Of a DNA stretch of 64,000 nucleotides, positions 1-64,000 are shown piece after piece. The translations under genes were made by a program, and so were the position numbers. The notes beneath the pieces were generated by a model that was given only the letters and a program-made list of their open reading frames with translations, ran no database searches and was not told the DNA's origin. The stretch comes from a candidate division WS6 bacterium OLB20 (GTDB lineage Bacteria; Patescibacteriota; Dojkabacteria; B142; OLB20), in NCBI GenBank assembly GCA_001567355.1, contig JYNZ01000002.1, positions 199,477-263,476 on the forward strand, in the 5' to 3' direction. Numbering within the stretch: the stretch's first letter is position 1; the number at the start of each line of letters is the position of its first letter.

Positions 1-1
1 T

Positions 2-583
2 CCCGGGCGGGGTATCGACCCGCAGGATCAGGTAGGCGTACATTTCAGCAATGACGATACTGTTGTCGCACTTGTAAACACATATTCAGGTGAAAAAGAA
101 ACCATTGCTCTGCACAGCAGGGATGGTTCCGAGATTAAGACGATCAACGGCCAGGAAGAACGTCTGCCGGCCTTTCCTGCGTTTCGGGACAGAAACACAA
201 TGTTCTACCGCTTTGGTCCTTCACTGCGTGAGGTACAGGTGCAATCACAGACCGGTATATACGGACTGGCTGTGAGTCAGCCATTTACCGGCATGAACCT
301 GGCACTGTCAGGTAATGGCCTCTACCTTGCTTACTGGGATATTGAAGCCGACGGAAGTCCATACCTTGGTTTGTATTCAACCTCTTCGGGTACAGCAGCA
401 AAACTTACTGACGGATACGGCTACCCGCAATGGTTATCAAGCGACACTGTTCTTGCTCTTGAGGTCTCAGTACGTGAGGGATCGGACTTTCTGCAGACCG
501 GCGGACTGGCAAGCATTGACAGAGCATCCGGTGGCGTCTCATTGCTTGTGGATGCTGTTGTCAGCAGCTATGCCTTGGAGTAG
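2..583 (+). CDS. hypothetical protein, 3' portion (5' end upstream of window)
   Basis: Reading frame is open from the window edge to the stop at 581-583. No motif recognised. Confidence 0.35.
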   Translation, partial: PGRGIDPQDQVGVHFSNDDTVVALVNTYSGEKETIALHSRDGSEIKTINGQEERLPAFPAFRDRNTMFYRFGPSLREVQVQSQTGIYGLAVSQPFTGMNLALSGNGLYLAYWDIEADGSPYLGLYSTSSGTAAKLTDGYGYPQWLSSDTVLALEVSVREGSDFLQTGGLASIDRASGGVSLLVDAVVSSYALE

Positions 584-592
584 AATGGTCGT

Positions 593-1636
593 ATGAAGAA
601 CCATACTGCTCTCGCACTTATTGCGCTGGTCTTCGGTTTCATTATTGTCTCCGCCAGCATCGGAGTATCACTTCTTCTCAGCGCAGGCCGGTCAGTCTCA
701 TCTGACAGCTCTCCAGCGATCACTTTCAGTATGAAGAGCGAGCACTGTATTCAGGGTGAACGGCTGAATGAAACGTTTGCCATCTGCGTACCGGATTGCA
801 GCAAAAGCGGCTGCGAGCTGATAGAAACTGAACTCCGCACTCTTGGATCTGCTGTCAGGACTTTGACAGGCGAGCAGCATTCTCTGAAACCTGTATCGAA
901 TATGCGCACACTCGTTCGCTATACCGTTACAGGCAGCAGACTTTCTGCTGTCTTTAAGCAGGAGACGACAAAAGAGTTTGAGCCGTTGCGTGACAACAGA
1001 CAGCTCCATGAAGAGCTCTGGAAGAGTCTTGTGCGCCTGCTTCCGGAATCGTATCTGAGGGATGTATCTGAACTTCACATCATGTCAGACGGTCCGGGAT
1101 CCTTAACCTCCATGGTAATACCCGATCCACAGGATCCACTTTTGAGAATTATCCTGATTGATATTAAGGACTGGTCATCCGACCGTGGTGTAAATGATGC
1201 GCAGGTCGTTCTGGATAGCATCAGAATAAACACTGCCATGACCGTCATGCACCCTTCACAGGTTTCAACTCAGGAGGACTGCACGGTATCTGAGTCGGAT
1301 TTCGTTTGTGCAGCCGACGGATCGATACTATCTGACTTTGCCGGACTGCACTGGTCTGCAGGTGACTACGAGACTGCTGCAGCTCTGGAAGATATACGCC
1401 AGCCTGAGCTGACAGACGCCAGATACGCCGCATACCTTGAAAAGCGATCAAATTTTGTCAATCCGTATGCAGTTACATCACCTGAATACGATCTTGCCGA
1501 GACTATGACGGAGTTTGTGATCGGGTCCCGACCGTCAAACGAGCGGCCTGTCGACCGCAAGGTTCTGTTTCTCTACACAAGACCTGAAATGCTGGCATTA
1601 CGTGATTTCTTACGGGGACGTATTGCGTCACAATGA
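593..1636 (+). CDS. hypothetical membrane-anchored protein
   Basis: 347-aa ORF with an N-terminal hydrophobic helix (ALIALVFGFIIVSASIGVSLLL). No family recognised. Confidence 0.5.
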   Translation: MKNHTALALIALVFGFIIVSASIGVSLLLSAGRSVSSDSSPAITFSMKSEHCIQGERLNETFAICVPDCSKSGCELIETELRTLGSAVRTLTGEQHSLKPVSNMRTLVRYTVTGSRLSAVFKQETTKEFEPLRDNRQLHEELWKSLVRLLPESYLRDVSELHIMSDGPGSLTSMVIPDPQDPLLRIILIDIKDWSSDRGVNDAQVVLDSIRINTAMTVMHPSQVSTQEDCTVSESDFVCAADGSILSDFAGLHWSAGDYETAAALEDIRQPELTDARYAAYLEKRSNFVNPYAVTSPEYDLAETMTEFVIGSRPSNERPVDRKVLFLYTRPEMLALRDFLRGRIASQ

Positions 1637-2154
1637 GGTATGTATTGCTTCCGGGCTTTTCACCGGGTAACAGAGAATGGGCATCCTCACTTGCAGACGC
1701 ATTTAAGCAGCAGGGAATCGATCTTGAAGTGCAGAAGTGGCTGCACTGGGATGATGGTTCAGAAAACTTCAGAGTGGCAGAAGAGACTGAACGTTTTCTG
1801 TCAGAATATGCACGTGAGGATATCTGCGTATTTGCAAAGTCAATCGGAACAAGGTTCGTCTGCGAACTGCTGCGCAGACAGCAGGAAAAGCTGAACATTT
1901 CAAAGCTTGTACTGATGGGAATTCCGGCACTTCACAGAAATATTCTTGCTGGTCTCGGCAAACTCCAGCCGGAAAAGGTTACGGCAATTCAGAACAGTGG
2001 CGATCCTTTTGCATCCGCCAGCTCAGTGGCAGATTTTCTCGCAGAGTATCCTGCTGAACTGATAGTTAAAGAGTCAGACAGCCATGATTACCCGTATCCT
2101 GATGATCTGATAGCAATTGCGCAGGGTGTAACTTCCCGGCGTCTAACAGAGTAG
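1633..2154 (+). CDS. alpha/beta-hydrolase fold serine hydrolase (YdeN/RBBP9-like)
   Basis: 173 aa. Its ATGA start overlaps the upstream stop. LLPGFSPG N-terminus and nucleophile-elbow-like FAKSIGTRF. Size is typical of the family. Confidence 0.4.
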   Translation: MRYVLLPGFSPGNREWASSLADAFKQQGIDLEVQKWLHWDDGSENFRVAEETERFLSEYAREDICVFAKSIGTRFVCELLRRQQEKLNISKLVLMGIPALHRNILAGLGKLQPEKVTAIQNSGDPFASASSVADFLAEYPAELIVKESDSHDYPYPDDLIAIAQGVTSRRLTE

Positions 2155-2179
2155 AGATTAATTTATTAACATATCTGCC

Positions 2180-2950
2180 ATGCCGCACTATGTCAGGGAA
2201 TACCTGAAAACGGTATTCACCTTTGCCACAAAGGCAATGTTTGTGTTCTTTCTGGTTCTGATTCTTGTTATGCTTGCCTTTGCCCAGCTGTTCCGTCAGT
2301 CACAGCAGCTGCAGGATCCCCAGCATTACCGCGTTCAGGGTACTGCCGAGCGTAAGGTAACACCTGACACGATTTATCTGACTGTCGGTACACGGGTCGA
2401 AGGGTCAGACATTGTTGCGATCCAGACAGAAGCAAATAATAAGATCAATGCAGCTGTAAAGGCGATTGAAAATCTGGGAATTCCAAAAGAAAATATCCGG
2501 ACATCAGAGTATGCGTTAAATCCGGAGTATGACCGCGAAGGCAGGGATATCACCGGTTACAGTGTAAATATTGAGGTACGTGTTACCGTTGAAGATGCCA
2601 CGCTCGAAGAAAACAAAGCCGGTGATGTAATAAAAGTTGCATCGGGTAACGGTCTTAACGAAGTTCGCTCGCTTTCCTACGAGGTCAGCAACCGTGAAGA
2701 AATCCTCGAGGAACTCAAGCTGGAAGCAATTGAGGACGCTAAAGGCAAAAAGGATGCAGTTGCGGATGCAGCCGGTCTGAGACTTGGGGATCTGAAGTCC
2801 GTTGAAGAAGGGTATTACTATCCATATTACGATAACTTCGGCAGAGCAGAGACAGTCTCGGACGGAGCTGCTGCAGCACCAAGTGTACAGATCAGTCCCG
2901 GACAGAGTGAGCTGTCGATCACTGTAACCCTTGTATACGAGATACTCTAG
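2180..2950 (+). CDS. SIMPL/DUF541 domain protein (periplasmic, BP26-like)
   Basis: N-terminal TM or signal helix. Segments typical of SIMPL-family proteins: IYLTVGTRVEGSD...AI.N.KINAAVKAIENLGIPKENI.T and YSVNIEVRVTV. Confidence 0.55.
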   Translation: MPHYVREYLKTVFTFATKAMFVFFLVLILVMLAFAQLFRQSQQLQDPQHYRVQGTAERKVTPDTIYLTVGTRVEGSDIVAIQTEANNKINAAVKAIENLGIPKENIRTSEYALNPEYDREGRDITGYSVNIEVRVTVEDATLEENKAGDVIKVASGNGLNEVRSLSYEVSNREEILEELKLEAIEDAKGKKDAVADAAGLRLGDLKSVEEGYYYPYYDNFGRAETVSDGAAAAPSVQISPGQSELSITVTLVYEIL

Positions 2951-4427
2951 CGGGTAAATAATACGGGAGCTGCAGTTCCTCGGCGGACTGCAGCTCCGTA
3001 ATTTTCATAGTGTGTGTTCGTGTGTGTCTGCGCAGGATTTTGTAAATATCAAAATCGAAGCGGTACTGCATGCGGTCAGAGGAATTGAACTTTTCAAGGA
3101 GTGGTTTGCTGCTTCCTAGAAGACACCACTTGTCAATCAGAAACTGCTCACTGTCACCTTCGTTGTTCTCCTCTGTCAGCAGAACCGGTCCCTCCCACTC
3201 CCAGGCGTCAACACTGTATTCATGGAATGCCAGCATCAGCTGTGTGTTGTAATCCTCCGGTGTTACTTTTCCGCTGCAGGCACCGCTGCAGATACCGATT
3301 TGTGATGCAAAGCAGCTGCCTTTGCCCGCCTCAAGTCCGAGTAGTTTGTGGCAGAGTCCGTATCGTTTGGCAAAGTTTGCCAGGATGTGCTCAAGCTGTG
3401 ATTTTGATTTAAAGACTCCAAAAAAACTGGCAAACTCGTCAGGTGATACAGACGGAACCTCAACACGCTTGAGGCTGATATAACCGTCATCAGTGGTCTC
3501 TTTAAGCAGAAGCAGCATGCCACGGTTTCTGCGCAGCATCCGGTTGTACAACGGAATCTCTGTTTTAATCATCAGTGCCTCGCGCAGCAGGGCACCAAGC
3601 TCTCCTGTCGTGCGGATAGTTCTGATGCTTGAGTAATTTTCGGTGAACCTGTTTGCACCAGAACGGAGATGGTCCTGGACCCGCTTCTTAATGTTTATGC
3701 TTTTACCGATATAGAGCGGACTGCCTTGTTCGTCTTCAAATACATAGACTCCGGGTCCTTCGGGCAGGTTAACAACCGGTTTATTTCGGGCTGAGACATG
3801 CTTCTCGAGCGTGATCTCTGCCAGATGGCGCATTACCTGCTCATCAGAATGATCCTGCCGTGAACGTTCGATAAAGTGATGGATAACAAATGCGTCGTCA
3901 AGCGCGCGGTGCCTGTTTTCGACAGTCAGACCGAGCCTGGCAATGATGTGATCAAGTCCGTGACGTCTCTGCGCAGGGTACAGTCTTCTGGACAGTTTAA
4001 CGCTGCATGCGTAGGAAAAGCTGCGCGGGAACGCGGCGCGTTCAAACTCTGCCGCAAGAAAGCTGATGTCAAATGCGGCGTTGTGTGCAATCAGCAGAGA
4101 GTCTCCGATAAAGGTGTCAATCTCTGCTATGAGCTCGGCAAAGGTACGCTCTGAAACAAGATCATGGTCAGTAATCCCGGTCAGTCTGCTGATAAATGCA
4201 GGCAGCGGTATTTCGGGGTTAATCAGCGCGTTAAAACGGTCAATCTCTTTTCCGTTCTGCACTTTTACCATTCCTATCTCTATCACGCGGTCATCACCGG
4301 CACGTACACCGGTGGTTTCAAGATCAAACAATACCATGACCGGGTCGCGGGTGATGTTTGCTACAATTGGATCTGAACCTGTTTGAATCATGCAATCACT
4401 AAGAACAATCTGCGCTGTGCTGCTCAT
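2919..4427 (-). CDS. DnaQ-like 3'-5' exonuclease fused to GIY-YIG (UvrC/Cho-like) nuclease
   Basis: N-terminal DEDDh exonuclease motifs (VLFDLETTG, AHNAAFDISFL, H..LDDA). Central GIY-YIG (GVYVFEDEQGSPLYIGKSINIKKRVQDH). UvrC-like Cys cluster (CFASQIGICSGACSG). Confidence 0.7.
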   Translation of the reverse strand: MSSTAQIVLSDCMIQTGSDPIVANITRDPVMVLFDLETTGVRAGDDRVIEIGMVKVQNGKEIDRFNALINPEIPLPAFISRLTGITDHDLVSERTFAELIAEIDTFIGDSLLIAHNAAFDISFLAAEFERAAFPRSFSYACSVKLSRRLYPAQRRHGLDHIIARLGLTVENRHRALDDAFVIHHFIERSRQDHSDEQVMRHLAEITLEKHVSARNKPVVNLPEGPGVYVFEDEQGSPLYIGKSINIKKRVQDHLRSGANRFTENYSSIRTIRTTGELGALLREALMIKTEIPLYNRMLRRNRGMLLLLKETTDDGYISLKRVEVPSVSPDEFASFFGVFKSKSQLEHILANFAKRYGLCHKLLGLEAGKGSCFASQIGICSGACSGKVTPEDYNTQLMLAFHEYSVDAWEWEGPVLLTEENNEGDSEQFLIDKWCLLGSSKPLLEKFNSSDRMQYRFDFDIYKILRRHTRTHTMKITELQSAEELQLPYYLPARVSRIQGLQ

Positions 4428-5514
4428 TATTGTATCAGGAACAGCCTGTGTACAGCCACTGCCGGAAGATCAGGATACACCGCCCGAAGCAGTGCCGGTC
4501 GCAACCGGTAAACCTCTGATCCATGGATGGATACCACACTGGGAGATTAATGCAGGTATAGATACAATGGAGTCATATCCGTTATTTGCCAGTGTATCTC
4601 CGGTCTGGTACGAGGTCGGGGCAGGCGGGACTCTTCTGCCGGTTGGTGGTGACCGGGACCCGCTGATCAGGTATTCCGCTCAGACTGAAACTCAACTGAT
4701 CCCGTCGATAGCATCCTTTGACCATAACACGTTCTCCTCTCTGGCTGCGACCGACGAGCAGCTCTACGCCCATGCTGATGCAATCCTGGCAGAGGTTGAC
4801 AGGTACGGATACGACGGTATTGATCTGGATTATGAATCTGTCAAGCTGGAAGACGGTCCTGCATACATGACACTGATTCGCACGCTCGCCGAAGAACTGC
4901 ATGCACGCGAAAAACTGCTTTCGGTTACTGTTCTGGCCAAGTGGGGTGATCAGGTCGCCTACGGCTACCGACCAGAGACCAGAGCAGTTCAGGACTGGAC
5001 AGAGATTGCTGTCCACGCGGACCAGCTGCGGATAATGACGTATGATTTCACCTATCAGGGTGCTACATATCCAGGGCCGATTGCACCCGAGAGCTGGGTT
5101 CGAGCTGTGACAGAGTATGCTATTGAAAAAGCACCACGCGAAAAGCTAATACTAGGTGTCCCGACTTACGCGTATGAATGGTTTCAGCCTCAGGGGAGCT
5201 CTGAGACCCTGCTGCAGTTTGAGCCGAACGGCCTGACCAATCCGCAGTCTGAATCAGGGAACGCACGTTCATATCCGTTTTCCACCGTTGAACGCATTCT
5301 CGCCGAATATCCGGGTGAATCTGTGTTTTTTCAGGGCGAACATATCTACCGCTACAAGAGGTCGGGAGAAGACAGAGTAGTCGTCTTTACTGACCCTCAG
5401 GGCATACTTGATCGCTACCGGCTGGCTGAAGAATATGGTCTGGCTGGGATCAGCTTCTGGCGTCTGGGCGAAGAGGGTGACCTGTATTCGGATCTTTCCT
5501 CATATCTGGATTAG
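4390..5514 (+). CDS. glycoside hydrolase family 18-like protein (secreted/lipoprotein candidate)
   Basis: Signal peptide (MQSLRTICAVLLIIVSGTAC). GH18 catalytic motif DGIDLDYE. Confidence 0.6.
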   Translation: MQSLRTICAVLLIIVSGTACVQPLPEDQDTPPEAVPVATGKPLIHGWIPHWEINAGIDTMESYPLFASVSPVWYEVGAGGTLLPVGGDRDPLIRYSAQTETQLIPSIASFDHNTFSSLAATDEQLYAHADAILAEVDRYGYDGIDLDYESVKLEDGPAYMTLIRTLAEELHAREKLLSVTVLAKWGDQVAYGYRPETRAVQDWTEIAVHADQLRIMTYDFTYQGATYPGPIAPESWVRAVTEYAIEKAPREKLILGVPTYAYEWFQPQGSSETLLQFEPNGLTNPQSESGNARSYPFSTVERILAEYPGESVFFQGEHIYRYKRSGEDRVVVFTDPQGILDRYRLAEEYGLAGISFWRLGEEGDLYSDLSSYLD

Positions 5515-5542
5515 CTGTGTTGTTTCGGGTAGACTGTTTTTT

Positions 5543-6328
5543 ATGATGTACTATCTCTTCATAGCACTTTCGTTTGCCGTTGGACTTCTTTGCGGTTGGG
5601 CTATGCGAAACGCAGTTGTCCATGAAAAGAAAATCCTCAGTCAGCTGAAACGTCCGGGCAGGATACTTGCCATACTGTATTCAGAAAAGCATGCCAAACA
5701 TGTCGCATTTGACCTTACGGTAGGCACGATTCTGGGTCTCTGTTTTGCGCAGATTTCATCACAGGTCTGGATGTACAGCGATCTGCCACTTGCCCTCAAA
5801 CTTGTGGCAATTAAAGTGGTCGGAATTATCGTACTGCTGCTTGTCTATCTCGCGGTTTACGACCTCCTGACGATGGAGATTCCTGCAGCTGTCAGTTATC
5901 TGGTACTTGCGATTCTCATCTGCGCCAACGCAGTGTTACTTGTTGTTGCAGGTACAGGCAGTATTACGCTCTGGCAGGGTAATGAGATCTGGCCTCTGAG
6001 CAGCTTTGCTGCAGGAATAACGGGTGCATTTCTGGTGGGAGTAATAGTTGTTGCTACAAAGGAGCGTGGCATGGGAGCAGGTGATATCTTTCTAGCCGCT
6101 ATTCTGGGACTTGCACTTGGTCTGTCAAAATCGTTTGTCGCATTTTACGTCACCATCCTCAGTGCAACTGCTGTCGGTCTGGTTGTCGCTTTCCGCAAGG
6201 GGACACTTAAAAACGTTCCGATTCCGTTTGTACCGTTTATTGTCTTTGGCATTCTCATAACATTTCTTTTCTGGAATCTGATCCTTCCGTTTCTGCAGTA
6301 TTCTGCAGGTCTCAGCTTTTTACGCTGA
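5543..6328 (+). CDS. pilD: prepilin peptidase (A24 family)
   Basis: Motifs LAVYDLLTMEIP and GMGAGDIFLAAILGLALG, with multiple TM helices. ATG at 5543 is preferred; the track ORF starting at 5408 overlaps the upstream gene. Confidence 0.8.
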   Translation: MMYYLFIALSFAVGLLCGWAMRNAVVHEKKILSQLKRPGRILAILYSEKHAKHVAFDLTVGTILGLCFAQISSQVWMYSDLPLALKLVAIKVVGIIVLLLVYLAVYDLLTMEIPAAVSYLVLAILICANAVLLVVAGTGSITLWQGNEIWPLSSFAAGITGAFLVGVIVVATKERGMGAGDIFLAAILGLALGLSKSFVAFYVTILSATAVGLVVAFRKGTLKNVPIPFVPFIVFGILITFLFWNLILPFLQYSAGLSFLR

Positions 6329-6736
6329 TCAGTTACTCAGTGAAGGGGGATTGCTTGAATAATCAACGATGTATACTTCTGTTATTTCTGACTCCATAAA
6401 TCCTGCCGAAATACTTACATTTTTAAGTGTCCCGCCGGCGTCTGTCACCGTTGCAGTGCAACTTCTGCCCGGATAGCTGTCAGGATAGGTTACAATAAAG
6501 CTACCCAGATAATTATTATCACTTCTGATCAGACGTACCGCCTCTTCGAGACAGGAACGTGTCGTAAGGCGTGCGTACACACTGTCAGAGTAGCCGCGTG
6601 TAGAGACTGCAACATCTGAGGCAGCGAGCAGGAGAGCGATACCGCCTGCCAGCAGTATTGCCATCGACAGGATCAGAATGGTCAGCGCGATGATTCCCTT
6701 GTGCTTAGTTTTCATAGTTGATCGAAATACTTTCAA
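6329..6736 (-). CDS. PilX-like minor pilin / pilus assembly protein
   Basis: 135 aa. Basic N-terminus followed by a hydrophobic helix (KHKGIIALTILILSMAILLAGG). Overlaps the next pilin gene (translational coupling). Confidence 0.45.
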   Translation of the reverse strand: MKVFRSTMKTKHKGIIALTILILSMAILLAGGIALLLAASDVAVSTRGYSDSVYARLTTRSCLEEAVRLIRSDNNYLGSFIVTYPDSYPGRSCTATVTDAGGTLKNVSISAGFMESEITEVYIVDYSSNPPSLSN

Positions 6737-8663
6737 GAACCGGAGTGAATACCTTGTTGGAGGTCAGGTAAACCCTGTACTGTATGTAGCGTCTGTTGTT
6801 AATACTTGCAGGAGTGTACTCACCAAGTGCATTGGTAAAAAATGTCGACCCGGTGCCATCGGGACCCACCCACGGTTGTGCTGACAGGTCTGCGGTGTTG
6901 CCGGCCCGGATCTGCACCTGTATGTCTGTATTTTCTGCAAGTGTTTCATCCCAGTAGACCGAGTAGAACTGAGTTGAGGTTGAACCGGTATCAAACACCT
7001 GTGAGATGTAGTCTCCTTCTTCAAGATACTCATCACCCTGACCGCCACCGCCACCTCCGCCAAATTCGCCTCCAAGGATAATGGTGAGTTCAGCCCCGGA
7101 GTCATCAACAAGTACGTATGACCAGATTTTATTTCCTGAGTCGACAATACCCTCGACACCAAGTGCACCCTGGTTCATCTGCATACCGCCACAGTATGAT
7201 GGTGACAGCTCGTTTGAAATATCAAGCACCTGATACTCTTCGCCTCCGGTGCCGACAAGTACTGCTCTGCTGTCCTGTTCAATTACAGTCAGGTCACGGA
7301 TGGTTGTCCCATTTGTATTGTAGCTTGCAATAATCGGACGGTTGCCTGTTTTAACCGAAGTGTCAATGATAAAGAACTCAGCCTGCGAAACCGAGTTGCT
7401 GGTACCAACGTATGCCCGTGTGCCTGCAGCGTTGACAAATACCGTGTTGGCACTTTGTGCGTTGAGATCAGCCTGACCGACCGCAAAGATATTTGACGGG
7501 TTTGTAACATCAATAATCTGAAACTCGATTGAGGCACCCTGGATTGCGATATAGGCATAGTTTCCCACAACCATCATATCAACGCCGTTTTTAATCAGCT
7601 CTACCGAGTCGAGCTCAGGGCGGGATCCTGTTCTGCTGCTCAGGTCAAATGTTCTGAACGTGCTGCCCTGGGTCATGTATCCGACGTTTCCCTTGACCCA
7701 GACCGCATTGCCATCCGTGGAAGACGAGGCATTAAAGTAACCTACATACTGCAGATTATTCTGATTTGAGGAGTCAAAAATACCGACCTCGGCTCCATTA
7801 TCATCCGATGTCACATAGACATAGCCGGGCTCGGCATAGATATCGTTGAGCTTGCTGAGTGTGCTGTCGGTATCAAGCTGAGTCACCACCGGTGGTATGT
7901 CACTCGTGATGCTGACACTGTCAAGACCGGGACCGGACGCGTTGCCTCCTGTAGAAAGGTATGCGTAATTAGGAATCGCAGAGATTGAAGTCGGGTTACC
8001 CTGGCGCTGCATGTTGTAGGTTGTCGAAGTCAGAAACGGCAGACACCAGTCAGGCTCAATCTCGTCCTCCAGGTCAAGCTCAAGCGCCCCTCCATTTGTG
8101 GAAGTAACAATGATACCGTCGCCGGTTCCATTAGTAAAGTCAGACTGGATCGTCTCAAGCCAGACAGGTGTGTTCCAGTTGGTTACTATCAGCGCATGCT
8201 CTGTGGTCAGCAGTACGCCATCGCTACCAGTCCAGCTTACGGTAAAGTTGATCAGTCTGCTGTTAATGTCCTCGCTGCCGCCGGTATAAATAATTGTGCC
8301 CAGATCATCCCTGAAAACTCTGTCAATCGTAAAACTGATCTGGTAATCTTCGTTCTGCTTGGGACCGTTTGCGATAGAATATGTGTCGCTGGTGTAGGAC
8401 AGGCTCTTCTCACCGCCTTCGGTATTATCAATGATTGACTTCCACAGGCTCTGTTTGTTTACAAGCAGGGCACGCATTTCCTCCTGCAGAATGGTGGCAG
8501 CATTAACAAAGCCTCTTGTTCTGCGGGTGAAGGTGGCTGCATCAGTGGCAAATACAAAAACTGAGGAAAGGACAATTGTGATTACTGCGATAACTACGAG
8601 CAGCTCAACCACAGAAAAGCCCTGAAATTTTTTTGCCCGCCTGAGCATGAATATAGTCAGCAA
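6705..8663 (-). CDS. large prepilin-type protein (tip adhesin or minor pilin candidate)
   Basis: Class III signal sequence KKFQG|FSVVELLVVIAV, followed by about 620 aa rich in beta-strand-like sequence. Contains a poly-Gly tract (GGEFGGGGGGGQG). Confidence 0.6.
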   Translation of the reverse strand: MLTIFMLRRAKKFQGFSVVELLVVIAVITIVLSSVFVFATDAATFTRRTRGFVNAATILQEEMRALLVNKQSLWKSIIDNTEGGEKSLSYTSDTYSIANGPKQNEDYQISFTIDRVFRDDLGTIIYTGGSEDINSRLINFTVSWTGSDGVLLTTEHALIVTNWNTPVWLETIQSDFTNGTGDGIIVTSTNGGALELDLEDEIEPDWCLPFLTSTTYNMQRQGNPTSISAIPNYAYLSTGGNASGPGLDSVSITSDIPPVVTQLDTDSTLSKLNDIYAEPGYVYVTSDDNGAEVGIFDSSNQNNLQYVGYFNASSSTDGNAVWVKGNVGYMTQGSTFRTFDLSSRTGSRPELDSVELIKNGVDMMVVGNYAYIAIQGASIEFQIIDVTNPSNIFAVGQADLNAQSANTVFVNAAGTRAYVGTSNSVSQAEFFIIDTSVKTGNRPIIASYNTNGTTIRDLTVIEQDSRAVLVGTGGEEYQVLDISNELSPSYCGGMQMNQGALGVEGIVDSGNKIWSYVLVDDSGAELTIILGGEFGGGGGGGQGDEYLEEGDYISQVFDTGSTSTQFYSVYWDETLAENTDIQVQIRAGNTADLSAQPWVGPDGTGSTFFTNALGEYTPASINNRRYIQYRVYLTSNKVFTPVLESISINYEN

Positions 8664-8702
8664 TATTAATCAACTGTAACTGTTTCGGTTTGTCTGTGCA
8701 AC

Positions 8703-9188
8703 TTAGAAGTCCAGCAGAAACGCTGACTCCACCTCACGTACCACATCCGGAAACTTATCAGAGGTATACGTTGCAACAACTCTGATCCCCACAAGCGATC
8801 CGTCTGACAGTTCAACAGGTTCAAAGCGCAACTGTGTGACCCGCAGTTCTCCGGATGAGATAAAATTATCAACCCCTTCCTCGCTGAACTCGATCCGCTG
8901 CGAGTCGAGACGATAGATGTAATCATCGGTTCCGGCCGTAAGGTGCAGTACGCCGTTGTTGTTGTCAAACACGGAGGTCCCTGCATTGATGGCCGATGCG
9001 CGGTTGAATGTATCCTCCATATGATTAAACAGAAACAGGACGGAGCGTTCTACCTCATTCTGGACGAGACTGCGTCTGTTGGACTCAGATACACTGAGCA
9101 TAAATGCGATGACCACGGTGAACATGACACCAAACACGGCAAGATACACAAGAGTTTCAATCAGAGTTATCGCCCGTTGTCTCACCAT
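8703..9188 (-). CDS. pseudopilin with prepilin-type N-terminus
   Basis: QRA|ITLIETLVYLAVFGV with Glu at +5. Residue -1 is Ala rather than Gly. Confidence 0.55.
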   Translation of the reverse strand: MVRQRAITLIETLVYLAVFGVMFTVVIAFMLSVSESNRRSLVQNEVERSVLFLFNHMEDTFNRASAINAGTSVFDNNNGVLHLTAGTDDYIYRLDSQRIEFSEEGVDNFISSGELRVTQLRFEPVELSDGSLVGIRVVATYTSDKFPDVVREVESAFLLDF

Positions 9189-9646
9189 CAGAGTGCGGTT
9201 TTAAGATATTCTATCAACCCTTCGCTGTTGACCTGCAGCCTGTGCTGGTACGTTCCGTCAGTATACGAAGCGTAGCCAAACACGTCAGGCCTGAAGGACC
9301 CGCTGGCAAAGACAACCTCTGTCGCACCGCCTCCAAATGCTGTCTCGTCAAAGGCGACACCTGATGGCAGTCCAAATTCTGCCGTATCAGTGGCGGAAGC
9401 GAGCGAGGGACCGGTAAAAACGGTTATACCGTCAGCGTCAAAAGCTATCCCGTGATCGTTACCTCCGTTTCCCGAAAACGACAGCTGCTGCTGCAGAAAA
9501 AAGCGTGAAGTCATGTCTCGCATGTACGCATCTGCATTGGTCTGAATAATGCTTGATACCGTGAGAGGAATAGACACAAGAGCGATTGCAACAAGAACAC
9601 CCATCACAACAACTATTTCAAGCATTGTGAATGCTTTATGCTTCAT
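9188..9646 (-). CDS. pseudopilin with prepilin-type N-terminus
   Basis: KHKA|FTMLEIVVVMGVLV with Glu at +5. Residue -1 is Ala. Confidence 0.55.
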   Translation of the reverse strand: MKHKAFTMLEIVVVMGVLVAIALVSIPLTVSSIIQTNADAYMRDMTSRFFLQQQLSFSGNGGNDHGIAFDADGITVFTGPSLASATDTAEFGLPSGVAFDETAFGGGATEVVFASGSFRPDVFGYASYTDGTYQHRLQVNSEGLIEYLKTAL

Positions 9647-10725
9647 CCGCGTATTGATCCGGTCAGCTGGTAAATCGGCATAATGATAAACAGAGCCAGC
9701 AGACCGATCATGGCTCCGATAAAAACAAGCAGAAGAGGTTCAAGCAGGGTTGTCAGATTGCTGCTCATCTCTTGTACCTCTTCTGAGTAAAAGTCGTACA
9801 GATAGTTGAGGTTTTCCTCCAGAGATCCCGTCTGCTCACCAACATCAATCATTTTTACAAATGTACCGGGAAAGTATTTTGGATAGGTGCTGAGTGTATC
9901 GGCAAGATTATGGCCGCTTTTGATCCCTTCATATACATCTTTGATCGCAAGCTGGTATTTGTAGTTTTCGACTGTATCGGCCGTGATCTTAAGTGCTGTC
10001 TGGATCGGCATACCGCTTTCAAGCAGAATCCCAAGAGTCCTTGAGAACTGCGTAAGCATATTGTTCATGGCAAGCGTTTTCATCACCGGTATCTTTAGAC
10101 CGAGCGAGTCCTTAAATCTCTTTCCCGGCTCTGTTTTAAGCAGCCTCATAATTATCAGGATCAGAATGACTGCGCCTCCGAGAATTGCTATACCATTGGC
10201 CCGGATAAACCCTGCAAAGTTAAGGACAAACACGGTAAACTCTGATTTATTTTCAAAGGATGCAAACAGCTGTTCAAGCTGGGGCAGAATAAAAAAGATG
10301 ACACCGGTCATTTCAAGGACTGTAATCGCAAGTACAATCATAGGATAGACAAGCGCACCTTTGACTTTACGCTGCAGTTCAAAGTTTTTCTTCAGATAAT
10401 CCGCAAGAAAGAGCAGGTTTTTCTCAAGCGTTGCTCCCTGTTCACCGATACTGATGATTGAGATGATAATCTCAGAGAAGATATCTTCGTGTTTACGCAT
10501 AGCATCAGCCAGATTCATTCCTGATCTGACATCAAGAAGAATCTCTTCATATGCTTCTTTCAGCTTCTCGTCAATTGCCTGATCTGCCATTACTTTCAGC
10601 GCATCCTCGATAGCAAGACCCGTCCGAAGCATGATTGACAAATGTCTTATAGAGAGCGCAATATCAAGGGGGGATACCTTGTGAAGAATGTATATCTTTT
10701 TACCTTTGACAACCTCTAGTACCAT
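9643..10725 (-). CDS. pilC: type IV pilus assembly platform protein PilC (GspF family)
   Basis: Two T2SS-F repeats and three TM segments. GspF-like motifs (GLAIEDALKVMA..., GMPIQTALKITAD). Confidence 0.85.
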   Translation of the reverse strand: MVLEVVKGKKIYILHKVSPLDIALSIRHLSIMLRTGLAIEDALKVMADQAIDEKLKEAYEEILLDVRSGMNLADAMRKHEDIFSEIIISIISIGEQGATLEKNLLFLADYLKKNFELQRKVKGALVYPMIVLAITVLEMTGVIFFILPQLEQLFASFENKSEFTVFVLNFAGFIRANGIAILGGAVILILIIMRLLKTEPGKRFKDSLGLKIPVMKTLAMNNMLTQFSRTLGILLESGMPIQTALKITADTVENYKYQLAIKDVYEGIKSGHNLADTLSTYPKYFPGTFVKMIDVGEQTGSLEENLNYLYDFYSEEVQEMSSNLTTLLEPLLLVFIGAMIGLLALFIIMPIYQLTGSIRG

Positions 10726-12065
10726 TATTCTTTAAGGGCAGTAACACGGATCAGCTCAGACACCCCGGTGACACCGGCTTTAAGTTTTTTTACGCCATCC
10801 TCTACAATCAGCACGAGACCGTTCTTTCTGGCCTGTTCGTAGATATCGTCAACGCTGGCATGCTCTGTGATCAGTTTGCGGATGGATTCATCAATATCAA
10901 ACACTTCATACAGACCGACGCGTCCTTTAAACCCCGTACCGTCACAGACATTGCATCCTACCTCATGATAAAGTTTTTCTTCGGGCTTGAGAAGCGCTGC
11001 AATATCAGGACGCATCTTTGTCAGTTGCTCAAGGTCAGCCTTAGTAAGCGTAAACTCTTTTTTGCATTCGTCGCAAAGTTTACGGGCAAGACGCTGGGCA
11101 ATAACCAGATTTACTGTTGATGCAACAAGAAAATCCTCGATTCCCATATCGATCAGACGGGGGATTGCTGTGACCGCATCATTGGTATGCAGCGTTGAAA
11201 GCACAAGATGTCCGGTCAAAGCTGCATTGGTGGCAATACGTGCAGTCTCCGCGTCACGGATCTCACCAACCATGATGATATCCGGATCCTGACGCAAAAT
11301 TGAACGCAGACCTGAAGCAAATGTCAGATTGGCCTTTGTATTGATCTGAATATGGTTGACTCCTTCAAGGTCGTACTCAACCGGATCTTCAACCGTGGTA
11401 ATATTCACCTCAGTCGAGTTAAGGATCTTAAGTATTGAATACAAAGTAGTCGTCTTGCCGGATCCCTTCGGTCCTACCGCCAGGATCATACCGTAGGGCT
11501 TGTTGTATGCCTTTTCTACAGCTTCGAGCTCGTTATCCCGCAGACCAAGGTCCTGCAGTTTAAATGACCGGCCAGCTGATGTAAGCAGACGCATTACAAC
11601 TTTTTCACCACGTGTAATCGGCAGAATGGATACGCGGGTATCGAGCTTTTTGCCATCGAAAATAAAACGGATACGTCCGTCCTGTGGAGCAAAGTGCTCA
11701 TCTGTACGCAGCTTGGCAGAAACTTTGATCTTAAAAATCAGTGCCTGCTCAAGGTTTTTATCAATGGTGAGAACTTCACGCAAAATACCGTCAACACGGA
11801 ACCTGATCAGCAGCTCGCTCTCCTGTGGCTCCATATGAACATCTGATGCTTTGCTTTTGAGGGCGTTAAAGACTATGCTGTCGAGCAGCTCAATAATATT
11901 TACAGGCCCTGCAGTTGCGCTGATATGCTCAATTTCTCTCTTTTTTACTGTCTGGCCTTTGAGCGCAGCTTCGTTTGTGGCCTGTTCCTTTTTACTATTC
12001 TGTTTTGCATCCTCTTGTGCCTGACCGGTTTTTTCAGCCGGGGCAGCCTTTGTTTCTTCGGCCAT
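10725..12065 (-). CDS. pilB: type IV pilus assembly ATPase PilB (GspE family)
   Basis: Walker A VGPKGSGKTTTLYS, Asp box, Walker B DIIMVGEIRD, His box. C-terminal tetracysteine (CDEC...CNVCDGTG). Confidence 0.9.
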   Translation of the reverse strand: MAEETKAAPAEKTGQAQEDAKQNSKKEQATNEAALKGQTVKKREIEHISATAGPVNIIELLDSIVFNALKSKASDVHMEPQESELLIRFRVDGILREVLTIDKNLEQALIFKIKVSAKLRTDEHFAPQDGRIRFIFDGKKLDTRVSILPITRGEKVVMRLLTSAGRSFKLQDLGLRDNELEAVEKAYNKPYGMILAVGPKGSGKTTTLYSILKILNSTEVNITTVEDPVEYDLEGVNHIQINTKANLTFASGLRSILRQDPDIIMVGEIRDAETARIATNAALTGHLVLSTLHTNDAVTAIPRLIDMGIEDFLVASTVNLVIAQRLARKLCDECKKEFTLTKADLEQLTKMRPDIAALLKPEEKLYHEVGCNVCDGTGFKGRVGLYEVFDIDESIRKLITEHASVDDIYEQARKNGLVLIVEDGVKKLKAGVTGVSELIRVTALKE

Positions 12066-12104
12066 GGTTGTCAGGTGTAGTTAGTATCAGTATATGGATT
12101 GCGT

Positions 12105-12140
12105 CTGCAAAAGAAAGGGGAGCCTTACGGCTCCCCTTAA
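12105..12140 (-). terminator. rho-independent terminator downstream of the major pilin gene
   Basis: Stem GGGGAGCC/GGCTCCCC with a 4-nt loop, followed on the minus strand by a T-rich run. Lies between pilA and pilB. Confidence 0.5.
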
Positions 12141-12156
12141 AAGTCTTGGTAAGTGA

Positions 12157-12600
12157 CTATCTGGATACTGAGATAGTTGTACCTTCTGCGTCAGGTGCAG
12201 AGACTGTTACGCGACCTGAAGCCTCCTGGCAGATGGTGTATCCTGTGTCAGCTGCTGCTCCTGTCTGAGGATCAGTCGGAATTGCAACCAGGTAGGTAGG
12301 TACCAGGTTGGTTGCAAGATCCACACATGCTGTGTCTGTACCGACACATGATGCAGATGTTGTACAGCCGGGGATTGTGCCAAGGTCACCGATGGCATTG
12401 CCCTGCTGTGCAGTGTACTGAGTTACAGCGTTAAGAATCTGAGTTACATCAGATGAGCGCTGAGTGTTGCGTGCATCCTGGAAGTTCTGCTGCGGATTGA
12501 TTGCAATAATCGTGATTGCAGCTAGGATAGCAATAAGAGCGACTACAACAAGGATTTCGATAAGAGTGAAACCCTTGAGGTTTTTGGTGCTATTGTTCAT
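12157..12600 (-). CDS. pilA: type IV major pilin
   Basis: Canonical KG|FTLIEILVVVALIAILAAI N-terminus. 147 aa with C-terminal Cys residues. Confidence 0.8.
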   Translation of the reverse strand: MNNSTKNLKGFTLIEILVVVALIAILAAITIIAINPQQNFQDARNTQRSSDVTQILNAVTQYTAQQGNAIGDLGTIPGCTTSASCVGTDTACVDLATNLVPTYLVAIPTDPQTGAAADTGYTICQEASGRVTVSAPDAEGTTISVSR

Positions 12601-13223
12601 AGCGATATTCTATATAAAATAAGTAAATATACCGGCTTGTATCTGAAAAGCTGAGAACTGCAGGATCTCAACCTCAAACACAAGCCATTGGCGTCCTTTC
12701 GGACTGCCGTTTTCAGCGACGGACATCAGCTTTTTAGTAGCTGCTGTCTGTCAGCCAATTTCAACTGCCGGAACCGGGCTGCAATACCGTGATTGTTCCC
12801 AGTTCCGGAAGTTGAAGCAGTTTTACAGTGTCGCGATCCACTGTAAAAACAGTACAATTGGCACTGATTGCTAGTTGATGAGTAGTATTCGATGGTTTGG
12901 ATGATTTTCGCTGAGTGTACAGGTGACTACTCATGCAGGCAGATTTAGTTGTAAATAGAGCAGATTGCAATAACGTATTTCAGTTATGCTTAGTATAGGA
13001 ACAGCATTTTTGCGTGTCAAGAAACAAACTGTAAATAACAACTTTGTATCCCATTGTCATTATTATGAAACCAGCAGCAGTTGCAAAGAGCTAAAATATT
13101 GTTACGTTTTTCGCAGGAGGATATACAGCATGTTCAGATATATGAGATGATCCACACGCATGAAGAGGGAGAATCGAGCGGGTCAGTAATGCAGAAACGT
13201 GCGCAGGTGATATATGCAAATAC

Positions 13224-13307
13224 TGGTGCCGAGGAGAGGAGTCGAACCTCCACGTCCGAAGACACTGGTTCCTAAGACCAGCGCGTCTACCATTCCGCCA
13301 CCTCGGC
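13224..13307 (-). tRNA. tRNA-Leu (anticodon TAG)
   Basis: Cloverleaf folds by hand. Acceptor GCCGAGG/CCTCGGC; anticodon stem CTGGT/ACCAG; loop CTTAGGA. Long variable arm, GTTCGACTCC T-arm, encoded CCA. Confidence 0.8.
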
Positions 13308-13477
13308 ACATTACCAGCGTTTGACCACACGTACCAGACAAAGATCAGCTCTGTCCTGCACATACAGCACTCTCATGACGGTATTTGGCCAGCCATGAAG
13401 TGTTATTATACCAAAGCACTGCACCCCATGCTATCATACACGTGCTAGAATTACGTATCGTGGCTGAAAAAACCCCG

Positions 13478-16036
13478 ATGATGCGACAATATGAGTCGCT
13501 AAAAGCCGAGCACCCCGGTTGTGTGCTGCTGTTTCGCATGGGCGATTTTTACGAATGCTTTCTGGATGATGCCCGGCTTGTCTCCAGGGTACTGGGTATT
13601 ACACTGACAGCACGCGGAAAGGATGAAAACAGAACCGCGATGGCAGGAATACCCTATCACGCCCTCGCACAGTACCTCCCCAAGCTTATCCGGGCAGGAC
13701 ATAAAGTAGCTATTGCAGAGCAGACCGAAGAGCCGCAAAGCGGAAAACTGGTCGAACGTAAAGTAGTCAAAGTGATAACTGCCGGCACCGTGATGGATGA
13801 AAACACGCTTGCCGAGGATGACAATAATCACATTGCTTCAGTCATCAGCATCAAGGGCCGCTCGGGTATCAGCTGGGGTCTTGCCTACGCTGATGTCAGT
13901 ACAGGCGCGTTTTTTGCAGGTGAATTTGCGGGAATGCACCGTCTGCCCGAAGCACTGATGCACGAGCTTTTCAGGGTGAGACCCTCTGAAGTACTGATAC
14001 ACAGGGATGATGAACGTTCCCAGATCGTGTCCGAGCGCTTTCCGGTAACCCTGCTTGACGAGATGTATACCTGCTCTCATGCAGAGGCAGAGCGCACGCT
14101 CAAGGAACAGTTTTCGGTTACTTCCCTCAAAGGATTCGGTATTGAGCAGCAGACAGCTGGAGTTATTGCGGCAGCACTGCTGGTAAAGTACATGGCGGAT
14201 ACCCAGAAGACCCGTCTTGAACATCTCACCTCAGTAAGGCAGATCCAGCACAGCGAATGGATGCTGCTGGATCAGTCGACTATCCGCAACCTTGAACTTG
14301 TATATCCCCTCAGATCAGACGGCAGAATGGATCAGACATTGTACGGAATCCTTAATCACTGCCTCACACCGATGGGGCAGCGGATGCTGCGACAGCATAT
14401 CCTGCGTCCTCTGATCAGCCGTGATGCAATCATGGAGCGCCTGGACTGTGTTGAACTGTTTGTAGGCAATGCGCATTTGAGAACGGAGGTGCGTTCTCAC
14501 CTTGCTGAGATACCTGATCTGGAGCGTGTTCTCGGCAGGATCGGAACAGGCGGTGCAAATGCACGGGATCTGATCTATCTGGCAACGGGACTGGAGCATG
14601 CAGCAAGTACTGCCAGACTGCTGTCTGCAGCAAAAACACCGCCCGGTCTCAAGGCCGACACGGCGCGTCTTGAGACTCTTGAAAAGAACGTAGTCAGCCT
14701 CATCAGGCGTGCAGTGGTCGAAGATCCACCGGTCACGGTGACCGAAGGCAACATTATCGCCCGCGGTTTTTCAGCAGAGCTGGACACGCTTAAGCAGGCT
14801 GAGCGCGAGGGAAAGGAGTTCATCAGAAACCTGCAGAAGCAGGAAATTGAAAACACCGGGATCACTTCGCTTAAGGTGAAGTTCAACAAAGTATTCGGCT
14901 ATTATATTGAGGTCAGCAAATCCAACCTGGATAAGGTACCTGCCCACTATGTGCGAAAACAGACGCTTGTCAATGCAGAACGCTTTATCACTGATGAACT
15001 CAAGCACTGGGAGGAACAGGTGCTTGGAGCTGAGGAGAAATCTGCAGCACTTGAATACCGGTTATTTGAAGAACTGCGTGCCGGTGTAAGTGCACATATT
15101 CGCGAGATACAGGAGGTGGGGAGTGAGATCGCCCGCATAGACGTTGCGTCTGGGCTGGCCGAGGTTGCAGCACTAAACAACTACGTCAAACCGGATCTGC
15201 GTGAGGAGGGGGAAACAGTTATCAGCGGAGGCCGGCATCCTGTGGTCGAACGTTTTGCCGGAACAGACTTTATCCGCAATGATACATTCTTTAATGATGA
15301 CGAGCGAATCCATCTGATAACAGGACCGAACATGTCAGGTAAGTCCACATACATCCGTCAGGTGGCGCTGATTGTGCTGCTGGCTCAGACAGGCAGTTAT
15401 GTTCCGGCGGACAGTGCTCAGGTGGTGATTGCTGATCGTGTATTTACACGCGTCGGTGCCTCAGACAACCTTGCCTCCGGTGAATCTACATTCATGGTTG
15501 AGATGAACGAGACAGCGAACATTCTCAATAATGCGACGGTACGTTCACTGCTCATACTTGATGAGGTGGGCAGGGGTACAAGCACATACGACGGCATTGC
15601 CATAGCGCGGGCAATCGTTGAGCACCTTGCACGGATAGTGCCGGCCCGCACGCTGTTTGCGACACACTACCATGAACTTACTGAGCTTGAGTCGCTTGAA
15701 TCCTGCATTGTCAATTATAATGTGCAGGTGCGGGAACATAACGGTACAATACTCTTTATGCGAAAAATCGAACGGGGCGCTACAGATAAAAGCTACGGTA
15801 TTCATGTTGCAGAGATAGCCGGTCTACCACGTTCCATCACAGAACGTGCCTATCAGCTCCTGAGCGATCTTGAATCGCAGCGCGAAAAACCTGCCGATCA
15901 TCCTCAGCAGCTCAGTTTCGGTCAGCTACCTTCAGTAAGTCACATCGAGGATGCATTACGCTCAATCGACACAGACAGTATGACTCCGCTTGATGCGCTG
16001 AAAACTCTTCATGACCTGAGATCTGAACTGGAATGA
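13478..16036 (+). CDS. mutS: DNA mismatch repair protein MutS
   Basis: N-terminal MMRQYESLKAEHPGCVLLFRMGDFYE. Walker A GPNMSGKSTY and ABC signature STFMVEM. Start at 13478 preferred over the upstream in-frame 13385. Confidence 0.9.
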   Translation: MMRQYESLKAEHPGCVLLFRMGDFYECFLDDARLVSRVLGITLTARGKDENRTAMAGIPYHALAQYLPKLIRAGHKVAIAEQTEEPQSGKLVERKVVKVITAGTVMDENTLAEDDNNHIASVISIKGRSGISWGLAYADVSTGAFFAGEFAGMHRLPEALMHELFRVRPSEVLIHRDDERSQIVSERFPVTLLDEMYTCSHAEAERTLKEQFSVTSLKGFGIEQQTAGVIAAALLVKYMADTQKTRLEHLTSVRQIQHSEWMLLDQSTIRNLELVYPLRSDGRMDQTLYGILNHCLTPMGQRMLRQHILRPLISRDAIMERLDCVELFVGNAHLRTEVRSHLAEIPDLERVLGRIGTGGANARDLIYLATGLEHAASTARLLSAAKTPPGLKADTARLETLEKNVVSLIRRAVVEDPPVTVTEGNIIARGFSAELDTLKQAEREGKEFIRNLQKQEIENTGITSLKVKFNKVFGYYIEVSKSNLDKVPAHYVRKQTLVNAERFITDELKHWEEQVLGAEEKSAALEYRLFEELRAGVSAHIREIQEVGSEIARIDVASGLAEVAALNNYVKPDLREEGETVISGGRHPVVERFAGTDFIRNDTFFNDDERIHLITGPNMSGKSTYIRQVALIVLLAQTGSYVPADSAQVVIADRVFTRVGASDNLASGESTFMVEMNETANILNNATVRSLLILDEVGRGTSTYDGIAIARAIVEHLARIVPARTLFATHYHELTELESLESCIVNYNVQVREHNGTILFMRKIERGATDKSYGIHVAEIAGLPRSITERAYQLLSDLESQREKPADHPQQLSFGQLPSVSHIEDALRSIDTDSMTPLDALKTLHDLRSELE

Positions 16037-18591
16037 AAGACCTGATCCCGTTTTCACAGCATCCCTCGTTTCAATCGCTACTTGCAGCGGTAAAAGGACA
16101 CTCAGATGAGGTTGAATTGATCGAGGTCAGCGGCGTTCCCCTGGCGTTGCATGAGGATCTGATTGCAACGGTCAGTTCTGAAGCGGAAGCAGGTGTAATG
16201 TATGCCGAGCGTGATGCGCACGAGTTGCGCAACTACCTGGAGACAGTCTTTATTCTGGAACTGTCAGGTCGCTCTCTGTCAGAGCTTGTGCAGCTTCTGA
16301 TTAACCATGAGTACTCTCAGAATGCACGGGTCGACAGTATTGGAGAATTTGCGGTTATCGGTGATATCCTTCAGATCTGGCCCCCCGGCTACGAACATCC
16401 GCTGCGGGTTTCATATTTTGGAGAGGATTTTGAATCAGCTGCATTTTATGACGAGATATACGGAAAACAGCTGCATACTGCTCAGACTGTTTTGATCGGG
16501 GATCTGCGCGCGTTTGAATCCCAGGCACTGATGAGTGCGCTGTCAATCCCCCTTACTCACCAAAGGGCAGCAGCATCGGTAGTTGTATTCGGAGGAGAGG
16601 CGCTTGGGCAGGAGAAGAGCCGCAGCATAGAGTTTGACTTTGCTTATCCGAGTTTATATTTCAGGCGCTTTGAGCTTCTTGAACGGGATATTGAACGATA
16701 TGCCCGGTCAGGGTTTGAAGTTTGCATCTACACCTCTCACGAAGATATCCTGCCCGATTCGCTGCAGAAGTTCGTCGCAGGCAAGACAGAAGAGCTGGAT
16801 GCAGGCGTACTTTCTGCACAGCTGAACCTGCTTGTCCTTACAGACAGGGAACTGTTTGGCACGGTATTCCTCTCACGCAGAACACGTCACATATCGAGCA
16901 CTCAGGCAAGAAAGCTGCTTGCAGAACTTGAGGGTGAAATTGAAATTGGTGATTACGTGGTGCATGAGGATCACGGTATCGGTGTATACGAGGGTATAAA
17001 ACAGGAGACATTTGAGCAGAAGATCTCGCTTGGCTTTAACGAGTTTAAAACAAATGTGATTTACGAGGACTATCTGGTGATCTCGTATGCACAGGGTGAT
17101 GAGCTTCTGATCCCGTTGAGCCAGATAGATAAGATCACCAAGTATATCGGACCTGATGATGAGGAACCGAGAATAACCCGTCTGGGCAGAACAGAATGGG
17201 CGACAATCACCCGCAAAGTTAAAGAGTCTGTAGCTGCAATGGCAAAGGAGCTGGTTGAACATTACGCTCGCAGGTCACTTGCCACTGTCGATCCTGTGCC
17301 GACCGAAATAAGCCCCGCAATGGAGGAGTTTCTCGAGGCGTTTCCATACAATGAAACAGAGGATCAGAAAAGGACCGAAAAAGAGGTCTATCTGGACCTT
17401 AATAAAAACAAACCGATGAACAGGCTGATTGTAGGCGACGTGGGATTTGGAAAAACCGAGGTCGCCATGCGGGCAGCATTTAAAGTTGCAGAGACGGGTA
17501 AACAGGTTGCTGTCTTATGCCCTACGACAGTGCTTGCGGCACAGCATCTTAAGGTTTTCAGTGAACGTTTTAAGGGCAGCGGATTTGCCGTCGCAGGTCT
17601 GTCCAGGTTTGCAGGCAGCGGCAGAAGTGTGATTGAAGGACTGGAAAAGGGGACTGTGCAGATAGTGGTGGGTACGCACAGACTGTTGTCTGCTGATGTC
17701 AAGTTTAAAAATCTGGGACTGATAATTATCGATGAGGAGCAGAAGTTTGGTGTGCGTCAGAAGGAAAAACTGAAGACACTTGAGGTAGGTGTGCATGTGC
17801 TCTCTATGAGTGCAACACCGATCCCGCGCACGTTAAGCATGGCGCTGTCATCAATCCAGGAGATTTCGCTCATCCAGACACCACCTGAGGGTCGCAAGAG
17901 TGTAGATACAATTGTCGCCCGTCTGGATTATCAGAAGATTGCTGATGCAATACTTGCTGAGGTCAGTCGCGGAGGTCAGGTGTATTACGTGCACAACCGG
18001 GTACAGACGATCCAGTCTGTCTACGACAAGCTGCAGAAGCTGCTGCCCGGAGTCAGGTTTGTCTTTGCCCATGGACAGATGCCAAGCGCCAGGCTGGAGC
18101 AGGTGATTAATGACTTCTATGCAGGAACATATGATGTGCTGATCTGCACAACTATTATTGAGAACGGTATTGATATGCAGAACGTAAATACGATTATTAT
18201 TGAACAGGCACAGAACTTTGGTCTGGGACAGCTGTATCAGCTGCGCGGACGAGTCGGCCGAGGCGAGCGTCAGGCCCATGCGTACTTCTTTTACGAGGGT
18301 GAGGATGTTGCAAAAGAGGATACGCCAGAAGAGGAGATAATCCTTGGAGAAAAGCTGTTAAAACAAAAACGGAAACATCAGAAGTACAAGGAACGTCTCC
18401 GGGCAATACTTGACTTTCAACATCTGGGTTCGGGATTCAATCTTGCGAGCCGTGATCTGGAAATCCGCGGGGCCGGAAATCTGCTGGGTCGTGAACAGCA
18501 TGGAAATATTTCGCAGATCGGTTACGGTCTTTACATGCAGCTCCTGGCACAGGAGATCGAGCGTCTTAAACAACTGACTGATTATGAGTGA
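16033..18591 (+). CDS. mfd: transcription-repair coupling factor Mfd (compact, 852 aa)
   Basis: CarD/TRCF RNAP-interacting domain (IGDYVVHEDHGIGVYEGI). SF2 helicase motifs (GDVGFGKTEVA, DEEQKFGV, QLRGRVGRG). TRG motif (RDLEIRGAGNLLG). Start overlaps the mutS stop (ATGA). Confidence 0.85.
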   Translation: MKDLIPFSQHPSFQSLLAAVKGHSDEVELIEVSGVPLALHEDLIATVSSEAEAGVMYAERDAHELRNYLETVFILELSGRSLSELVQLLINHEYSQNARVDSIGEFAVIGDILQIWPPGYEHPLRVSYFGEDFESAAFYDEIYGKQLHTAQTVLIGDLRAFESQALMSALSIPLTHQRAAASVVVFGGEALGQEKSRSIEFDFAYPSLYFRRFELLERDIERYARSGFEVCIYTSHEDILPDSLQKFVAGKTEELDAGVLSAQLNLLVLTDRELFGTVFLSRRTRHISSTQARKLLAELEGEIEIGDYVVHEDHGIGVYEGIKQETFEQKISLGFNEFKTNVIYEDYLVISYAQGDELLIPLSQIDKITKYIGPDDEEPRITRLGRTEWATITRKVKESVAAMAKELVEHYARRSLATVDPVPTEISPAMEEFLEAFPYNETEDQKRTEKEVYLDLNKNKPMNRLIVGDVGFGKTEVAMRAAFKVAETGKQVAVLCPTTVLAAQHLKVFSERFKGSGFAVAGLSRFAGSGRSVIEGLEKGTVQIVVGTHRLLSADVKFKNLGLIIIDEEQKFGVRQKEKLKTLEVGVHVLSMSATPIPRTLSMALSSIQEISLIQTPPEGRKSVDTIVARLDYQKIADAILAEVSRGGQVYYVHNRVQTIQSVYDKLQKLLPGVRFVFAHGQMPSARLEQVINDFYAGTYDVLICTTIIENGIDMQNVNTIIIEQAQNFGLGQLYQLRGRVGRGERQAHAYFFYEGEDVAKEDTPEEEIILGEKLLKQKRKHQKYKERLRAILDFQHLGSGFNLASRDLEIRGAGNLLGREQHGNISQIGYGLYMQLLAQEIERLKQLTDYE

Positions 18592-18612
18592 TGTCAGGAG
18601 CAATAATCTGAT

Positions 18613-19281
18613 ATGCTTGGCAGTATGGGATACATAAACTGGGGCGAGAAAACAGTGGATGTCACGGATGATCAGGCGGTATCCTCCGCGTATGATGAGG
18701 GGTATGTATTTATCAGAACGTCCCCTGGCGCAATGCAGAAGACAAGATCGCTGCGGGTTGATCTTGCAAAGTTCACTCTCAATTCAGAGAACAGGCGGGT
18801 ACTTCGCAAGCTGCCCGGTCTCTCAGTGCAGAGCCGCGGTCTGCCGATACCAAAAGAGGAGTACGATTGGAATATCCATCGCACCGGAAAAGAATTCTAC
18901 GGAAAAAAGTTTAATGATATCTCGTTTTCTGCTGCCCGCATAAGGTATCTGCTGACGTCTCCCGAAATGCACTTTTCGACGCTGCTGCAGTATGCTGTGG
19001 ATTCTGTCACTGCAGGCTATGCGATCTGTTATGCTAACGGCGACTTGCTGCACTACGCGTATCCGTTTTACGAGTTTGAGAACTATCCTGCAAACCTCGG
19101 GATGGCGATGATGGTGCATGCAATCCTTCTGTCTAAAGAGACTGGCAGAAAGTACTGCTATCTTGGATCAGTTCGTTCCGTCAGAGATCTTTACAAGCTG
19201 CAGTTTTCGGGACTGAGCTACTACGACCGGACCGGATGGTCGTCTGACCTGGACCCACTTAAGGCAGAGCTCAGGCAATAG
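18613..19281 (+). CDS. hypothetical protein, possibly aminoacyl-tRNA-dependent transferase-like (ATE/Bpt or FemAB-like fold)
   Basis: 222 aa. Weak resemblance to Bpt/ATE C-terminal region (…AICYANGDLLHYAYPFYEF… KYCYLGS). Tentative call. Confidence 0.25.
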   Translation: MLGSMGYINWGEKTVDVTDDQAVSSAYDEGYVFIRTSPGAMQKTRSLRVDLAKFTLNSENRRVLRKLPGLSVQSRGLPIPKEEYDWNIHRTGKEFYGKKFNDISFSAARIRYLLTSPEMHFSTLLQYAVDSVTAGYAICYANGDLLHYAYPFYEFENYPANLGMAMMVHAILLSKETGRKYCYLGSVRSVRDLYKLQFSGLSYYDRTGWSSDLDPLKAELRQ

Positions 19282-19684
19282 CTGCAACCTCGAGTACCAT
19301 ATAGGTTTGTGTTCCGATCGGTGTTTCAACTGTCACGCTGTCACCTGCCTGTTTTCCATAGAGCGCCTTACCGAGTGGAGACTGTGATGACACACGTCCC
19401 GATCTGGGATCGGCTTCGTGCGGTTCTACTATCCGTATCCGCATTGCCATCGCGCCACATTCGACAAGATAGGTGGTCTGCTTCTGTTTTTGTGCAGTCG
19501 AGCGCATCAGGTCCCGGCAGCGCTCAATTTCGCGCATCACCATGTTGCGTTTTACTTCAAGTTCCTGTCGGGTGGAAATCTCTTCGGCATTGCTGTGCTG
19601 CCTGTCGTGTTCCAGCAGAGTGCTGATATCTTTGATCTGCTGTTCAAGCAGAGTTATATGACTTTTGTAGTACTTACGTGTCAT
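19271..19684 (-). CDS. greA: transcription elongation factor GreA
   Basis: C-terminal Gre domain (SPLGKALYGKQAGDSVTVETPIGTQTYMVLEV) with an N-terminal coiled coil. In-frame stop two codons upstream of the start. Confidence 0.75.
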   Translation of the reverse strand: MTRKYYKSHITLLEQQIKDISTLLEHDRQHSNAEEISTRQELEVKRNMVMREIERCRDLMRSTAQKQKQTTYLVECGAMAMRIRIVEPHEADPRSGRVSSQSPLGKALYGKQAGDSVTVETPIGTQTYMVLEVAAIA

Positions 19685-20042
19685 GGGTTATGAGTTGTAA
19701 CAAACAATATCTAGATTGCCTTGTAGCTCCGCAGATAGCGTACAAGAGTAGAAAGTCGCTCACGGCTGCGCCGCGCCGTGCCGAGCCGGTACTGTGGCTC
19801 AATTGCTGCAAATGATGGCATTGCAGAAATTGAACCCGTTACGGGCTTTTTACCGTGAGACGTGGCAGTTTTGGAGGATGGGGACATCTTGGTTCTTCTG
19901 TTAATAGATAAAATAGTAACTGAAGGTAGTATAAATCAGTACTACTATGTAAGACTTGACTGCAACATGACACCTTTTCGGGAAAACCTGACAAAATGCT
20001 ATAATTCTGACACGGGTTGCTATATATTCTGACAGACTATAT

Positions 20043-21216
20043 ATGAGCCACATAGTCCATACGTTAGACAGATCACTCCTTGAGGAGCTGACAGCCCTGC
20101 TGGCAGGTGGTGAGAATGTGACAACACTGTGGCTTCCGGGCGGAGGACGCACACGATTCGGTCTTGAGCTGCAAAACAGCGATCCTCTGTCAGAATTCTT
20201 TCCTGACAAAAACAATAAAATCCCGATAATCTTTATCTATCTTGACTATACACTTGATCACATAGCGATCGAGAGTCAGCTTAAAGACGTTCTTTCTGAT
20301 CACTCGAATGAGACCAGAAAGCGTGAGATGGTCCGTGATGTGCTTGCCAAGGGGTACAGGATAGTGCTTGTGCTGGATAACTACACATACCTGAGACCCG
20401 AGACCTCTCAGTTTCTGTTCAGCATCAGAAGTATTGATATTGACGCAATCACGTTTCTGATATTTCAGCTTGAAAGCGATTTTGCCCAATCAACACAGAC
20501 AGTGCCCTCGCTCGAATCCTCAACCCACGCGTTTCATAACGTGATCCGGATGCCGTACATGCGGCCTGAGACTGCAAGGATCTGGATTGTTGAACGTGCC
20601 AGGTCGCTTGACCTTACTGCGACAGACCGGCTGGTGGACGAAGTCTTTTCCTTCGGCGGGGGGATTCCGGTGCTCCTGAAAAAACGTTCTGCGTGGACTG
20701 AAACGCTATAAGACTGTTGAGGCAACAATTCAGAGCATTGAGATGCAGAACATTCTCTATATGTTCTGGAGCAGCTTTCAGCCCTATGAGCAGCAACTGA
20801 TCCGTGGCATACGTAACGGTATTGTAACACGTGAGGATGAGGCTGCTCAGTACCTGTACATTCATAACATGGCAGACAGTAATGGTCTGACCGGAAACTG
20901 GCTCAGCCGTCTTGATCGCATCCATGCACAGGAAAAACTGACTCGTGACGGTGACTATCTGTTCTGGGCTGGCAACGATATAACCGAAACTCTCACCAAT
21001 ACCGAGCAGACTGTCCTGCACGCTCTTCTGCAGAAAAAAGCTATTAGTCGGGACGCGATTGCAGAGATACTGTGGGGAAAACAGAAGGACGACAGGTTCT
21101 CTGACTGGGCGATTGATAAGGCTGTCTCACGAATCCGTACAAAGCTGTCAGAAGCAGGCGCCGGAAAGAACTACATCCGTACACTTCGCGGTCGCGGGTA
21201 CACCTTACAGGATTAA
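20043..21216 (+). pseudogene. transcriptional regulator: degenerate ATPase-like N-domain plus C-terminal OmpR/PhoB-type winged helix, split by a +/-1 frameshift at the A6 run 20679-20684
   Basis: ORFs 20043-20711 and 20743-21216 join into one frame if one A is removed from the A6 run. C-terminal Trans_reg_C-like sequence (AIAEILWGK...DKAVSRIRTKL...YIRTLRGRGYTL). Confidence 0.5.
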
Positions 21217-21264
21217 GGATTTATTAATCAGCCACGAAGTATAGTTGGAGCAATTATTTTTTAG

Positions 21265-21591
21265 TTGCTACCAATGTATCTGCAACAGCTCTATTTACTG
21301 GGTCGTTCAACCCGGGACGCTGAGGTCCTCGAAAGCAAAGAGGGCAAACAGTACGCCAAGTTTTCACTTGCCATTAACGAATACTACGGCAAAGGTGATG
21401 ACCGGCAGGAAAAAACACAGTACTACAATGTGCTGGTATTTAATAAGTCTTCAGAGCGTGCCACCCAGATAAAAAAAGGTGATCTGGTTCTTGTAGATGG
21501 ACGTCCGGATGTTGACGCCTACATCAGCAAGGACGGAGAAGCAAAGGCCAGTCTGGTCGTATTCGCTGACCGCTGGCGTCTGATGAAGTAG
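21265..21591 (+). CDS. ssb: single-stranded DNA-binding protein (short, no acidic tail)
   Basis: OB-fold SSB signature (LLGRSTRDAEVLESKEGKQYAKFSLAIN....QYYNVLVF...A....KGDLVLVDGR). Confidence 0.7.
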   Translation: MLPMYLQQLYLLGRSTRDAEVLESKEGKQYAKFSLAINEYYGKGDDRQEKTQYYNVLVFNKSSERATQIKKGDLVLVDGRPDVDAYISKDGEAKASLVVFADRWRLMK

Positions 21592-21607
21592 GCAAGGTAA
21601 AACTGCC

Positions 21608-23602
21608 CTACTTCCAGAGGCTGAATTTTTTCGTCAGGGTATCTATGTCGCGTGAATTGCCGAACAGACCAATCCCCAGATAATCGAGATCCTGTTTTTG
21701 TTTCTGCGAAAGTGAACGTGCCAGCGGCTCATCCAGATTATGTTCGATCATGTCCATGACATAGGGCATGATTTCGACCTTCTGCTGTTCGGCCTTTTCG
21801 AGAAGATTAAAAAGCTGTGTTGCTGATTTTGCCTTCATCACGATAATCGGGTACTGGGAGTTTGCCTTGATTGTTGCGTCACCGGCAAGCTCAAACCGTG
21901 CCCTTGTTGTCATATTGTTATGCCCGAGTTCAGATCCGAGCAGTGCTGTGATGTGACCGATAGTGTTAAGACGCTGCCACTCTTCGAGACCTTCGCGCAG
22001 AACGATCACAAACTTGCTGTCTGTATCCTGGCTTCGTGTATCGGATGCGTCCTCCTGAGGATTGCGGATCATATCAAAGTCGATCTCGGGATAGATTTTT
22101 CTGGTATCGTCACTGACGAGGAATTTAAGCTGCGGAAACGGAACACCTTCACGGGCTGTTACGTCTTCCAGAAACCAGAATACACGTTCGCTGTGACCGT
22201 ATCCGAATGTCGGTGCCATACCGTATTCAAGCATCTCGACATAATCAATGTCGAGCCACTGCGCCTCGTCATCACCTGATTCACGCATGTGCATCTGCTC
22301 AACAAAGCGCTGATACTGGTCAAGCGGGTCATTGACCTCACTCCAGCCGTTACCAACTCACTTCCGGCTATGATCGGCTGAAAACGTTCGACCATGAGCG
22401 GGTTTTGTTCGCTTGGTTTCTGCAGTGGAGACAGAAATTTGGGGTGATTGATCAGAAACGCAGGACCGGAGATGTCCTTGCGCAGTTTTTTCCAGAGGCT
22501 GTCAGTTGCACGGGCGCTGTTGACTGTTTCGGGATCAAATTCTATACCGTTATCCGTCAGCAGTTTTTTCAGCTGCTCCAGATCCGGCCGGTAGATATCC
22601 TCAATACCGTATTTGTCCCGCATGATGCCGGCAAAATCTATGATCTCCCAGTCATTACTGAAGTCTACCTGATGACCCCGGATAGTAAATGTTCTTCTGC
22701 CTTCATAGACCGTATCGAGAATATAGGTAAACAGCTCCCTGATCAGTTCCATTCCATCCTTCCAGTCTGCATATGCCCAGTAAAACTCCATTGCCTGGTG
22801 TTCGGGCAGATGCTCATCTGACAGGCCCTCGTTTCTGAATCGTGCGCCGATATCGTAAACCTTTTCAAATCCGCCGCCGATTAATCGCTTTAGCGGCAGT
22901 TCGTGCGAGATGCGCAGGTAAAAGTCCTCATCGATCGCATTCATATGTGTTACAAAGGGGACAGCGTCACCACCGCCAGGGATATGTTCAAGAACTGGGA
23001 TGTTGACTTCATGAAACCCGCGTGAATCCAGGAAGTCACGATGCGCCTTCCAGAAGAGTGCCCGGCGCTTGAAACGTTCCAGCACTTCTTTGTTCATGGT
23101 CATATCAAGATAGCGCCTGCGGAATCGTTCCTCTTTATCAGTAATCCCGTGCCACTTTGAAGGCAGAGGCCGGATTGATTTTGTAAGCAGCATCAGCTCC
23201 GAGACAAGTACCGATTTCTCGCCACGTTCGGTTGTTACAAGGGTACCTGTGACCTGAACAATATCGCCTGTATCAAGCAGTGGCAGCTGATCCCAGCCGA
23301 GCAGCTGTTTTTTCTGTGTTCAGCGCTGAGAGTGTATCAGTCTTGAAGTACAACTGGATTCTGCCTGATTCATCCTGCAGATCTCCAAACGCAAGCCTGC
23401 CATGAGAGCGGAACGCCATCAGTCGTCCGGAGACAGTAAATACCTTACCCTGTCGGGAGTCAAACTCATCGACAAGCGGTTTGATGGCCTGGGGTTTGGC
23501 ACCTTTTGACGGGAACGGATTGATTCCAAGATCCTGCAGTTTCTGCAGGTTGTCAATGCGCTGTTTGCGCTGTCCTTCTAGTGACGAGTCGTATTCAGAC
23601 AT
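21608..23602 (-). pseudogene. lysS: lysine--tRNA ligase (class II) with C-terminal PTH2/DUF2000-like extension; reading frame broken twice by single-base indels (likely assembly errors)
   Basis: Three collinear ORFs (23602-23273, 23193-22159, 22294-21608). Anticodon-binding OB domain, class II motifs, GNGWSEVNDPLDQYQRF and EYGMAPTFGYG. Frame restored by removing one A from the A6 run (plus-strand T6 at 23308-23313) and by G2->G3 near 22350. Confidence 0.75.
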
Positions 23603-23660
23603 GTTTTCTGCTTAACAGACAAATTGTTGTGTAGTGCAATTGTAGCATCGGACGGCAGGA

Positions 23661-25118
23661 TTAGAAATGCAGATCAGTTACTTCTGTGTAATCGGCAGAC
23701 CTCGTGACCTCTTCCCACGATCCTGTGATATCTGATTTGCTCATATTAATGAAAACCAGGTCATATCCGTCACTGCTGTTCATATTGGGGAGAGGAATGA
23801 TACCTGCGCGTTTTTGCGGTGTAAACAGCAGACCGCTTCTTCTCAATGACTGGTGCAGAAACTGCTGGTCGCTGCAGTGCAGTTTTCCGGTATATCCGAT
23901 GTTGGCTGCAGAAGCAACGCTGATGTCCTGCTCGCGCAGGAACCGTGCAACTGTCAGTGCGTAAAATGCTGCCGACTGCCTGAAGTTGCCGTCATAGATC
24001 AGGTGTGGTCCGAAACGGATATCGTTCATACCGTCAAATACTGCGATACCATCGTAACCCGACACAGCATGCATATGTTCCGCAAATGCGGTGAGCCTGT
24101 CACTGCCTACTGCAGAGAGAATCTCATCCTGTTGTGCCTGTTCGTAGTAAGATCCCACGTAGTACTGACTGTTAAAGATCTGTGATGTGGCGGCGATAAT
24201 ACCAGGAGTCTCGCCGATCCTGAGCATAATGCCAAACGACTTCAGGCTGTCCGGGTCTGCAGGCACCCGGATGACAGGTTGCGCAAGAAGTGTGATGTTC
24301 TGTATTGACCTGTGAGCGTTCTGCTCTTTCTCCTGATTCTGACCGACAAGCGACATGACATCGGCTTCATAGCTGTCCGGGTATACAAAACTTAATACCT
24401 CGCTTCCTGCATCTATTGCTGATTTCAGGATCACGCCTGTTTCGGGCTGCCACTCTGCAGGTAAATCGAGCATGTCAAGCAGATCAGCAAATGTTCCCGG
24501 AAGATCATTAATGCTGATGAGTCTGGTCGGTACATGGGCCGGGAGTTCGCCATTCATGCCCTGCATCATCTCGACATAGGTCTGTTTGTTATTCAGCTGG
24601 CCGGTCAGTGCAGCCAGTTCGTGTGCACCATTTGTATAGAGCATTCTGTCACGTGTACGCGCAATCTGTTCCATGATTCTAAGCTGCAGACCCGTTCGCT
24701 GATTGACTTGCAGCGACTCCATATTACGGACCAGCATTGCAGCGCGCCGCGGGTTGCTGCTGTATAGATTCCATGTTGCCGTTGCATCAAACTGCTCATC
24801 AAGTGAGACAACAATAATTGCCGGTTCTATGCAGGGCAGGGGGATTCCTGTAGCCAGAGACACAGCACTGGTGCGCTGTGCAAGGTTTGCAAAATTTCCT
24901 TTTAACCTGAGAGCATGTTCATATGAGCGTGCCGACAGTACACATGTCTTGCCCTGCATCGATGCCGGCAGGACATGCCCCAGTTCATACATGCTGTTGA
25001 AGTCGGAGTTTTCGCTGCGACCTTCATTGCCGCTTTCAAGATAGAGTGTTGCGCCGATGTGAGCCAGAGGAAACACACCCTCACCCGGGTGACCCATCAG
25101 CAGATTTTCGGAGTTCAT
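23661..25118 (-). CDS. hypothetical protein (485 aa)
   Basis: Long intact ORF. Its start overlaps the stop of the upstream M20 peptidase gene (ATGA), which suggests an operon. No family recognised. Confidence 0.4.
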   Translation of the reverse strand: MNSENLLMGHPGEGVFPLAHIGATLYLESGNEGRSENSDFNSMYELGHVLPASMQGKTCVLSARSYEHALRLKGNFANLAQRTSAVSLATGIPLPCIEPAIIVVSLDEQFDATATWNLYSSNPRRAAMLVRNMESLQVNQRTGLQLRIMEQIARTRDRMLYTNGAHELAALTGQLNNKQTYVEMMQGMNGELPAHVPTRLISINDLPGTFADLLDMLDLPAEWQPETGVILKSAIDAGSEVLSFVYPDSYEADVMSLVGQNQEKEQNAHRSIQNITLLAQPVIRVPADPDSLKSFGIMLRIGETPGIIAATSQIFNSQYYVGSYYEQAQQDEILSAVGSDRLTAFAEHMHAVSGYDGIAVFDGMNDIRFGPHLIYDGNFRQSAAFYALTVARFLREQDISVASAANIGYTGKLHCSDQQFLHQSLRRSGLLFTPQKRAGIIPLPNMNSSDGYDLVFINMSKSDITGSWEEVTRSADYTEVTDLHF

Positions 25119-26185
25119 GTCGCCAGTGACCGCATAACAGTTACAAGACGGCGCAGTTCACGGACAGACTGTCGCTCTTCTGTGGAGTGCGAAAACTCGC
25201 TGCCATCAGCAAGATTGATGCAAAGCAGACCGCGGTCATTGAAGATGTTCGCATCAGAAACGCCCCAGCTTCTTAGCTGCTTTGGCTTAAGACCTGCTGC
25301 AGAAATTACTGCTGCTGTTTCGGTAACAAATGCTCTGCCTGCTCCTTCGGTATGACGGTATCCCGGGTTTTCGCGTACCCAGTCGATCGTATAGGTGGCA
25401 CCCATCCTGTAACAGACTTTTTCTACCATCCGTGTAAATCGTTTCTTGTGCTGGTCAAGCTCTTTCTCGCGAAAGCTGCGCAGCTCTCCTGCAAGTGTCA
25501 TTGCACCCGGGACAGTATTTCTGACTGAACCTGCATGCACTATGCCGATATTTATCACTGACATATCATCAAGCCTGCCCAGGGCAAACTTGGTCAGCAG
25601 TTTTTGCAGAACTGTCAGCGTGTTAATTCCCTGCTCAGGTACAGACGCGTGCGCATCTTTACCGTTAAGCACCAGATCGAACCGTTCATAGATTGGCGAT
25701 GCGGTGACAATTGTACCGACAGGATTTGACGAATCAAAGCAGTAGCCTTTACCTGCCCGTAACAGCGAGATATCCAGGTTTACCGCTCCGTAGTTACCGA
25801 TTTCTTCTGATCGTGTCAGAATAATGTCGACAGGAAGTGTCTTGATCTGCGATTCGGAGGTCTCGGCAAGAAACTCAAGCATTGCAGCAATCGCCGCCTT
25901 GTTGTCGGCTCCAAGAATGGTTCTGCCATCTGATACAAGGTAGCCACCCTTTACAGTCGCTTTGATTCCCCGCCCGGGTTCAACAGTATCCATATGAGCT
26001 GCAAAAAAGACAGGTTCTCCGCTGCCATCCTTGCGGGCCACCAGGTTGCCGTAGCTGTCAGCTGTGACGTTCAGCCCCAGCTTCACAAGTCTGTCTGACA
26101 TATGTTTCGCAAACTCATCTTCACGCCCGGTCGGCGAATCGATTGCTACCAGCTCGATAAATGTATCAACAAGCCTGTTTTTCAT
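25115..26185 (-). CDS. M20/M42-family metallopeptidase (tripeptidase/PepT-like)
   Basis: N-terminal LVDTFIELVAIDSPTGRE and metal-binding HMDTV motif. Length of 356 aa fits the family. Confidence 0.7.
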   Translation of the reverse strand: MKNRLVDTFIELVAIDSPTGREDEFAKHMSDRLVKLGLNVTADSYGNLVARKDGSGEPVFFAAHMDTVEPGRGIKATVKGGYLVSDGRTILGADNKAAIAAMLEFLAETSESQIKTLPVDIILTRSEEIGNYGAVNLDISLLRAGKGYCFDSSNPVGTIVTASPIYERFDLVLNGKDAHASVPEQGINTLTVLQKLLTKFALGRLDDMSVINIGIVHAGSVRNTVPGAMTLAGELRSFREKELDQHKKRFTRMVEKVCYRMGATYTIDWVRENPGYRHTEGAGRAFVTETAAVISAAGLKPKQLRSWGVSDANIFNDRGLLCINLADGSEFSHSTEERQSVRELRRLVTVMRSLAT

Positions 26186-26379
26186 CAGATGTTTATAAAA
26201 ACAAAAAACTCCCTTGCGGGAGCATGCTACACAACCAGCACAAAGCCCGCCTCAGGAGAAGCTGCACTTTGCCTTGTTGTTGAAAAGTCCGGTTATATCC
26301 ACGCGCTGATTATCTCTGATAGGGCTTTTGCTGTCAAGGGCTGGTATACAGGCACTTACTGGCGTATAATTTTGTTCGC

Positions 26380-27144
26380 ATGAAGGTAATCATACTCAGT
26401 CAAAACGATCCACTTTACACACACTTCTTTTTCAAGAGGTTTGTAAAGGAATATGCACACCAGTTTGATCTGCAGGCAGTATATCTGCTCGCTCCAATGA
26501 AGGATTCACTTGCTGATCTTGTGAGGCGCACATGGGAGTTTTACGGTCCGGCAGACTTCGTACGCGTGGGCCTTCAGTATGCACGTATCAAACTGCGTGA
26601 GAAACTTGGACATCCGGTCACTCCGCATAATCTGCTGAAAAAACATGGAATAGCTGTTGAGCAGATTGCATCAGTAAACAGCAGATCCTTTCTGGCGCGC
26701 GTCCGTGAGCACAAGCCTGATGTAATAGTTTCCGTATCCTGCCCGCAGATATTCAGGCAGGATCTGCTTAGTATTCCATCCACAGCAGCACTTAACATTC
26801 ACTCAGGCAAACTGCCTGCATACAAGGGACTGTTTCCCAACTTCTGGCAGATGCTTAACGGAGAATCCACGTCAACCGTAACTATTCATGAAATGGTGGC
26901 AAAAGTTGATGAAGGCAGAATTATCAGCGAGACCGAGATACCGATACATCCCGACATGAGTCTGACTGGCCTTATCCGTGAGACTAAAGAGGCAGCAGTA
27001 CCGGCATTGTTTAACGTAATCCGGGATTATGAACAGGGCAGTATCAAACCATTTGTAAACAGTGAACTAACACCCGGTTATTTTCGTTTTCCCGCCCGCA
27101 GGGATGTCACTGAATTCAGGAATAAAGGTCTGCGTCTGCTATGA
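26380..27144 (+). CDS. formyltransferase-family protein (Fmt/ArnA N-domain-like)
   Basis: Formyl_trans_N motif NIHSGKLPAYKG, with the preceding DVIVSVSCPQIF. Confidence 0.7.
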   Translation: MKVIILSQNDPLYTHFFFKRFVKEYAHQFDLQAVYLLAPMKDSLADLVRRTWEFYGPADFVRVGLQYARIKLREKLGHPVTPHNLLKKHGIAVEQIASVNSRSFLARVREHKPDVIVSVSCPQIFRQDLLSIPSTAALNIHSGKLPAYKGLFPNFWQMLNGESTSTVTIHEMVAKVDEGRIISETEIPIHPDMSLTGLIRETKEAAVPALFNVIRDYEQGSIKPFVNSELTPGYFRFPARRDVTEFRNKGLRLL

Positions 27145-28034
27145 ACACTTCAAAAACAATTCTGCTGACCTTTGATGTCGAAGAGTGGTTTCATACCACG
27201 TTTATGACTGATTACATTGATCCACATCTGTTCTCGGTCTCCAGAGTAATGGAGAATCTCGGCTTTGTCCTGGATCTGCTGCAGGAATTTGATATTACCG
27301 CCACCTTTTTTGTGCTCGGATCACTGGCAGAAAAAATTCCTGACCTTGTACCGATGATCCTTGAACATAACAGCAGCCATGAGATAGCTTCACACTCATA
27401 TGACCATGTGCTTCTGTACGAACAGTCTCCTGAGGATATCAGCATGAACGTGATCAGATCGAGGGAAATCCTGCAGAAGCAGTCCGGACAGGAAGTCGGT
27501 GGCTTCCGCGCACCGTATTTTTCGATCAATGATCACGCGATTGAAGAGCTGGCACAGAACGGCTATGTCTACGATTCAAGTCTGCACGACTTTCGACTTA
27601 ATCCGCAATACGGACATCTGCATGTAGAAATGAATGCGACCGGCAGTCCCGGAATTTTTACGTACAAGAACCTTTTTGAACTCACCATCCCGGTAAAACG
27701 CTATTTTAACAACAGGCTTGCGCTTCCATTTGGTGGTGGTGGCTACTACCGGCTCTATCCGCTGCTGCTGCAGAAGTACTGGATAGATTCATTTTTAAAG
27801 ACCAGTGACTACTTCATGATGTATCTGCATCCATGGGAGTTTGACCCTGATCAGCCGTATGTCAGATCGGTTCCGGCTATAAAGCGTATGAGACATTATA
27901 TCGGTATCAGACGGCATCTGGATAAAACGCGCAGTCTGGTCAGAAGCCTTGCACAAAAGGGATATACATTCTCAACGGTGAGCGGGTATCTGAATAAAAG
28001 CCATGGTATTGCTCTCGCTGCTTCGAATAAGTAA
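27141..28034 (+). CDS. polysaccharide deacetylase (CE4/NodB-homology)
   Basis: LLTFDVEEWFH N-terminal motif and SHSYDH metal-binding motif. Confidence 0.7.
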   Translation: MNTSKTILLTFDVEEWFHTTFMTDYIDPHLFSVSRVMENLGFVLDLLQEFDITATFFVLGSLAEKIPDLVPMILEHNSSHEIASHSYDHVLLYEQSPEDISMNVIRSREILQKQSGQEVGGFRAPYFSINDHAIEELAQNGYVYDSSLHDFRLNPQYGHLHVEMNATGSPGIFTYKNLFELTIPVKRYFNNRLALPFGGGGYYRLYPLLLQKYWIDSFLKTSDYFMMYLHPWEFDPDQPYVRSVPAIKRMRHYIGIRRHLDKTRSLVRSLAQKGYTFSTVSGYLNKSHGIALAASNK

Positions 28035-28117
28035 AATAGCTCCTATGAATGCAGTCTCTATCCACACAACCTGTTGCAGCTGACAAATAGTGAACTTCTA
28101 TTTGTTACGCTCGACCC

Positions 28118-28837
28118 GTGCATTCAGTTAAATCCAGACATTTCTCATTTCCTGCAGCAGTTACCAGATTACTTGTTGCCGTTCCACATCCGGATGACGA
28201 AACAGCCTATGCTGCCGGTATTATCAAACGGGCTTCGGACTCGGGAACAGATGTCCGTGTGGTCTGCTTCACACGTGGAGAAAAAAGCACTCTGCGCTAC
28301 GGGCTGGCGCCGGATGCGGATCTTGTTTCGCACAGAGCTGCAGAACTTGCCGCTGCACTGAAGATATTGCGCGCCACGTCACATCACATCTACGATATTC
28401 CGGATGGAGGCATTGAGGATAATACTGCACGGACCGCAGCAGTTTTTCGGGAAGAGATGCAGTCATTCAGACCGGACCTGGTGCTGACACTTGAACCTTC
28501 AGGTATCTATGGCCACCCGGATCACATTGCCCTCAGCAGGACAGTAACCCGTGAGACAGACCAGTCAGGAACACTGCTTGGCTATCTTACTGTTATGCCG
28601 GGTTACAGACAGCACCCGTCAACTCAGCACATGGCAAAAGATATCGACTGCGTCAGGCCGGTTGAACCAGAGGTTGAGGTGATTCTGAGTCCTCTCGACG
28701 TGTTAACTAAACTGCGTGCATTTCGTTCTCACAGATCACAGTTTTCAATAACGCCTGACTTCCTGTACAATTGGTACACAAGGCGTTTACTGACGAGAGA
28801 ATATCTACGTTATGCAGACAGAAAAGTTCGCGATTGA
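28118..28837 (+). CDS. PIG-L/LmbE-family N-acetylglucosaminyl deacetylase
   Basis: VAVPHPDDE motif. GIYGHPDHIA. Confidence 0.75.
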   Translation: MHSVKSRHFSFPAAVTRLLVAVPHPDDETAYAAGIIKRASDSGTDVRVVCFTRGEKSTLRYGLAPDADLVSHRAAELAAALKILRATSHHIYDIPDGGIEDNTARTAAVFREEMQSFRPDLVLTLEPSGIYGHPDHIALSRTVTRETDQSGTLLGYLTVMPGYRQHPSTQHMAKDIDCVRPVEPEVEVILSPLDVLTKLRAFRSHRSQFSITPDFLYNWYTRRLLTREYLRYADRKVRD

Positions 28838-29573
28838 AAACCCGCAGGGTTATCTGCTGGCCGGCACCGTTTCCAGACCGGATAAAGACAAAGGTAAGCC
28901 AGTGCTTCTTTTGCACGGATTTACAGGATATAAGGAGGAAATTCACCTTGAGTCACTCAGTGATACGCTGGTGAATGCCGGCTATATGCCGGTACGTTTT
29001 GATGCCAGCGGCTTTGGCGAAAGTGAAGGACCTATCTCACAATTTACTGTAAGCAACTATCTGTCGGATGTCGAAACTGTATATCGCTGGATCACATCCG
29101 AGCGTGAGAAGACTGACCCGACCATGCACGTTGTCGGTACCAGCCTCGGCGGACTGGTGGCACTGTATTTTGCCAGATCGCATGCAGATGTTGATAAGGT
29201 CTGTGTTATCTCTTCTCCCACAAAACTTGGACGGTCCGGTTACATTAAAGACCAGCAGAACGCGTGGAAGAAGCAGGGATACCTGATCAAATCGAGTTCA
29301 CGTTTCGGAAGGCTTCATATCCCGTATACTTTTTATACTGATGCGCAGAAGTATGATGCCTTAGATATACTGCCTGATATCAACAGTCAGCTCCTTGTAA
29401 TAGCAGGTGATCAGGACACGACGGTACCTGCTGAAGAGACAATGAAGATATTTGCACATGCACAGGAACCAAAGCATTCAATCCTGATCGAGGGGATGCG
29501 TCACGATTACAAGCATCAGCCTGACATACTCAAACAGGTAAACGAGAGCGTTGTGCGGTTTCTTCTCGGCTGA
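28812..29573 (+). CDS. alpha/beta hydrolase
   Basis: LLLHGFTG (oxyanion region). GTSLGG nucleophile elbow. Conserved D/H downstream. Confidence 0.6.
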   Translation: MQTEKFAIENPQGYLLAGTVSRPDKDKGKPVLLLHGFTGYKEEIHLESLSDTLVNAGYMPVRFDASGFGESEGPISQFTVSNYLSDVETVYRWITSEREKTDPTMHVVGTSLGGLVALYFARSHADVDKVCVISSPTKLGRSGYIKDQQNAWKKQGYLIKSSSRFGRLHIPYTFYTDAQKYDALDILPDINSQLLVIAGDQDTTVPAEETMKIFAHAQEPKHSILIEGMRHDYKHQPDILKQVNESVVRFLLG

Positions 29574-30491
29574 TCACTTTGTAGATTCGACACGCTGCCA
29601 GCTGGCGGCAAAATCATCAGGTCTGATCAGTTTGAGGTAGTAAATTCGCAGCCACAGTGCAATGCGCAGCGGGTACTGCAGCAGTGAATAAACCAGTTCA
29701 CGCGGGGTTCTGGCAAAGCTGAGCGGAAACAGTGCCATACGCAGATCCTGCCCAAGTGTTCTGGCAGGAGCACCCTCGGGAACGATACCCATGTTTTTCA
29801 GCTGGAGGTATCCACCAGTCGAACGTACCTTCTGCCTGAAGTAGTCAGCAAGATTTTTCGGATAACCGACATATGCGGCAGCCTCAGGTGTGTAGCCTAT
29901 TCTGTAGGCCTGTTTCAGCACTTCGTAGGATAAATACGCATCATCAACAAGAATATGTCCCGGAAGCGGTTTCAGCAGATGCGTTCGTACTGCCATTACA
30001 TATCCCGACAGCGGAAAGAACCGGTTTTCAGGATTACCGTTCATTTGTGCGTATCTCTGTCTGTGCAGCGCCTCAGTAAACAGATGGCTGGTGTAGCCGA
30101 AAAAGTCTTTGCGTGAGTTAATACTGTACTGTCTGCCTCCGACAGCACCAAGCTTCGGATGGGCATCAAGTTCTGCAATAAGTGAGGCAACGGTCCCTTT
30201 ACTGAACGAGACGTCTCCATCGGTAAATACAGTCACTGGAGCTTTGAGGTGCTGCATTGCAAGGTTAAGAGCGGCCGGCTTGCCTCTGTGCTTATCCTGC
30301 ACCAGTATCAGTTCTTTATGTTTCCACCGTTTGGCTTCGGCAGAAGCTGCAGACAGTGTGGCTCTGTCCGGAGCGGCTACGATCAGATTGATCACACCCC
30401 TGTATCCGCTGAAGTCGCGATCCAGAATACTTCGGACGGTATTACGGATGGTTTTTGGCTCCTTGTACGAGGTGATGATGACGTCAATCAT
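29574..30491 (-). CDS. family 2 glycosyltransferase
   Basis: IDVIITSYKEP N-terminus. DGD (DXD) motif. GT-A fold length. Confidence 0.75.
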   Translation of the reverse strand: MIDVIITSYKEPKTIRNTVRSILDRDFSGYRGVINLIVAAPDRATLSAASAEAKRWKHKELILVQDKHRGKPAALNLAMQHLKAPVTVFTDGDVSFSKGTVASLIAELDAHPKLGAVGGRQYSINSRKDFFGYTSHLFTEALHRQRYAQMNGNPENRFFPLSGYVMAVRTHLLKPLPGHILVDDAYLSYEVLKQAYRIGYTPEAAAYVGYPKNLADYFRQKVRSTGGYLQLKNMGIVPEGAPARTLGQDLRMALFPLSFARTPRELVYSLLQYPLRIALWLRIYYLKLIRPDDFAASWQRVESTK

Positions 30492-30546
30492 GTCAGTATT
30501 GTAGCATTCATCAGGTATTAAGAGTCCAGGGATACTTCTTTTTAGG

Positions 30547-30574
30547 TTGACAGAGACAGAATCAACGCTATACT
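30547..30574 (+). promoter_or_regulatory. sigma70-like promoter candidate (TTGACA-N16-TATACT)
   Basis: Near-consensus -35 and -10 hexamers with 16-nt spacing, about 35 nt upstream of a small basic ORF. Confidence 0.3.
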
Positions 30575-30607
30575 TGATATTCGTTTACTATAAAATCAGT
30601 ATATATC

Positions 30608-30739
30608 ATGACAAGAGCAGATACCTCTTCAGACAAACCCTCGAAGAAAAAGCAGCCTGATTATAAAAAGCGCAGTTCTCTTGATTTTCTGATCAGTCAG
30701 CTTCGCGCTCTCCGTCAGAGTGAAGTGAAAAGCAGTTAG
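30608..30739 (+). CDS. small basic protein candidate (43 aa)
   Basis: ATG...TAG ORF (MTRADTSSDKPSKKKQPDYKKRSSLDFLISQLRALRQSEVKSS). Lies downstream of a strong promoter-like element. Not in the ORF track (<60 aa). Confidence 0.2.
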   Translation: MTRADTSSDKPSKKKQPDYKKRSSLDFLISQLRALRQSEVKSS

Positions 30740-31119
30740 ATGATCTGGTCGCTGATCGCCTCAGCCAGTGCGGTAAAATCCTTTTTATCGGGAGATGCAC
30801 CGCTATACCGTGGGATCAGATGAAGATGGTAGTGCATGACCTCCTGTCCTGCTGCCGTGCCGTTATTCTGCCTGATATTCATTCCATCCGGATGCAGAGA
30901 CCGGTCAATGGCGATTGCCAGTTTTTTTGCGAGCGGCATCAGTTCGCGCGCGTCATCCTCATCAAGGTCAAATATATTTTCGTTATGTTTTCTGGGAATG
31001 ATCAGTGTGTGACCCGTTTCGCTGGGGTTGATATCAAGGATGGCAATAAAGGAGTCATTTTCATACACTTTGTGTGAGGGGATCTCACCGGCTACTATTT
31101 TGCAGAAGATGCAGTCCAT
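30736..31119 (-). CDS. HIT-family (histidine triad) hydrolase
   Basis: HIT motif HYHLHLIP, with N-terminal DCIFCKI. Confidence 0.8.
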   Translation of the reverse strand: MDCIFCKIVAGEIPSHKVYENDSFIAILDINPSETGHTLIIPRKHNENIFDLDEDDARELMPLAKKLAIAIDRSLHPDGMNIRQNNGTAAGQEVMHYHLHLIPRYSGASPDKKDFTALAEAISDQII

Positions 31120-31168
31120 ATCTGATCAGATAAGATGTAATTGCGATTCGGGTTTTGGTGTATCCGTG

Positions 31169-31522
31169 TCAGTATTCCCTTTTGCATGTTTTTTTAGCCC
31201 GCGGCGAACCGGGCAGCTTACCGTCATACATCTGGTAAAGCTTCCACATAAACACACGTCCTTTTTTGGCGGTGTTTGGATAATCAACTGCAAATGACAG
31301 CGCGGCCTCCAGCTTCGCTCGCGGCAGGTCCTTTGCAAGTCTGATATACAACGCCTTATGTTCCATGTCGTTCAGCTGATGCGCGAGACGCAGTCCGTAA
31401 TCCTGAAACTCTTCGCTGATATAGGGGTTTTTCTGCTGCAGCCGGGCGACGAAATCGTGCTTCAGCAGAATATCTTTAATAGATTGCGGCTCAGTCTTTT
31501 TCTTCATCAGCTGTAGTAACAA
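31169..31522 (-). CDS. hypothetical protein
   Basis: 117-aa ORF; the more likely ATG start is near 31507. No family recognised. Overlaps the out-of-frame 3' tail of murC. Confidence 0.3.
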   Translation of the reverse strand: MLLQLMKKKTEPQSIKDILLKHDFVARLQQKNPYISEEFQDYGLRLAHQLNDMEHKALYIRLAKDLPRAKLEAALSFAVDYPNTAKKGRVFMWKLYQMYDGKLPGSPRAKKTCKREY

Positions 31523-32965
31523 GAGCAGGGATCATACCTCTGAAGCTGTGGCTTCCCATAAAAATAACAACGGATCGGTCATGTTCTTTAATAATACCAG
31601 ACAGCGTTGCGACAAGTTCCGGGTCGTCTGAAACAACTGTAATCCTCTCGTCATTCAGGCTTCGGCCAGTTCGCTTTCGTCCATGTGGATCGTGTCACTT
31701 TTCGGTAATCTGGTAAACCGTGGGAAATACACAGCATCGGCATCCGCAAACGCATCCTTGTATTCGGAAAGCGATGCGGCAACTCTGTTGCCGGTGTTGG
31801 GCTCAAATACTGCTGCAATATAGGCATCAGGGTAATCTGTTCTGACAGCATGCAGGGCACCGCGGGCTTTGGGTGGTGAACTGCCAAAGTCATCAATGAT
31901 CACAGTATGCTCGTTCTCAAACCGGACTTCGAGACGTCTGCGTATTCCCGAGAACTTCGAGATAGCTTCCTGTATCCGTTCCTTGCGGATACCGAGTTCG
32001 TATGCAAGTGCCCCGGCAGCCAGCAGATTCTCCTCGTTAAATTCGCCGATCAGTTTACGCTCATATGGAATAATCTCAGGACTGTCTGTATCCCTTACAA
32101 AGGACGGCAACGGTTTTGACCCGCGCATCAGTATCCAGTCGGGCTTTGCGTGAGCAGTTGTATGATCCGCGGCATAAAACACAACTCTGCATGCAGCGTT
32201 TTTCACAGCTTCAACTATATGTATATCGGCGGCATTGGCAACAATAAGACCTTCTGCGGGTACCTGACTGATGAGCCCCGTAAATGCATCAAGATAAGAC
32301 TCCTTTGTGGGAAACAGGTCCGGGTGATCCCACTGCATTGCTGTCAGGACAAGATATACGGGCGAATACAGCAGAAACTTGGAGCGCCTGTCATCGGTCG
32401 AAATCAGGTATTCATCACCTTCGACAACACTGTACGATTGTTTGCCGCCTTGCATTACGGGTAGCGTTCCATCAGTTGACAATCCCCCGAACATCCAGCC
32501 TGGATTGTTACCGGCATGTGAGAGTATTGCAGCAACAGCTGCTGTAGTTGTCGTTTTGCCGTAAGTTCCGGCAACAACAATCGACCTGGCCGGGTTTATT
32601 ACATACTCCTGCAGAACTGCAGGGTAGGTTTTGACAGTTAACCCAAGCCGGAGAGCCTCAGTATACTCCTTGTTGCTGCTGCCTTTTGTCCCCTGAAACA
32701 CAACAAGGTCAGGGTGTCTTCCGTCCACGGTCAGACGCTCCGGTTTAAATCCGGGCATGACCTCAATCTCCTGCTCGGCAAGAAACGTACTGACAGGCGG
32801 ATAGAAGCCTTTATCAGAACCGGTAACCTTCCAGCCTAGCTGACGGAACATTGCCGCTACTCCTGAGGTGGTTACACCGGCGATACCAATTATATGTACC
32901 CAGTTGTCCATACTACCTGTAAGATACTTGAATACATTCATATAACGCAATCTCCAGAGAAACAA
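31491..32965 (-). pseudogene. murC: UDP-N-acetylmuramate--L-alanine ligase (MurC/Mpl family); last ~50 codons out of frame after a 1-nt indel (C2 vs C3 near 31658)
   Basis: N-terminal HIIGIAGVTTSGVAAMF...GWKVTGSD, Mur ligase central and C-terminal domains. The -1 frame continues as LNDERITVVSDDPELVATLSGIIKEHDRSVVIFMGSHSFRG, which matches the MurC C-terminus. Confidence 0.7.
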
Positions 32966-33219
32966 TACCGAATAAAAACTGAAATCCTACGAATTAGGAA
33001 ATTTTTTGTTACAACAGTTTTACAATACGCTCATCGGTCCAGACCGGAGGTCCGGTCAAAAAACCTTGTACAACAACTTCAGCGGGGTGAGATCGGGTAC
33101 AGATACAAGATACGTATTTCTGCAATTCTGTCTGATTGCAGGATACATCAATCAGATAAATTTGTATCTTTCCACACACTCAGGTACATACAGCAATCAG
33201 CCTGTTGTATGTTTGACTC

Positions 33220-33266
33220 ACACAATAAATTGTTGCTAACTTGTGTTACCTCCACAAGAAGTTGTG
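33220..33266 (+). promoter_or_regulatory. two NrdR-box-like palindromes, centres 32 bp apart, upstream of nrdR-nrdJ
   Basis: ACACAATAAATTGTTG at 33220-33235 and CACAAGAAGTTGTG at 33253-33266. Both resemble the reported NrdR-box consensus (acaCwAtATaTwGtgt); NrdR boxes are reported to occur as pairs spaced about three helical turns. Confidence 0.35.
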
Positions 33267-33307
33267 CTTAGTGAAGATTCTTAGTCAAACTTTTTTACTG
33301 CGTAATA

Positions 33308-33769
33308 ATGCTGTGTCCGTTTTGTCATAAAGACTCAAACAAGGTTATCGATAAACGCGATAATAACGAGACTGGTGTAACCAGAAGAAGGAGAGAATGT
33401 CTTATCTGTACAAAACGCTTCACCACCTACGAACGAATCGAAAATATCAGCCTGCATGTTGTAAAGCGAAGTGGCAAAATAGAAGAGTTTGACAGGGAAA
33501 AACTCAAACGCGGTGTAACAAGAGCAGTAAAGAAACGGCTGATCCCCGAATCTGTCATTGACGAAATGATTGATGATATCGAGCTGAAGCTTCTCAACAG
33601 AAAGACAAGTGAAATAAAATCCACGGAAATCGGAAAAATGGTTCTGACACGACTAAAGAAAATCGATACTATCGGTTATCTTCTGTTCGCTTCCGTATAT
33701 CGCGACTTTAACTGCATCGCCGACTTTGAGGAGGCAATAGCAGAACTTAAACATGTTACTTCCACTTAA
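33308..33769 (+). CDS. nrdR: transcriptional repressor NrdR
   Basis: Zn-ribbon MLCPFCH...RRRRECLICTKRFTTYE followed by an ATP-cone. 153 aa. Confidence 0.9.
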   Translation: MLCPFCHKDSNKVIDKRDNNETGVTRRRRECLICTKRFTTYERIENISLHVVKRSGKIEEFDREKLKRGVTRAVKKRLIPESVIDEMIDDIELKLLNRKTSEIKSTEIGKMVLTRLKKIDTIGYLLFASVYRDFNCIADFEEAIAELKHVTST

Positions 33770-33784
33770 TACATTTATTCAGCT

Positions 33785-35578
33785 ATGGCACAATCACGCT
33801 TTGCAACAGAACCGAAACTGACAGATAACGCCAGGATGATTGCAGAAAAACGATATCTCAAGCTTGAACCTGATGGTTCTGTAAAAGAGACACCACGCGA
33901 GATGTTTGCCCGCGTTGCCAGGTTTATAGCCAGCGGTGACAGCGACACATCAGACAAGAAGAAGGATTACTCCAGGCCCTCTCAGAAAGAGATAGAGGAG
34001 CTTGAGAACTCATTTTTTGAGATCCAGGCAAACCTTGAGTTTCTGTCTGGTATGTCTCTGCTGGACAGGGGCAAAGAGGATCTTGTTGCTGCCTGCTATG
34101 TACTGCCGATTCACGATAATATCGAATCCATCTATGGAACGCTTGCCAATGCAGTCGTTCTCCACAGACGGGGTGCAGGTATCGGATACGACTTCTCGGA
34201 GATCAGGCCTGAGGGTGAGACAGTTTCCACCACTGGTCGCGAGGCATCCGGTCCGATCTCATTTATGAAACTATATGACTTCAGCTCCGAGGTGATTATG
34301 AACAGGGGAGCTGTAAGACATGCGGGTCACATGGGCATCCTTCGTATTGATCACCCGGATATCCGTAAGTTTATTTCAGCCAAACAGGATTACTCCCAGC
34401 TGACCAACTTTAATATCTCGATTGCCATTACTGACGAGTTTGCTGATGCTCTTAAAAAAGGTACAAGCTACAACCTGCAGCATGACGGAAAGGTGTACGG
34501 GCAGATCTCTGCAGAAGAGGTACTCAACGAGATTGCAGCAAGTATCCACCGTTCCGGTGAGCCTGGATTCATCTTTGTAGACGAAATCAACAGGCACAAT
34601 CCCACACTTCACATCGGCAGAATGACGTCGACCAACCAGTGCGGCGAACAGCCACTGCTGCCGTATGAGGCATGCAATCTGGGCTCTGTTGTATTAAACA
34701 GGTTTGTCATCCAGGATAAACGTAAACAGGATGTTCCTGCCAAAGACAAGATAGACTGGGACAGACTTGCATATGTAGTAAAAACTGCAGTGCATTTTCT
34801 GGATAACACCATCACTGTTTCGCAGCATCTGCTTCCTGAGATCGAGAAAATGGTCAAACACGGCAACCGCAAGATCGGAATCGGTGTAATGGGTTGGGCT
34901 GACATGCTGTATGAGCTCGAAATCCCTTATAACTCCAAGGAAGCACTGGAACTGGCCGAGACCGTGATGAAGTTTATCAAGGAGAAGGGCCACGAGAAGT
35001 CACAGGAACTCGGCGAGAGAAAAGGCGATTTCGGCAACTTTAAGGGATCAAAATGGGACAAAGAAGGCTACAAACACATGCGCAATGCAACAGTGACGAC
35101 AATCGCCCCCACGGGTACGACAAGTCTACTGGCTGACTGCAACGGAGGCATTGAACCGTTCTTTGCCCTGGCATATGTGCGTAAGAACATGGAGACTATG
35201 GGAGATACCGAAATGGTGTATGTGAATAAATATCTTGAACAGAAACTGAAGGATGAGTGGCTCTATGATAAGGAATTGATGCGCAGGATTGCCGGTACAG
35301 GCACACTTGCATCATTTGACAAGATTCCGGACAGAGTCAAAAAGGTGTTTGTATCGGCATTTGATATCTCTCCTGAGTGGCATATCAGGATGCAGGCCGC
35401 ATTTCAGAAGTATACTGACAATGCTGTATCAAAAACGATAAATATGCCTGAAGAGGCAAGTGTAGAAGATGTTGCAGAAGCGTTCCGTCTGGCAGCGTCG
35501 CTGGATCTGAAGGGTCTTACTATTTACCGGGATAAAAGCCGGGATCAGCAGGTATTAAATTTACATAACTCAAAATGA
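33785..35578 (+). CDS. nrdJ: class II (adenosylcobalamin-dependent) ribonucleotide reductase catalytic core, standalone and lacking the C-terminal redox tail
   Basis: N-terminal Cys (AACYVLPIHDNIESIYG). Finger-loop motif TNQCGEQPLLPYEACNLGS. B12-type core. Ends at ...GLTIYRDKSRDQQ without the Cys-rich tail. Confidence 0.8.
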   Translation: MAQSRFATEPKLTDNARMIAEKRYLKLEPDGSVKETPREMFARVARFIASGDSDTSDKKKDYSRPSQKEIEELENSFFEIQANLEFLSGMSLLDRGKEDLVAACYVLPIHDNIESIYGTLANAVVLHRRGAGIGYDFSEIRPEGETVSTTGREASGPISFMKLYDFSSEVIMNRGAVRHAGHMGILRIDHPDIRKFISAKQDYSQLTNFNISIAITDEFADALKKGTSYNLQHDGKVYGQISAEEVLNEIAASIHRSGEPGFIFVDEINRHNPTLHIGRMTSTNQCGEQPLLPYEACNLGSVVLNRFVIQDKRKQDVPAKDKIDWDRLAYVVKTAVHFLDNTITVSQHLLPEIEKMVKHGNRKIGIGVMGWADMLYELEIPYNSKEALELAETVMKFIKEKGHEKSQELGERKGDFGNFKGSKWDKEGYKHMRNATVTTIAPTGTTSLLADCNGGIEPFFALAYVRKNMETMGDTEMVYVNKYLEQKLKDEWLYDKELMRRIAGTGTLASFDKIPDRVKKVFVSAFDISPEWHIRMQAAFQKYTDNAVSKTINMPEEASVEDVAEAFRLAASLDLKGLTIYRDKSRDQQVLNLHNSK

Positions 35579-35820
35579 ACGTGGGATTAGAAGCCTTCAG
35601 TATTTCACAATCAGTGTTTCTGGAAAAAGTAGGTCAGGACCTGAGTTTCGGTGTCAGGATAAAAGGGTCCCGTGATACCGGCAAAGATGTGGTTCGCGTC
35701 TGGACCGATACACAGAGCTGGCAGTTCAGTCTGATGGGGCTGATTGATGACGAGCAGGTCATTACTGTTGAGCGTGTGGAGATCCAGTCATTCGGATCAA
35801 GCGTTCAATATATGAGCTGA
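35575..35820 (+). CDS. small hypothetical ORF (81 aa), possibly a vestige of an NrdJ C-terminal region
   Basis: ATGA overlap with the nrdJ stop. Faint similarity of FGVRIKGSRDTGKDVVRVW to the VRGLTTKVRTEQGELFVTI segment of the large NrdJ. Confidence 0.2.
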   Translation: MNVGLEAFSISQSVFLEKVGQDLSFGVRIKGSRDTGKDVVRVWTDTQSWQFSLMGLIDDEQVITVERVEIQSFGSSVQYMS

Positions 35821-36019
35821 TCGCTGTCCACACCGAGCCCGAACTTGAGATTGACCTGCAAAAGCTCAGTCCCAATTTTGCCGAGCTGTCAGATGTATCT
35901 GCTGAAGAGGCCCGCTATTTTATGGAGGGGTATATGCAGTCAACTGTAAACAGAACACTGACGCAGCAGCTGTTTACAAGTTTTGCAAACGAGGAGGACG
36001 TTCAGAACTGGTTATCACT

Positions 36020-36898
36020 ATGAATACAGACGTAACAATTACAACAGTTGGTGTGATCTATGACACAGAGGGCAGGCTGCTTGTCACAAAACGTGCTGCA
36101 CAGGAAGATCACGCGGCAGGGGTTTACTCGTATCCAGGAGGGAAACTTGAGTATGACGGCAGCAGCGACGGCAGGGATACGATGTTTATCCTTGAAGACA
36201 ATCTGCGCAAAGAAATAAAAGAGGAAACCGGGATCGAAACAGGAGAACTTACCTACCTGAGCTCTCATGCATTCGTTAAAGAATCAGGATCAAAGGTCGT
36301 CATTGTAGCCTATGCAGCCGAGTATGTTGCTGGCGAGGCACTGGCAGTGGAGGCGAGCGAAGTCAGCGAAGTGCGCTGGATCAGCCGTGATGAAATCGAT
36401 GCAGTGATTGAGTATGAGTCTGTCAGGATTGTTTACCGTCAGGCAGCAGACTACATCGCAGCACAGAATGCTCTCTACCACGTGCAGCTTGGTGCCATGG
36501 TTATTAATGAGCAGGAGGAGTTTTTACTGGTTCGCTACGCAGAACGTCCCGACCATCTTGAAGTACCGAAAGGTGCTCTGCACAGAAGTATCAAGGGAAG
36601 CTGGGAAGCAATGGAGCAGGAGACAGCCAGAACCGTGTTTCAACAGACCGGCGTTGAGGTGGCAGACGGACAGATCCCGTTTACTGATCAGATTCTCATG
36701 GATAAAGAGCGGTTTGATACTGTCATGCAGTACTTTATCTGCAGATATCAATACGGTACGGCAATGATTAAATCACCTGAAACTGTTACCGAGGTCGTCT
36801 GGGTGCATATCAACGATATTGACCGTTCAGAGGTCAACGAAAAAGACTATCTGATGCTTTACAAGGCGCACGATTTTCTGTCTGCGCTCCGCACTTAA
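36020..36898 (+). CDS. tandem Nudix hydrolase (two Nudix folds)
   Basis: Canonical Nudix box GGKLEYDGSSDGRDTMFILEDNLRKEIKEETGIE in the first half. Degenerate second Nudix-like half (VPKGALHRSIKGSWEAMEQETARTVFQQTGVE). Confidence 0.75.
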   Translation: MNTDVTITTVGVIYDTEGRLLVTKRAAQEDHAAGVYSYPGGKLEYDGSSDGRDTMFILEDNLRKEIKEETGIETGELTYLSSHAFVKESGSKVVIVAYAAEYVAGEALAVEASEVSEVRWISRDEIDAVIEYESVRIVYRQAADYIAAQNALYHVQLGAMVINEQEEFLLVRYAERPDHLEVPKGALHRSIKGSWEAMEQETARTVFQQTGVEVADGQIPFTDQILMDKERFDTVMQYFICRYQYGTAMIKSPETVTEVVWVHINDIDRSEVNEKDYLMLYKAHDFLSALRT

Positions 36899-37020
36899 CT
36901 ATTTTTACTTATTTTACTTACAGCACACAATCATGAGCACTAACGAACCATTTGAAGAACTGCAGGATATTCCTGAGGATCTGTTTACACCCGAACTGAG
37001 CGAAAAACTCGCTTGAGATT

Positions 37021-40000
37021 ATGCGAAAACGGCATCTGCTTAAAGATGACCAGGGTGAACTGCTGGAAGAACCGCGTGACATGTTCTGGCGTGTTGCCAG
37101 AAGCATGGCACTGGAAGATGCCAAGTATGTAAAAGGTGCTCAGGCCAGAAAGGAGCGTGTCGTCAAGCGGACAGCGCGTGAGTTTTATGAGCTGCTTGCC
37201 GGTAACAGGTTTCTGCCAGGGTCACGTGTGCTGTACGAAGCCGGAAACGAGATCGACGGAACAGGACAGCTGTCCTCATGCTTTGTGCTGCCTATTGAAG
37301 ACAGCCTGGAGTCCATCTTTGAAACCATGAAGGAAGCTGCCATTGTTCAGAAGAACAACGGCGGTACCGGATTCAACTTCTCGCATATCAGACCAAAAGG
37401 TGACAGTGTCGGCGGCACCCCAAATGTGGCCGCAGGTCCGGTGCACTTTATTCGCAGTTTTTCACAGGCTTTTGACCAGGTGTTGCAGGGTAAAAAGCGC
37501 GGAGGCGGCAACATGGCAATTCTCAACGTCAACCACCCTGATATCATCGAGTTTATCAACCTTAAGGGCCAGGACAACTCTATCCGCAACTTTAATATCT
37601 CTGTCGGTGTGACGGACGAGTTCATGCAGGCAGTAAAGAACGATGAGGAGTATGATCTGATCAATCCGCGTAACGGACAGGCTGTAAAACGCCTGCGGGC
37701 ACGCGAGGTCTTTGATCTTATCTGCGAAAAAGCATGGGAATGTGCAGACCCCGGACTGTTCTTTCTTGATACTACGCAAAATGCCAACCCGACCAAGCCG
37801 CTTGGTGTTATCGAAGCAACCAATCCATGCGGTGAGGAACCGCTGCGTGCATACGAATCGTGCAATCTGGGATCGATTGTGCTCCCCACTCACCTGATAA
37901 AGGTAAATGGTGAGTATCAGGTTGACTGGGAGCTGCTGCGCAAATCAGTGCGCTCAGCTACACACTTTCTTGATAACATGATCGATCTGAGCAAATTCCC
38001 GCTGAAGAAAATTGAACAGGAGGTCGAACAGACACGCAAACTCGGACTCGGACTTGTCGGTCTTGCATCCATGTTCTACATGATGGAAATCCCGTACAAC
38101 TCAAAGGAGGCTACAGATCTGACAAAGGAGATAATGGCATTTGTACAGGAGGAGGCTACCGTTGAATCCGAAAACCTGGCAAAGGACAGAGGGGTATTCC
38201 CCGGTTTCAAAGGAAGCAAATGGGATGATCTGGGTCGGGAGGTGCGCAACGCAACTATGACCTCAGTGGCACCAACCGGAACTCTGAGCCTGGTGGCAGA
38301 CACGTCAAGCGGTATTGAGCCGGTCTTTGCGCTTGTATACAAACGCAGCAGTTTTTACCAGGATGAAGGACAGGAGGAAAGAAAACAGCTTCTTTACGTT
38401 GACCGGCACTTCGAGGCGTACGCGCGTGAGCACGGTTTCTACTCCGAGGATCTGATGGAGAAGATTGCAGAAAACCGCGGTTCACTGCACGGTCTGGCAG
38501 AGGTTCCTTCTGATGCGCAGAACATTTTTGTCACAACTCACGATATCGAGCCTGACTGGCATGTGAAAATGCAGGCAGCAGCACAGGACTCTGTAGACGC
38601 TGCTGTCTCAAAGACAATCAACCTGCCAAACGAGGCAACTGTTGATGATGTCAGAACCGCATATGTTCAGGCATGGGAACTTGGCTGTAAAGGTATCACC
38701 ATTTACCGTGACGGCAGCAAGCAGTTCCAGGTACTTGAAAACGTCAGCAAAAAAGAAAAAGTCGAACAGGAGGAGGCAAAACTTGACCTTACATTTAACG
38801 TCAGCGCAAAGACTCACGAGGAAGAACACATTCTCACTGAGAATGCGATGACAGTGCTTGAAAAGCGGGCACTCGCCAAAGATGACAGCGGTGCTATCGC
38901 AGAGACTCCCGACCAGCTTTGGCGCAGAATTGCACGCAAGGTTGCTTCTGCCGAGCAGCAGTCGCTCCAGGACACTTACGAAGAGGCGTTTTATCAGCTC
39001 ATGCATAATGGAGAGTTTTACAGCGGAGGAACACTTCTCTGGGCCGGTATGGGTGAAGAGACTATTCTGTCTAAATGCCTCGTGCTTCCGGTCTCGGATT
39101 CAATCGATTCGATCTTTCAGACACTTAACTGGAACATTCAGTGCCTCAGGCGGGGAGTCGGGACAGGGTTCAACTTCTCCACCATCAGATCCAGCTACGC
39201 CCAGGTTAAAACGACCGGCGAGTTTGCAGCCGGACCAGTAGAGTATCTGCGCATGTACAATCGGGCACAGGATACTATCAGGGGCCGCGGTGGCAGAGGC
39301 CTTGGATCGATGGCAATACTTAACGCCGACCACCCGAATATTGAGGAGTTTATCGAAAGCAAGGACGATCTTACAGCGATTTCGCACTACAACATCTCGG
39401 TCGGAGTCAGCGATGCTTTTATGAAAGCAGTAAAAAACGATGAGGACTGGGATCTTACAGACCCCTCTGACGGCAAGGTTTACAAGACAGTAAAAGCACG
39501 CGCACTGTTTGAAAATATTGCCCGTCATGCATGGAAGAGCGGCGACCCCGGACTGTTTTTTGTTGATGTCGCTGAGCGTGCAAATACAACACCGGCGCTT
39601 GGCCGTATGGATGCCACAAACCCCTGCGGAGAGCAGCCGCTGATCCCGTTTGAGACCTGCAATCTGGGTCATATCAACCTTGCTCGGATGATTCAGGGCT
39701 TCCCGTATGCAGCAGATGAGACGGTCAGAGACTGGAGCTTTGAGCGCAAGATGGAACTGATCGACTGGGATCGCCTCAAGGATGTTACCTACCTGGCAGT
39801 CCGATTTCTGGACAACATTATCGATGTCAACAACTACCCGATCAGAGAGATCGAGGAGATGACCAGAAAGACAAGAAACGTTGGCGTCGGTGTCATGGGG
39901 TACACTGACATGCTGATCAAGCTGGGTATCAGCTACGGATCTGCAGAGTCGGTTAGGATCGCTGAAGAAGTGATGAGCTTTATCCAGGATACTGCTCATG

Positions 40001-41373
40001 AAGCATCACAGAAGATCGGTGAAGAAAAAGGCAGTTTCCCGGCATTTGAGGAGTCAGTCTGGAAGCAGCAGGGCAAGACCGCAATGAGGAATACCCGAGT
40101 GACCACCATTGCTCCGACAGGGACTATCTCCATCGTGGCCAATGTGAATCCAGGTATCGAGCCTGTATTTGCCTTGGGGTTCAGACGCAAAAACTCAATG
40201 GGGGGCACGGACCAGGAGGTAATCGATCATCAGTTTGAAACAGTAGCACGGGCACGAGGAATTTACTCAGATGAGCTGATGAAGAAGATCGCCGACGGTG
40301 CTCATCTGACAGCGTTGCAGGAGGAGTTTTCGATCCCCGCTGATGTTGTTGATGTGTTTGTAACAACGCACGAAATCGATCCCGAAAAGCACGTTCAGAT
40401 CCAGGCAGCATTCCAGAAATACGTGGACAGTGCGGTATCAAAGACAATCAATCTTCCCAAAACAGCTTCATGGCAGGACATAGCCCGTGTATATCAACTG
40501 GCGTATGATCTGGGTTGTAAAGGCATCACTGTCTTCAGGGATGGTTCCAAGGATCCTGCGCTGCAGGTCGGTACCGTTGAGAAAAAGACCGAGCCGGCAG
40601 CAGAAGTCAGGATTGAAGCCAAAGCAGGTGCTGCACGCAACTCTCTCAGCCCCAGAAAACGTGATGAAGTTGTGCGCGGACTGACAACAAAGGTCCGGAC
40701 AGAACAGGGTGAACTGTTTGTCACCATCAACGAGGACGATGAAGGCATCGTTGAGGTGTTCCTGACCCTTGGTAAGAGCGGAAGCTACACAGCCGGCTAT
40801 ACAGAGGCTGTGGGACGTCTGGTATCAATGTCACTGCGTTCCGGTATCAAGCCGGAAGCTATCATCGATCAGCTTCTGGGCATCAGAACGTCAGCGCCTA
40901 CAATGAATCGCGGAGGACTGATTGTATACTCGGTACCCGACGCAGTCGCCAAGGTTCTAAAGAAACACCTGGAGGAGAAAAAGAACCAGATCCGTCTGCT
41001 TCCGGAGGATGATGCTCAGACAAGCAAAATCGAGCAGGTGATAGCAGAGGTTACAACAGAGAGCCGCCCGCTTCAGCCCGCAAAGCTTGAAACGCAGGAG
41101 GTAATCGAAGAGGTGATCATTCAGAACAGCAAACCTGTTGCTCAGACAGCACCTAAGCCGCAGCCGCAGGTTACCGTCACAGAAAAGAAACCGGAACCTG
41201 TAAAAAGAGCTGATGAACATCTGCCGGCTATACTGAGCGGTATCGATACCAGCAAATACAGCAAACAGAATACAATGGGTGATCTGCTCGAATGCCCTGA
41301 CTGTGCTGGAGATCTTGAATACGCCGAAGGATGCATTTTATGCCGGAGCTGTGGTTACAGCAAATGCGGATAA
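37021..41373 (+). CDS. nrdJ: class II ribonucleotide reductase with two complete catalytic cores fused in tandem, plus a single C-terminal domain and Cys-rich zinc-ribbon tail (1450 aa)
   Basis: Core A (aa ~1-590): SSCFVLPIEDS, TNPCGEEPLRAYESCNLGS. Core B (aa ~625-1185): SKCLVLPVSDS, TNPCGEQPLIPFETCNLGH. Each ends in GCKGITIYRDGSK or GCKGITVFRDGSK. Only core B continues into the NrdJ C-terminal domain and CPDCAGD...CILCRSCGYSKCG. Confidence 0.85.
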   Translation: MRKRHLLKDDQGELLEEPRDMFWRVARSMALEDAKYVKGAQARKERVVKRTAREFYELLAGNRFLPGSRVLYEAGNEIDGTGQLSSCFVLPIEDSLESIFETMKEAAIVQKNNGGTGFNFSHIRPKGDSVGGTPNVAAGPVHFIRSFSQAFDQVLQGKKRGGGNMAILNVNHPDIIEFINLKGQDNSIRNFNISVGVTDEFMQAVKNDEEYDLINPRNGQAVKRLRAREVFDLICEKAWECADPGLFFLDTTQNANPTKPLGVIEATNPCGEEPLRAYESCNLGSIVLPTHLIKVNGEYQVDWELLRKSVRSATHFLDNMIDLSKFPLKKIEQEVEQTRKLGLGLVGLASMFYMMEIPYNSKEATDLTKEIMAFVQEEATVESENLAKDRGVFPGFKGSKWDDLGREVRNATMTSVAPTGTLSLVADTSSGIEPVFALVYKRSSFYQDEGQEERKQLLYVDRHFEAYAREHGFYSEDLMEKIAENRGSLHGLAEVPSDAQNIFVTTHDIEPDWHVKMQAAAQDSVDAAVSKTINLPNEATVDDVRTAYVQAWELGCKGITIYRDGSKQFQVLENVSKKEKVEQEEAKLDLTFNVSAKTHEEEHILTENAMTVLEKRALAKDDSGAIAETPDQLWRRIARKVASAEQQSLQDTYEEAFYQLMHNGEFYSGGTLLWAGMGEETILSKCLVLPVSDSIDSIFQTLNWNIQCLRRGVGTGFNFSTIRSSYAQVKTTGEFAAGPVEYLRMYNRAQDTIRGRGGRGLGSMAILNADHPNIEEFIESKDDLTAISHYNISVGVSDAFMKAVKNDEDWDLTDPSDGKVYKTVKARALFENIARHAWKSGDPGLFFVDVAERANTTPALGRMDATNPCGEQPLIPFETCNLGHINLARMIQGFPYAADETVRDWSFERKMELIDWDRLKDVTYLAVRFLDNIIDVNNYPIREIEEMTRKTRNVGVGVMGYTDMLIKLGISYGSAESVRIAEEVMSFIQDTAHEASQKIGEEKGSFPAFEESVWKQQGKTAMRNTRVTTIAPTGTISIVANVNPGIEPVFALGFRRKNSMGGTDQEVIDHQFETVARARGIYSDELMKKIADGAHLTALQEEFSIPADVVDVFVTTHEIDPEKHVQIQAAFQKYVDSAVSKTINLPKTASWQDIARVYQLAYDLGCKGITVFRDGSKDPALQVGTVEKKTEPAAEVRIEAKAGAARNSLSPRKRDEVVRGLTTKVRTEQGELFVTINEDDEGIVEVFLTLGKSGSYTAGYTEAVGRLVSMSLRSGIKPEAIIDQLLGIRTSAPTMNRGGLIVYSVPDAVAKVLKKHLEEKKNQIRLLPEDDAQTSKIEQVIAEVTTESRPLQPAKLETQEVIEEVIIQNSKPVAQTAPKPQPQVTVTEKKPEPVKRADEHLPAILSGIDTSKYSKQNTMGDLLECPDCAGDLEYAEGCILCRSCGYSKCG

Positions 41374-41393
41374 GTGCTATTATTTGTTAGAAC

Positions 41394-41600
41394 TTGCACA
41401 TGAACACTGCCGATATGTACAACCTGCCTAACCTTAACGTCTACAAATCACGTAACGGTCATTACCGGTGCAGTATTTTAAGTATGCGCGTTACTGGTTT
41501 TGGATATCAGGCAACAAACTTTCAGTTTCAGCAGGAGCTGAAGGCATCAACAAAGCAGGAAGCCCGCAAGCAGTTTATCCGGCTTCTGCGAGAAAACTAA
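41394..41600 (+). CDS. small hypothetical protein (68 aa)
   Basis: ORF ends 1 nt before the pyrD start. No family recognised. Confidence 0.25.
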   Translation: MHMNTADMYNLPNLNVYKSRNGHYRCSILSMRVTGFGYQATNFQFQQELKASTKQEARKQFIRLLREN

Positions 41601-41601
41601 T

Positions 41602-42708
41602 ATGCACCTTCTCGGTCCGCTCTATCGAAACGGGATCAAACCATTACTATTCAGGTTTGATCCCGAATCAGTTCATGACAGAATGCTGACAGCTGGCAGG
41701 CTGCTTGGTGCGATACCGCCTGCACGGTTTCTGACAAGGCTGGCTCTTCGCTTTGATCATCCGGTTCTTTCTCAGACAGTATCAGGAGTATTATTCCCCA
41801 ATCCGGTCGGTCTGTCTGCGGGTTTTGATAAAAATGCAGAACTGACACGGATTCTGCCTGCTGTAGGTTTTGGTTACTCCGAACTTGGCTCAGTAACATG
41901 GAAGCCATATCAGGGTAACCCCAGACCACGCCTCACAAGGCTTCCGAAGTCAAAAGCGATTGTCGTCTACTACGGACTGAAAAATATCGGTGTCGAACGC
42001 ATTCTTCCCAGGATTCCTGACAGAGGCAGCCGTCATCCGTTTAGCATCAGTATTGCCAAGACAAACAGTGAAGCCACAGCCAGGACAGAAGATGGCATAG
42101 AAGATTATTATCAGTGCATGAAAACAGTACTGGCATCAAACAAGGGAGATATTCTGACGATTAATATCTCATGTCCAAACACTTTTGGCGGCGAACCGTT
42201 TACGACTCCTGAGCGTCTTGACGCCCTGCTCAGCAGACTTGACACACTGCACTCTGATCGCCCGGTCTGGATAAAGATGCCTATCAACCAGACCTGGGAT
42301 GAATTTAGAGATCTGCTTGTCACAGCTTCGGATCACAAAGTGGACGGTGTGGTTATCGGTAATCTGACCAAAGCGAGAGACCCGGGTCTGATTCTTGATG
42401 ATCTGTCTGATGATGTTAAAGGCGGCATCTCGGGTGTGCCGACAAGGGAACTCAGCAACAACCTGATCAGCAGAACATTTCAGGAGTTCGGACAGCGGTT
42501 CACAATCATCGGGGTCGGCGGAATATTCTCTGCAGAGGACGCATACGAGAAGATACGTCTTGGGGCAACTCTTTTGCAGATGATTACAGGGATGATTTAC
42601 GAGGGACCGCAAATAATCGGAGAGATTAACAAAGGACTGGCAGAACTTCTGAGACAGGACGGATATGCATCAATTACTGAAGCAGTGGGAAGTGCTCACA
42701 CTTCGTGA
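41602..42708 (+). CDS. pyrD: dihydroorotate dehydrogenase (class 2-like)
   Basis: N-terminal extension, then the DHODH barrel (NPVGLSAGFDKNAE, GFGYSELGSVT, IIGVGGI). Confidence 0.8.
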   Translation: MHLLGPLYRNGIKPLLFRFDPESVHDRMLTAGRLLGAIPPARFLTRLALRFDHPVLSQTVSGVLFPNPVGLSAGFDKNAELTRILPAVGFGYSELGSVTWKPYQGNPRPRLTRLPKSKAIVVYYGLKNIGVERILPRIPDRGSRHPFSISIAKTNSEATARTEDGIEDYYQCMKTVLASNKGDILTINISCPNTFGGEPFTTPERLDALLSRLDTLHSDRPVWIKMPINQTWDEFRDLLVTASDHKVDGVVIGNLTKARDPGLILDDLSDDVKGGISGVPTRELSNNLISRTFQEFGQRFTIIGVGGIFSAEDAYEKIRLGATLLQMITGMIYEGPQIIGEINKGLAELLRQDGYASITEAVGSAHTS

Positions 42709-43307
42709 TACCTGCTGGCTATGTTTTCACGTCCGTAGCGCATAGTTCGCGCCATCCAGATAAGTTCAGTAACAGCTCGCTCGGTGCGTTCAACAAACGC
42801 CACATCAAGCAGATTACCATCGTCATCAAACAGATCCTGGACTTTAGGAAAATGCACGTCTGTGAAACATGCTGTCATTCCCATCTCGCGGACTGACGAG
42901 ACGAGGGACTCAATTGCACGCACACCACCCCAGGGACCAGCTGAGACACCGGCAAATGCAACAGGTTTGTGAATGTAATTCTTCAGCTCGGAATCAAGCA
43001 GACGCTTGAGGGATCCGGGAATACCGTGGTTGTATTCGGGTGTGACAATGAAGAAGCCATCCGCTTCTGCTGTCATGTTTGAGTATCGGGGATCCTTCTG
43101 CCCGTCAGAATTACCGTCAAGCGGTGTCTCCATCTCGCGCGGATCAGCATAGGAAAGCTCTATCTCGTCATGCTCTTCGAGCATTGAACGAACAAAGCGG
43201 GTAACCATCTCCGTCCTGTTTCCGGGACGTGAAGTGCCATGGATAAGAACAATTTTCAGTTTTCTTGCGTCGTTCATACTACATACTACCACAGGATATG
43301 GATGCAA
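42696..43307 (-). CDS. NAD(P)H-dependent FMN reductase (flavodoxin-like fold)
   Basis: KLKIVLIHGTSRPGNRT N-terminal motif. 203 aa. Confidence 0.7.
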   Translation of the reverse strand: MHPYPVVVCSMNDARKLKIVLIHGTSRPGNRTEMVTRFVRSMLEEHDEIELSYADPREMETPLDGNSDGQKDPRYSNMTAEADGFFIVTPEYNHGIPGSLKRLLDSELKNYIHKPVAFAGVSAGPWGGVRAIESLVSSVREMGMTACFTDVHFPKVQDLFDDDGNLLDVAFVERTERAVTELIWMARTMRYGRENIASRYHEV

Positions 43308-43333
43308 CCGTTCGCACGTGTTAGATTAGGATC

Positions 43334-45037
43334 ATGAATACATCAGTCGCAGTACTTGGAGGGGGAGTCGGCGGACTTAGTGTCGCACACGAACTCGTAA
43401 AAAGCGGTTTTTCGGTGACCGTATATGACAAAAACAGCATCTGGGGCGGCAAAGCCCGGAGCATGCCTGTTCCAGCGAGCGGTACAGATGGTCGAGCTGA
43501 TCTTCCGGGTGAACATGGTTACCGGTTTTTTCCGGGTTTTTACCGGCATATTGATGAGACAATGGCCGAAATCCCTTACAAGGCGGGGTCTGTTCTTGAT
43601 AACCTCGTGCACACAAAGGTTAATCTGATGACACGGACTGTGGGTGGAGAACAGGTGGTTGTCTCACGATTCCCCCGCTCACTGCGTGAACTTGAGAACT
43701 TCCTTGATTTTATGATCCTTGATTCTTTTGATGTGCCGCAAGCTGATGCGCAATTCTTTTCACAACGGATCTGGCAGCTGATGACAAGTTGCAAGGAACG
43801 CCGTGACACGGAATACGAACAGCGCAGTGCCTGGGAGATGCTAGATGCCGAAAACAGGTCAGAAAACTACAGAACTATGTTCATTGAACAGGTCCGGGCG
43901 CTGGTGGCAGCCGATCCGCGAAAGATCAGCGCTAAAACTGCAGGCAACATATTTCTTAAACTGATGAGTGACATCATCAATCCGGGCTCGCATGGCAATG
44001 ACAGACTGCTCAACGGCCCCACAAACGATGTCTGGATCGATCCCTGGGTCGACTATCTGACAGACAAGGGTGTCACATTTATCAGCGGTGTAACAGTCCA
44101 GTCGCTTGAGACCGACTCAGGGCGGATTACCGGTGTAGTTGCACACGACAATGAAACCAGCCGGGACCTCATCATCAATGCGGATTATTATGTCCTTGCT
44201 GTCCCTGTTGAGAGGGCGGCTGAGATAATCCGCAGTTCTGCAGGTCTGCTTGATACAGCCCAGTCACTCCGGGGCATTGGAAAACTTGCTGACGAAGTAG
44301 AATGGATGAACGGTCTGCAGCTGTATCTGAATAAAGACATTGACCATTACAGCGGCCATGTAATGATCATGGACAGTCCGTGGTCACTGACGTTCATCTC
44401 CCAGCTTCCGTTCTGGAAGGATTTCGATATCAGCCGTTATGGTGACGGATCAATTAAGACACTGCTGTCTGTAGATATTTCCGACTGGCATCGTGATGGT
44501 CTGTTTGTAAACAAACCAGCCGAACACTGTACGCCGGAGGAGATCAAAGATGAGGTCTGGGGTCAGCTCAAAGCAACTATAGGTGCACATGGTATTGAGC
44601 TGCATGATAATGATCTGGTTACCTGGTTTCTGGATCCTGCAGTGTCTGCCGACACAGCAGTACAAAGTCATACGCACAACACTAACGCAGAGCCGCTTCT
44701 GATAAACACTGCGGGCAGCTGGAAGCTGCGTCCGGAGGCAGGCACCGAAATAACAAACCTGATGCTTGCAGCAGATTACATCCGTACTGATACTGATCTG
44801 GCAACCATGGAAGCGGCAAACGAAGCAGCCAGGCGAGCCGCCAATGCCATTTGCAGAGGAGAACAGCTGCCTGAGCATTCTGTAATTCATGAGTGGAAGG
44901 ATCCCGCATGGCTGCATGTGTTTCATATATATGACCGCAGCCGCTTCAGGCGCGGATTAGCCTGGAAGGGCTATAACCCGGTCCGGATTAAACTGGCAGG
45001 AATGCTTAGAAGTCTCCTGCGCAGGCTCTGGCGCTGA
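43334..45037 (+). CDS. FAD-dependent oxidoreductase (amine oxidase/phytoene desaturase-like)
   Basis: Dinucleotide-binding motif VAVLGGGVGGLSVAHEL...VYDKNSIWGGKARS. 567 aa. Confidence 0.6.
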   Translation: MNTSVAVLGGGVGGLSVAHELVKSGFSVTVYDKNSIWGGKARSMPVPASGTDGRADLPGEHGYRFFPGFYRHIDETMAEIPYKAGSVLDNLVHTKVNLMTRTVGGEQVVVSRFPRSLRELENFLDFMILDSFDVPQADAQFFSQRIWQLMTSCKERRDTEYEQRSAWEMLDAENRSENYRTMFIEQVRALVAADPRKISAKTAGNIFLKLMSDIINPGSHGNDRLLNGPTNDVWIDPWVDYLTDKGVTFISGVTVQSLETDSGRITGVVAHDNETSRDLIINADYYVLAVPVERAAEIIRSSAGLLDTAQSLRGIGKLADEVEWMNGLQLYLNKDIDHYSGHVMIMDSPWSLTFISQLPFWKDFDISRYGDGSIKTLLSVDISDWHRDGLFVNKPAEHCTPEEIKDEVWGQLKATIGAHGIELHDNDLVTWFLDPAVSADTAVQSHTHNTNAEPLLINTAGSWKLRPEAGTEITNLMLAADYIRTDTDLATMEAANEAARRAANAICRGEQLPEHSVIHEWKDPAWLHVFHIYDRSRFRRGLAWKGYNPVRIKLAGMLRSLLRRLWR

Positions 45038-45543
45038 TGTATAATCAAACCATGTTTCAGGCAGAACTGTTAAATTCCAAAACGGTCGGATCGATTGACC
45101 GCAGCAGACCGCTGATGCTGATAACCGGTTCATTTGATCTGCTTCATGCAGGGCACATGCGGATGTTTGTCCGTGCGCGTGAAGAGGTTGACGAACAGGT
45201 AACGCTGCTTGTTGTTGTACTTGATGATGCCAATATCCGTGAACGGAAAGGGCCTGACAGACCACTGCAGGATCTTGAGGAACGTATTTTTGCACTTCGT
45301 GCGCTGCGCAGCATTGATTATGTAATGCCCTGGCACAGCCACTGGTCAGGATTGCGTACCTTTGTATCAGGTCTCAAGCCTGACTACCTTGTCGGTGTTG
45401 AAGGTGACAGCGGGCTGGAGAACAAAAGCCGTCTGATAGCCGATGCAGGAGGCACATTTATTCTGCTCAAGCGTGACCCCCGGTTTTCTACAACCGCATT
45501 GCTTGAGAAAATCAGAAACACAAGCTCAGATGAGGAGCTATAA
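45037..45543 (+). CDS. cytidylyl/adenylyltransferase-like nucleotidyltransferase (RfaE domain II/TagD-like)
   Basis: HxGH motif in ITGSFDLLHAGHMRMF. 168 aa. Confidence 0.6.
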   Translation: MYNQTMFQAELLNSKTVGSIDRSRPLMLITGSFDLLHAGHMRMFVRAREEVDEQVTLLVVVLDDANIRERKGPDRPLQDLEERIFALRALRSIDYVMPWHSHWSGLRTFVSGLKPDYLVGVEGDSGLENKSRLIADAGGTFILLKRDPRFSTTALLEKIRNTSSDEEL

Positions 45544-46300
45544 AGATACAGGCTATATCATCAAAGTCAGACAGCTGCGCGAGGCGGATAAACTTGTTGT
45601 GCTCTTCACTAAAGACAAAGGCCGGATCGAGACTGTTGCAAAGGGTGCGTCGCGCCTGCTCAGCCGCAAAAGCTCAAGTATTGACCTGTTAAACCGTGTT
45701 ACGGTCAATCTCTATCAGGGCAAGCAGCTTGATGTTATCACCGAGATTGCCCTTGAGGACGATTATGCTTCCGTCAAGCAGGATCTTGCCGGGATCTCAC
45801 AGGTGTTTTATATTCTTGAGCTGCTTGATGTCTTTACCCGCTACCTGCCCGAACATGATACGCTCTTCGCCATGCTTGAGGATTTTCTGCAGCTGTTTAC
45901 CGATAAATCAACACGGATAACGCTGTTGCGCAGTTTTGAACTCAAGCTTCTGGACATCTTTGGTTTCGGTCCCGACCTCTACCACTGTCTTCATTCTGGC
46001 AGTGACCTGAAGCCCGGCGAGCGCAGAGTATCGGCTAGCAGCGGGCAGGCCGGCTACCTGCGCCTGGAGGCGCTGCCCAACAAGCCACGTTCTCCCGTAT
46101 TGATCGGGGATGATATCGTTAAGGTGCAGCGGTATCTGTTACATGAAGATCTGGGTTCGGCACGACACCTTGCCATTACGCAAAATCAGCAAAATACGTT
46201 ACAATCAGTGCAACGTAACTGGATGCAAGGCATCCTGGAACGTTCACTCAAATCCATGAACTTTATTGACGAAATCAATGCCAGACACGCTCAGGCCTGA
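45530..46300 (+). CDS. recO: DNA repair protein RecO
   Basis: N-terminal OB fold (GYIIKVRQLREADKLVVLFTKDKGRIETVAKGA). Internal start at 45530 is preferred over the 45443 start, which overlaps the upstream gene. Confidence 0.65.
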   Translation: MRSYKDTGYIIKVRQLREADKLVVLFTKDKGRIETVAKGASRLLSRKSSSIDLLNRVTVNLYQGKQLDVITEIALEDDYASVKQDLAGISQVFYILELLDVFTRYLPEHDTLFAMLEDFLQLFTDKSTRITLLRSFELKLLDIFGFGPDLYHCLHSGSDLKPGERRVSASSGQAGYLRLEALPNKPRSPVLIGDDIVKVQRYLLHEDLGSARHLAITQNQQNTLQSVQRNWMQGILERSLKSMNFIDEINARHAQA

Positions 46301-46970
46301 TATCAACATTGCTCTTACCGGCTGGCCCGGTGTAGGCACATCAACCTTGACACTGCTGCTCGCACTTATACTCGATATGCGCTATGTCTATATCGGGTCG
46401 GTCTTCAGAACTATCAACGAAAAGCTCAAGGTGGAGGGTGAACATTCGCTCAGCTCGGAGTTTGAACAGATGATTCAGCCGCTGATCGGTAAAACCATTG
46501 ATACATATGTGGATCACATTCTGCTTAACAAGTCGGGGATCATTCTTGAGTCTGATCTGTCTGCATTCCGGATCGGTAAACACCCCAAGGTATACTCAAT
46601 ATTCATCAGAGCCGGCATGGAGGCCAGAAAAAAACGTGAAGCGAAAGACGGCAGGGTGGGAGTTGATGCACCACTTGAGGAACGGGACGCCGCGCTTCGT
46701 GAGGAATATATTAAACTCTGGGATACGGACATTTTTGACGACGAGCTGATAGCACGCAAATACAACGTTATCATCGATAACAGCTCACTTACAGTTGAAG
46801 AAGAGATCACAGCAATACTTGACCGTGTTGCCAGACTGCCGCAGATGAAGGGGACAACCCGTGAGCAGCTGCACAAGCGTGCGCAGGCTGTGCTTAAAAG
46901 ACATGCTGCATTTGATAAAGAGTCAATGCGCAAGGATCTTCTGAAAAAAAAAGCTGATGTCGAGTTCTGA
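46266..46970 (+). CDS. cytidylate kinase-like P-loop NTPase
   Basis: Walker A IALTGWPGVGTSTL. Downstream YIGSVFR resembles the cytidylate kinase NMP-binding region. Confidence 0.5.
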   Translation: MTKSMPDTLRPDINIALTGWPGVGTSTLTLLLALILDMRYVYIGSVFRTINEKLKVEGEHSLSSEFEQMIQPLIGKTIDTYVDHILLNKSGIILESDLSAFRIGKHPKVYSIFIRAGMEARKKREAKDGRVGVDAPLEERDAALREEYIKLWDTDIFDDELIARKYNVIIDNSSLTVEEEITAILDRVARLPQMKGTTREQLHKRAQAVLKRHAAFDKESMRKDLLKKKADVEF

Positions 46971-47091
46971 AGAAATCATGCGCGAGATCACGCAGCTGTT
47001 CCCTGAAGACGTACAGACATTCCCTGCAGAGGTGCAAAAAGTGTTTCTGGGGCAGCTGTAATGCTATACTTCCCTAAATCAGGAGTAAACA

Positions 47092-47931
47092 ATGAACTAT
47101 ACGATAACGCTTCTCGCCGAGAACACTACGTACCGTCATAATGTTCTTGCACAACATGGTCAGTCTATTCTGATAGAAAGTGATACTCAAAGGCTTCTGT
47201 TTGATGTAGGAGAAGTACCAGGAGCGGTGACACATAACCTCACACAGCTTGGTCTTCAGATCAGTGATATCGCTGTTATCGCCATCTCACACAGGCATAT
47301 CGACCATATCGGTGCTCTTGTTGAAATGCTTGAGGATATGGGTGATCAGCGACTGCTACTGCCTATGCAGCTTGGAGAGCCGGACAACAAACCGGCAAAG
47401 GAGAGTTACAGTTTTCTTACACCCAATCCTGATGGTGGTTATGATGTGGGTATAAGCCGGGAGCATGCAGAGAGGATTACAGCATACAGGCATTCAGAAA
47501 CAGTAACTGGTGGGTTTGAAGTCATACCCGGGATCTTCACCACAGGCTGTATCGGAGATCAGATGAAGGAACAGGCAATGGTTATCGATCAGAAAGAGAC
47601 CGGCATTACAGTTATCACAGGCTGCTCACACCCTGGTGTTCACGAACTGATAACGGAGGCAGTCAATGTTACGGGCAACTCCAGAATACGGGGGGTGATT
47701 GGCGGATTTCACTTTACTGATATGACGGATGACGAGATCCGTGAACATGCAATCAGGTTTCAGGACTACGGGCTCGAGTTTCTGGTTCCAGGCCACTGCA
47801 CTACAGTCCGCGGTGCGCAGATCCTGCAGAACGTGCTAGGTGAACTTGTTAAGCTCTCCAAGACAGCCACATTCGGCACAGGTAACTCGCTCAGCCTAAC
47901 CAAAGACAGCATCAAGTGGAACTTTGTCTGA
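47092..47931 (+). CDS. metallo-beta-lactamase fold hydrolase
   Basis: HxHxDH motif (ISHRHIDHIG). Downstream His/Asp ligands. Confidence 0.7.
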   Translation: MNYTITLLAENTTYRHNVLAQHGQSILIESDTQRLLFDVGEVPGAVTHNLTQLGLQISDIAVIAISHRHIDHIGALVEMLEDMGDQRLLLPMQLGEPDNKPAKESYSFLTPNPDGGYDVGISREHAERITAYRHSETVTGGFEVIPGIFTTGCIGDQMKEQAMVIDQKETGITVITGCSHPGVHELITEAVNVTGNSRIRGVIGGFHFTDMTDDEIREHAIRFQDYGLEFLVPGHCTTVRGAQILQNVLGELVKLSKTATFGTGNSLSLTKDSIKWNFV

Positions 47932-47934
47932 CAG

Positions 47935-48130
47935 AGAGTGATTGAAAATAGCCCCAGGACATGCTACCATCTGCCTAAGAGAGTCAGATACCAGGTGAAA
48001 TTCTGACAGCTGTTGGCATACAATCACATAGATAGTTTAAGGAGTCCCAGTTTTTGGGAAATCCGGGTGGAACCGCTCTTGAAGAGTCCCGTTAGTAACC
48101 AGTCATGGTTGCTGACGGGACTTTTTTTGT
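47935..48130 (+). promoter_or_regulatory. T-box riboswitch leader (glycine specifier GGC candidate) with intrinsic terminator
   Basis: T-box sequence UCCGGGUGGAACCGC at 48062-48076. Terminator hairpin GTCCCGT...ACGGGAC plus T7 at 48086-48128. GGCA in the candidate specifier loop (~48038). Directly upstream of glyQS. Confidence 0.6.
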
Positions 48131-48143
48131 TACATTAAACAGA

Positions 48144-49550
48144 ATGACTACTGATATTACTCTCGATAACATTACAGCTCTGGCTAAAAGACGCGGCTTT
48201 ATCTATCCGTCCTCGGAGATTTATGGAGGACTGGCCAACACATATGATTTCGGTCCATACGGAACAGAACTGAAGGAGAATGTCCGCCGTCTTTGGTGGG
48301 ACCGGTTTGTCAGGGGACGTGAGGATATGTATGGTATCGACTCAAGCATTATCATCAACCCGTCAGTGTGGGAAGCAAGCGGACATGTGGCAGCATTTGG
48401 TGATGTGATGGTGGAAGATACAAAGACCAGAAAGCGTTACAGGGCTGATCATATTATTGAGGACTTTGCAGACTCTGCCAAAGATCTCTCTGATGAGGAA
48501 CGTGAGATGCTGCGTAAGGTTGACGGAAAAACAGCAGATGAACTTCAGCAGATCATCGAAAAATACACTATCAAGTCGCCTGACGGCAACAGTTTTACAC
48601 CTGCCCGAAAATTCAACCTGCTGTTCGAGACCAAAATCGGTATTGTTGAAGGAGACAAATCTCAGGCATATCTGCGCGGAGAGATTGCGCAAGGCCTGTT
48701 TATCAACTACCCCAACATTATTGACAGTATGCATCCCAGGCTGCCGTTTGGTATTGCACAGGCAGGCAAGGCATTCCGCAATGAGATCACAAAGGGGCAG
48801 TTTACCTTCCGCACGCTTGAGTTTGACCTGATGGAGTTTGAATACTTCTTTGATCCCGAGGAGGACTGGAACAGTCTGTTTGAATACTGGAAGGAAGAAA
48901 TCCACGCATTTGCGCTCTCGACAGGACTGCGCGAGGAAAACCTTCGCTGGCGTCCGCATGAGGATTTTGAACTTTCCCACTATTCAAAACGTACTGAGGA
49001 TCTCGAGTACAAATTCCCCTGGGGTTACAAGGAGATGTTTGCCTGTGCATACCGTACAGACTTTGATCTGCGCAATCATGCAGAGCACAGCGGTAAGGAC
49101 ATTTCGTACAGAACGCAGGAGGGCCGAAAATTTATCCCTCATGTGATCGAACCGACATTTGGTCTTTCACGTCTGATTACCATCCTGATGATGGATGCCT
49201 ACCGTGAAGAGGAGGTTAACGGCAAAAAACGCACTGTGCTGGCATTTGCCCCCAGGATTGCCCCTGTAAAAGCTGCTATCTTCCCGCTGCAGAAGGATGA
49301 ACAGCTGCATAAACTTGCGCGTGATATCTATACTGATTTGTCAGACTCCTTCAGCGTCGAATATGAAAACAAGGGCAACATCGGTAAAATGTACAGACGG
49401 CATGATGAGGTCGGTACACCGTTTTGCATCACTGTTGACTTTGACAGTCTGACCGACAAGTCTGTCACTGTCAGAAACCGTGACACGATGCAACAGGAAC
49501 GCATGCCGATCGAAAAGCTTAAAGGATTTATCACTCAGATGACCGCCTGA
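48144..49550 (+). CDS. glyQS: glycine--tRNA ligase (alpha2 type)
   Basis: Class II aaRS motifs and the anticodon-binding C-terminus (RRGFIYPSSEIYGG, GLFINYPNIID, FRNEIT...FRTLEF). Start at 48144 is after the T-box terminator. Confidence 0.9.
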   Translation: MTTDITLDNITALAKRRGFIYPSSEIYGGLANTYDFGPYGTELKENVRRLWWDRFVRGREDMYGIDSSIIINPSVWEASGHVAAFGDVMVEDTKTRKRYRADHIIEDFADSAKDLSDEEREMLRKVDGKTADELQQIIEKYTIKSPDGNSFTPARKFNLLFETKIGIVEGDKSQAYLRGEIAQGLFINYPNIIDSMHPRLPFGIAQAGKAFRNEITKGQFTFRTLEFDLMEFEYFFDPEEDWNSLFEYWKEEIHAFALSTGLREENLRWRPHEDFELSHYSKRTEDLEYKFPWGYKEMFACAYRTDFDLRNHAEHSGKDISYRTQEGRKFIPHVIEPTFGLSRLITILMMDAYREEEVNGKKRTVLAFAPRIAPVKAAIFPLQKDEQLHKLARDIYTDLSDSFSVEYENKGNIGKMYRRHDEVGTPFCITVDFDSLTDKSVTVRNRDTMQQERMPIEKLKGFITQMTA

Positions 49551-50762
49551 TGAAGAAAAGAATCAAAGTACTGCTTGCAGGCGTTAAAGCCGGAGGGGGT
49601 CACATAAGCCTGAGGGATTTTCTCTATCAGCAGCTCGAGACAGACCAGGAGACATTCAGAAACGTATCCTGGACACATCCCGGCGAAGCTCTTGAAACAG
49701 CCGATCATCTGATACACTCGATCTCACCGTTTCTCTACGAGCTGACGTATTTCTTTTCACCCCGCTATCTGTCAGATATTTCGACGATAGCGACATTCAA
49801 TTTCCTGCGCGAATGCTACAAAGTGCTCAAGAGCGAGAAGCCGGATATCGTGCTTTCGACGCATTTTGTGCTCAGTCTGCACTTCAGCCTTGCAAAACGG
49901 CTGTTGCGGTCCAAAGCAGTAATCGTTAACTGCATTCCTGATTACGGGCCGCCATCAAAGATCATGCACCCGCGCCTGCCGTTCTTTCGCTCGGACCGCC
50001 TGATGGTGTTTGAAGAATGGACGCGTAAGGGCTCTGCGCAGCAGTACAAAGTACCTGAAGAAGATATTCTGCTCGCCGGATTTAATCCGAAAAAAGTGTT
50101 TGCCCAGACTGCTGCTAAATATAAGACAAAGCGCGATGCGCGTCTGCAGCTGATGAAGGTGCTTGACTATATGCCCTATACCCAGATGGATCCGGACAAG
50201 ACTACGGTGCTTGTATCTGCAGGAGCAGTAGACTCCCGCAAAACGTTTAAACTACTTAAAATACTTGCCAGAGAACAGAAGAACGATCCCTCACTGATAG
50301 ATCGCTACCAGTTTCTGGTAATCACCGGACGTGATATGAAGTACTTTGAACGTATCTCCGGCAACAGTAAAAAAGTTCCGGTCCTGGAGTAATATCTTTC
50401 CGCTGGCCTGGGTAGACCCTGAGGTGTATGCGCTCATCCAGTACAGCTGCGACTTTCCGATTCTTGGTGGCATTGCACCTGCAACCCTCAATGAACTTGT
50501 TGAATCAGAGTGTGGACCGCTGCTTGTTTTCCGCACGCGACCCGGACAGGAACTACCGCACAGGGCGTTTATCGAAGAAAAGGGACTTGGAAGATATGTA
50601 CCTGACAAAGACCGCCTGATGGAAATTCTGCAGGCAGGTCTCAGCCCCGAAGCTAAACAACGCTTCCTTGATCGCGGCAGAGCGTTTCGTGATGATCAGG
50701 CCCGTCGCGCAGCGGAGCTGCCGTCGCTGGTAAAGTCACTCTACGAATCCACCCATAAATAA
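49550..50762 (+). pseudogene. GT28-family glycosyltransferase (MGDG synthase/MurG-like), split by a frameshift at the A6 run 50369-50374
   Basis: N-terminal domain KVLLAGVKAGGGH in ORF 49550-50392. C-terminal domain (NIFPLAWVDPEVYALIQYSCDFPILGGIAPATLNELVE...PGQE) in the +1 frame ORF ending at 50762. Confidence 0.65.
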
Positions 50763-50774
50763 TGATGCAGCAAT

Positions 50775-50804
50775 AAAAAGCGCCGCATAACAGCGGCGCT
50801 TTTT
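50775..50804. terminator. bidirectional rho-independent terminator between the GT28 gene and dnaK
   Basis: AAAAAGCGCCGC-ATAACAG-CGGCGCTTTTT. Perfect 7-bp GC-rich stem, flanked by an A5 run and a T5 run. Confidence 0.6.
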
Positions 50805-50825
50805 CATTCGTGCGGTCAGCAGGGA

Positions 50826-52739
<1,914 letters not shown>

Positions 52740-52767
52740 TGTCCGGTCGTAAAATATAAACTATCAG

Positions 52768-53298
52768 CTACGATTGATATCTGGCAGTGACGACCTTGGC
52801 CGTCCGGAAAACTGTTCCATTTGATTTTTTGTACCCTTTGCTTTCAACATGCATGACTGTGTTATCCTCTTTTTCGGAGTGAGCCGGCATAGTTGTGATC
52901 GCCTCCATCGTCTCAGGGTCAAATCTGTCTCCTTCGTTTACCTCGATTACTTCAAGCCCGATATCCTTGAGCACTCCCTCCAGCTTCTCAAACACCATGC
53001 TGAGTCCGTCAAGCTGTTTTTCGGGACCGGCATCCTTGCCGCTGTGTTTTACTGATCGGTAGTAGTCATCAATAATGTCAGCCAGACTGTGCATCAGCAT
53101 ACTGTTAGCCTGTTCCTTCATGGCTGCACGTTCTGCATCCATCCGCTTGCGATAATTCTGAAAGTCAGCCAGAGCACGAAGCTTTGCTTCATTTGCCTGT
53201 TCAAGCTGTGACTGCAGCTCACTGATGCGGTCATTGCTCTGATCTGTGACAGTATCGTCGCGTACGTTACTGCTGTCTGACTGTGTATCAGTTGCCAT
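52768..53298 (-). CDS. grpE: nucleotide exchange factor GrpE
   Basis: Coiled-coil N-terminus and GrpE C-terminal beta domain. Sits between hrcA and dnaK. Confidence 0.9.
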   Translation of the reverse strand: MATDTQSDSSNVRDDTVTDQSNDRISELQSQLEQANEAKLRALADFQNYRKRMDAERAAMKEQANSMLMHSLADIIDDYYRSVKHSGKDAGPEKQLDGLSMVFEKLEGVLKDIGLEVIEVNEGDRFDPETMEAITTMPAHSEKEDNTVMHVESKGYKKSNGTVFRTAKVVTARYQS

Positions 53299-53322
53299 AT
53301 GTTGATTCTAACAGGTAATTTT

Positions 53323-54045
53323 TTACCAGCCGCTCACAACCTGTGAGAGGTTGGTGGCAATAAATTCGAGCAGTGGAATGTTACGGGCATAGTTCATCCG
53401 GTTGGGACCTACAAGTGCCAGATATCCGTCTTTGCCACCATGCAGTTTTACAGGTGAAAACAGCATTGTTGTATCTGAAAAGATACCGTGTCCAGTATCC
53501 TCTCCGATCAGGATCCGTATCTGCTTGTCACCCCGATATCTGTTGAACATCTTACGCAGCAGACTGTTATCCTCGATCACTGCAAAAATATCACGCAGTT
53601 CTTCTTTACCTGCATAATCTGGCTTGCTGATCAGGTATGAAAATCCGTTATAGTAGGCACGGGACTCCATCGAAAAGACAGCAAGATTGCCGGTCTGCGC
53701 CGCCAGATGCTGCAGAGCGCGGTAAATAAGACTGTCACTGTCAAATCTTGCCTGAAACAGCTCTTCACGTATGCTGGCGCGCTCTTTTACCTCAAGTTCT
53801 TCAAGATCACTAAGCAGACGGTCGATAAAAAACTTAAACCCCATGTTTGTGGGAACGCGTCCGGATGATGAATGCGGCTTTTCAAGATACCCCTGCTTAA
53901 CAAGCTCTGCCATCTCGTTTCTGATCGTGGCAGGGCTGACTCCAAGACGGTACTTACTGGCAAGGTTCACCGAGCCGACTGCCTCAGCACTCTGAATGAA
54001 TTCATCAATAATTGCCTTGAGCAGCTTGCTCTGTCGTGGTGTCAT
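53323..54045 (-). CDS. hrcA: heat-inducible transcription repressor HrcA (compact, 240 aa)
   Basis: N-terminal wHTH (MTPRQSKLLKAIIDEFIQSAEAVGS). C-terminal LVGPNRMNYARNIPLLEFIA. Operon order is hrcA-grpE-dnaK. Confidence 0.8.
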   Translation of the reverse strand: MTPRQSKLLKAIIDEFIQSAEAVGSVNLASKYRLGVSPATIRNEMAELVKQGYLEKPHSSSGRVPTNMGFKFFIDRLLSDLEELEVKERASIREELFQARFDSDSLIYRALQHLAAQTGNLAVFSMESRAYYNGFSYLISKPDYAGKEELRDIFAVIEDNSLLRKMFNRYRGDKQIRILIGEDTGHGIFSDTTMLFSPVKLHGGKDGYLALVGPNRMNYARNIPLLEFIATNLSQVVSGW

Positions 54046-54078
54046 TGCCGGATATACTAGTTCACGGTACTATACCAG

Positions 54079-54108
54079 TTAGCAGAAAAGACTGTCAAGT
54101 GCTAAGCG
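54079..54108 (-). promoter_or_regulatory. degenerate CIRCE-like inverted repeat upstream of hrcA
   Basis: Minus-strand TTAGCACTT-N9-TTCTGCTAA. Matches the CIRCE arms at TTAGCA/TGCTAA with a 9-nt spacer. Lies about 35 nt upstream of the hrcA start. Confidence 0.4.
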
Positions 54109-55819
54109 GTCGGGCTGGTGGAATGATTATCTGTGCAGTGAGATTGTCTGAGGTCCCGCGTGCAAGTGCAAGTTTTTTCAGGGACAGCATTACCTGCTCA
54201 GGACTCATACCGTTTCTGATATCGGCAGCAGCTGCAGACAGCTCCGCGTTTGAGATCCGCTCAAAAAAACCGTCCGAACCGATTAAAAGCATATCACCGG
54301 GTGCAATAGTTCCGCTTACTGTATGAATATTCCGTCGGGGATTACGCTGGCGATCCACACCGACATCATCCACAATCAGATTACTGAAGACCGTACGCAG
54401 GATCATGTTCTGAACGTCAGCAGGCATGGTATCAAACCGTTCTCTGAAAAGGCGGAAGGATATGTCAGCTTCGGATCCCTGATACACTGTCTGCCGGAGC
54501 TCCTCTTTTTCTCTGTCTGTCAGCTCCGAAAAAGCTGTACGGACATATTCAGTATTGTATGGTTTACCCCCAAGAGAGTTGCAGAACTGATAAAAGTCCA
54601 TAAGTACGGACTCATACCTGGCGTACTCGTCACTGCTCAGCTGCTCACGAACGCGGCTGTCAGTCAGTCGCAGGTCTTCATACGCGTTTCGCATGTTTGC
54701 AATCTGCGTATCGGCTCCTTTATGTGTATCCAGCAGTTCTGCCACATCTCCATCCACAGTCAACAGGAACGCAGGCGTATCGCCTGCATATGCGATTTCG
54801 TAGTGATGACCGGTAATCTGTGCCATTGTTGCAGTGGTCTTGCATCCGTTTATCCGTCTGCGAAGATAGGAGAGGGGATTGCTGCCTTTTGCCAACCATT
54901 CCGGGCGGAAGTGCAGTGTTTCAATATCCTCGGCAGACAAATCAAGTGTATCACCGACCCTGACAGGCAGACCTGTAATCAGACCGTAAACCAGACGTGC
55001 AGCATTATCAAGTTCGTGCTGATCATAACCGTGACCGGGTTCCCTAAAACCATTAAGCAGGTCTGAAGGTCTGACCTTGAGCGCAAATGCAGGCAGCACA
55101 GCAACGATTGCAGCATACTCATCAGGTATTTCGCTCCAGTGCTCAGGGTCTAGAAACCAGTCAATCCCCAGAAACGACAGATTATCACGGATGTTAAAAA
55201 TAGCATCCTCAAGTTCAATATCAGTTAGCTCATTCAGCGGTAGGGCCCGTTTGAGCAGCTTACTGACGTGTGATTCGGGATCAGGATTGGCAGCATGCAG
55301 ATCAGCAAGCATTTTGTCCAGCTGCTGCCGCGAAGCAGGGATGTCCTTACTGTTGAACATCAAGGTGGAGATGCAGTTTGCAGACGTGATTCTTACCACA
55401 TCTTCGGCAGCCATAAACGGCCGGTAGGTTTTCTCCAGGAGATCCGCAGGTGCGAGCGCCTCACCGTTGTTCAGTACATCCCGTACAGCGGTCATAACAG
55501 TTGCTGCTGCCAGATCACCTCGATTTTTTACACCGACTCCATCATAAACTGCGGTATACGTTGTGCCTGGCTCAACCAGATGAACAGTCTGAGCAGCATC
55601 GTTATTTTCGGTTCGGGTAAAGATTCGCCTCTTGCCTGCCTCTGTCCCGCCGATATCTGTCAGGGACGCAACACGCGTCCCGTCTGGTAGAGTCGCTGAT
55701 TTTTCCTTATGGCTCAGACCCGGATTTATCGAGGTCTCCTGAAGAGCAGGCAGCTTACCGGTTTCACCTGTATGCAGCCGGTCTGTGTGACCCCCCGGGA
55801 TTAGCGCGGATGTAGCCAT
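54095..55819 (-). CDS. PP2C-family (PPM) Ser/Thr phosphatase-like protein with a large internal insertion
   Basis: PPM motifs AVYDGVGVKNRGDLAA near the N-terminus and LLIGSDGFFERISNAEL...ARGTSDNLTAQII at the C-terminus. The two are separated by about 300 aa of unassigned sequence. Confidence 0.5.
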   Translation of the reverse strand: MATSALIPGGHTDRLHTGETGKLPALQETSINPGLSHKEKSATLPDGTRVASLTDIGGTEAGKRRIFTRTENNDAAQTVHLVEPGTTYTAVYDGVGVKNRGDLAAATVMTAVRDVLNNGEALAPADLLEKTYRPFMAAEDVVRITSANCISTLMFNSKDIPASRQQLDKMLADLHAANPDPESHVSKLLKRALPLNELTDIELEDAIFNIRDNLSFLGIDWFLDPEHWSEIPDEYAAIVAVLPAFALKVRPSDLLNGFREPGHGYDQHELDNAARLVYGLITGLPVRVGDTLDLSAEDIETLHFRPEWLAKGSNPLSYLRRRINGCKTTATMAQITGHHYEIAYAGDTPAFLLTVDGDVAELLDTHKGADTQIANMRNAYEDLRLTDSRVREQLSSDEYARYESVLMDFYQFCNSLGGKPYNTEYVRTAFSELTDREKEELRQTVYQGSEADISFRLFRERFDTMPADVQNMILRTVFSNLIVDDVGVDRQRNPRRNIHTVSGTIAPGDMLLIGSDGFFERISNAELSAAAADIRNGMSPEQVMLSLKKLALARGTSDNLTAQIIIPPARPLST

Positions 55820-56622
55820 TACTGTTGCTGCTCAACATAAGGTATTGTTACTCTCCTGAGTCGTCTCAGGCCGTTGTCTTCGTAATCCTTAAGCAGTCCC
55901 TCAAGCGTCCAGTTTCTTCCGTCCTGGATCTCAAGCCAGTTCTGATCCTTGAGATGTGCTGTCTGATCCGTAACCTCGATCCTGCCGTGCCTGATGCCGT
56001 TGTCATCACCATACTGTTCTGATGAATGGACATAATCAATCCAGAGTACGCGGTCATCTTCACGCCCGACACGTTCGACAAGGAGGATATGATGTGCGTT
56101 TTTCTGCAGTCCCTTGCTTCTGATCAGATCCCCGGGACGAACATCCTGAATGGGGACAGGCACAGTGTTCGCAGGACTTGTGAGCGTATTTGCACCGGTG
56201 TTTTCGACGGGCCTGAGAAGCCTACGCAACTTTGCCGTCAATCCGCGTTCAGGATAGACAAGATACTGATCAATTGTACCCATGTGTTTTTCTGCCAGGA
56301 TGGCATTAAGAACATGCACAACAAATCCCGAGCAATCTATGCCAATATCGCAGTCCTGCAGAAACGCTCTCAGATCAGCTGCCGAGGCCTGCTGAACCGC
56401 AAATCCCTTGACCTGGGCAAGCACCATGACTTCACGTTCCATTTCTTTGGGATCACCCTTGCCGACCATGACACGCAAACCACCTTTCTGTTTGCGTTTG
56501 TTCATATAGTACGGTGCTTTGACACGCTTACCGCCAAGCTCAAGGTGCTCGTAGTCAGCAATCACGTCGAGACCGGCATCGGGTAGAGAATAGATAGTCA
56601 TATCAGTGTAATTGTCGTGCAA
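55819..56622 (-). CDS. hypothetical Cys-His protein (papain/NlpC-P60-like fold candidate)
   Basis: DCSGFVVHVL with a candidate catalytic Cys. AHHILLVER about 80 aa downstream. Translationally coupled to its neighbours. Confidence 0.35.
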   Translation of the reverse strand: MHDNYTDMTIYSLPDAGLDVIADYEHLELGGKRVKAPYYMNKRKQKGGLRVMVGKGDPKEMEREVMVLAQVKGFAVQQASAADLRAFLQDCDIGIDCSGFVVHVLNAILAEKHMGTIDQYLVYPERGLTAKLRRLLRPVENTGANTLTSPANTVPVPIQDVRPGDLIRSKGLQKNAHHILLVERVGREDDRVLWIDYVHSSEQYGDDNGIRHGRIEVTDQTAHLKDQNWLEIQDGRNWTLEGLLKDYEDNGLRRLRRVTIPYVEQQQ

Positions 56623-58027
56623 ATGAAATCAGCGTCTCGATACTCCAGGGGGCGGGTTTTCCATCAGAACCGATCAGACCCTGCGTGGCCTGGATACGGA
56701 CAGCCTCGTTACCTTCGGCAATGACAGTCCCTTTTCTGGGCGTAAGAATAAGAACGCCTGGATATTCACGTGTGTCTTCAATGGCATATGTTTTGTGCTG
56801 CAGAATCATTGGTTTATCCTGGTCTTCATCAAGAAACACAGTACCCGGCACGACCTCATTATTAAAACGATCTATTGCGCTGTTGTCACTCAAAAGCCGG
56901 TAAATACCCATTGCTATGTCTGATCCTGCAGTAAAGGATTCATCAGCACGCAGCATCATCTGAGCGTAATTAAGCGGTTCAAGTCCCGCTCGATTGTAGT
57001 CACTGACAGACAGTCCATGATCTATGCCGGTAAATGCAGCAAGATGCAGCATCGAAAGCGGCACCTGGCCGTGCATCAGCTGCAGCCGTGTATGAAACGA
57101 CACCGAAGCAGGCTGACGTGCGTTGATTTCGATGATATTCACCCGGTCACCGACAATCATGTCGATACCGAACAGACCGCGGTAGCCCTTGCTGTGCATG
57201 TATGCTCCCAGTCTTTCAATGTTGGCAAGAATTGACTCTTTAACTGCATCCGTTATCCCTGAACGGTAACTGAAGTCGTTTCCGATTGTTGCACCGGGAT
57301 CATCAGTCAGCCCTTCTACGCCGGTTATCTGATAGCTGAGCCCGGCACAGAATGTACCTGCATCAGTGACGCATGCATTAAGTGTGTACGGCAGTCCTTC
57401 TGCAAATGCACTGATTCGTGCACTTCTGCTCGGGAACTGCTGCTTCAGGCTGTCGTATGCAGCACTGCTGTCGATAAAATATGTTGCATTACCGCTGTGT
57501 CCGCGGTTGAACTGGATAACAAAGGCAGATCCGAACCCGGCTGCAAGTGTTGCATAGTCATGCTCACTCAGCATTATTACAGCCATACGAGGCGTATCAG
57601 TTCCTGCTGCAGCAAAGTGATGCGTCTGGCTGAGTTTTTCCTCAAAGCTGCGGTTGAGCTCGCCACTTGTGTTAAGGAGTGTAAAGCCCTTCGCAGTGAC
57701 AGCCTTTTCAAACCTGCCACTTACTTTAAAGGTCTGCACCCAGGCATCAGTGATATTCTTGGTGTTCAGATACTCTGTAAATTCTGATGATGCAAAAACA
57801 CGGGCCGCCGTCTCTGCTGTCAATGAACCCGGGTCGGAATGTTCTGCAAAACAAAAGTATTCAACACCGAGTTTATCAAAGTACTCGCGATAATAACTGT
57901 CCGTGACGTGGATGTTGTGAATGTTGTCCAGTGTGAGCTCCAGCCCAAGACCGCGTTCCGGGTCTCTACTTACGTAGAGCAGCGGTCGTTCATTTAACTT
58001 TGCCTGCAGTGCGTCAGACAGTGACAT
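56603..58027 (-). CDS. ATP-grasp domain ligase
   Basis: C-terminal ATP-grasp signature (GLFGIDMIVGDRVNIIEINARQ). 474 aa. Confidence 0.55.
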   Translation of the reverse strand: MSLSDALQAKLNERPLLYVSRDPERGLGLELTLDNIHNIHVTDSYYREYFDKLGVEYFCFAEHSDPGSLTAETAARVFASSEFTEYLNTKNITDAWVQTFKVSGRFEKAVTAKGFTLLNTSGELNRSFEEKLSQTHHFAAAGTDTPRMAVIMLSEHDYATLAAGFGSAFVIQFNRGHSGNATYFIDSSAAYDSLKQQFPSRSARISAFAEGLPYTLNACVTDAGTFCAGLSYQITGVEGLTDDPGATIGNDFSYRSGITDAVKESILANIERLGAYMHSKGYRGLFGIDMIVGDRVNIIEINARQPASVSFHTRLQLMHGQVPLSMLHLAAFTGIDHGLSVSDYNRAGLEPLNYAQMMLRADESFTAGSDIAMGIYRLLSDNSAIDRFNNEVVPGTVFLDEDQDKPMILQHKTYAIEDTREYPGVLILTPRKGTVIAEGNEAVRIQATQGLIGSDGKPAPWSIETLISFARQLH

Positions 58028-58535
58028 TGGAATATACCAGCAGCCTGCCGTTTAACAGTTTGCGGTCAGGCTTGCGGTCATAAAATGAAAACGTGTTACT
58101 GAATACGGTTGCACCAGGTTTTGCCTGTGCACTGATTTTGTGTGCAATCTTCTGCATTACGGCAGGGTAGAGGTAGGTAATGAAAACATCATACTCACCG
58201 AAGTCATGATGCAGAAAATCATCTCTGATGATATTGATTTTGTTTGCTGCAAAAAGATTCCGCATACGCATGATCAAAGTCAGAAACGGGTTTATCTCAA
58301 ACGCGTCAACACGGTGGCCCTCCTTCGCAAGAGCAAACGCAACACGTCCGTCACCAGCACCGAGTTCTGCAATCCTGAGTGTATTGCCATTTTCATTTAC
58401 AGCCTCTACAAGTCCATCACGGAATTTTCTGCTGCTCGGGTAGTATGGTGCACCCTTATAAATCGAGTATACCCAGTAAAAGATATACACCCAGGCCACA
58501 ATCAGCAGTCCGCTCCAGAATATCAGATCTATCAT
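58014..58535 (-). CDS. class I SAM-dependent methyltransferase
   Basis: Motif I LRIAELGAGDGRVAFALA and the post-I acidic residue (VDAFEI). Confidence 0.65.
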   Translation of the reverse strand: MIDLIFWSGLLIVAWVYIFYWVYSIYKGAPYYPSSRKFRDGLVEAVNENGNTLRIAELGAGDGRVAFALAKEGHRVDAFEINPFLTLIMRMRNLFAANKINIIRDDFLHHDFGEYDVFITYLYPAVMQKIAHKISAQAKPGATVFSNTFSFYDRKPDRKLLNGRLLVYSNVTV

Positions 58536-59417
58536 CGTCCGCTCATAACAGCTACAGGATACTTGTATTCATAACCATGCGCAACAGCTTTCTGCCAGGC
58601 GGCAAGCGCCAGCAGCGAGTTAAAAGAATATCCAGGTGCAGCATCCCTGGCATTGAGCAGTTGCTCATCGCTGATCACCCAGCCGCTGCCGTCACTTGCA
58701 CGAATCAGCTCTGTTACGTCGTTACGTCGCAGCACAACTCTGTCAACAATGCAGTCGCTCAGGCTCGACCCGGCAGGTAAGAAGTCCGAATCAAACTGTC
58801 CGGCTATGGGGTTGATGCGCACATTCTGACAGACATGTACCGCAACATTTTTCTGCAGACGGATAAATTCACGCGCGATTGCCACCGAGCTTGTTGCGCT
58901 GCTGCACGGGATGAATACGGCATCAATATGTGGTATCTGTTCAGCAAGCTCTGAAGCGATGGTTGCAAAACCAGGTAGAGCAGCTTCATCCTTTGAGCCA
59001 CGCAGATTAACGGCTTCGTGGTGTCGTGCAAACAGAATAGCATCTGATTTTGCCTTTCTGCCGCTGTGAATCCGGATCAGCGCTCCCTCGTACTTTTTGA
59101 GTTCATCCATTTTGTGCCCCGCAATTGTCTCGGACACAAAAAATGTCCAGTTCAGCACCTGCTGCTGTACATACCGCTGCCGCTGCGATTGCAGCATTGC
59201 CTGATGACGAGATCACAAACCGTTCCTGACCGCTGCGTATGTGAAAACCGATCTGGTATGCAAGACTGCGATCTTTAAACGATCCGGTCGGGTTTTCGTG
59301 CTCATTTTTAAGGTGTATTGTGCCTTCATTGGTCTCAAGCACGGTCAGAGTGGTGTCTCCAGGGCTTGTATAACGGTATTCAACCGGCAGATCAGATACT
59401 GGGTCACGGTTCCACAT
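58532..59417 (-). pseudogene. PLP-dependent enzyme of the Trp-synthase beta/cysteine synthase fold, split by a frameshift in the T6 run (plus-strand A6 59138-59143)
   Basis: N-terminal fragment carries the PLP-lysine motif ENPTGSFKDRSLAY and SSGNAAIAAA. The downstream frame continues FVSETIAGHKMDELKKYEGALIRI. Removing one T restores a protein of about 325 aa. Confidence 0.65.
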
Positions 59418-59495
59418 GGGTTGCCAATAATCAGGTAATCTCTGTACAATGCAAACGCATATCCTGCACTTGAATTACATATTAATCAACTTCAG

Positions 59496-59678
59496 ATGGA
59501 CGAGCAAACTACAACAACCGGAAAAACTCTCACATGCATTGAATGCAAAAACGAAACACAGCTGTCTGACACCCTGAAGCAGGGTGATGTCGTCGAGTGT
59601 GAATTCTGCGGAATCGAGTTCGAGGTCACAGAAGCAGGCGTTGAATATACACTCTCACTTATCGAAGACGAGAAGTAA
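59496..59678 (+). CDS. LysW-like zinc-ribbon protein (amino-group carrier protein candidate)
   Basis: CxxC-18-CxxCG spacing matches LysW. CEFCGIEFEV resembles the LysW CEDCGAELEV. Acidic C-terminus (…IEDEK), but the terminal residue is Lys rather than Glu. Confidence 0.45.
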   Translation: MDEQTTTTGKTLTCIECKNETQLSDTLKQGDVVECEFCGIEFEVTEAGVEYTLSLIEDEK

Positions 59679-59703
59679 TCACTGCAGGTGAAATAAATTG
59701 TCT

Positions 59704-59776
59704 GCTGGAGTAGCTCAGCTGGTAGAGCAGCGGTATCGTAAACCGTCGGTCAAGGGTTCAATTCCCTTCTCCAGCT
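59704..59776 (+). tRNA. tRNA-Thr (anticodon CGT)
   Basis: 73-nt cloverleaf. Acceptor GCTGGAG/CTCCAGC; D-stem GCTC/GAGC; anticodon stem GCGGT/ACCGT; loop ATCGTAA; T-arm AAGGG-TTCAATT-CCCTT. CCA is not encoded. Confidence 0.8.
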
Positions 59777-59906
59777 TTCAAAACACACGAACTTTTCAGA
59801 TCTTTCCCCCCCGTTTTCGTTGTCCTGTCACCCTATTGAGCGCTTCCTTGATTTGGCGACACTGACACTATGGGTTATACTATAGTATATATAAATACTA
59901 TAGATA

Positions 59907-61658
59907 ATGGAGCCGCGTGAGTCATACCGACCACAACTGAATCAGCAGATGCTTCGTGCGCTGCTGCTTGCACTGATTGCTGCACTAGTTGCATCAGGCA
60001 AAGCAGATGCGCAATCTCTGGATCCGGGATCCTACCTTAATGCTCTGCCGGACTTTATGTATCCGCCGGCTGAACCCTGCATATATAACCCCGGTGGGAC
60101 TGCACTTCATCACAGTGTAATCCCGGACATCGGAGGTATTACAAATGCTGTTCAAGTTGATCAGCTTGATGAGCAATGGTTTCCATCTGTGGATCGCTTC
60201 AGATCAACGTTTGAACCAGGCTCAGCCTCGCGCGCAAACATTGAGGAAGCTATCAACCTTGCCGATCCTGATGGCAGACTGATTCAGTCTATGGGGTATA
60301 CAACTGTAGCTGACTACGTCAGCAATATCTGGATCATACCCGGTCATGAGGACGGGAACACTGTGAACGTAGACACCATCATCAACGGACGGCACAGCTG
60401 GGGTACGACGCTGCAGCTGTATAACTGCACGATCAGCTCTTTTGGTCCGCGAATGAATACAAATGTAATAGCTTTTTCTTCGGATTCGGTTAACAGTAGA
60501 AACGGCCAATACGTATACGAGTCGTTTATTGCCGAGGAGGCACTTCAGTCAGTAACATTCTACTCTGATGTCTTAAAGGCGCAACTGCAGGGATTTAGTG
60601 CAGAAGCGTTTTTTGAGGAATGGACAAACGGTCACATCCGCCTTCAGCATGAACTGATTGACGCGATCTTTCTGCATGAGGCATATGGCAGCAGTTTAAA
60701 CTCGCTTGCGGCTTCGGGCTATCAGATATATGCAGGCAGACTGAGTTCGGGCCGGCAGCTTGACGGTACTGTTCCCGACCTAGCCACAGAACTGATAACT
60801 ATTACAGGTCTCAACACTGACGATGCTCGTGCGCACGGCATCAATATTAACAGCCCGCTGGAATTTGCACAGGCGATGACAGACCCGGTCACAGCTGTGT
60901 TTGTCGATGCCTATGTTATTCACAGAACCGGCATGCCTGTTGCCGGTCATCTTTACGGTAAACGTACCAACAACGGCTTTGATGTCGGCCAGTATGATCC
61001 TGCACCGATCGGTCCCAACCAGCTGCAGCTGTATCTGATGCTTTACGGGCCTGCTGCTGAGGGCGAGATCGCATCACCCACACCCGAACTTATACCCACG
61101 CTGACGCAGACAGCAACTCTGACACAGGTGCCGACTCTCGAACCATCAGCGACACTGTCAGCTACTCCGTCTCCGACACCAACATATACAGATGTTCCAA
61201 CCGAAACGGCAACTGTGGTTACACCTGAGCCGGCAGACACAGAGGAGCCTGCAAGTCCTGCCCCTTCTATAACACCTGAAGCTTCGATAACACCTGTACT
61301 GACCTCAACTGAGGAGATGCAAGCTACGCTTGTGGCAACGATACTGGCTGCAAGCCCTGAAAGTACTCCTACCATTGTTGTTTCTGACACAGGTATGGAG
61401 GTAACAGGAACAGATGAGCAATCCGGCACTGCATTGACTGCGCTTCTGTGTCTTGTTGGACTTGCCGGACTGATGGCAGCTGCAGGAGGTGCCATACTGA
61501 TTAAAGACCTGCGCCGGACAAAGGCCAGACCGGCACGGCAGCAGCGTTCTACTCAGCGCTCAGAGGTGCGACAGAATGCAAGAGTAAACAGACGTCAGGC
61601 TGAAGATTACGACAGCAGACTTAAACGCATCAAGCAGAAACGCGACCGCAGACTGTAA
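59907..61658 (+). CDS. cell-surface protein with Thr/Pro-rich stalk and C-terminal membrane anchor
   Basis: Signal peptide (LRALLLALIAALVASGKADA). Low-complexity T/P/S-rich region from about aa 390 to 500. C-terminal TM (LTALLCLVGLAGLMAAAGGAILI) followed by a basic tail. Confidence 0.55.
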   Translation: MEPRESYRPQLNQQMLRALLLALIAALVASGKADAQSLDPGSYLNALPDFMYPPAEPCIYNPGGTALHHSVIPDIGGITNAVQVDQLDEQWFPSVDRFRSTFEPGSASRANIEEAINLADPDGRLIQSMGYTTVADYVSNIWIIPGHEDGNTVNVDTIINGRHSWGTTLQLYNCTISSFGPRMNTNVIAFSSDSVNSRNGQYVYESFIAEEALQSVTFYSDVLKAQLQGFSAEAFFEEWTNGHIRLQHELIDAIFLHEAYGSSLNSLAASGYQIYAGRLSSGRQLDGTVPDLATELITITGLNTDDARAHGININSPLEFAQAMTDPVTAVFVDAYVIHRTGMPVAGHLYGKRTNNGFDVGQYDPAPIGPNQLQLYLMLYGPAAEGEIASPTPELIPTLTQTATLTQVPTLEPSATLSATPSPTPTYTDVPTETATVVTPEPADTEEPASPAPSITPEASITPVLTSTEEMQATLVATILAASPESTPTIVVSDTGMEVTGTDEQSGTALTALLCLVGLAGLMAAAGGAILIKDLRRTKARPARQQRSTQRSEVRQNARVNRRQAEDYDSRLKRIKQKRDRRL

Positions 61659-61697
61659 AAAACCCACAGTAAAAGCGTAGCAAAAACGTAACGCCGT

Positions 61698-62783
61698 ATG
61701 GTATGCTTTATGTTACATACATCTTACGCAGTACGCGTGTACCAGCCACAGTTCTCTCTGACAAACAGAATGGTCATGAACCTCGTTAAACTCGAGGTTG
61801 AAAAGAGCCTGATTGAGCATGAGTCTCTCTCATCGCAGCAGAAAGGCAATCTTAAACTTCGTGCCAAGGCAGTCAATATGTTCCATATGGCTCATATCAT
61901 AGGCGTCGAGCTTACGTTAAAAGACGCGGAAAAAGCAGCTGAGGGCCGAAAGATCAAGACTGATGACGCACGTGGCATAATTCTAAACAACTACCGCAAC
62001 AGCATTGAGTTTGTGCGATCAAATATCACCGACACCTATGTGGATATTGACCTCAACATCATGCTGCATCTCAACAAAATACTGCTGACAGACTGGAAGG
62101 AGACCTGGGAGTCAAAATTCCGTACCGGTGGTGAGGACATCGATATGATCCTTGATAACTGGGTCGCGCTTCGTGATACTTCAATCGAAGCTGTGAGAAT
62201 CCAGGACGAACTGCTGCAGGTGCTGGACTGGTATAAGTCATCGATCGCCAAAGTACACAACATCATCCGGATTGGCGTACTGATTTACCGACTCATGCGT
62301 ATTTCGCCGTTTATGGTGGCAAACAAGCTCAGCATTATTGCTATTGCTGATTTTCTGCTGCAGAAGAACGGCTACCTCGAGCACACATACCTGCCTGCAA
62401 CCAGAAACTTTGATGTCTACGAGGACGAATACCGCGAAGCGTGGACACACGCAATTGAGCAGAACGAAGACGTGACACTCTGGCTGGAGCGTTTTATCCG
62501 CAATCTCTCTAATGACATGGTTGATGTGCGCGAAGAAATCGGAAAATCACAGCAGAGCGAGACCAAGTCAGCCCGGCAGCCGTTTCTTGACCTTAACAAG
62601 CGTCAGCTCAAGATCCTGCGCTATCTTCAGACCATCCCCACAGTTAAACGCGAGGATTACGTTCAGATGATGGACGTATCAACAATGACCGCATACCGCG
62701 ACCTTGATGCGCTTGTTCAGAAAAAACTGCTGAAGGTAGAAGGGAAGGGAAGAGGTACCCGCTACATGCTCTATAACAGGTAG
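61698..62783 (+). CDS. Fic/Doc-family-like protein with degenerate active-site motif and C-terminal wHTH
   Basis: Fic-like core with the motif position reading ISPFMVANKLS instead of HPFx[DE]GNGR. C-terminal winged-helix-like segment (LNKRQLKILRYLQTIP...GKGRGTRY). Confidence 0.4.
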   Translation: MVCFMLHTSYAVRVYQPQFSLTNRMVMNLVKLEVEKSLIEHESLSSQQKGNLKLRAKAVNMFHMAHIIGVELTLKDAEKAAEGRKIKTDDARGIILNNYRNSIEFVRSNITDTYVDIDLNIMLHLNKILLTDWKETWESKFRTGGEDIDMILDNWVALRDTSIEAVRIQDELLQVLDWYKSSIAKVHNIIRIGVLIYRLMRISPFMVANKLSIIAIADFLLQKNGYLEHTYLPATRNFDVYEDEYREAWTHAIEQNEDVTLWLERFIRNLSNDMVDVREEIGKSQQSETKSARQPFLDLNKRQLKILRYLQTIPTVKREDYVQMMDVSTMTAYRDLDALVQKKLLKVEGKGRGTRYMLYNR

Positions 62784-62836
62784 ACCGGATATCGCTCCAC
62801 TAACGCTGGATCATAGCTTTTCTTCACCGGTTGATA

Positions 62837-64000
62837 TCAAACCAGATCACGCAGTTTGATAATACGTTCAACGGTAGTTCTGTTTTTGATAATCTGGTTC
62901 AATTCGTCCGCATTTGCTTTTTTTATCCCGTCCATACTGCCGAACGCCTGCAGAAGCCTGCGCTTGGTGACAGGTCCGATACCCGGGATATCATCGAGTC
63001 CTGACTTGAGCTGCGACTTTGAGCGCAGATTGCGGTGATACGAGATAGCAAAACGATGCGACTCGTCCCTGATCCTCTGGATCAGGAATCTCCCTTCAGA
63101 ACCGGCGCGCAAGGTACGTTTGAGAAAACCCAGCTCACCGTCCTCCTCTCGCGGGATAAATATCTCCTCCATACGTTTGGCAAGTCCGATGACGGGCAGC
63201 GCAAACCCCTGTTCGGTGAGGATCTGGTAGGCAGAACTCAGCTGTCCCTTTCCACCATCAACAATGAGGAGGTCAGGGAGTTCGCGAAAGCTTTCATCGT
63301 CTGACGATTCGCTCCTCTTTAAACGCCTTGTCAGTACTTCGCGCATCATAGCGAAGTCATCAGGAGTATCCTTTGTCTTGATTTTAAATTTTCTGTACAG
63401 ACTTTTGGCCGGTTTGCCATCCTTGAAAACGACCATAGAGCCGACTGCGTGCTTTCCCTGGATATTTGAGATATCAAAACATTCAATTCTGAATCCCTTT
63501 TTAATCTCAAGATCATACATGTCGAGTTTTGCTGTCAGCTGGAGCAATGCCGTTTCCTGACGCTTCTGCTTCTCCTCAGCAAACAGCTTCTCGTCTGTTC
63601 TTTCTCTGATACTGATCCGCTGGGTTATTGCCTCAAGGTCAGCCGCCTTGTCGCGCAGCTGTGCAGCACGTTCGAACTGCCGGTCTGCAGCAGCCTGCTG
63701 CATTGCCTTGCGCAGCTCATCCTGCAGTTTGTGCTTGTCGTTGGTGAAAAACCGTCTGATGCTGGCAGTATTCTTCTTATAATCCGTTGAACTTACCGCA
63801 CCGGCACAAGGCGCCTGGCAGAGACCGAGATAATAGTACAGACAGGGTTTCGGATCAGATGACTTTACCGATACTGAAACAGTTCCGTTTTTGTCTGCAG
63901 TTCTGACCTCCTCAATGATCCTGGTACAGGTGCGGTACGGGTAGATTTTTCGCAGCATTCGCAGGATCCGTTTTACCGGGAGTGTTGAAGGATAGGGACC
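62837..64000 (-). CDS. uvrC: excinuclease ABC subunit C, C-terminal part (N-terminus beyond window end)
   Basis: Cys cluster (LRKIYPYRTC...C...C). UVR domain (RQFERAAQLRDKAADLE). RNase H-like endonuclease domain. Terminal (HhH)2 (IPGIGPVTKRRLLQAFGSMDGIKKA). The frame is open to the window edge. Confidence 0.85.
   Translation of the reverse strand, partial: GPYPSTLPVKRILRMLRKIYPYRTCTRIIEEVRTADKNGTVSVSVKSSDPKPCLYYYLGLCQAPCAGAVSSTDYKKNTASIRRFFTNDKHKLQDELRKAMQQAAADRQFERAAQLRDKAADLEAITQRISIRERTDEKLFAEEKQKRQETALLQLTAKLDMYDLEIKKGFRIECFDISNIQGKHAVGSMVVFKDGKPAKSLYRKFKIKTKDTPDDFAMMREVLTRRLKRSESSDDESFRELPDLLIVDGGKGQLSSAYQILTEQGFALPVIGLAKRMEEIFIPREEDGELGFLKRTLRAGSEGRFLIQRIRDESHRFAISYHRNLRSKSQLKSGLDDIPGIGPVTKRRLLQAFGSMDGIKKANADELNQIIKNRTTVERIIKLRDLV

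Follow-up and report, generated by a model that had tools for sequence, protein, structure and literature searches.

We analyzed a window of 64,000 nucleotides from the candidate division WS6 bacterium OLB20. It contains an open reading frame (ORF) with two class II ribonucleotide reductase (RNR) cores of the NrdJ type in tandem, preceded by a third NrdJ paralogue in an operon headed by nrdR. The relevant features are the following.

33220..33267, + strand: candidate NrdR operator, with the box ACACAATAAATTGTTG (33220-33235) and a CACAA..TTGTG palindrome (33252-33267)
33308..33769, + strand: nrdR, zinc-ribbon and ATP-cone repressor of RNR genes (Pfam Zn_ribbon_NrdR 1.7e-16, ATP-cone 1.6e-18)
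33785..35578, + strand: core 3, a further NrdJ paralogue of 597 aa (Pfam lgN and lgC; NrdJ_Z 591.7 versus cutoff 399.95)
35575..36017, + strand: conserved ORF of ~150 aa with an apparent frameshift (81-aa ORF at 35575-35820, the rest in another frame to ~36017)
36020..36898, + strand: MutT-like NUDIX hydrolase (Pfam NUDIX 1.8e-19, two NUDIX stretches)
36933..37020, + strand: probable missing first 29 codons of the tandem gene, put out of frame by one surplus nt within the A5 run (37003-37007)
37021..41373, + strand: tandem nrdJ ORF, 1450 aa without interruption in the ORF list
37021..38736, + strand: core 1, complete dimeric-type NrdJ, aa 1-572 (NrdJ_Z 659.2 bits, model positions 5-606 of 606)
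38737..38838, + strand: K/E-rich, disordered inter-core linker, aa 573-606 (AF2 pLDDT below 50 at residues 572-599)
38839..40590, + strand: core 2, complete dimeric-type NrdJ, aa 607-1190 (NrdJ_Z 598.1 bits)
40675..40986, + strand: TSCPD / IscU-like domain, aa ~1219-1322 (Pfam TSCPD 6.1e-21)
40996..41286, + strand: disordered tether from TSCPD domain to zinc finger, aa ~1326-1422 (AF2 pLDDT 29-45)
41293..41367, + strand: zinc finger of six Cys, including the redox pair, C1425-x2-C1428-x9-C1438-x2-C1441-x2-C1444-x4-C1449

The initial annotation had proposed two full, non-degenerate class II cores in a single frame, and Pfam, motifs and NrdJ_Z scores agree on this point. The Pfam scan that it suggested found Ribonuc_red_lgN twice, Ribonuc_red_lgC twice and TSCPD once (residues 1226-1317). 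The C-terminal domain and Cys cluster are indeed attached to the second core only; the order is core 1, linker, core 2, TSCPD/IscU-like domain, tether and six-Cys zinc finger. The motifs quoted there were all found in the ORF (SCFVLP and KCLVLP, NPCGE twice, CNLG twice, CPDC...CILCRSC...C, and the core-end motifs GCKGITIYRDGSK and GCKGITVFRDGSK), and its K/E-rich linker is the segment that AF2 leaves disordered. The tandem match is beyond chance, because each core alone clears the cutoff of the NrdJ_Z equivalog model (399.95); the cutoffs of the class I and monomeric RTPR models were reached by neither.

The tandem gene probably starts at 36933. Removal of one A from the A5 run brings a short upstream ORF into frame and yields 1479 aa with no internal stop, and the N-terminus of this version (..DLFTPELSENSLEIMRKRHLL) fits the family consensus PxxxxNSLEI and aligns with the homologues P0002 and P0005.

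Gene order around the tandem gene is conserved as nrdR, third NrdJ paralogue without zinc finger, NUDIX, tandem NrdJ. An nrdR gene was in the equivalent position at loci L005, L087, L088, L089, L090 and L091, and a NUDIX gene lay between both nrdJ genes at L087, L088 and L089 (Kerfeldbacteria). At L001, L090 and L091 the tandem gene is followed by a cob(I)alamin adenosyltransferase gene, which suggests a B12 link. The ~150-aa ORF is 67.5% identical to a 149-aa ORF of L087 over the first 80 aa and 49% over the rest, and gave no match in Pfam and PDB searches. A search with the NrdR-box pattern returned a single match with 3 mismatches that lacks significance by itself, since 46 of 100 shuffles had at least one match; the second palindrome begins 32 nt downstream, and box spacing and location upstream of nrdR are consistent with the NrdR boxes described in PMC13584703.

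The initial annotation used the 597-aa NrdJ upstream only as a comparison sequence, but it is more than that. Its homologues of ~590 aa make up at least 120 clusters, and at every locus examined this gene is found directly upstream of the tandem gene. Core 3 of the window, with the finger loop NQCGE, has neither TSCPD domain nor zinc-finger tail, and among the homologues the zinc finger was never found in the upstream paralogue, even in those that keep the TSCPD domain. The upstream gene is a conserved operon partner without zinc finger, so the system consists of three cores and one redox tail.

Conservation of the fusion, the cores and the tail

About 130 protein clusters share this architecture; they come from independent assemblies of CPR/Patescibacteria (NCBI, JGI, ENA, Logan). 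More than 120 clusters span 100% of the query, with identities down to 47%. Orthology follows position: 119 of 120 homologues have an orthologue of core 1 at the N-terminus and one of core 2 at the C-terminus. Core alignment and phylogeny, as recommended in the initial annotation, gave 41% amino acid identity between cores 1 and 2 (patchy 64-73% for DNA) and three monophyletic paralogue groups (bootstrap 92-99.5%); together, these are set apart as a clade from 80 canonical NrdJs, with 82% bootstrap in an NJ tree, where long-branch attraction is possible. This pattern points to a single origin of the tandem fusion. The linkers vary in content and length (19-75 aa), with the frame kept every time, and 15 homologues accommodate a Ham1/ITPase domain there, in an inter-core gap of 215-229 aa.

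The catalytic residues are C87, N268, C270, E272 and C281 in core 1, and C686, N867, C869, E871 and C880 in core 2. Loop 2 reads LQGKKRGGGN in core 1 and RGRGG-RGLGS in core 2, where the 1-residue deletion is invariant across the family. AF2 models core 1 with pLDDT of about 90 and a beta-hairpin at 439-460; a beta-hairpin is present in both cores, the YY dyad in neither. C134, N320, C322, E324 and C333, as well as the effector-site residues D141 and R171 (all T. maritima numbering), are 100% conserved (n=116/116/113 for cores 1/2/3), as is the substrate-phosphate loop (APTG..S) in both fused cores of 116 sequences. Because the catalytic residues are fully conserved in both cores of 116 homologues, the possibility raised earlier that one core is a degenerate spacer is excluded, and all three cores are predicted to be catalytically competent. 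The tandem NrdJ is a CPR-specific version of adenosylcobalamin-dependent RNR; by homology, it would depend on B12 and share the substrate phosphorylation state of its relatives.

A TSCPD / IscU-like domain has been described in canonical NrdJ tails (PMC9669993). In the tandem protein, this domain has no Cys and is modeled by AF2 as an alpha+beta fold with pLDDT of about 93 (pTM 0.73 for core 2 plus tail). The tether that follows is twice as long as the canonical one (medians of 85 aa for 106 tandem proteins and 43 aa for 55 canonical NrdJs, ranges barely overlapping, p=3.6e-25, in a comparison of one clade with the rest and thus of few independent evolutionary events). All 6 zinc-finger Cys are invariant across 91 aligned tandem proteins, and 117/118 tandem tails, like 60/67 canonical ones, share the 2-9-2-2-4 spacing. 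For the NrdJd of Stackebrandtia nassauensis, the function of the six tail Cys has been demonstrated experimentally; the CRD is able to pass electrons to an active site that belongs to a different subunit, and NrdJd paralogues without tail occur solely beside a tailed one (PMC5704485).

The specificity module and the pairing of the cores

In NrdJ, subunits dimerize through the module of alphaA, loop 1, alphaB and loop 2, which also makes up the allosteric specificity site.

Among 210 positions invariant in canonical NrdJs, 20 are replaced in core 1, 33 in core 2 and 44 in core 3. Replacements are enriched at positions 130-211 (odds ratios 9.6, 5.2 and 7.1; p=6.5e-6, 3.9e-5 and 1.2e-7 for cores 1, 2 and 3), again with one clade set against the rest. 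Divergence from canonical NrdJs is thus concentrated mainly in the alphaA / loop 1 / alphaB / loop 2 module. Each paralogue has remodeled the canonical loop 2, KQGGxRRGAN, in its own way and has since kept the new form. The canonical alphaA/alphaB residues 157, 185, 189 and 191 are changed in cores 1 and 2 and retained in core 3, a hint of core 1:core 2 pairing.

We favor a joint reading of these data, with a rough probability of 0.55. An ancestral dimeric-type nrdJ, consisting of a core and a cysteine-rich tail, would have given rise to three paralogous catalytic cores. Two of these became joined head to tail in a single polypeptide with one tail, while the third stayed a separate gene without zinc finger, upstream in the nrdR-headed operon and usually accompanied by a NUDIX hydrolase. 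Cores 1 and 2 would most likely act as an asymmetric heterodimer, held together covalently, whose two specificity sites are not equivalent; substrate and effector preferences would thereby be partitioned among the paralogues. The lone zinc-finger redox pair on its ~100-aa tether would re-reduce the active-site disulfides of both fused cores, and would probably also serve the third paralogue in trans. Intramolecular pairing, partitioned specificity and tail sharing are inferred.

The packing as a covalent pseudo-dimer, already suggested in the initial annotation, is plausible. In the AF2 model (single chain, 84-sequence MSA, no ligands) each core folds well (pLDDT 88.5), but their mutual placement is not confident (pTM 0.56). 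Coevolution between the cores shows weak enrichment at the expected interface (40 observed versus 22.5-28.7 expected at N=1000), and phylogenetic hub columns dominate the signal; the inter-core MI pair that ranks first joins alphaB to alphaB (positions 199-193), which again hints at core 1:core 2 pairing.

Both the AF2 packing and the weak coevolution would also fit a second, distinctly less probable reading, in which there is no intramolecular dimer and pairing takes place between chains: core 1 would meet core 1' and core 2 would meet core 2' of a second chain, or either would bind the free third paralogue. Tetramer-like or chain-like assemblies would result, and the fusion would merely fix stoichiometry and hold the zinc-finger tail near several active sites. 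Inter-core geometry is not tightly constrained, because the linker can be 19-75 aa long and can even take up an entire Ham1 domain; Ham1 domains are themselves typically dimeric. Canonical CRD-bearing NrdJs assemble into tetramers and hexamers, the only forms in which electrons were seen to pass efficiently between subunits (PMC5704485). Moreover, merely 11 of 149 jointly conserved positions separate core 1 from core 2. However, dimeric-type RNR cores require an alphaA/alphaB partner to build the specificity site, and the fused core is the nearest such partner, at very high local concentration. The interface changes shared by cores 1 and 2 and absent from core 3, and the fixed order of core 1 and core 2 in 119/120 homologues, also argue against intermolecular pairing.

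It is improbable that one fused core is silent in catalysis and serves as a regulatory or scaffolding pseudo-subunit, similar to the dimer-mimicking insert of monomeric NrdJ but made from a whole duplicated core, with the other core alone turning over substrate. Half-of-sites behavior is known among RNRs, and core 2 has the larger number of replaced canonical-invariant residues (33 versus 20) and a strongly non-canonical loop 2, with Q203 lost and the invariant deletion. Yet catalytic residues and APTG..S loop are fully conserved in both cores, which evolve at an identical rate (within-group identity 0.585 versus 0.582) and pass the equivalog cutoff end to end, and the replacements lie in the allosteric module rather than in the barrel.

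An artefact (collapsed repeat, chimeric contig, or a stop codon between nrdJ genes lost by sequencing error) has a negligible probability: two apparent 1-nt frameshifts nearby reveal imperfect base-level quality of the window, but repeat collapse is impossible because the cores share so little identity, and the mis-assembly considered at the outset is effectively excluded by uninterrupted fusions in >120 clusters, with differing linkers that always remain in frame.

Relation to known ribonucleotide reductases

No RNR of this architecture was known to the initial annotation, and we found no publication on a fused double NrdJ in the literature searched. The fused double NrdJ is real and conserved, seems to be undescribed so far and, together with the free third copy, should be of interest to RNR specialists.

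The best fold match is the dimeric class II NrdJ of Thermotoga maritima (PDB 1XJE, 1XJK, 3O0O, among others; Foldseek TM 0.82 per core, 36-38% identity), which shares C134/N320/C322/E324/C333, the alphaA/loop 1/alphaB/loop 2 layout and the type of C-terminal cysteine-rich domain. It is a homodimer with one core per chain and the canonical loop 2 KQGSRRRGAL, whereas the OLB20 protein has two diverged cores per chain, with loop 2 remodeled in each, and a single tail for the two fused cores plus the third free core.

In the RTPR (NrdJm) of Lactobacillus leichmannii, one polypeptide likewise provides what a second subunit usually contributes to the specificity site, by means of a ~130-aa insert imitating the helices of the partner. 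In the OLB20 tandem protein, by contrast, the "partner" is an entire second catalytic core, and the RTPR model scores of its cores (40.9 and 61.1) are far under the cutoff of 340.

S. nassauensis NrdJd (Loderer et al. 2017, PMC5704485) has a similar tail of 150-220 aa with six conserved terminal Cys, four of which bind zinc while two form the redox pair; this tail can reduce a different subunit's active site, and tailed and tail-less paralogues coexist in some genomes. It differs in having one tail per core, rather than one zinc finger per three cores, in its last Cys spacing (x5 versus x4), and in its tether, which in the OLB20 tandem family is about twice the canonical length.

NrdJa and NrdJb of Pseudomonas aeruginosa (PMC4520616; PMC9669993) show that core and TSCPD/zinc-finger tail are separable and can work from different polypeptides, although this gene split is the opposite of a fusion and involves just one kind of core. 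Finally, the multiple ATP-cone repeats of class I NrdA (PMC9669993) are also internal tandem duplications of an RNR module with subsequent divergence of the copies. There, however, the duplication is confined to the small regulatory cone and the inner copies are prone to degeneration, whereas in OLB20 a catalytic core of ~580 aa has been duplicated with both copies intact.

Tandem NrdJ gene and its family

The tandem NrdJ gene of the window (37021-41373, + strand) is a single uninterrupted ORF of 1450 aa. Pfam recognizes both ribonucleotide reductase (RNR) domains twice, namely Ribonuc_red_lgN (the all-alpha N-domain) and Ribonuc_red_lgC (the ten-stranded barrel), which bears out the two NrdJ cores in one frame described in the initial annotation; all motifs quoted there were found in the protein. 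The redox part of the protein was likewise placed correctly after core 2 only, with one TSCPD domain (residues 1226-1317, Pfam 6.1e-21) and one C-terminal Cys cluster. In NCBIfam, the NrdJ_Z equivalog matches in two stretches, and PRK08665 matches residues 597-1450 end to end. The best solved relative is Thermotoga maritima NrdJ. A public record, 'Ribonucleoside-diphosphate reductase NrdZ' (candidate division WS6 bacterium OLB20, a member of Candidatus Dojkabacteria), is 100% identical to the tandem protein.

The gene most likely starts upstream of this ORF, at 36933. The family motif NSLEI lies just 5' of the ATG of the ORF, separated from it by an in-frame stop, and a short ORF, upstream of 37021 and in a different frame, begins with the ATG at 36933. 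Deletion of one A from the A5 run at 37003-37007 restores an ORF of 1479 aa, and it is the fit of its N-terminus, MSTNEPFEELQDIPEDLFTPELSENSLEIMRKRHLL, to the closest homologues that favors the upstream start. The apparent 1-nt homopolymer insertion, which removes the first 29 codons (36933-37020), is most likely an assembly error or a recent mutation. A conserved internal start from which core 2 could be expressed separately was rejected, as the Met of ENAMTVLEKR is Leu in the family consensus.

The fusion itself is not an assembly artifact. Pairwise identities among core 1 (aa 1-580), core 2 (aa 597-1195) and core 3, a separate upstream NrdJ paralogue, range from 39.5 to 41.8%. The DNA of cores 1 and 2 is similar only in short patches (64-73% identity), which makes it impossible for the fusion to be a collapsed or chimeric repeat. 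A search for homologues gave at least 120 protein clusters, nearly all of 1400-1500 aa, with 100% query coverage and identities down to 47%. They come from NCBI, JGI, ENA and Logan, and belong to Dojkabacteria, Kerfeldbacteria, the 'Parcubacteria group' and the 'Patescibacteria group'. Nearly all have N-x-C-G-E twice and a single C-terminal Cys cluster. In all nine independently assembled loci that were examined, the fusion is uninterrupted at the DNA level. The low identity between the cores and the finding of at least 120 clusters in independent assemblies thus dispose of mis-assembly.

The tandem family is limited to roughly 130 clusters at 90% identity, as two further searches yielded few additional tandems. 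Starting from the most distant member (P0241), only about nine extra tandem clusters were found before canonical, single-core NrdJs of ~750 aa were reached. In an exhaustive 50%-identity library, the only complete tandems were P0089 and P0241, and P0243 was a truncated one. Other multi-stretch matches in this library were rejected as tandems, those checked being intein-interrupted NrdJs according to Pfam. Many of the canonical NrdJs closest to core 2 (P0257, P0276, P0366 and P0249 among them) have inteins, one to three each, that harbor LAGLIDADG homing endonucleases; none was present in any tandem CPR protein examined. Every named member of the tandem family is from CPR. A profile search of contigs with the tandem alignment returned almost exclusively canonical single-core NrdJs, which served as outgroup; because both tandem halves match one core, this search is uninformative on the taxonomic spread of the fusion.

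Catalytic integrity and divergence of the three cores

By sequence and fold, the tandem protein is a dimeric-type class II NrdJ, for which dependence on adenosylcobalamin (AdoCbl) is predicted. Cores 1, 2 and 3 score 659.2, 598.1 and 591.7 against NrdJ_Z (TIGR02504, cutoff 399.95). Cores 1 and 2 stay under the cutoff of the class I model (TIGR02506; 307.8 and 293.7, cutoff 341.05) and far under that of the RTPR model (TIGR02505; 40.9 and 61.1, cutoff 340.05). Both cores fold in the AF2 model (mean pLDDT 88.5), and their top Foldseek matches are T. maritima NrdJ chains (TM 0.82). Each modeled core has a long beta-hairpin (439-460 and 1053-1068), and the betaJ motifs, ITIYRD and ITVFRD, have no YY dyad. 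Such a long hairpin has been implicated in the binding of AdoCbl by class II enzymes, and a YY dyad on betaJ for radical transfer is a feature of class I and class O, the ferritin-dependent classes (PMC9531940). As indirect evidence for the predicted AdoCbl dependence, in three loci from other assemblies (L001, L090 and L091), a gene for a cob(I)alamin adenosyltransferase (CobA/CobO/BtuR) directly follows the tandem gene; in the latter two, the operon continues further downstream with two NDK genes.

Residues C134, N320, C322, E324 and C333 (T. maritima numbering) are conserved in 100% of 116 core 1, 116 core 2 and 113 core 3 sequences, and so are the effector-site residues D141 and R171. In the window protein, the thiyl-radical Cys is C270 in core 1 (with N268, E272 and the redox pair C87/C281) and C869 in core 2 (with N867, E871 and the redox pair C686/C880). 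Mean within-group identity is practically the same for core 1 (0.585) and core 2 (0.582). A degenerate second core is rejected on these grounds, together with the NrdJ_Z scores, and so is the degenerate spacer that the initial annotation had named as a refutation of its reading.

In 119 of the 120 homologues, the N-terminal core is closer to core 1 of the window and the C-terminal core closer to core 2. A neighbor-joining tree (167 taxa, 504 columns, 200 bootstraps) included, as outgroup, 80 canonical NrdJs that represent many phyla of Bacteria and Archaea. The sequences of each core form a clade, with 92% (core 1), 99.5% (core 2) and 98% (core 3) support; the three group together with 82%, with unresolved branching order, and the long stems make long-branch attraction possible. 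On this evidence, the fused architecture has a single origin.

Divergence is not spread evenly over the cores. As reference, we took the 210 alignment positions with at least 85% conservation among the 80 canonical NrdJs and counted the replacements there. These cluster in positions 130-211, the region made up of alphaA, loop 1, alphaB and loop 2. In class I and class II enzymes, this region mediates dimerization, binds the specificity effectors and couples them to the substrate (PMC9531940). The canonical loop 2, KQGGtRRGAN, is near-invariant in single-core enzymes; each paralogue has its own version, conserved within the group.

Replacements of canonical NrdJ positions in the three paralogues (total of 210; within 130-211 versus elsewhere), loop 2, and residues at positions 157/160/185/189/191 (canonical H, G, S, S, M)
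Core 1: 20; 14/51 versus 6/159, odds ratio 9.6, p=6.5e-6; loop 2 lQGkKRgGgN, Q203 retained; Q, N, A, H, I
Core 2: 33; 18/51 versus 15/159, odds ratio 5.2, p=3.9e-5; loop 2 rGGG-R..Gs, with a 1-residue deletion in 100% of sequences; L, G, A, E, L (G160 kept)
Core 3: 44; 25/51 versus 19/159, odds ratio 7.1, p=1.2e-7; loop 2 NRGavRHAGH; all five canonical alphaA/alphaB residues retained

The barrel and the active site are canonical in all three paralogues. The pattern is that of duplication followed by specialization of the allosteric and dimerization module, and not that of decay.

Gene order and the single redox tail

The tandem gene is part of a conserved gene group. In the window, the following features precede it:

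33220-33267: two candidate NrdR boxes
33308-33769: nrdR, syntenic in six other loci
33785-35578, + strand: core 3, an NrdJ of 597 aa without TSCPD and zinc finger
35575-36017: conserved ORF of ~150 aa, overlapping the stop of the core 3 gene
36020-36898: NUDIX gene, whose product has two NUDIX stretches

The order nrdR, zinc-finger-less NrdJ, small ORF (in some lineages), NUDIX and tandem NrdJ was found in the window, in the Dojkabacteria loci L087 and L088, and in the Kerfeldbacteria locus L089. At least 120 homologue clusters of core 3 were found (~590 aa, without TSCPD), and 43 of them could be paired with a tandem cluster by equal size of the longest contig. Every locus inspected has core 3 directly upstream of the tandem gene. 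The tandem lineages that diverge most (L090 3839-6001 and L091 3814-5970) have an upstream paralogue of ~720 aa that keeps a TSCPD, again without a zinc finger. This TSCPD has four IscU-like Cys (in GCGG, SGDC, IRC and LSCAD) and may represent a remnant that binds Fe-S or a form intermediate in evolution. As core 3 accompanies the tandem gene in all loci inspected and lacks the zinc finger even where the TSCPD is kept, three catalytic cores to one zinc-finger redox tail is an invariant of the family.

The NUDIX gene is also present in L087 (5111-5980), L088 (5063-5956) and L089 (5219-5686). Its position between the nrdJ genes suggests a coupling of dNTP synthesis to nucleotide-pool sanitation or turnover. 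In 15 homologues, a Ham1/ITPase domain, a non-canonical purine NTP pyrophosphatase, is inserted between core 1 and core 2 (for example residues 620-805 of P0006, and residues 600-786 of P0076, encoded by L003 8001-12821), resulting in RNR-ITPase-RNR fusions of ~1600 aa. That NUDIX and Ham1 pyrophosphatases are repeatedly coupled to the RNR hints at a module in which dNTP synthesis and sanitation are integrated. Between the nrdJ genes of the Ham1 lineage there is also a 205-aa ORF (L003 7262-7879) with a Walker-A motif (GTMTSGK) and AAA_18 and dNMP-kinase-like matches, all of them sub-threshold; it may encode a nucleotide kinase.

The window shares the ~150-aa ORF between core 3 and NUDIX with L087 (149 aa), the closest of the examined relatives; L088 does not have it. 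The window copy is split, with the front half in an 81-aa ORF and the remainder in another frame, a second apparent frameshift. Searches of Pfam and the PDB with this ORF gave no match. The candidate NrdR boxes are two partially palindromic 16-nt sequences; their match, with 3 mismatches, is not significant versus shuffles, although their position upstream of nrdR and their 32-nt spacing would fit paired 16-bp boxes. The region upstream of the tandem gene has no comparable site. An Rfam scan for a cobalamin riboswitch and other RNA elements found only two tRNAs, and promoter and terminator scans gave no difference from shuffles. On the 3' side of the tandem gene (41602-45037) are a gene for a dihydroorotate dehydrogenase, which is a neighbor in L087 too, one for an NADPH-dependent FMN reductase, on the opposite strand, and one for a flavin amine-oxidase-like oxidoreductase. 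Such a pyrimidine/redox neighborhood is unusual for CPR genomes with reduced biosynthesis.

For core 2 together with the tail, AF2 (pLDDT 85.4, pTM 0.73) predicts three parts:

~1219-1322 aa: folded alpha+beta TSCPD domain (pLDDT about 93)
~1326-1422 aa: disordered tether
~1431-1449 aa: small beta zinc-ribbon

The model agrees with the published description of long class II C-termini as an IscU-like domain with a zinc finger (PMC9669993). All 91 tandem proteins compared have the six Cys residues of the tail (C1425, C1428, C1438, C1441, C1444 and C1449), and the spacing of these Cys, 2-9-2-2-4, recurs in 60 of 67 canonical NrdJ tails. The spacing differs slightly from the 2-9-2-2-5 of Stackebrandtia nassauensis NrdJd, in which four Cys are proposed zinc ligands and two an electron-shuttling pair, all six being essential for tail-mediated reduction (PMC5704485). 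In the same enzyme, the tail of one subunit was shown to pass electrons to a second subunit's active site (PMC5704485). Measured from the TSCPD motif PDA[IV]A to the first Cys, the tether is longer in tandem proteins (median 85 aa, IQR 76-92, minimum 58, n=106) than in canonical NrdJs (median 43 aa, IQR 35.5-49, maximum 63, n=55; Mann-Whitney p=3.6e-25). The tandem family being a single clade, the lengthening is to be taken as one change that was maintained, not as a series of independent events. A tail with several active sites to serve would nevertheless need such a longer tether.

Proposed pairing of the fused cores and comparison with known systems

Both cores are of the dimeric type, have no monomer-type insert and keep the effector-site residues; each therefore needs a partner. 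The alphaA and alphaB helices and loops 1 and 2 are present in both, with the canonical loop 2 remodeled. The fused neighbor is the obvious candidate partner for each core, and intramolecular pairing of core 1 with core 2 is in our view the most likely arrangement, with a probability somewhat above one half. This idea of the initial annotation, a pseudo-dimer in which the two cores of one chain pack like an NrdJ homodimer, was examined by structure prediction: both cores fold, but in the model of the two-core region (residues 1-1195, a shallow MSA of 84 sequences, no ligands) their relative orientation is not confident (pTM 0.56). RNR dimerization is frequently effector-dependent (PMC5704485).

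The main alternative is intermolecular pairing, either homotypic or with core 3, which we consider less likely. It would be in line with the low pTM of the two-core model, with modest coevolution and with a variable linker. MI-APC of core 1 columns against core 2 columns (116 sequences, Neff 60) ranks an alphaB-alphaB pair first (position 199 of core 1 with position 193 of core 2), but hub columns account for most of the inter-core list, and the interface region is enriched only about 1.4-1.8-fold. The linker varies from 19 to 75 aa, and even a whole Ham1 domain is tolerated there. Together, the above observations uphold what the initial annotation had observed (one ORF, two intact cores, one tail) and support its interpretation in part.

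RNR is the sole de novo route to DNA precursors, and cross-subunit allosteric control of its specificity is a textbook mechanism. In a single-chain RNR with two different active cores, both specificity sites and both active sites could be mutated individually. This would offer a handle on half-of-sites reactivity, on which subunit's loop 2 reads which effector, and on whether the C-terminal tail services its own or the neighboring active site. Ultra-small CPR genomes have lost most nucleotide biosynthesis, and it is striking that they spend about 6 kb on three RNR cores, conserved from Dojkabacteria to Kerfeldbacteria. Such conservation despite genome reduction implies a strong selective reason, for example balanced dNTP supply from scavenged nucleotides.

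A more far-reaching scheme is speculative and, taken as a whole, improbable. In CPR, the classical RNR ('one homodimer, four substrates, three effectors') would be replaced by a division of labor among three paralogues, with the substrate and effector preference of each core hard-wired or narrowed by the remodeled loops 1 and 2. Core 1 and core 2 would form an obligate asymmetric single-chain heterodimer, one long-tethered zinc-finger arm would re-reduce all three cores, and the sanitizing NUDIX and Ham1 pyrophosphatases would be integral parts.

Tandem sequences were already public, annotated merely as adenosylcobalamin-dependent RNR. In the literature searched, we found no description of a tandem, fused or duplicated-core NrdJ or of a pseudo-dimer, CPR included, and the two broadest recent surveys, which deal with RNR diversity and with insertions and extensions in RNRs, are silent on catalytic cores in tandem or in duplicate; within this literature, the architecture is indeed undescribed, as initially proposed. 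To our knowledge, all described class I and class II enzymes have identical catalytic protomers, or are monomers with a small partner mimic. New are the fused two-core chain, the operon with three cores and one tail, and the targeted remodeling of the specificity module; each module was already known.

A related ARRANGEMENTS is found in another Patescibacteria genome (L017), which encodes two separate NrdJs (5974-8355 and 9123-11174), followed by a Fic-domain gene. One is core-1-like (54% identity, loop 2 LQGAKRNGAN), so that the core 1 lineage has unfused relatives; its barrel leads directly into a short zinc-finger tail of its own, and a TSCPD is absent. The other is divergent, with TSCPD and zinc finger. 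In the NrdJa/NrdJb split of Pseudomonas aeruginosa, the tail is a separable module. A tail-less NrdJd beside a tailed NrdJd is known from Frankia and some Alphaproteobacteria (PMC5704485).

What the first reader, a model, noticed from the sequence alone, without database searches (positions are those of the whole stretch)
54095..59678. Operon of PLP enzyme, SAM methyltransferase, ATP-grasp ligase, papain-like Cys-His protein and PP2C phosphatase, divergent from a LysW-like carrier gene
Five minus-strand genes overlap by 1-20 nt, which implies translational coupling and a single transcript. They sit 80 bp from a divergently transcribed 60-aa zinc-ribbon protein whose Cys spacing (CxxC-18-CxxCG) and CEFCGIEFEV segment match the LysW/ArgW amino-group carrier proteins. 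An ATP-grasp ligase together with a small acidic carrier is the hallmark of carrier-protein-mediated amino-acid biosynthesis or modification (LysW/LysX, AmCP systems). Adding a PLP enzyme, a methyltransferase and a papain-fold putative acyl- or peptidyl-transferase makes it resemble a small-molecule or peptide tailoring cassette. An uncertainty: the carrier ends in …EDEK rather than the usual C-terminal Glu.
Basis: partly seen in the sequence, partly recalled or inferred. Interest (0 to 1): 0.7.

Follow-up and report, generated by a model that had tools for sequence, protein, structure and literature searches.

The report
Lysine-tailed LysW-like carrier cassette in CPR bacteria
This is a gene set conserved across the tiny "candidate phyla radiation" bacteria, in which a LysW-like zinc-ribbon protein that always ends in lysine (not glutamate) sits with a threonine-synthase-like PLP enzyme, an ATP-grasp ligase and a cell-wall-type cysteine peptidase, usually among peptidoglycan-precursor genes. 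It looks like an undescribed carrier-protein pathway, not ordinary lysine biosynthesis.

Summary
The genes are real. The window is candidate division WS6 (Dojkabacteria) bacterium OLB20. The 60-aa protein is a true LysW-type zinc ribbon: it passes the Pfam PF21344 cutoff, and a family profile's best solved-structure hits are LysW proteins.

The LysW/LysX reading holds only in part.
- All 62 complete homologues from the loci end in Lys (…IEEEK, …VDEGK), never LysW's …EDWGE.
- The PLP gene is threonine-synthase-like. In this genome it is split by a frameshift in an A6 run, and an independent assembly shows the same split.
- The PP2C gene is not conserved.

Among 41 species loci with full flanks, the NlpC/P60 peptidase is next to the ATP-grasp in 41. 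They are fused in four loci. LysW-like plus PLP genes occur in 36. Where both are found (55 loci), they are divergent neighbours in 54. The methyltransferase occurs in 24. Peptidoglycan genes (MurB, MraY, MurC, Fem-like, FtsW) flank or interleave in 26.

Best reading: a Lys-tailed carrier system that tailors an amino acid for cell-wall precursor synthesis. The chemistry is inferred, not shown. I found no literature on it.

The parts
59496..59678 (+). LysW-like zinc-ribbon protein (60 aa) with an acidic tail ending in an invariant C-terminal Lys (…LIEDEK): the putative carrier
   Evidence: PF21344 scores 39.2 bits (GA 27), but TIGR01206 and NF041070 fall below their cutoffs. A family profile's best PDB hits are LysW proteins. 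All 62 complete homologues end in K. In the representative library, 90 short hits end in K and 22 end in E, the latter mostly canonical …EDWGE tails.
59418..59495 (.). 78-bp divergent intergenic region between the carrier gene and the PLP-enzyme gene. It holds a promoter-like site at 59421-59450 (+).
   Evidence: One search finds TTGCCA-18-TACAAT (a consensus match only). The divergent adjacency of the two genes is conserved in 54 of 55 species loci. No Rfam family matches here.
58532..59417 (-). Threonine-synthase-like fold-type-II PLP enzyme gene, interrupted by a 1-base frameshift at the A6/T6 run 59138-59143
   Evidence: PALP matches both fragments. The family profile's best PDB hit is threonine synthase 6cgq at 108 bits. 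The PLP-Lys motif PTGSFKDR and the SSSGN loop are conserved. The window protein departs from the majority residue at only 3 of 38 well-conserved (at least 85%) family columns. The same split appears in an independent assembly.
58014..58535 (-). Class-I SAM methyltransferase (173 aa) with a hydrophobic N-terminal segment. It is an accessory component, found mainly in Dojkabacteria.
   Evidence: There are weak matches to Erm/KsgA N6-adenine methyltransferases and to an archaeal protein-lysine N-methyltransferase. The ELGAGDG motif is visible in the sequence. It is present in 24 of 41 full-flank loci.
56603..58027 (-). ATP-grasp carboxylate-amine ligase (474 aa), from a CPR-wide family
55819..56601 (-). 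Cytoplasmic NlpC/P60 (C40) cysteine peptidase or amidase (260 aa from the annotated ATG; 267 aa from the TTG at 56622), with extra N- and C-terminal regions
54095..55819 (-). PP2C-like phosphatase (574 aa) with a roughly 340-aa insert. It appears to be co-transcribed here but is not a conserved member of the set.
   Evidence: PF00481 scores 28.6 bits and PF13672 25.6 bits. It has no homologue in the 88 other loci by jackhmmer. There is only a weak match to the gene at the same position in L001.

Best explanation
A CPR-specific carrier-protein system that is a sister of the LysW amino-group-carrier systems but uses different chemistry.

Proposed mechanism:
- The zinc-ribbon protein presents a flexible acidic tail whose invariant C-terminal lysine is the working residue.
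- The ATP-grasp ligase makes an amide at that lysine. Variant (a) acylates its epsilon-amine with an amino-acid carboxylate, as PylC does with free lysine; this would be a reversed-polarity, 'carboxyl-group' carrier. Variant (b) re-adds lysine to the tail after removal, like the tubulin tyrosine ligase / vasohibin cycle.
- The threonine-synthase-like PLP enzyme, encoded back-to-back with the carrier, performs beta/gamma chemistry on or with the tethered residue.
- The methyltransferase, where present, N-methylates an amine.
- The NlpC/P60 cysteine peptidase releases the product.
- The product is used in peptidoglycan-precursor synthesis.

Shown: homology of each part, the invariant Lys tail, conserved synteny and fusions, and the linkage to mur genes.

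Inferred: every chemical step, the substrate, and the link to the cell wall.
For: - The globular domain is LysW-type. In the 1.84-billion-protein library, the K-tail proteins and the canonical …EDWGE LysW proteins are recovered by one profile as two tail classes.
- The terminal Lys is present in 62 of 62 complete homologues from divergent CPR classes, and Glu at position -2 is at least 90% conserved.
- Synteny in 41 full-flank species loci: P60-like 41, LysW-like plus PALP 36, MTase 24. Carrier and PALP are divergent neighbours in 54 of 55 loci, even when they lie 4-6 kb from the ligase. The carrier sits directly upstream of the ligase in L023 and L038.
- Ligase-peptidase fusions occur in four loci. 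Glutathionylspermidine synthetase/amidase has the same architecture (from my own knowledge).
- The peptidase's nearest folds cut gamma-D-Glu-|-Lys/DAP bonds, that is, an acidic residue followed by a diamino acid with a free carboxylate, like the tail's …E-K.
- PG genes interleave with the set. Examples are MurB | ligase, peptidase, MraY, Fem/Ate-like, MurC | carrier <> PALP, and MurD-[carrier <> PALP-ligase]-FtsW-MurG-MurC-MurB, where the ligase stop abuts the ftsW start.
Against: - No biochemical evidence exists for any step.
- The residue before the Lys varies (E, G, M, I), which is odd for a peptidase that would read a Glu-Lys bond.
- Fold-type-II PLP enzymes normally need a free alpha-amino acid with a free carboxylate, and the family keeps the carboxylate-binding SSGN loop. 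The PLP enzyme may therefore act on a free substrate.
- In 5 of 41 loci the ligase-peptidase pair has no carrier or PALP within 6-8 kb, so the two modules can be separated.
- Part of the mur linkage is shared ancestry of gene order (the Magasanikbacteria-type loci), not many independent events.
- In this genome the PLP gene is frameshifted.
Confidence: 0.45

Rival explanations
1. There are two separate modules that both serve the cell wall directly. The ATP-grasp ligase and the NlpC/P60 peptidase act on peptidoglycan precursors or salvaged muropeptides, adding and trimming a stem-peptide or bridge amino acid in the manner of Ddl, Asl or Mpl. The PLP enzyme makes a free amino acid (a D-amino acid or a Thr/Ser derivative). 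The zinc-ribbon protein is its regulatory or structural subunit, and its C-terminal Lys plugs the PLP active site, as the C-terminal Ile of serine acetyltransferase plugs CysK.
For: - The ligase-peptidase pair is universal and is sometimes found without the carrier and PALP nearby.
- Carrier and PALP form the tightest pair, 54 of 55.
- The set is embedded in mur/dcw genes.
- NUDIX fusions to the ligase and NUDIX neighbours in 14 of 41 loci fit a nucleotide-linked substrate.
- The peptidase's nearest folds are murein DL-endopeptidases.
- After threonine synthase, the PALP profile also matches Ser/Asp racemases.
- CysK-SAT tail insertion is an established precedent for a PALP-family enzyme (from my own knowledge).
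Against: - The LysW globular domain is otherwise known only as a carrier.
- The carrier gene sits directly upstream of the ligase, on the same strand, in L023 and L038.
- All four genes stay within about 8 kb in 36 of 41 loci despite rearrangements.
Confidence: 0.3
2. A protein-tagging system of the Pup type. The small protein is conjugated through its C-terminus to targets by the ATP-grasp ligase and removed by the papain-fold peptidase.
For: The set contains a small protein with a conserved C-terminal motif, an amide ligase and a Cys peptidase, which together have the outline of ligase/deconjugase systems.
Against: - A PLP enzyme is the carrier's closest partner, and tagging does not explain that.
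- A terminal Lys is not a typical conjugation handle.
- The LysW fold has no known tagging role.
- The conserved neighbours are metabolic cell-wall genes.
Confidence: 0.05
3. A RiPP or other secondary-metabolite cassette, for example a graspetide-like Glu(-2)/Lys(0) lactam or a scaffold-built natural product.
For: The set combines an ATP-grasp with a small peptide. PGM1, BesA and a Streptomyces peptide ligase are among the near folds. A Glu at -2 and a terminal Lys could in principle form a lactam.
Against: - There is no leader/core organisation.
- The set is core, single-copy and syntenic with mur genes in hundreds of minimal CPR genomes. That pattern is unlike accessory biosynthetic clusters.
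Confidence: 0.05
4. Canonical LysW/LysX lysine or arginine biosynthesis, as some database records name these proteins.
For: The Pfam LysW domain matches, and NCBI and JGI name some family members 'lysine biosynthesis protein LysW'.
Against: - No member has a C-terminal Glu.
- The proteins score below the equivalog cutoffs.
- The ligase is not RimK/LysX type.
- No LysZ/Y/J/K genes are in any neighbourhood.
Confidence: 0.02

Closest known systems
LysW/ArgW amino-group carrier protein systems (LysW-LysX-LysZ-LysY-LysJ-LysK; AmCP systems of Thermus, Sulfolobus, Thermococcus and Streptomyces)
   Same: Both have a homologous zinc-ribbon globular domain, an acidic flexible C-terminal tail, co-encoding with an ATP-grasp amide ligase and a hydrolase that could release the product, and small size (50-65 aa).
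   Different: - The terminal residue is an invariant Lys (…EEEK, …DEGK), not Glu (…EDWGE).
- The ligase is from another ATP-grasp clade.
- The hydrolase is an NlpC/P60 Cys peptidase, not the M20 enzyme LysK.
- The tailoring enzyme is a ThrC-like PLP enzyme, and there is no kinase, reductase or aminotransferase.
- The taxon is CPR and the context is mur genes.
PylC (pyrrolysine biosynthesis: L-lysine N-epsilon-(3-methyl-D-ornithine) ligase)
Tubulin tyrosination cycle (TTL ATP-grasp ligase plus vasohibin transglutaminase-like Cys peptidase)
   Same: In both, a gene-encoded, near-invariant terminal residue sits on an acidic tail. An ATP-grasp could re-add it and a papain-superfamily Cys peptidase could remove it.
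Glutathionylspermidine synthetase/amidase (GspSA)
   Different: The domain order and the ligase family differ. There is no carrier protein and no PLP enzyme.
Cysteine synthase complex (the CysE C-terminal tail inserted in the CysK active site)
   Same: A partner protein with a conserved C-terminal residue is tightly associated with a fold-type-II PLP enzyme.
   Different: The partner here is a zinc ribbon ending in Lys, not an acyltransferase ending in Ile. The PLP enzyme is ThrC-like, not CysK. The interaction has not been tested.
Scaffold-peptide amino-acid derivatisation (PEARL/pearlin pathways, e.g. 3-thiaglutamate and ammosamide)
   Same: The logic is similar: an amino acid is built or modified at the C-terminus of a ribosomal peptide and then cleaved off.
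   Different: PEARLs are tRNA-dependent LanB-like enzymes, not ATP-grasp enzymes, and their scaffolds are not zinc ribbons. Those pathways are secondary metabolism, not a core CPR gene set.

Membership tests
LysW/ArgW amino-group carrier protein | Zinc-ribbon globular domain (CxxC…CxxC) matching the LysW domain model | tested here: met
   PF21344 scores 39.2 bits against GA 27. A family profile's best PDB hits are LysW proteins 5k2m_E and 3wwl_A at E 5e-7 and 4e-6.
LysW/ArgW amino-group carrier protein | C-terminal Glu (…EDWGE tail) whose gamma-carboxyl carries the substrate amine | tested here: not met
   The window protein ends …IEDEK. All 62 complete homologues end in Lys. Canonical …EDWGE proteins form a separate, lower-scoring class.
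LysW/ArgW amino-group carrier protein | Passes the curated equivalog models (TIGR01206, NF041070) | tested here: not met
   It scores 17.0 bits against a cutoff of 53.2, and 29.4 bits against a cutoff of 75.
LysW/ArgW amino-group carrier protein | Partner ligase of the RimK/LysX/ArgX type | tested here: not met
LysW/ArgW amino-group carrier protein | Co-encoded LysZ/LysY/LysJ/LysK-type kinase, reductase, aminotransferase and M20 hydrolase | tested here: not met
   None is present in the window operon or in any Pfam-annotated neighbourhood. An M20 peptidase lies 30 kb away at 25115-26185 and is unlinked.
LysW/ArgW amino-group carrier protein | Covalent loading of a substrate on the tail | not testable with these tools
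   This needs mass spectrometry of the carrier with the ligase.
ATP-grasp carboxylate-amine ligases | Three-domain ATP-grasp fold with the ATP-binding Lys and the E-x-N-x-R Mg/catalytic motif | tested here: met
Biotin carboxylase (the database name of the window protein) | Biotin_carb_N / CPSase_L_D2 / Biotin_carb_C domains, passing PRK06524 | tested here: not met
   No such Pfam domains match. PRK06524 scores 98.9 bits against a cutoff of 684.
NlpC/P60 (C40) cysteine peptidases | Papain-like core with catalytic Cys (DCSG motif) and His | tested here: met
NlpC/P60 (C40) cysteine peptidases | Secreted or cell-wall-targeted, acting on mature murein | tested here: inconclusive
   I see no signal-peptide-like or transmembrane segment in the sequence, so it looks cytoplasmic, like YkfC-type recycling enzymes. 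No predictor was run.
Threonine synthase (ThrC) | Fold-type-II PLP enzyme with a PLP-Lys motif, closest to ThrC | tested here: met
   The family profile scores 108 bits, full length, to B. subtilis ThrC 6cgq. The PTGSFKDR and SSSGN motifs are present.
Threonine synthase (ThrC) | Passes the ThrC equivalog models and keeps the ThrC phosphate-loop and substrate motifs | tested here: not met
   All ThrC models score far below their cutoffs. The family has P-x-SSGT in place of ThrC's GNAGN loop, and SLADAIVDR in place of TIATAIRIGNP.
Graspetide (microviridin-type) RiPP systems | MdnB/C-type macrocyclase and a leader/core precursor | tested here: not met

The most novel reading that the evidence does not exclude
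The K-tail proteins are a new class of carrier, a mirror image of LysW. A ligase tethers an amino acid through its carboxyl group to the epsilon-amine of the carrier's C-terminal lysine. This leaves the alpha-amine free for PLP chemistry by the ThrC-like enzyme. A cysteine peptidase then releases a non-standard amino acid that CPR bacteria build into their peptidoglycan stem peptide or cross-bridge. That would be a previously unknown early step of cell-wall synthesis in a large bacterial radiation.
Probability: 0.2. Interest if true: 0.9.

Novelty: new variant of a known kind. Interest (0 to 1): 0.74.

Why it matters
All amino-group carrier proteins I know of (from my own knowledge) work through a C-terminal glutamate. 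A large sister family with an invariant C-terminal lysine, its own ligase, a PLP enzyme and a cysteine peptidase would extend carrier-protein biochemistry to new chemistry.

The set is conserved across Dojkabacteria, Magasanikbacteria, Uhrbacteria, Colwellbacteria, Paceibacteria and Gottesmanbacteria. Relatives of the ligase were found in 359 stretches of species-representative genomes. It often sits inside the mur/dcw genes. It may therefore mark an unrecognised step in how these minimal, mostly uncultured episymbionts build or salvage their cell wall.

It also corrects a database error: some of these proteins are named 'lysine biosynthesis protein LysW' and 'biotin carboxylase-like'.

The system is small (four proteins, one of about 60 aa), so it is directly testable in vitro.

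Tried and rejected
- Canonical LysW/LysX pathway: rejected on the tail, the ligase clade and the missing LysZ/Y/J/K genes.
- PP2C as a system component: rejected. jackhmmer found it only in the window. A pairwise comparison with the L001 gene at the same position gave only short PP2C-motif matches.
- Frameshift as an assembly error: unlikely, because an independent Logan assembly has the same 104 + 192 aa gene calls. Advanced decay of the PLP gene also looks unlikely: the window protein departs from the majority residue at 3 of 38 well-conserved family columns, which is within the family range.
- The extra C-terminal domain of the long ATP-grasp form as a degenerate NUDIX domain, prompted by ATP-grasp-NUDIX fusions in other lineages: rejected (hhalign probability 0.4%).
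- Riboswitch or leader RNA near the carrier and PLP genes: none found. Rfam matched only tRNAs in the window region and in eight loci with long intergenic gaps.
- Literature: seven full-text searches found no paper on a Lys-tailed LysW homologue or on this CPR gene set. The Iyer et al. 2009 amidoligase survey (PMC3268129) is not held. Two papers that mentioned both LysW and ATP-grasp were unrelated.
- A Foldseek search against the AlphaFold database was unavailable.
- I could not test whether ddl, alr, murI or murE are absent from these genomes, because only flanks of 10 kb or less can be fetched.
- The word-index homologue search with the 60-aa protein gave only 8 hits. The exhaustive profile search was needed to see the family.


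Full report
**Origin and anatomy**

The ATP-grasp protein is 100% identical to a protein of 'candidate division WS6 bacterium OLB20' (Dojkabacteria, candidate phyla radiation). On the minus strand lie, in order:
- a PALP-family gene (58532-59417);
- a 173-aa class-I methyltransferase (58014-58535);
- a 474-aa ATP-grasp (56603-58027);
- a 260/267-aa protein with a weak NlpC/P60 match (55819-56601 or 56622);
- a 574-aa PP2C-like protein (54095-55819).

A near-consensus promoter-like site at 54098-54069 precedes hrcA-grpE-dnaK, so the operon probably ends with the PP2C gene. Divergent, 78 bp away, is the 60-aa CxxC…CxxCG protein (59496-59678). A tRNA-Thr(CGT) follows it at 59704-59776.

**A correction to the observation**

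The PLP gene is not intact. Its N-terminal part (59103-59417, PALP profile positions 19-88) and its C-terminal part (58532-59197, positions 82-252) are in different frames. They meet at an A6 run, 59138-59143, which is T6 on the coding strand. Deleting one base gives AELDIF-VSETIAGHK…, a 294-aa protein collinear with intact 303-343-aa homologues.

An independent Logan assembly of another run (SRR29904083) carries the identical ATP-grasp and the same 104 + 192 aa split. The frameshift is therefore probably real in this lineage. Apart from it, the protein departs from the majority residue at only 3 of 38 well-conserved (at least 85%) family columns, within the family range. This suggests either a recent inactivation or an expression that needs +1 slippage on UUU-U. 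I could not decide between these.

**Is the small protein LysW-like?**

Yes, as to its globular domain. Pfam Zn_ribbon_LysW scores 39.2 bits (cutoff 27), well above all other ribbon models. A profile of 40 family members hits the LysW proteins of Thermococcus kodakarensis and Thermus thermophilus best among all PDB sequences (E 5e-7 and 4e-6). Generic ribbons such as RPB12 come in at E 2e-3 or worse. It fails the curated equivalog models.

The decisive difference is the tail. I extracted the homologues from 88 related loci. Every complete one (62 of 62) ends in lysine: …IEEEK (20 among the 52 short-form proteins), …VDEGK (14), …IDEGK, …LEDEK, and …EPSEMMK in a subfamily with a long insert. Glu at position -2 is at least 90% conserved, and the four Cys, N19, G39 and K60 are invariant.

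An exhaustive profile search of 1.84 billion representative proteins returned 176 hits. Among the short ones, 90 end in K and 22 end in E, the latter mostly the canonical …EDWGE tail at lower scores. The K-tail proteins are therefore a discrete sister family of LysW. The named members I looked up are Gottesmanbacteria and Patescibacteria, and some are annotated 'lysine biosynthesis protein LysW'.

**Synteny**

Neighbourhoods of six diverse ATP-grasp homologues and 80 loci from GTDB species representatives (359 stretches encoded a relative) were searched. I used jackhmmer profiles on six-frame ORFs.

Among the 41 species loci with at least 6-7 kb on both sides:
- the P60-like gene is present in 41 of 41;
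- the LysW-like and PALP genes are present together in 36;
- the methyltransferase is present in 24;
- peptidoglycan genes are present in 26;
- a NUDIX gene is present in 14.

The P60-like gene lies next to the ATP-grasp in nearly every locus. The two are fused into one ORF in L052, L073, L076 and L077. In five loci the ATP-grasp is instead fused to a NUDIX domain.

The carrier gene is divergent from and adjacent to the PALP gene in 54 of 55 loci. This holds even where the pair lies 4-6 kb from the ligase. In L023 and L038 the carrier gene sits directly upstream of the ligase on the same strand.

The PP2C gene has no homologue in the other loci, apart from a weak PP2C-motif match at the same position in L001. 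The conserved set is therefore two modules, [carrier <> ThrC-like PLP enzyme] and [ATP-grasp + NlpC/P60], plus an optional methyltransferase.

Most record titles name CPR lineages: Dojkabacteria, Magasanikbacteria, Uhrbacteria, Colwellbacteria, Paceibacteria and 'Patescibacteria group'. Fourteen third-party-assembly records are titled 'uncultured Gammaproteobacteria'. Those that could be compared show the Magasanikbacteria-type gene order. I did not verify those labels.

**Link to peptidoglycan genes**

- In Magasanikbacteria-type loci the order is S30AE, MurB | ATP-grasp, P60-like, MraY (190.5 bits against a cutoff of 192), a Fem/arginyltransferase-like protein, a MurC/Mpl-like ligase | carrier <> PALP.
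- In L007 the set sits inside the dcw cluster: MurD-[carrier <> PALP-ATP-grasp]-FtsW-MurG-MurC-MurB. The ligase stop abuts the ftsW start.
- L055 (Uhrbacteria) has Fem, MurC, carrier, PALP, ligase, P60-like, MraY, FtsW, MurG.
- Several Dojkabacteria have ligase, P60-like, MurC, Fem.

Part of this is inherited gene order, but the arrangements differ enough between classes to suggest a functional link. In the window itself the neighbours are hrcA on one side and a Pro/Thr-rich protein plus a Fic/HTH protein on the other. A MurC-like gene and a Fem-like gene lie 22-40 kb away.

**What the enzymes are**

- PLP enzyme. The family profile matches threonine synthase best (108 bits, full length), then Ser/Thr dehydratases, Ser/Asp racemases and SbnA. 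The PLP-lysine motif and the SSGN loop are kept. The phosphate loop (SSGT) and the SLADAIVDR segment differ from ThrC.
- Methyltransferase. It has the GxGxG SAM motif and a hydrophobic N-terminus. It weakly resembles Erm/KsgA and an archaeal protein-lysine N-methyltransferase, which are amine N-methylases.

**Mechanism**

Shown:
- a LysW-type fold with an invariant terminal Lys on an acidic tail;
- obligatory pairing of the ligase with the Cys peptidase, including fusions;
- obligatory pairing of the carrier with the PLP enzyme;
- frequent co-location of all four genes, and of the set with mur genes.

Inferred: the tail Lys is the working residue of a carrier. Two variants fit.

(a) Reversed polarity relative to LysW. 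The ligase activates a small-molecule carboxylate and the carrier's Lys epsilon-amine attacks, as in PylC. The tethered amino acid keeps a free alpha-amine for the PLP enzyme. The peptidase, acting as an isopeptidase, releases the product.

(b) A removal and re-addition cycle, as for the C-terminal tyrosine of alpha-tubulin (TTL is an ATP-grasp; vasohibin is a papain-superfamily Cys peptidase). The PLP enzyme would modify the exposed Lys side chain in between, for example by beta-replacement with the epsilon-amine as nucleophile, as SbnA uses the amine of glutamate.

The peptidase's relatives cut after gamma-D-Glu and before a diamino acid with a free carboxylate, which resembles …E-K-COOH. 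Against this, the -1 residue varies (E, G, M, I).

I put 0.45 on the generic carrier reading. I put 0.3 on the main rival: ligase and peptidase act directly on peptidoglycan precursors or salvaged peptides, while the zinc ribbon is a subunit or regulator of the PLP enzyme whose tail plugs the active site as CysE's tail plugs CysK. Tagging, RiPP and canonical-LysW readings are unlikely.

**Comparison with the known, and novelty**

The system works like an amino-group-carrier system in outline. It fails the defining LysW tests: terminal Glu, LysX-type ligase, LysZ/Y/J/K partners and equivalog scores. I therefore file it as a new variant of that kind, not a member. Seven literature searches found nothing on it.

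If the carrier reading is right, it adds a second chemistry to carrier-protein-mediated amino-acid metabolism. It would also point to an unrecognised cell-wall-related step in a major uncultured radiation.

**Limits**

Noticed in passing
window 59138-59143 (A6 on +, T6 on the coding strand): A one-base frameshift splits the ThrC-like PLP gene into 104-aa and 192/221-aa ORFs. The same split is called in an independent Logan assembly (SRR29904083). Homologues elsewhere are intact. The site (AUU UUU UGU) would allow perfect +1 re-pairing of tRNA-Phe, so this could be a recent pseudogene or low-level recoding.
   Followed up: partly
window 59704-59776 (+); L001 6240-6312, L010 6730-6805, L013 4080-4152, L019 6007-6079 and others: A tRNA-Thr(CGT) gene lies just downstream of the LysW-like gene in the window, and within about 25-400 bp of it (often with tRNA-Gly(CCC)) in nine of the sampled Dojkabacteria loci. 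It was absent from the two Magasanikbacteria-type and one Uhrbacteria locus sampled. This is probably lineage synteny, but it is curious next to a threonine-synthase-like gene and, in other lineages, near Fem-like tRNA-dependent transferases.
   Followed up: partly
L052, L073, L076, L077 (ATP-grasp = P60-like); L053, L058, L059, L068, L075, L081 (ATP-grasp = NUDIX): In other CPR lineages the ATP-grasp is fused either to the NlpC/P60 peptidase or to a NUDIX hydrolase domain. Free NUDIX genes recur nearby, in 14 of 41 full-flank loci. A NUDIX partner hints at a nucleotide-linked substrate. This is unexplained.
   Followed up: partly
L005 4787-5179, L026, L027, L031, L033, L036, L037, L041, L043, L046, L048: A subfamily of the K-tail proteins has a 25-30-aa insert between the two Cys pairs and a long, low-complexity N-terminal extension. 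Its tails are less acidic (…EPSEMMK, …EPSELEK), but the terminal Lys is still invariant.
   Followed up: no
window 54069-54098 (-) and 50826-54045 (-): A near-consensus sigma-70-type promoter-like site (TTGACA-18-TATAGT with an upstream TG) overlaps the end of the PP2C gene, just upstream of an hrcA-grpE-dnaK operon. hrcA follows the gene set in about a dozen of the Dojkabacteria-type loci.
   Followed up: no
window 18613-19281 (+), 31655-32965 (-), 25115-26185 (-), 36020-36898 (+): Elsewhere in the window are a Fem/arginyltransferase-like protein, a MurC/Mpl-like Mur ligase, an M20 peptidase (the family of LysK/ArgE/DapE) and a NUDIX protein. In other CPR lineages the Fem-like, MurC-like and NUDIX genes sit right beside the carrier/ligase set.
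   Followed up: partly
P0398 (MBI3955058.1), P0309, P0001, P0127: Public records name K-tail proteins 'lysine biosynthesis protein LysW' and the ATP-grasp 'biotin carboxylase-like protein'. Both names are contradicted by the tail, the clade and the neighbourhood.
   Followed up: yes
window 59907-61658 (+) and 61698-62783 (+): A 583-aa protein has no Pfam match, a Pro/Thr/Ser-rich region and a C-terminal hydrophobic segment followed by a basic tail. Next to it is a 361-aa Fic-like plus DeoR-type HTH protein. Homologues of the Fic/HTH protein accompany the carrier gene in 21 loci and homologues of the 583-aa protein in 5, all of the Dojkabacteria type.
   Followed up: no
window 58440-58535 (-), MTase residues 1-30: The methyltransferase begins with a strongly hydrophobic stretch (MIDLIFWSGLLIVAWVYIFYWVYSIY), which suggests membrane anchoring. 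That would be unusual for a small-molecule or protein N-methyltransferase in a cytoplasmic pathway.
   Followed up: no
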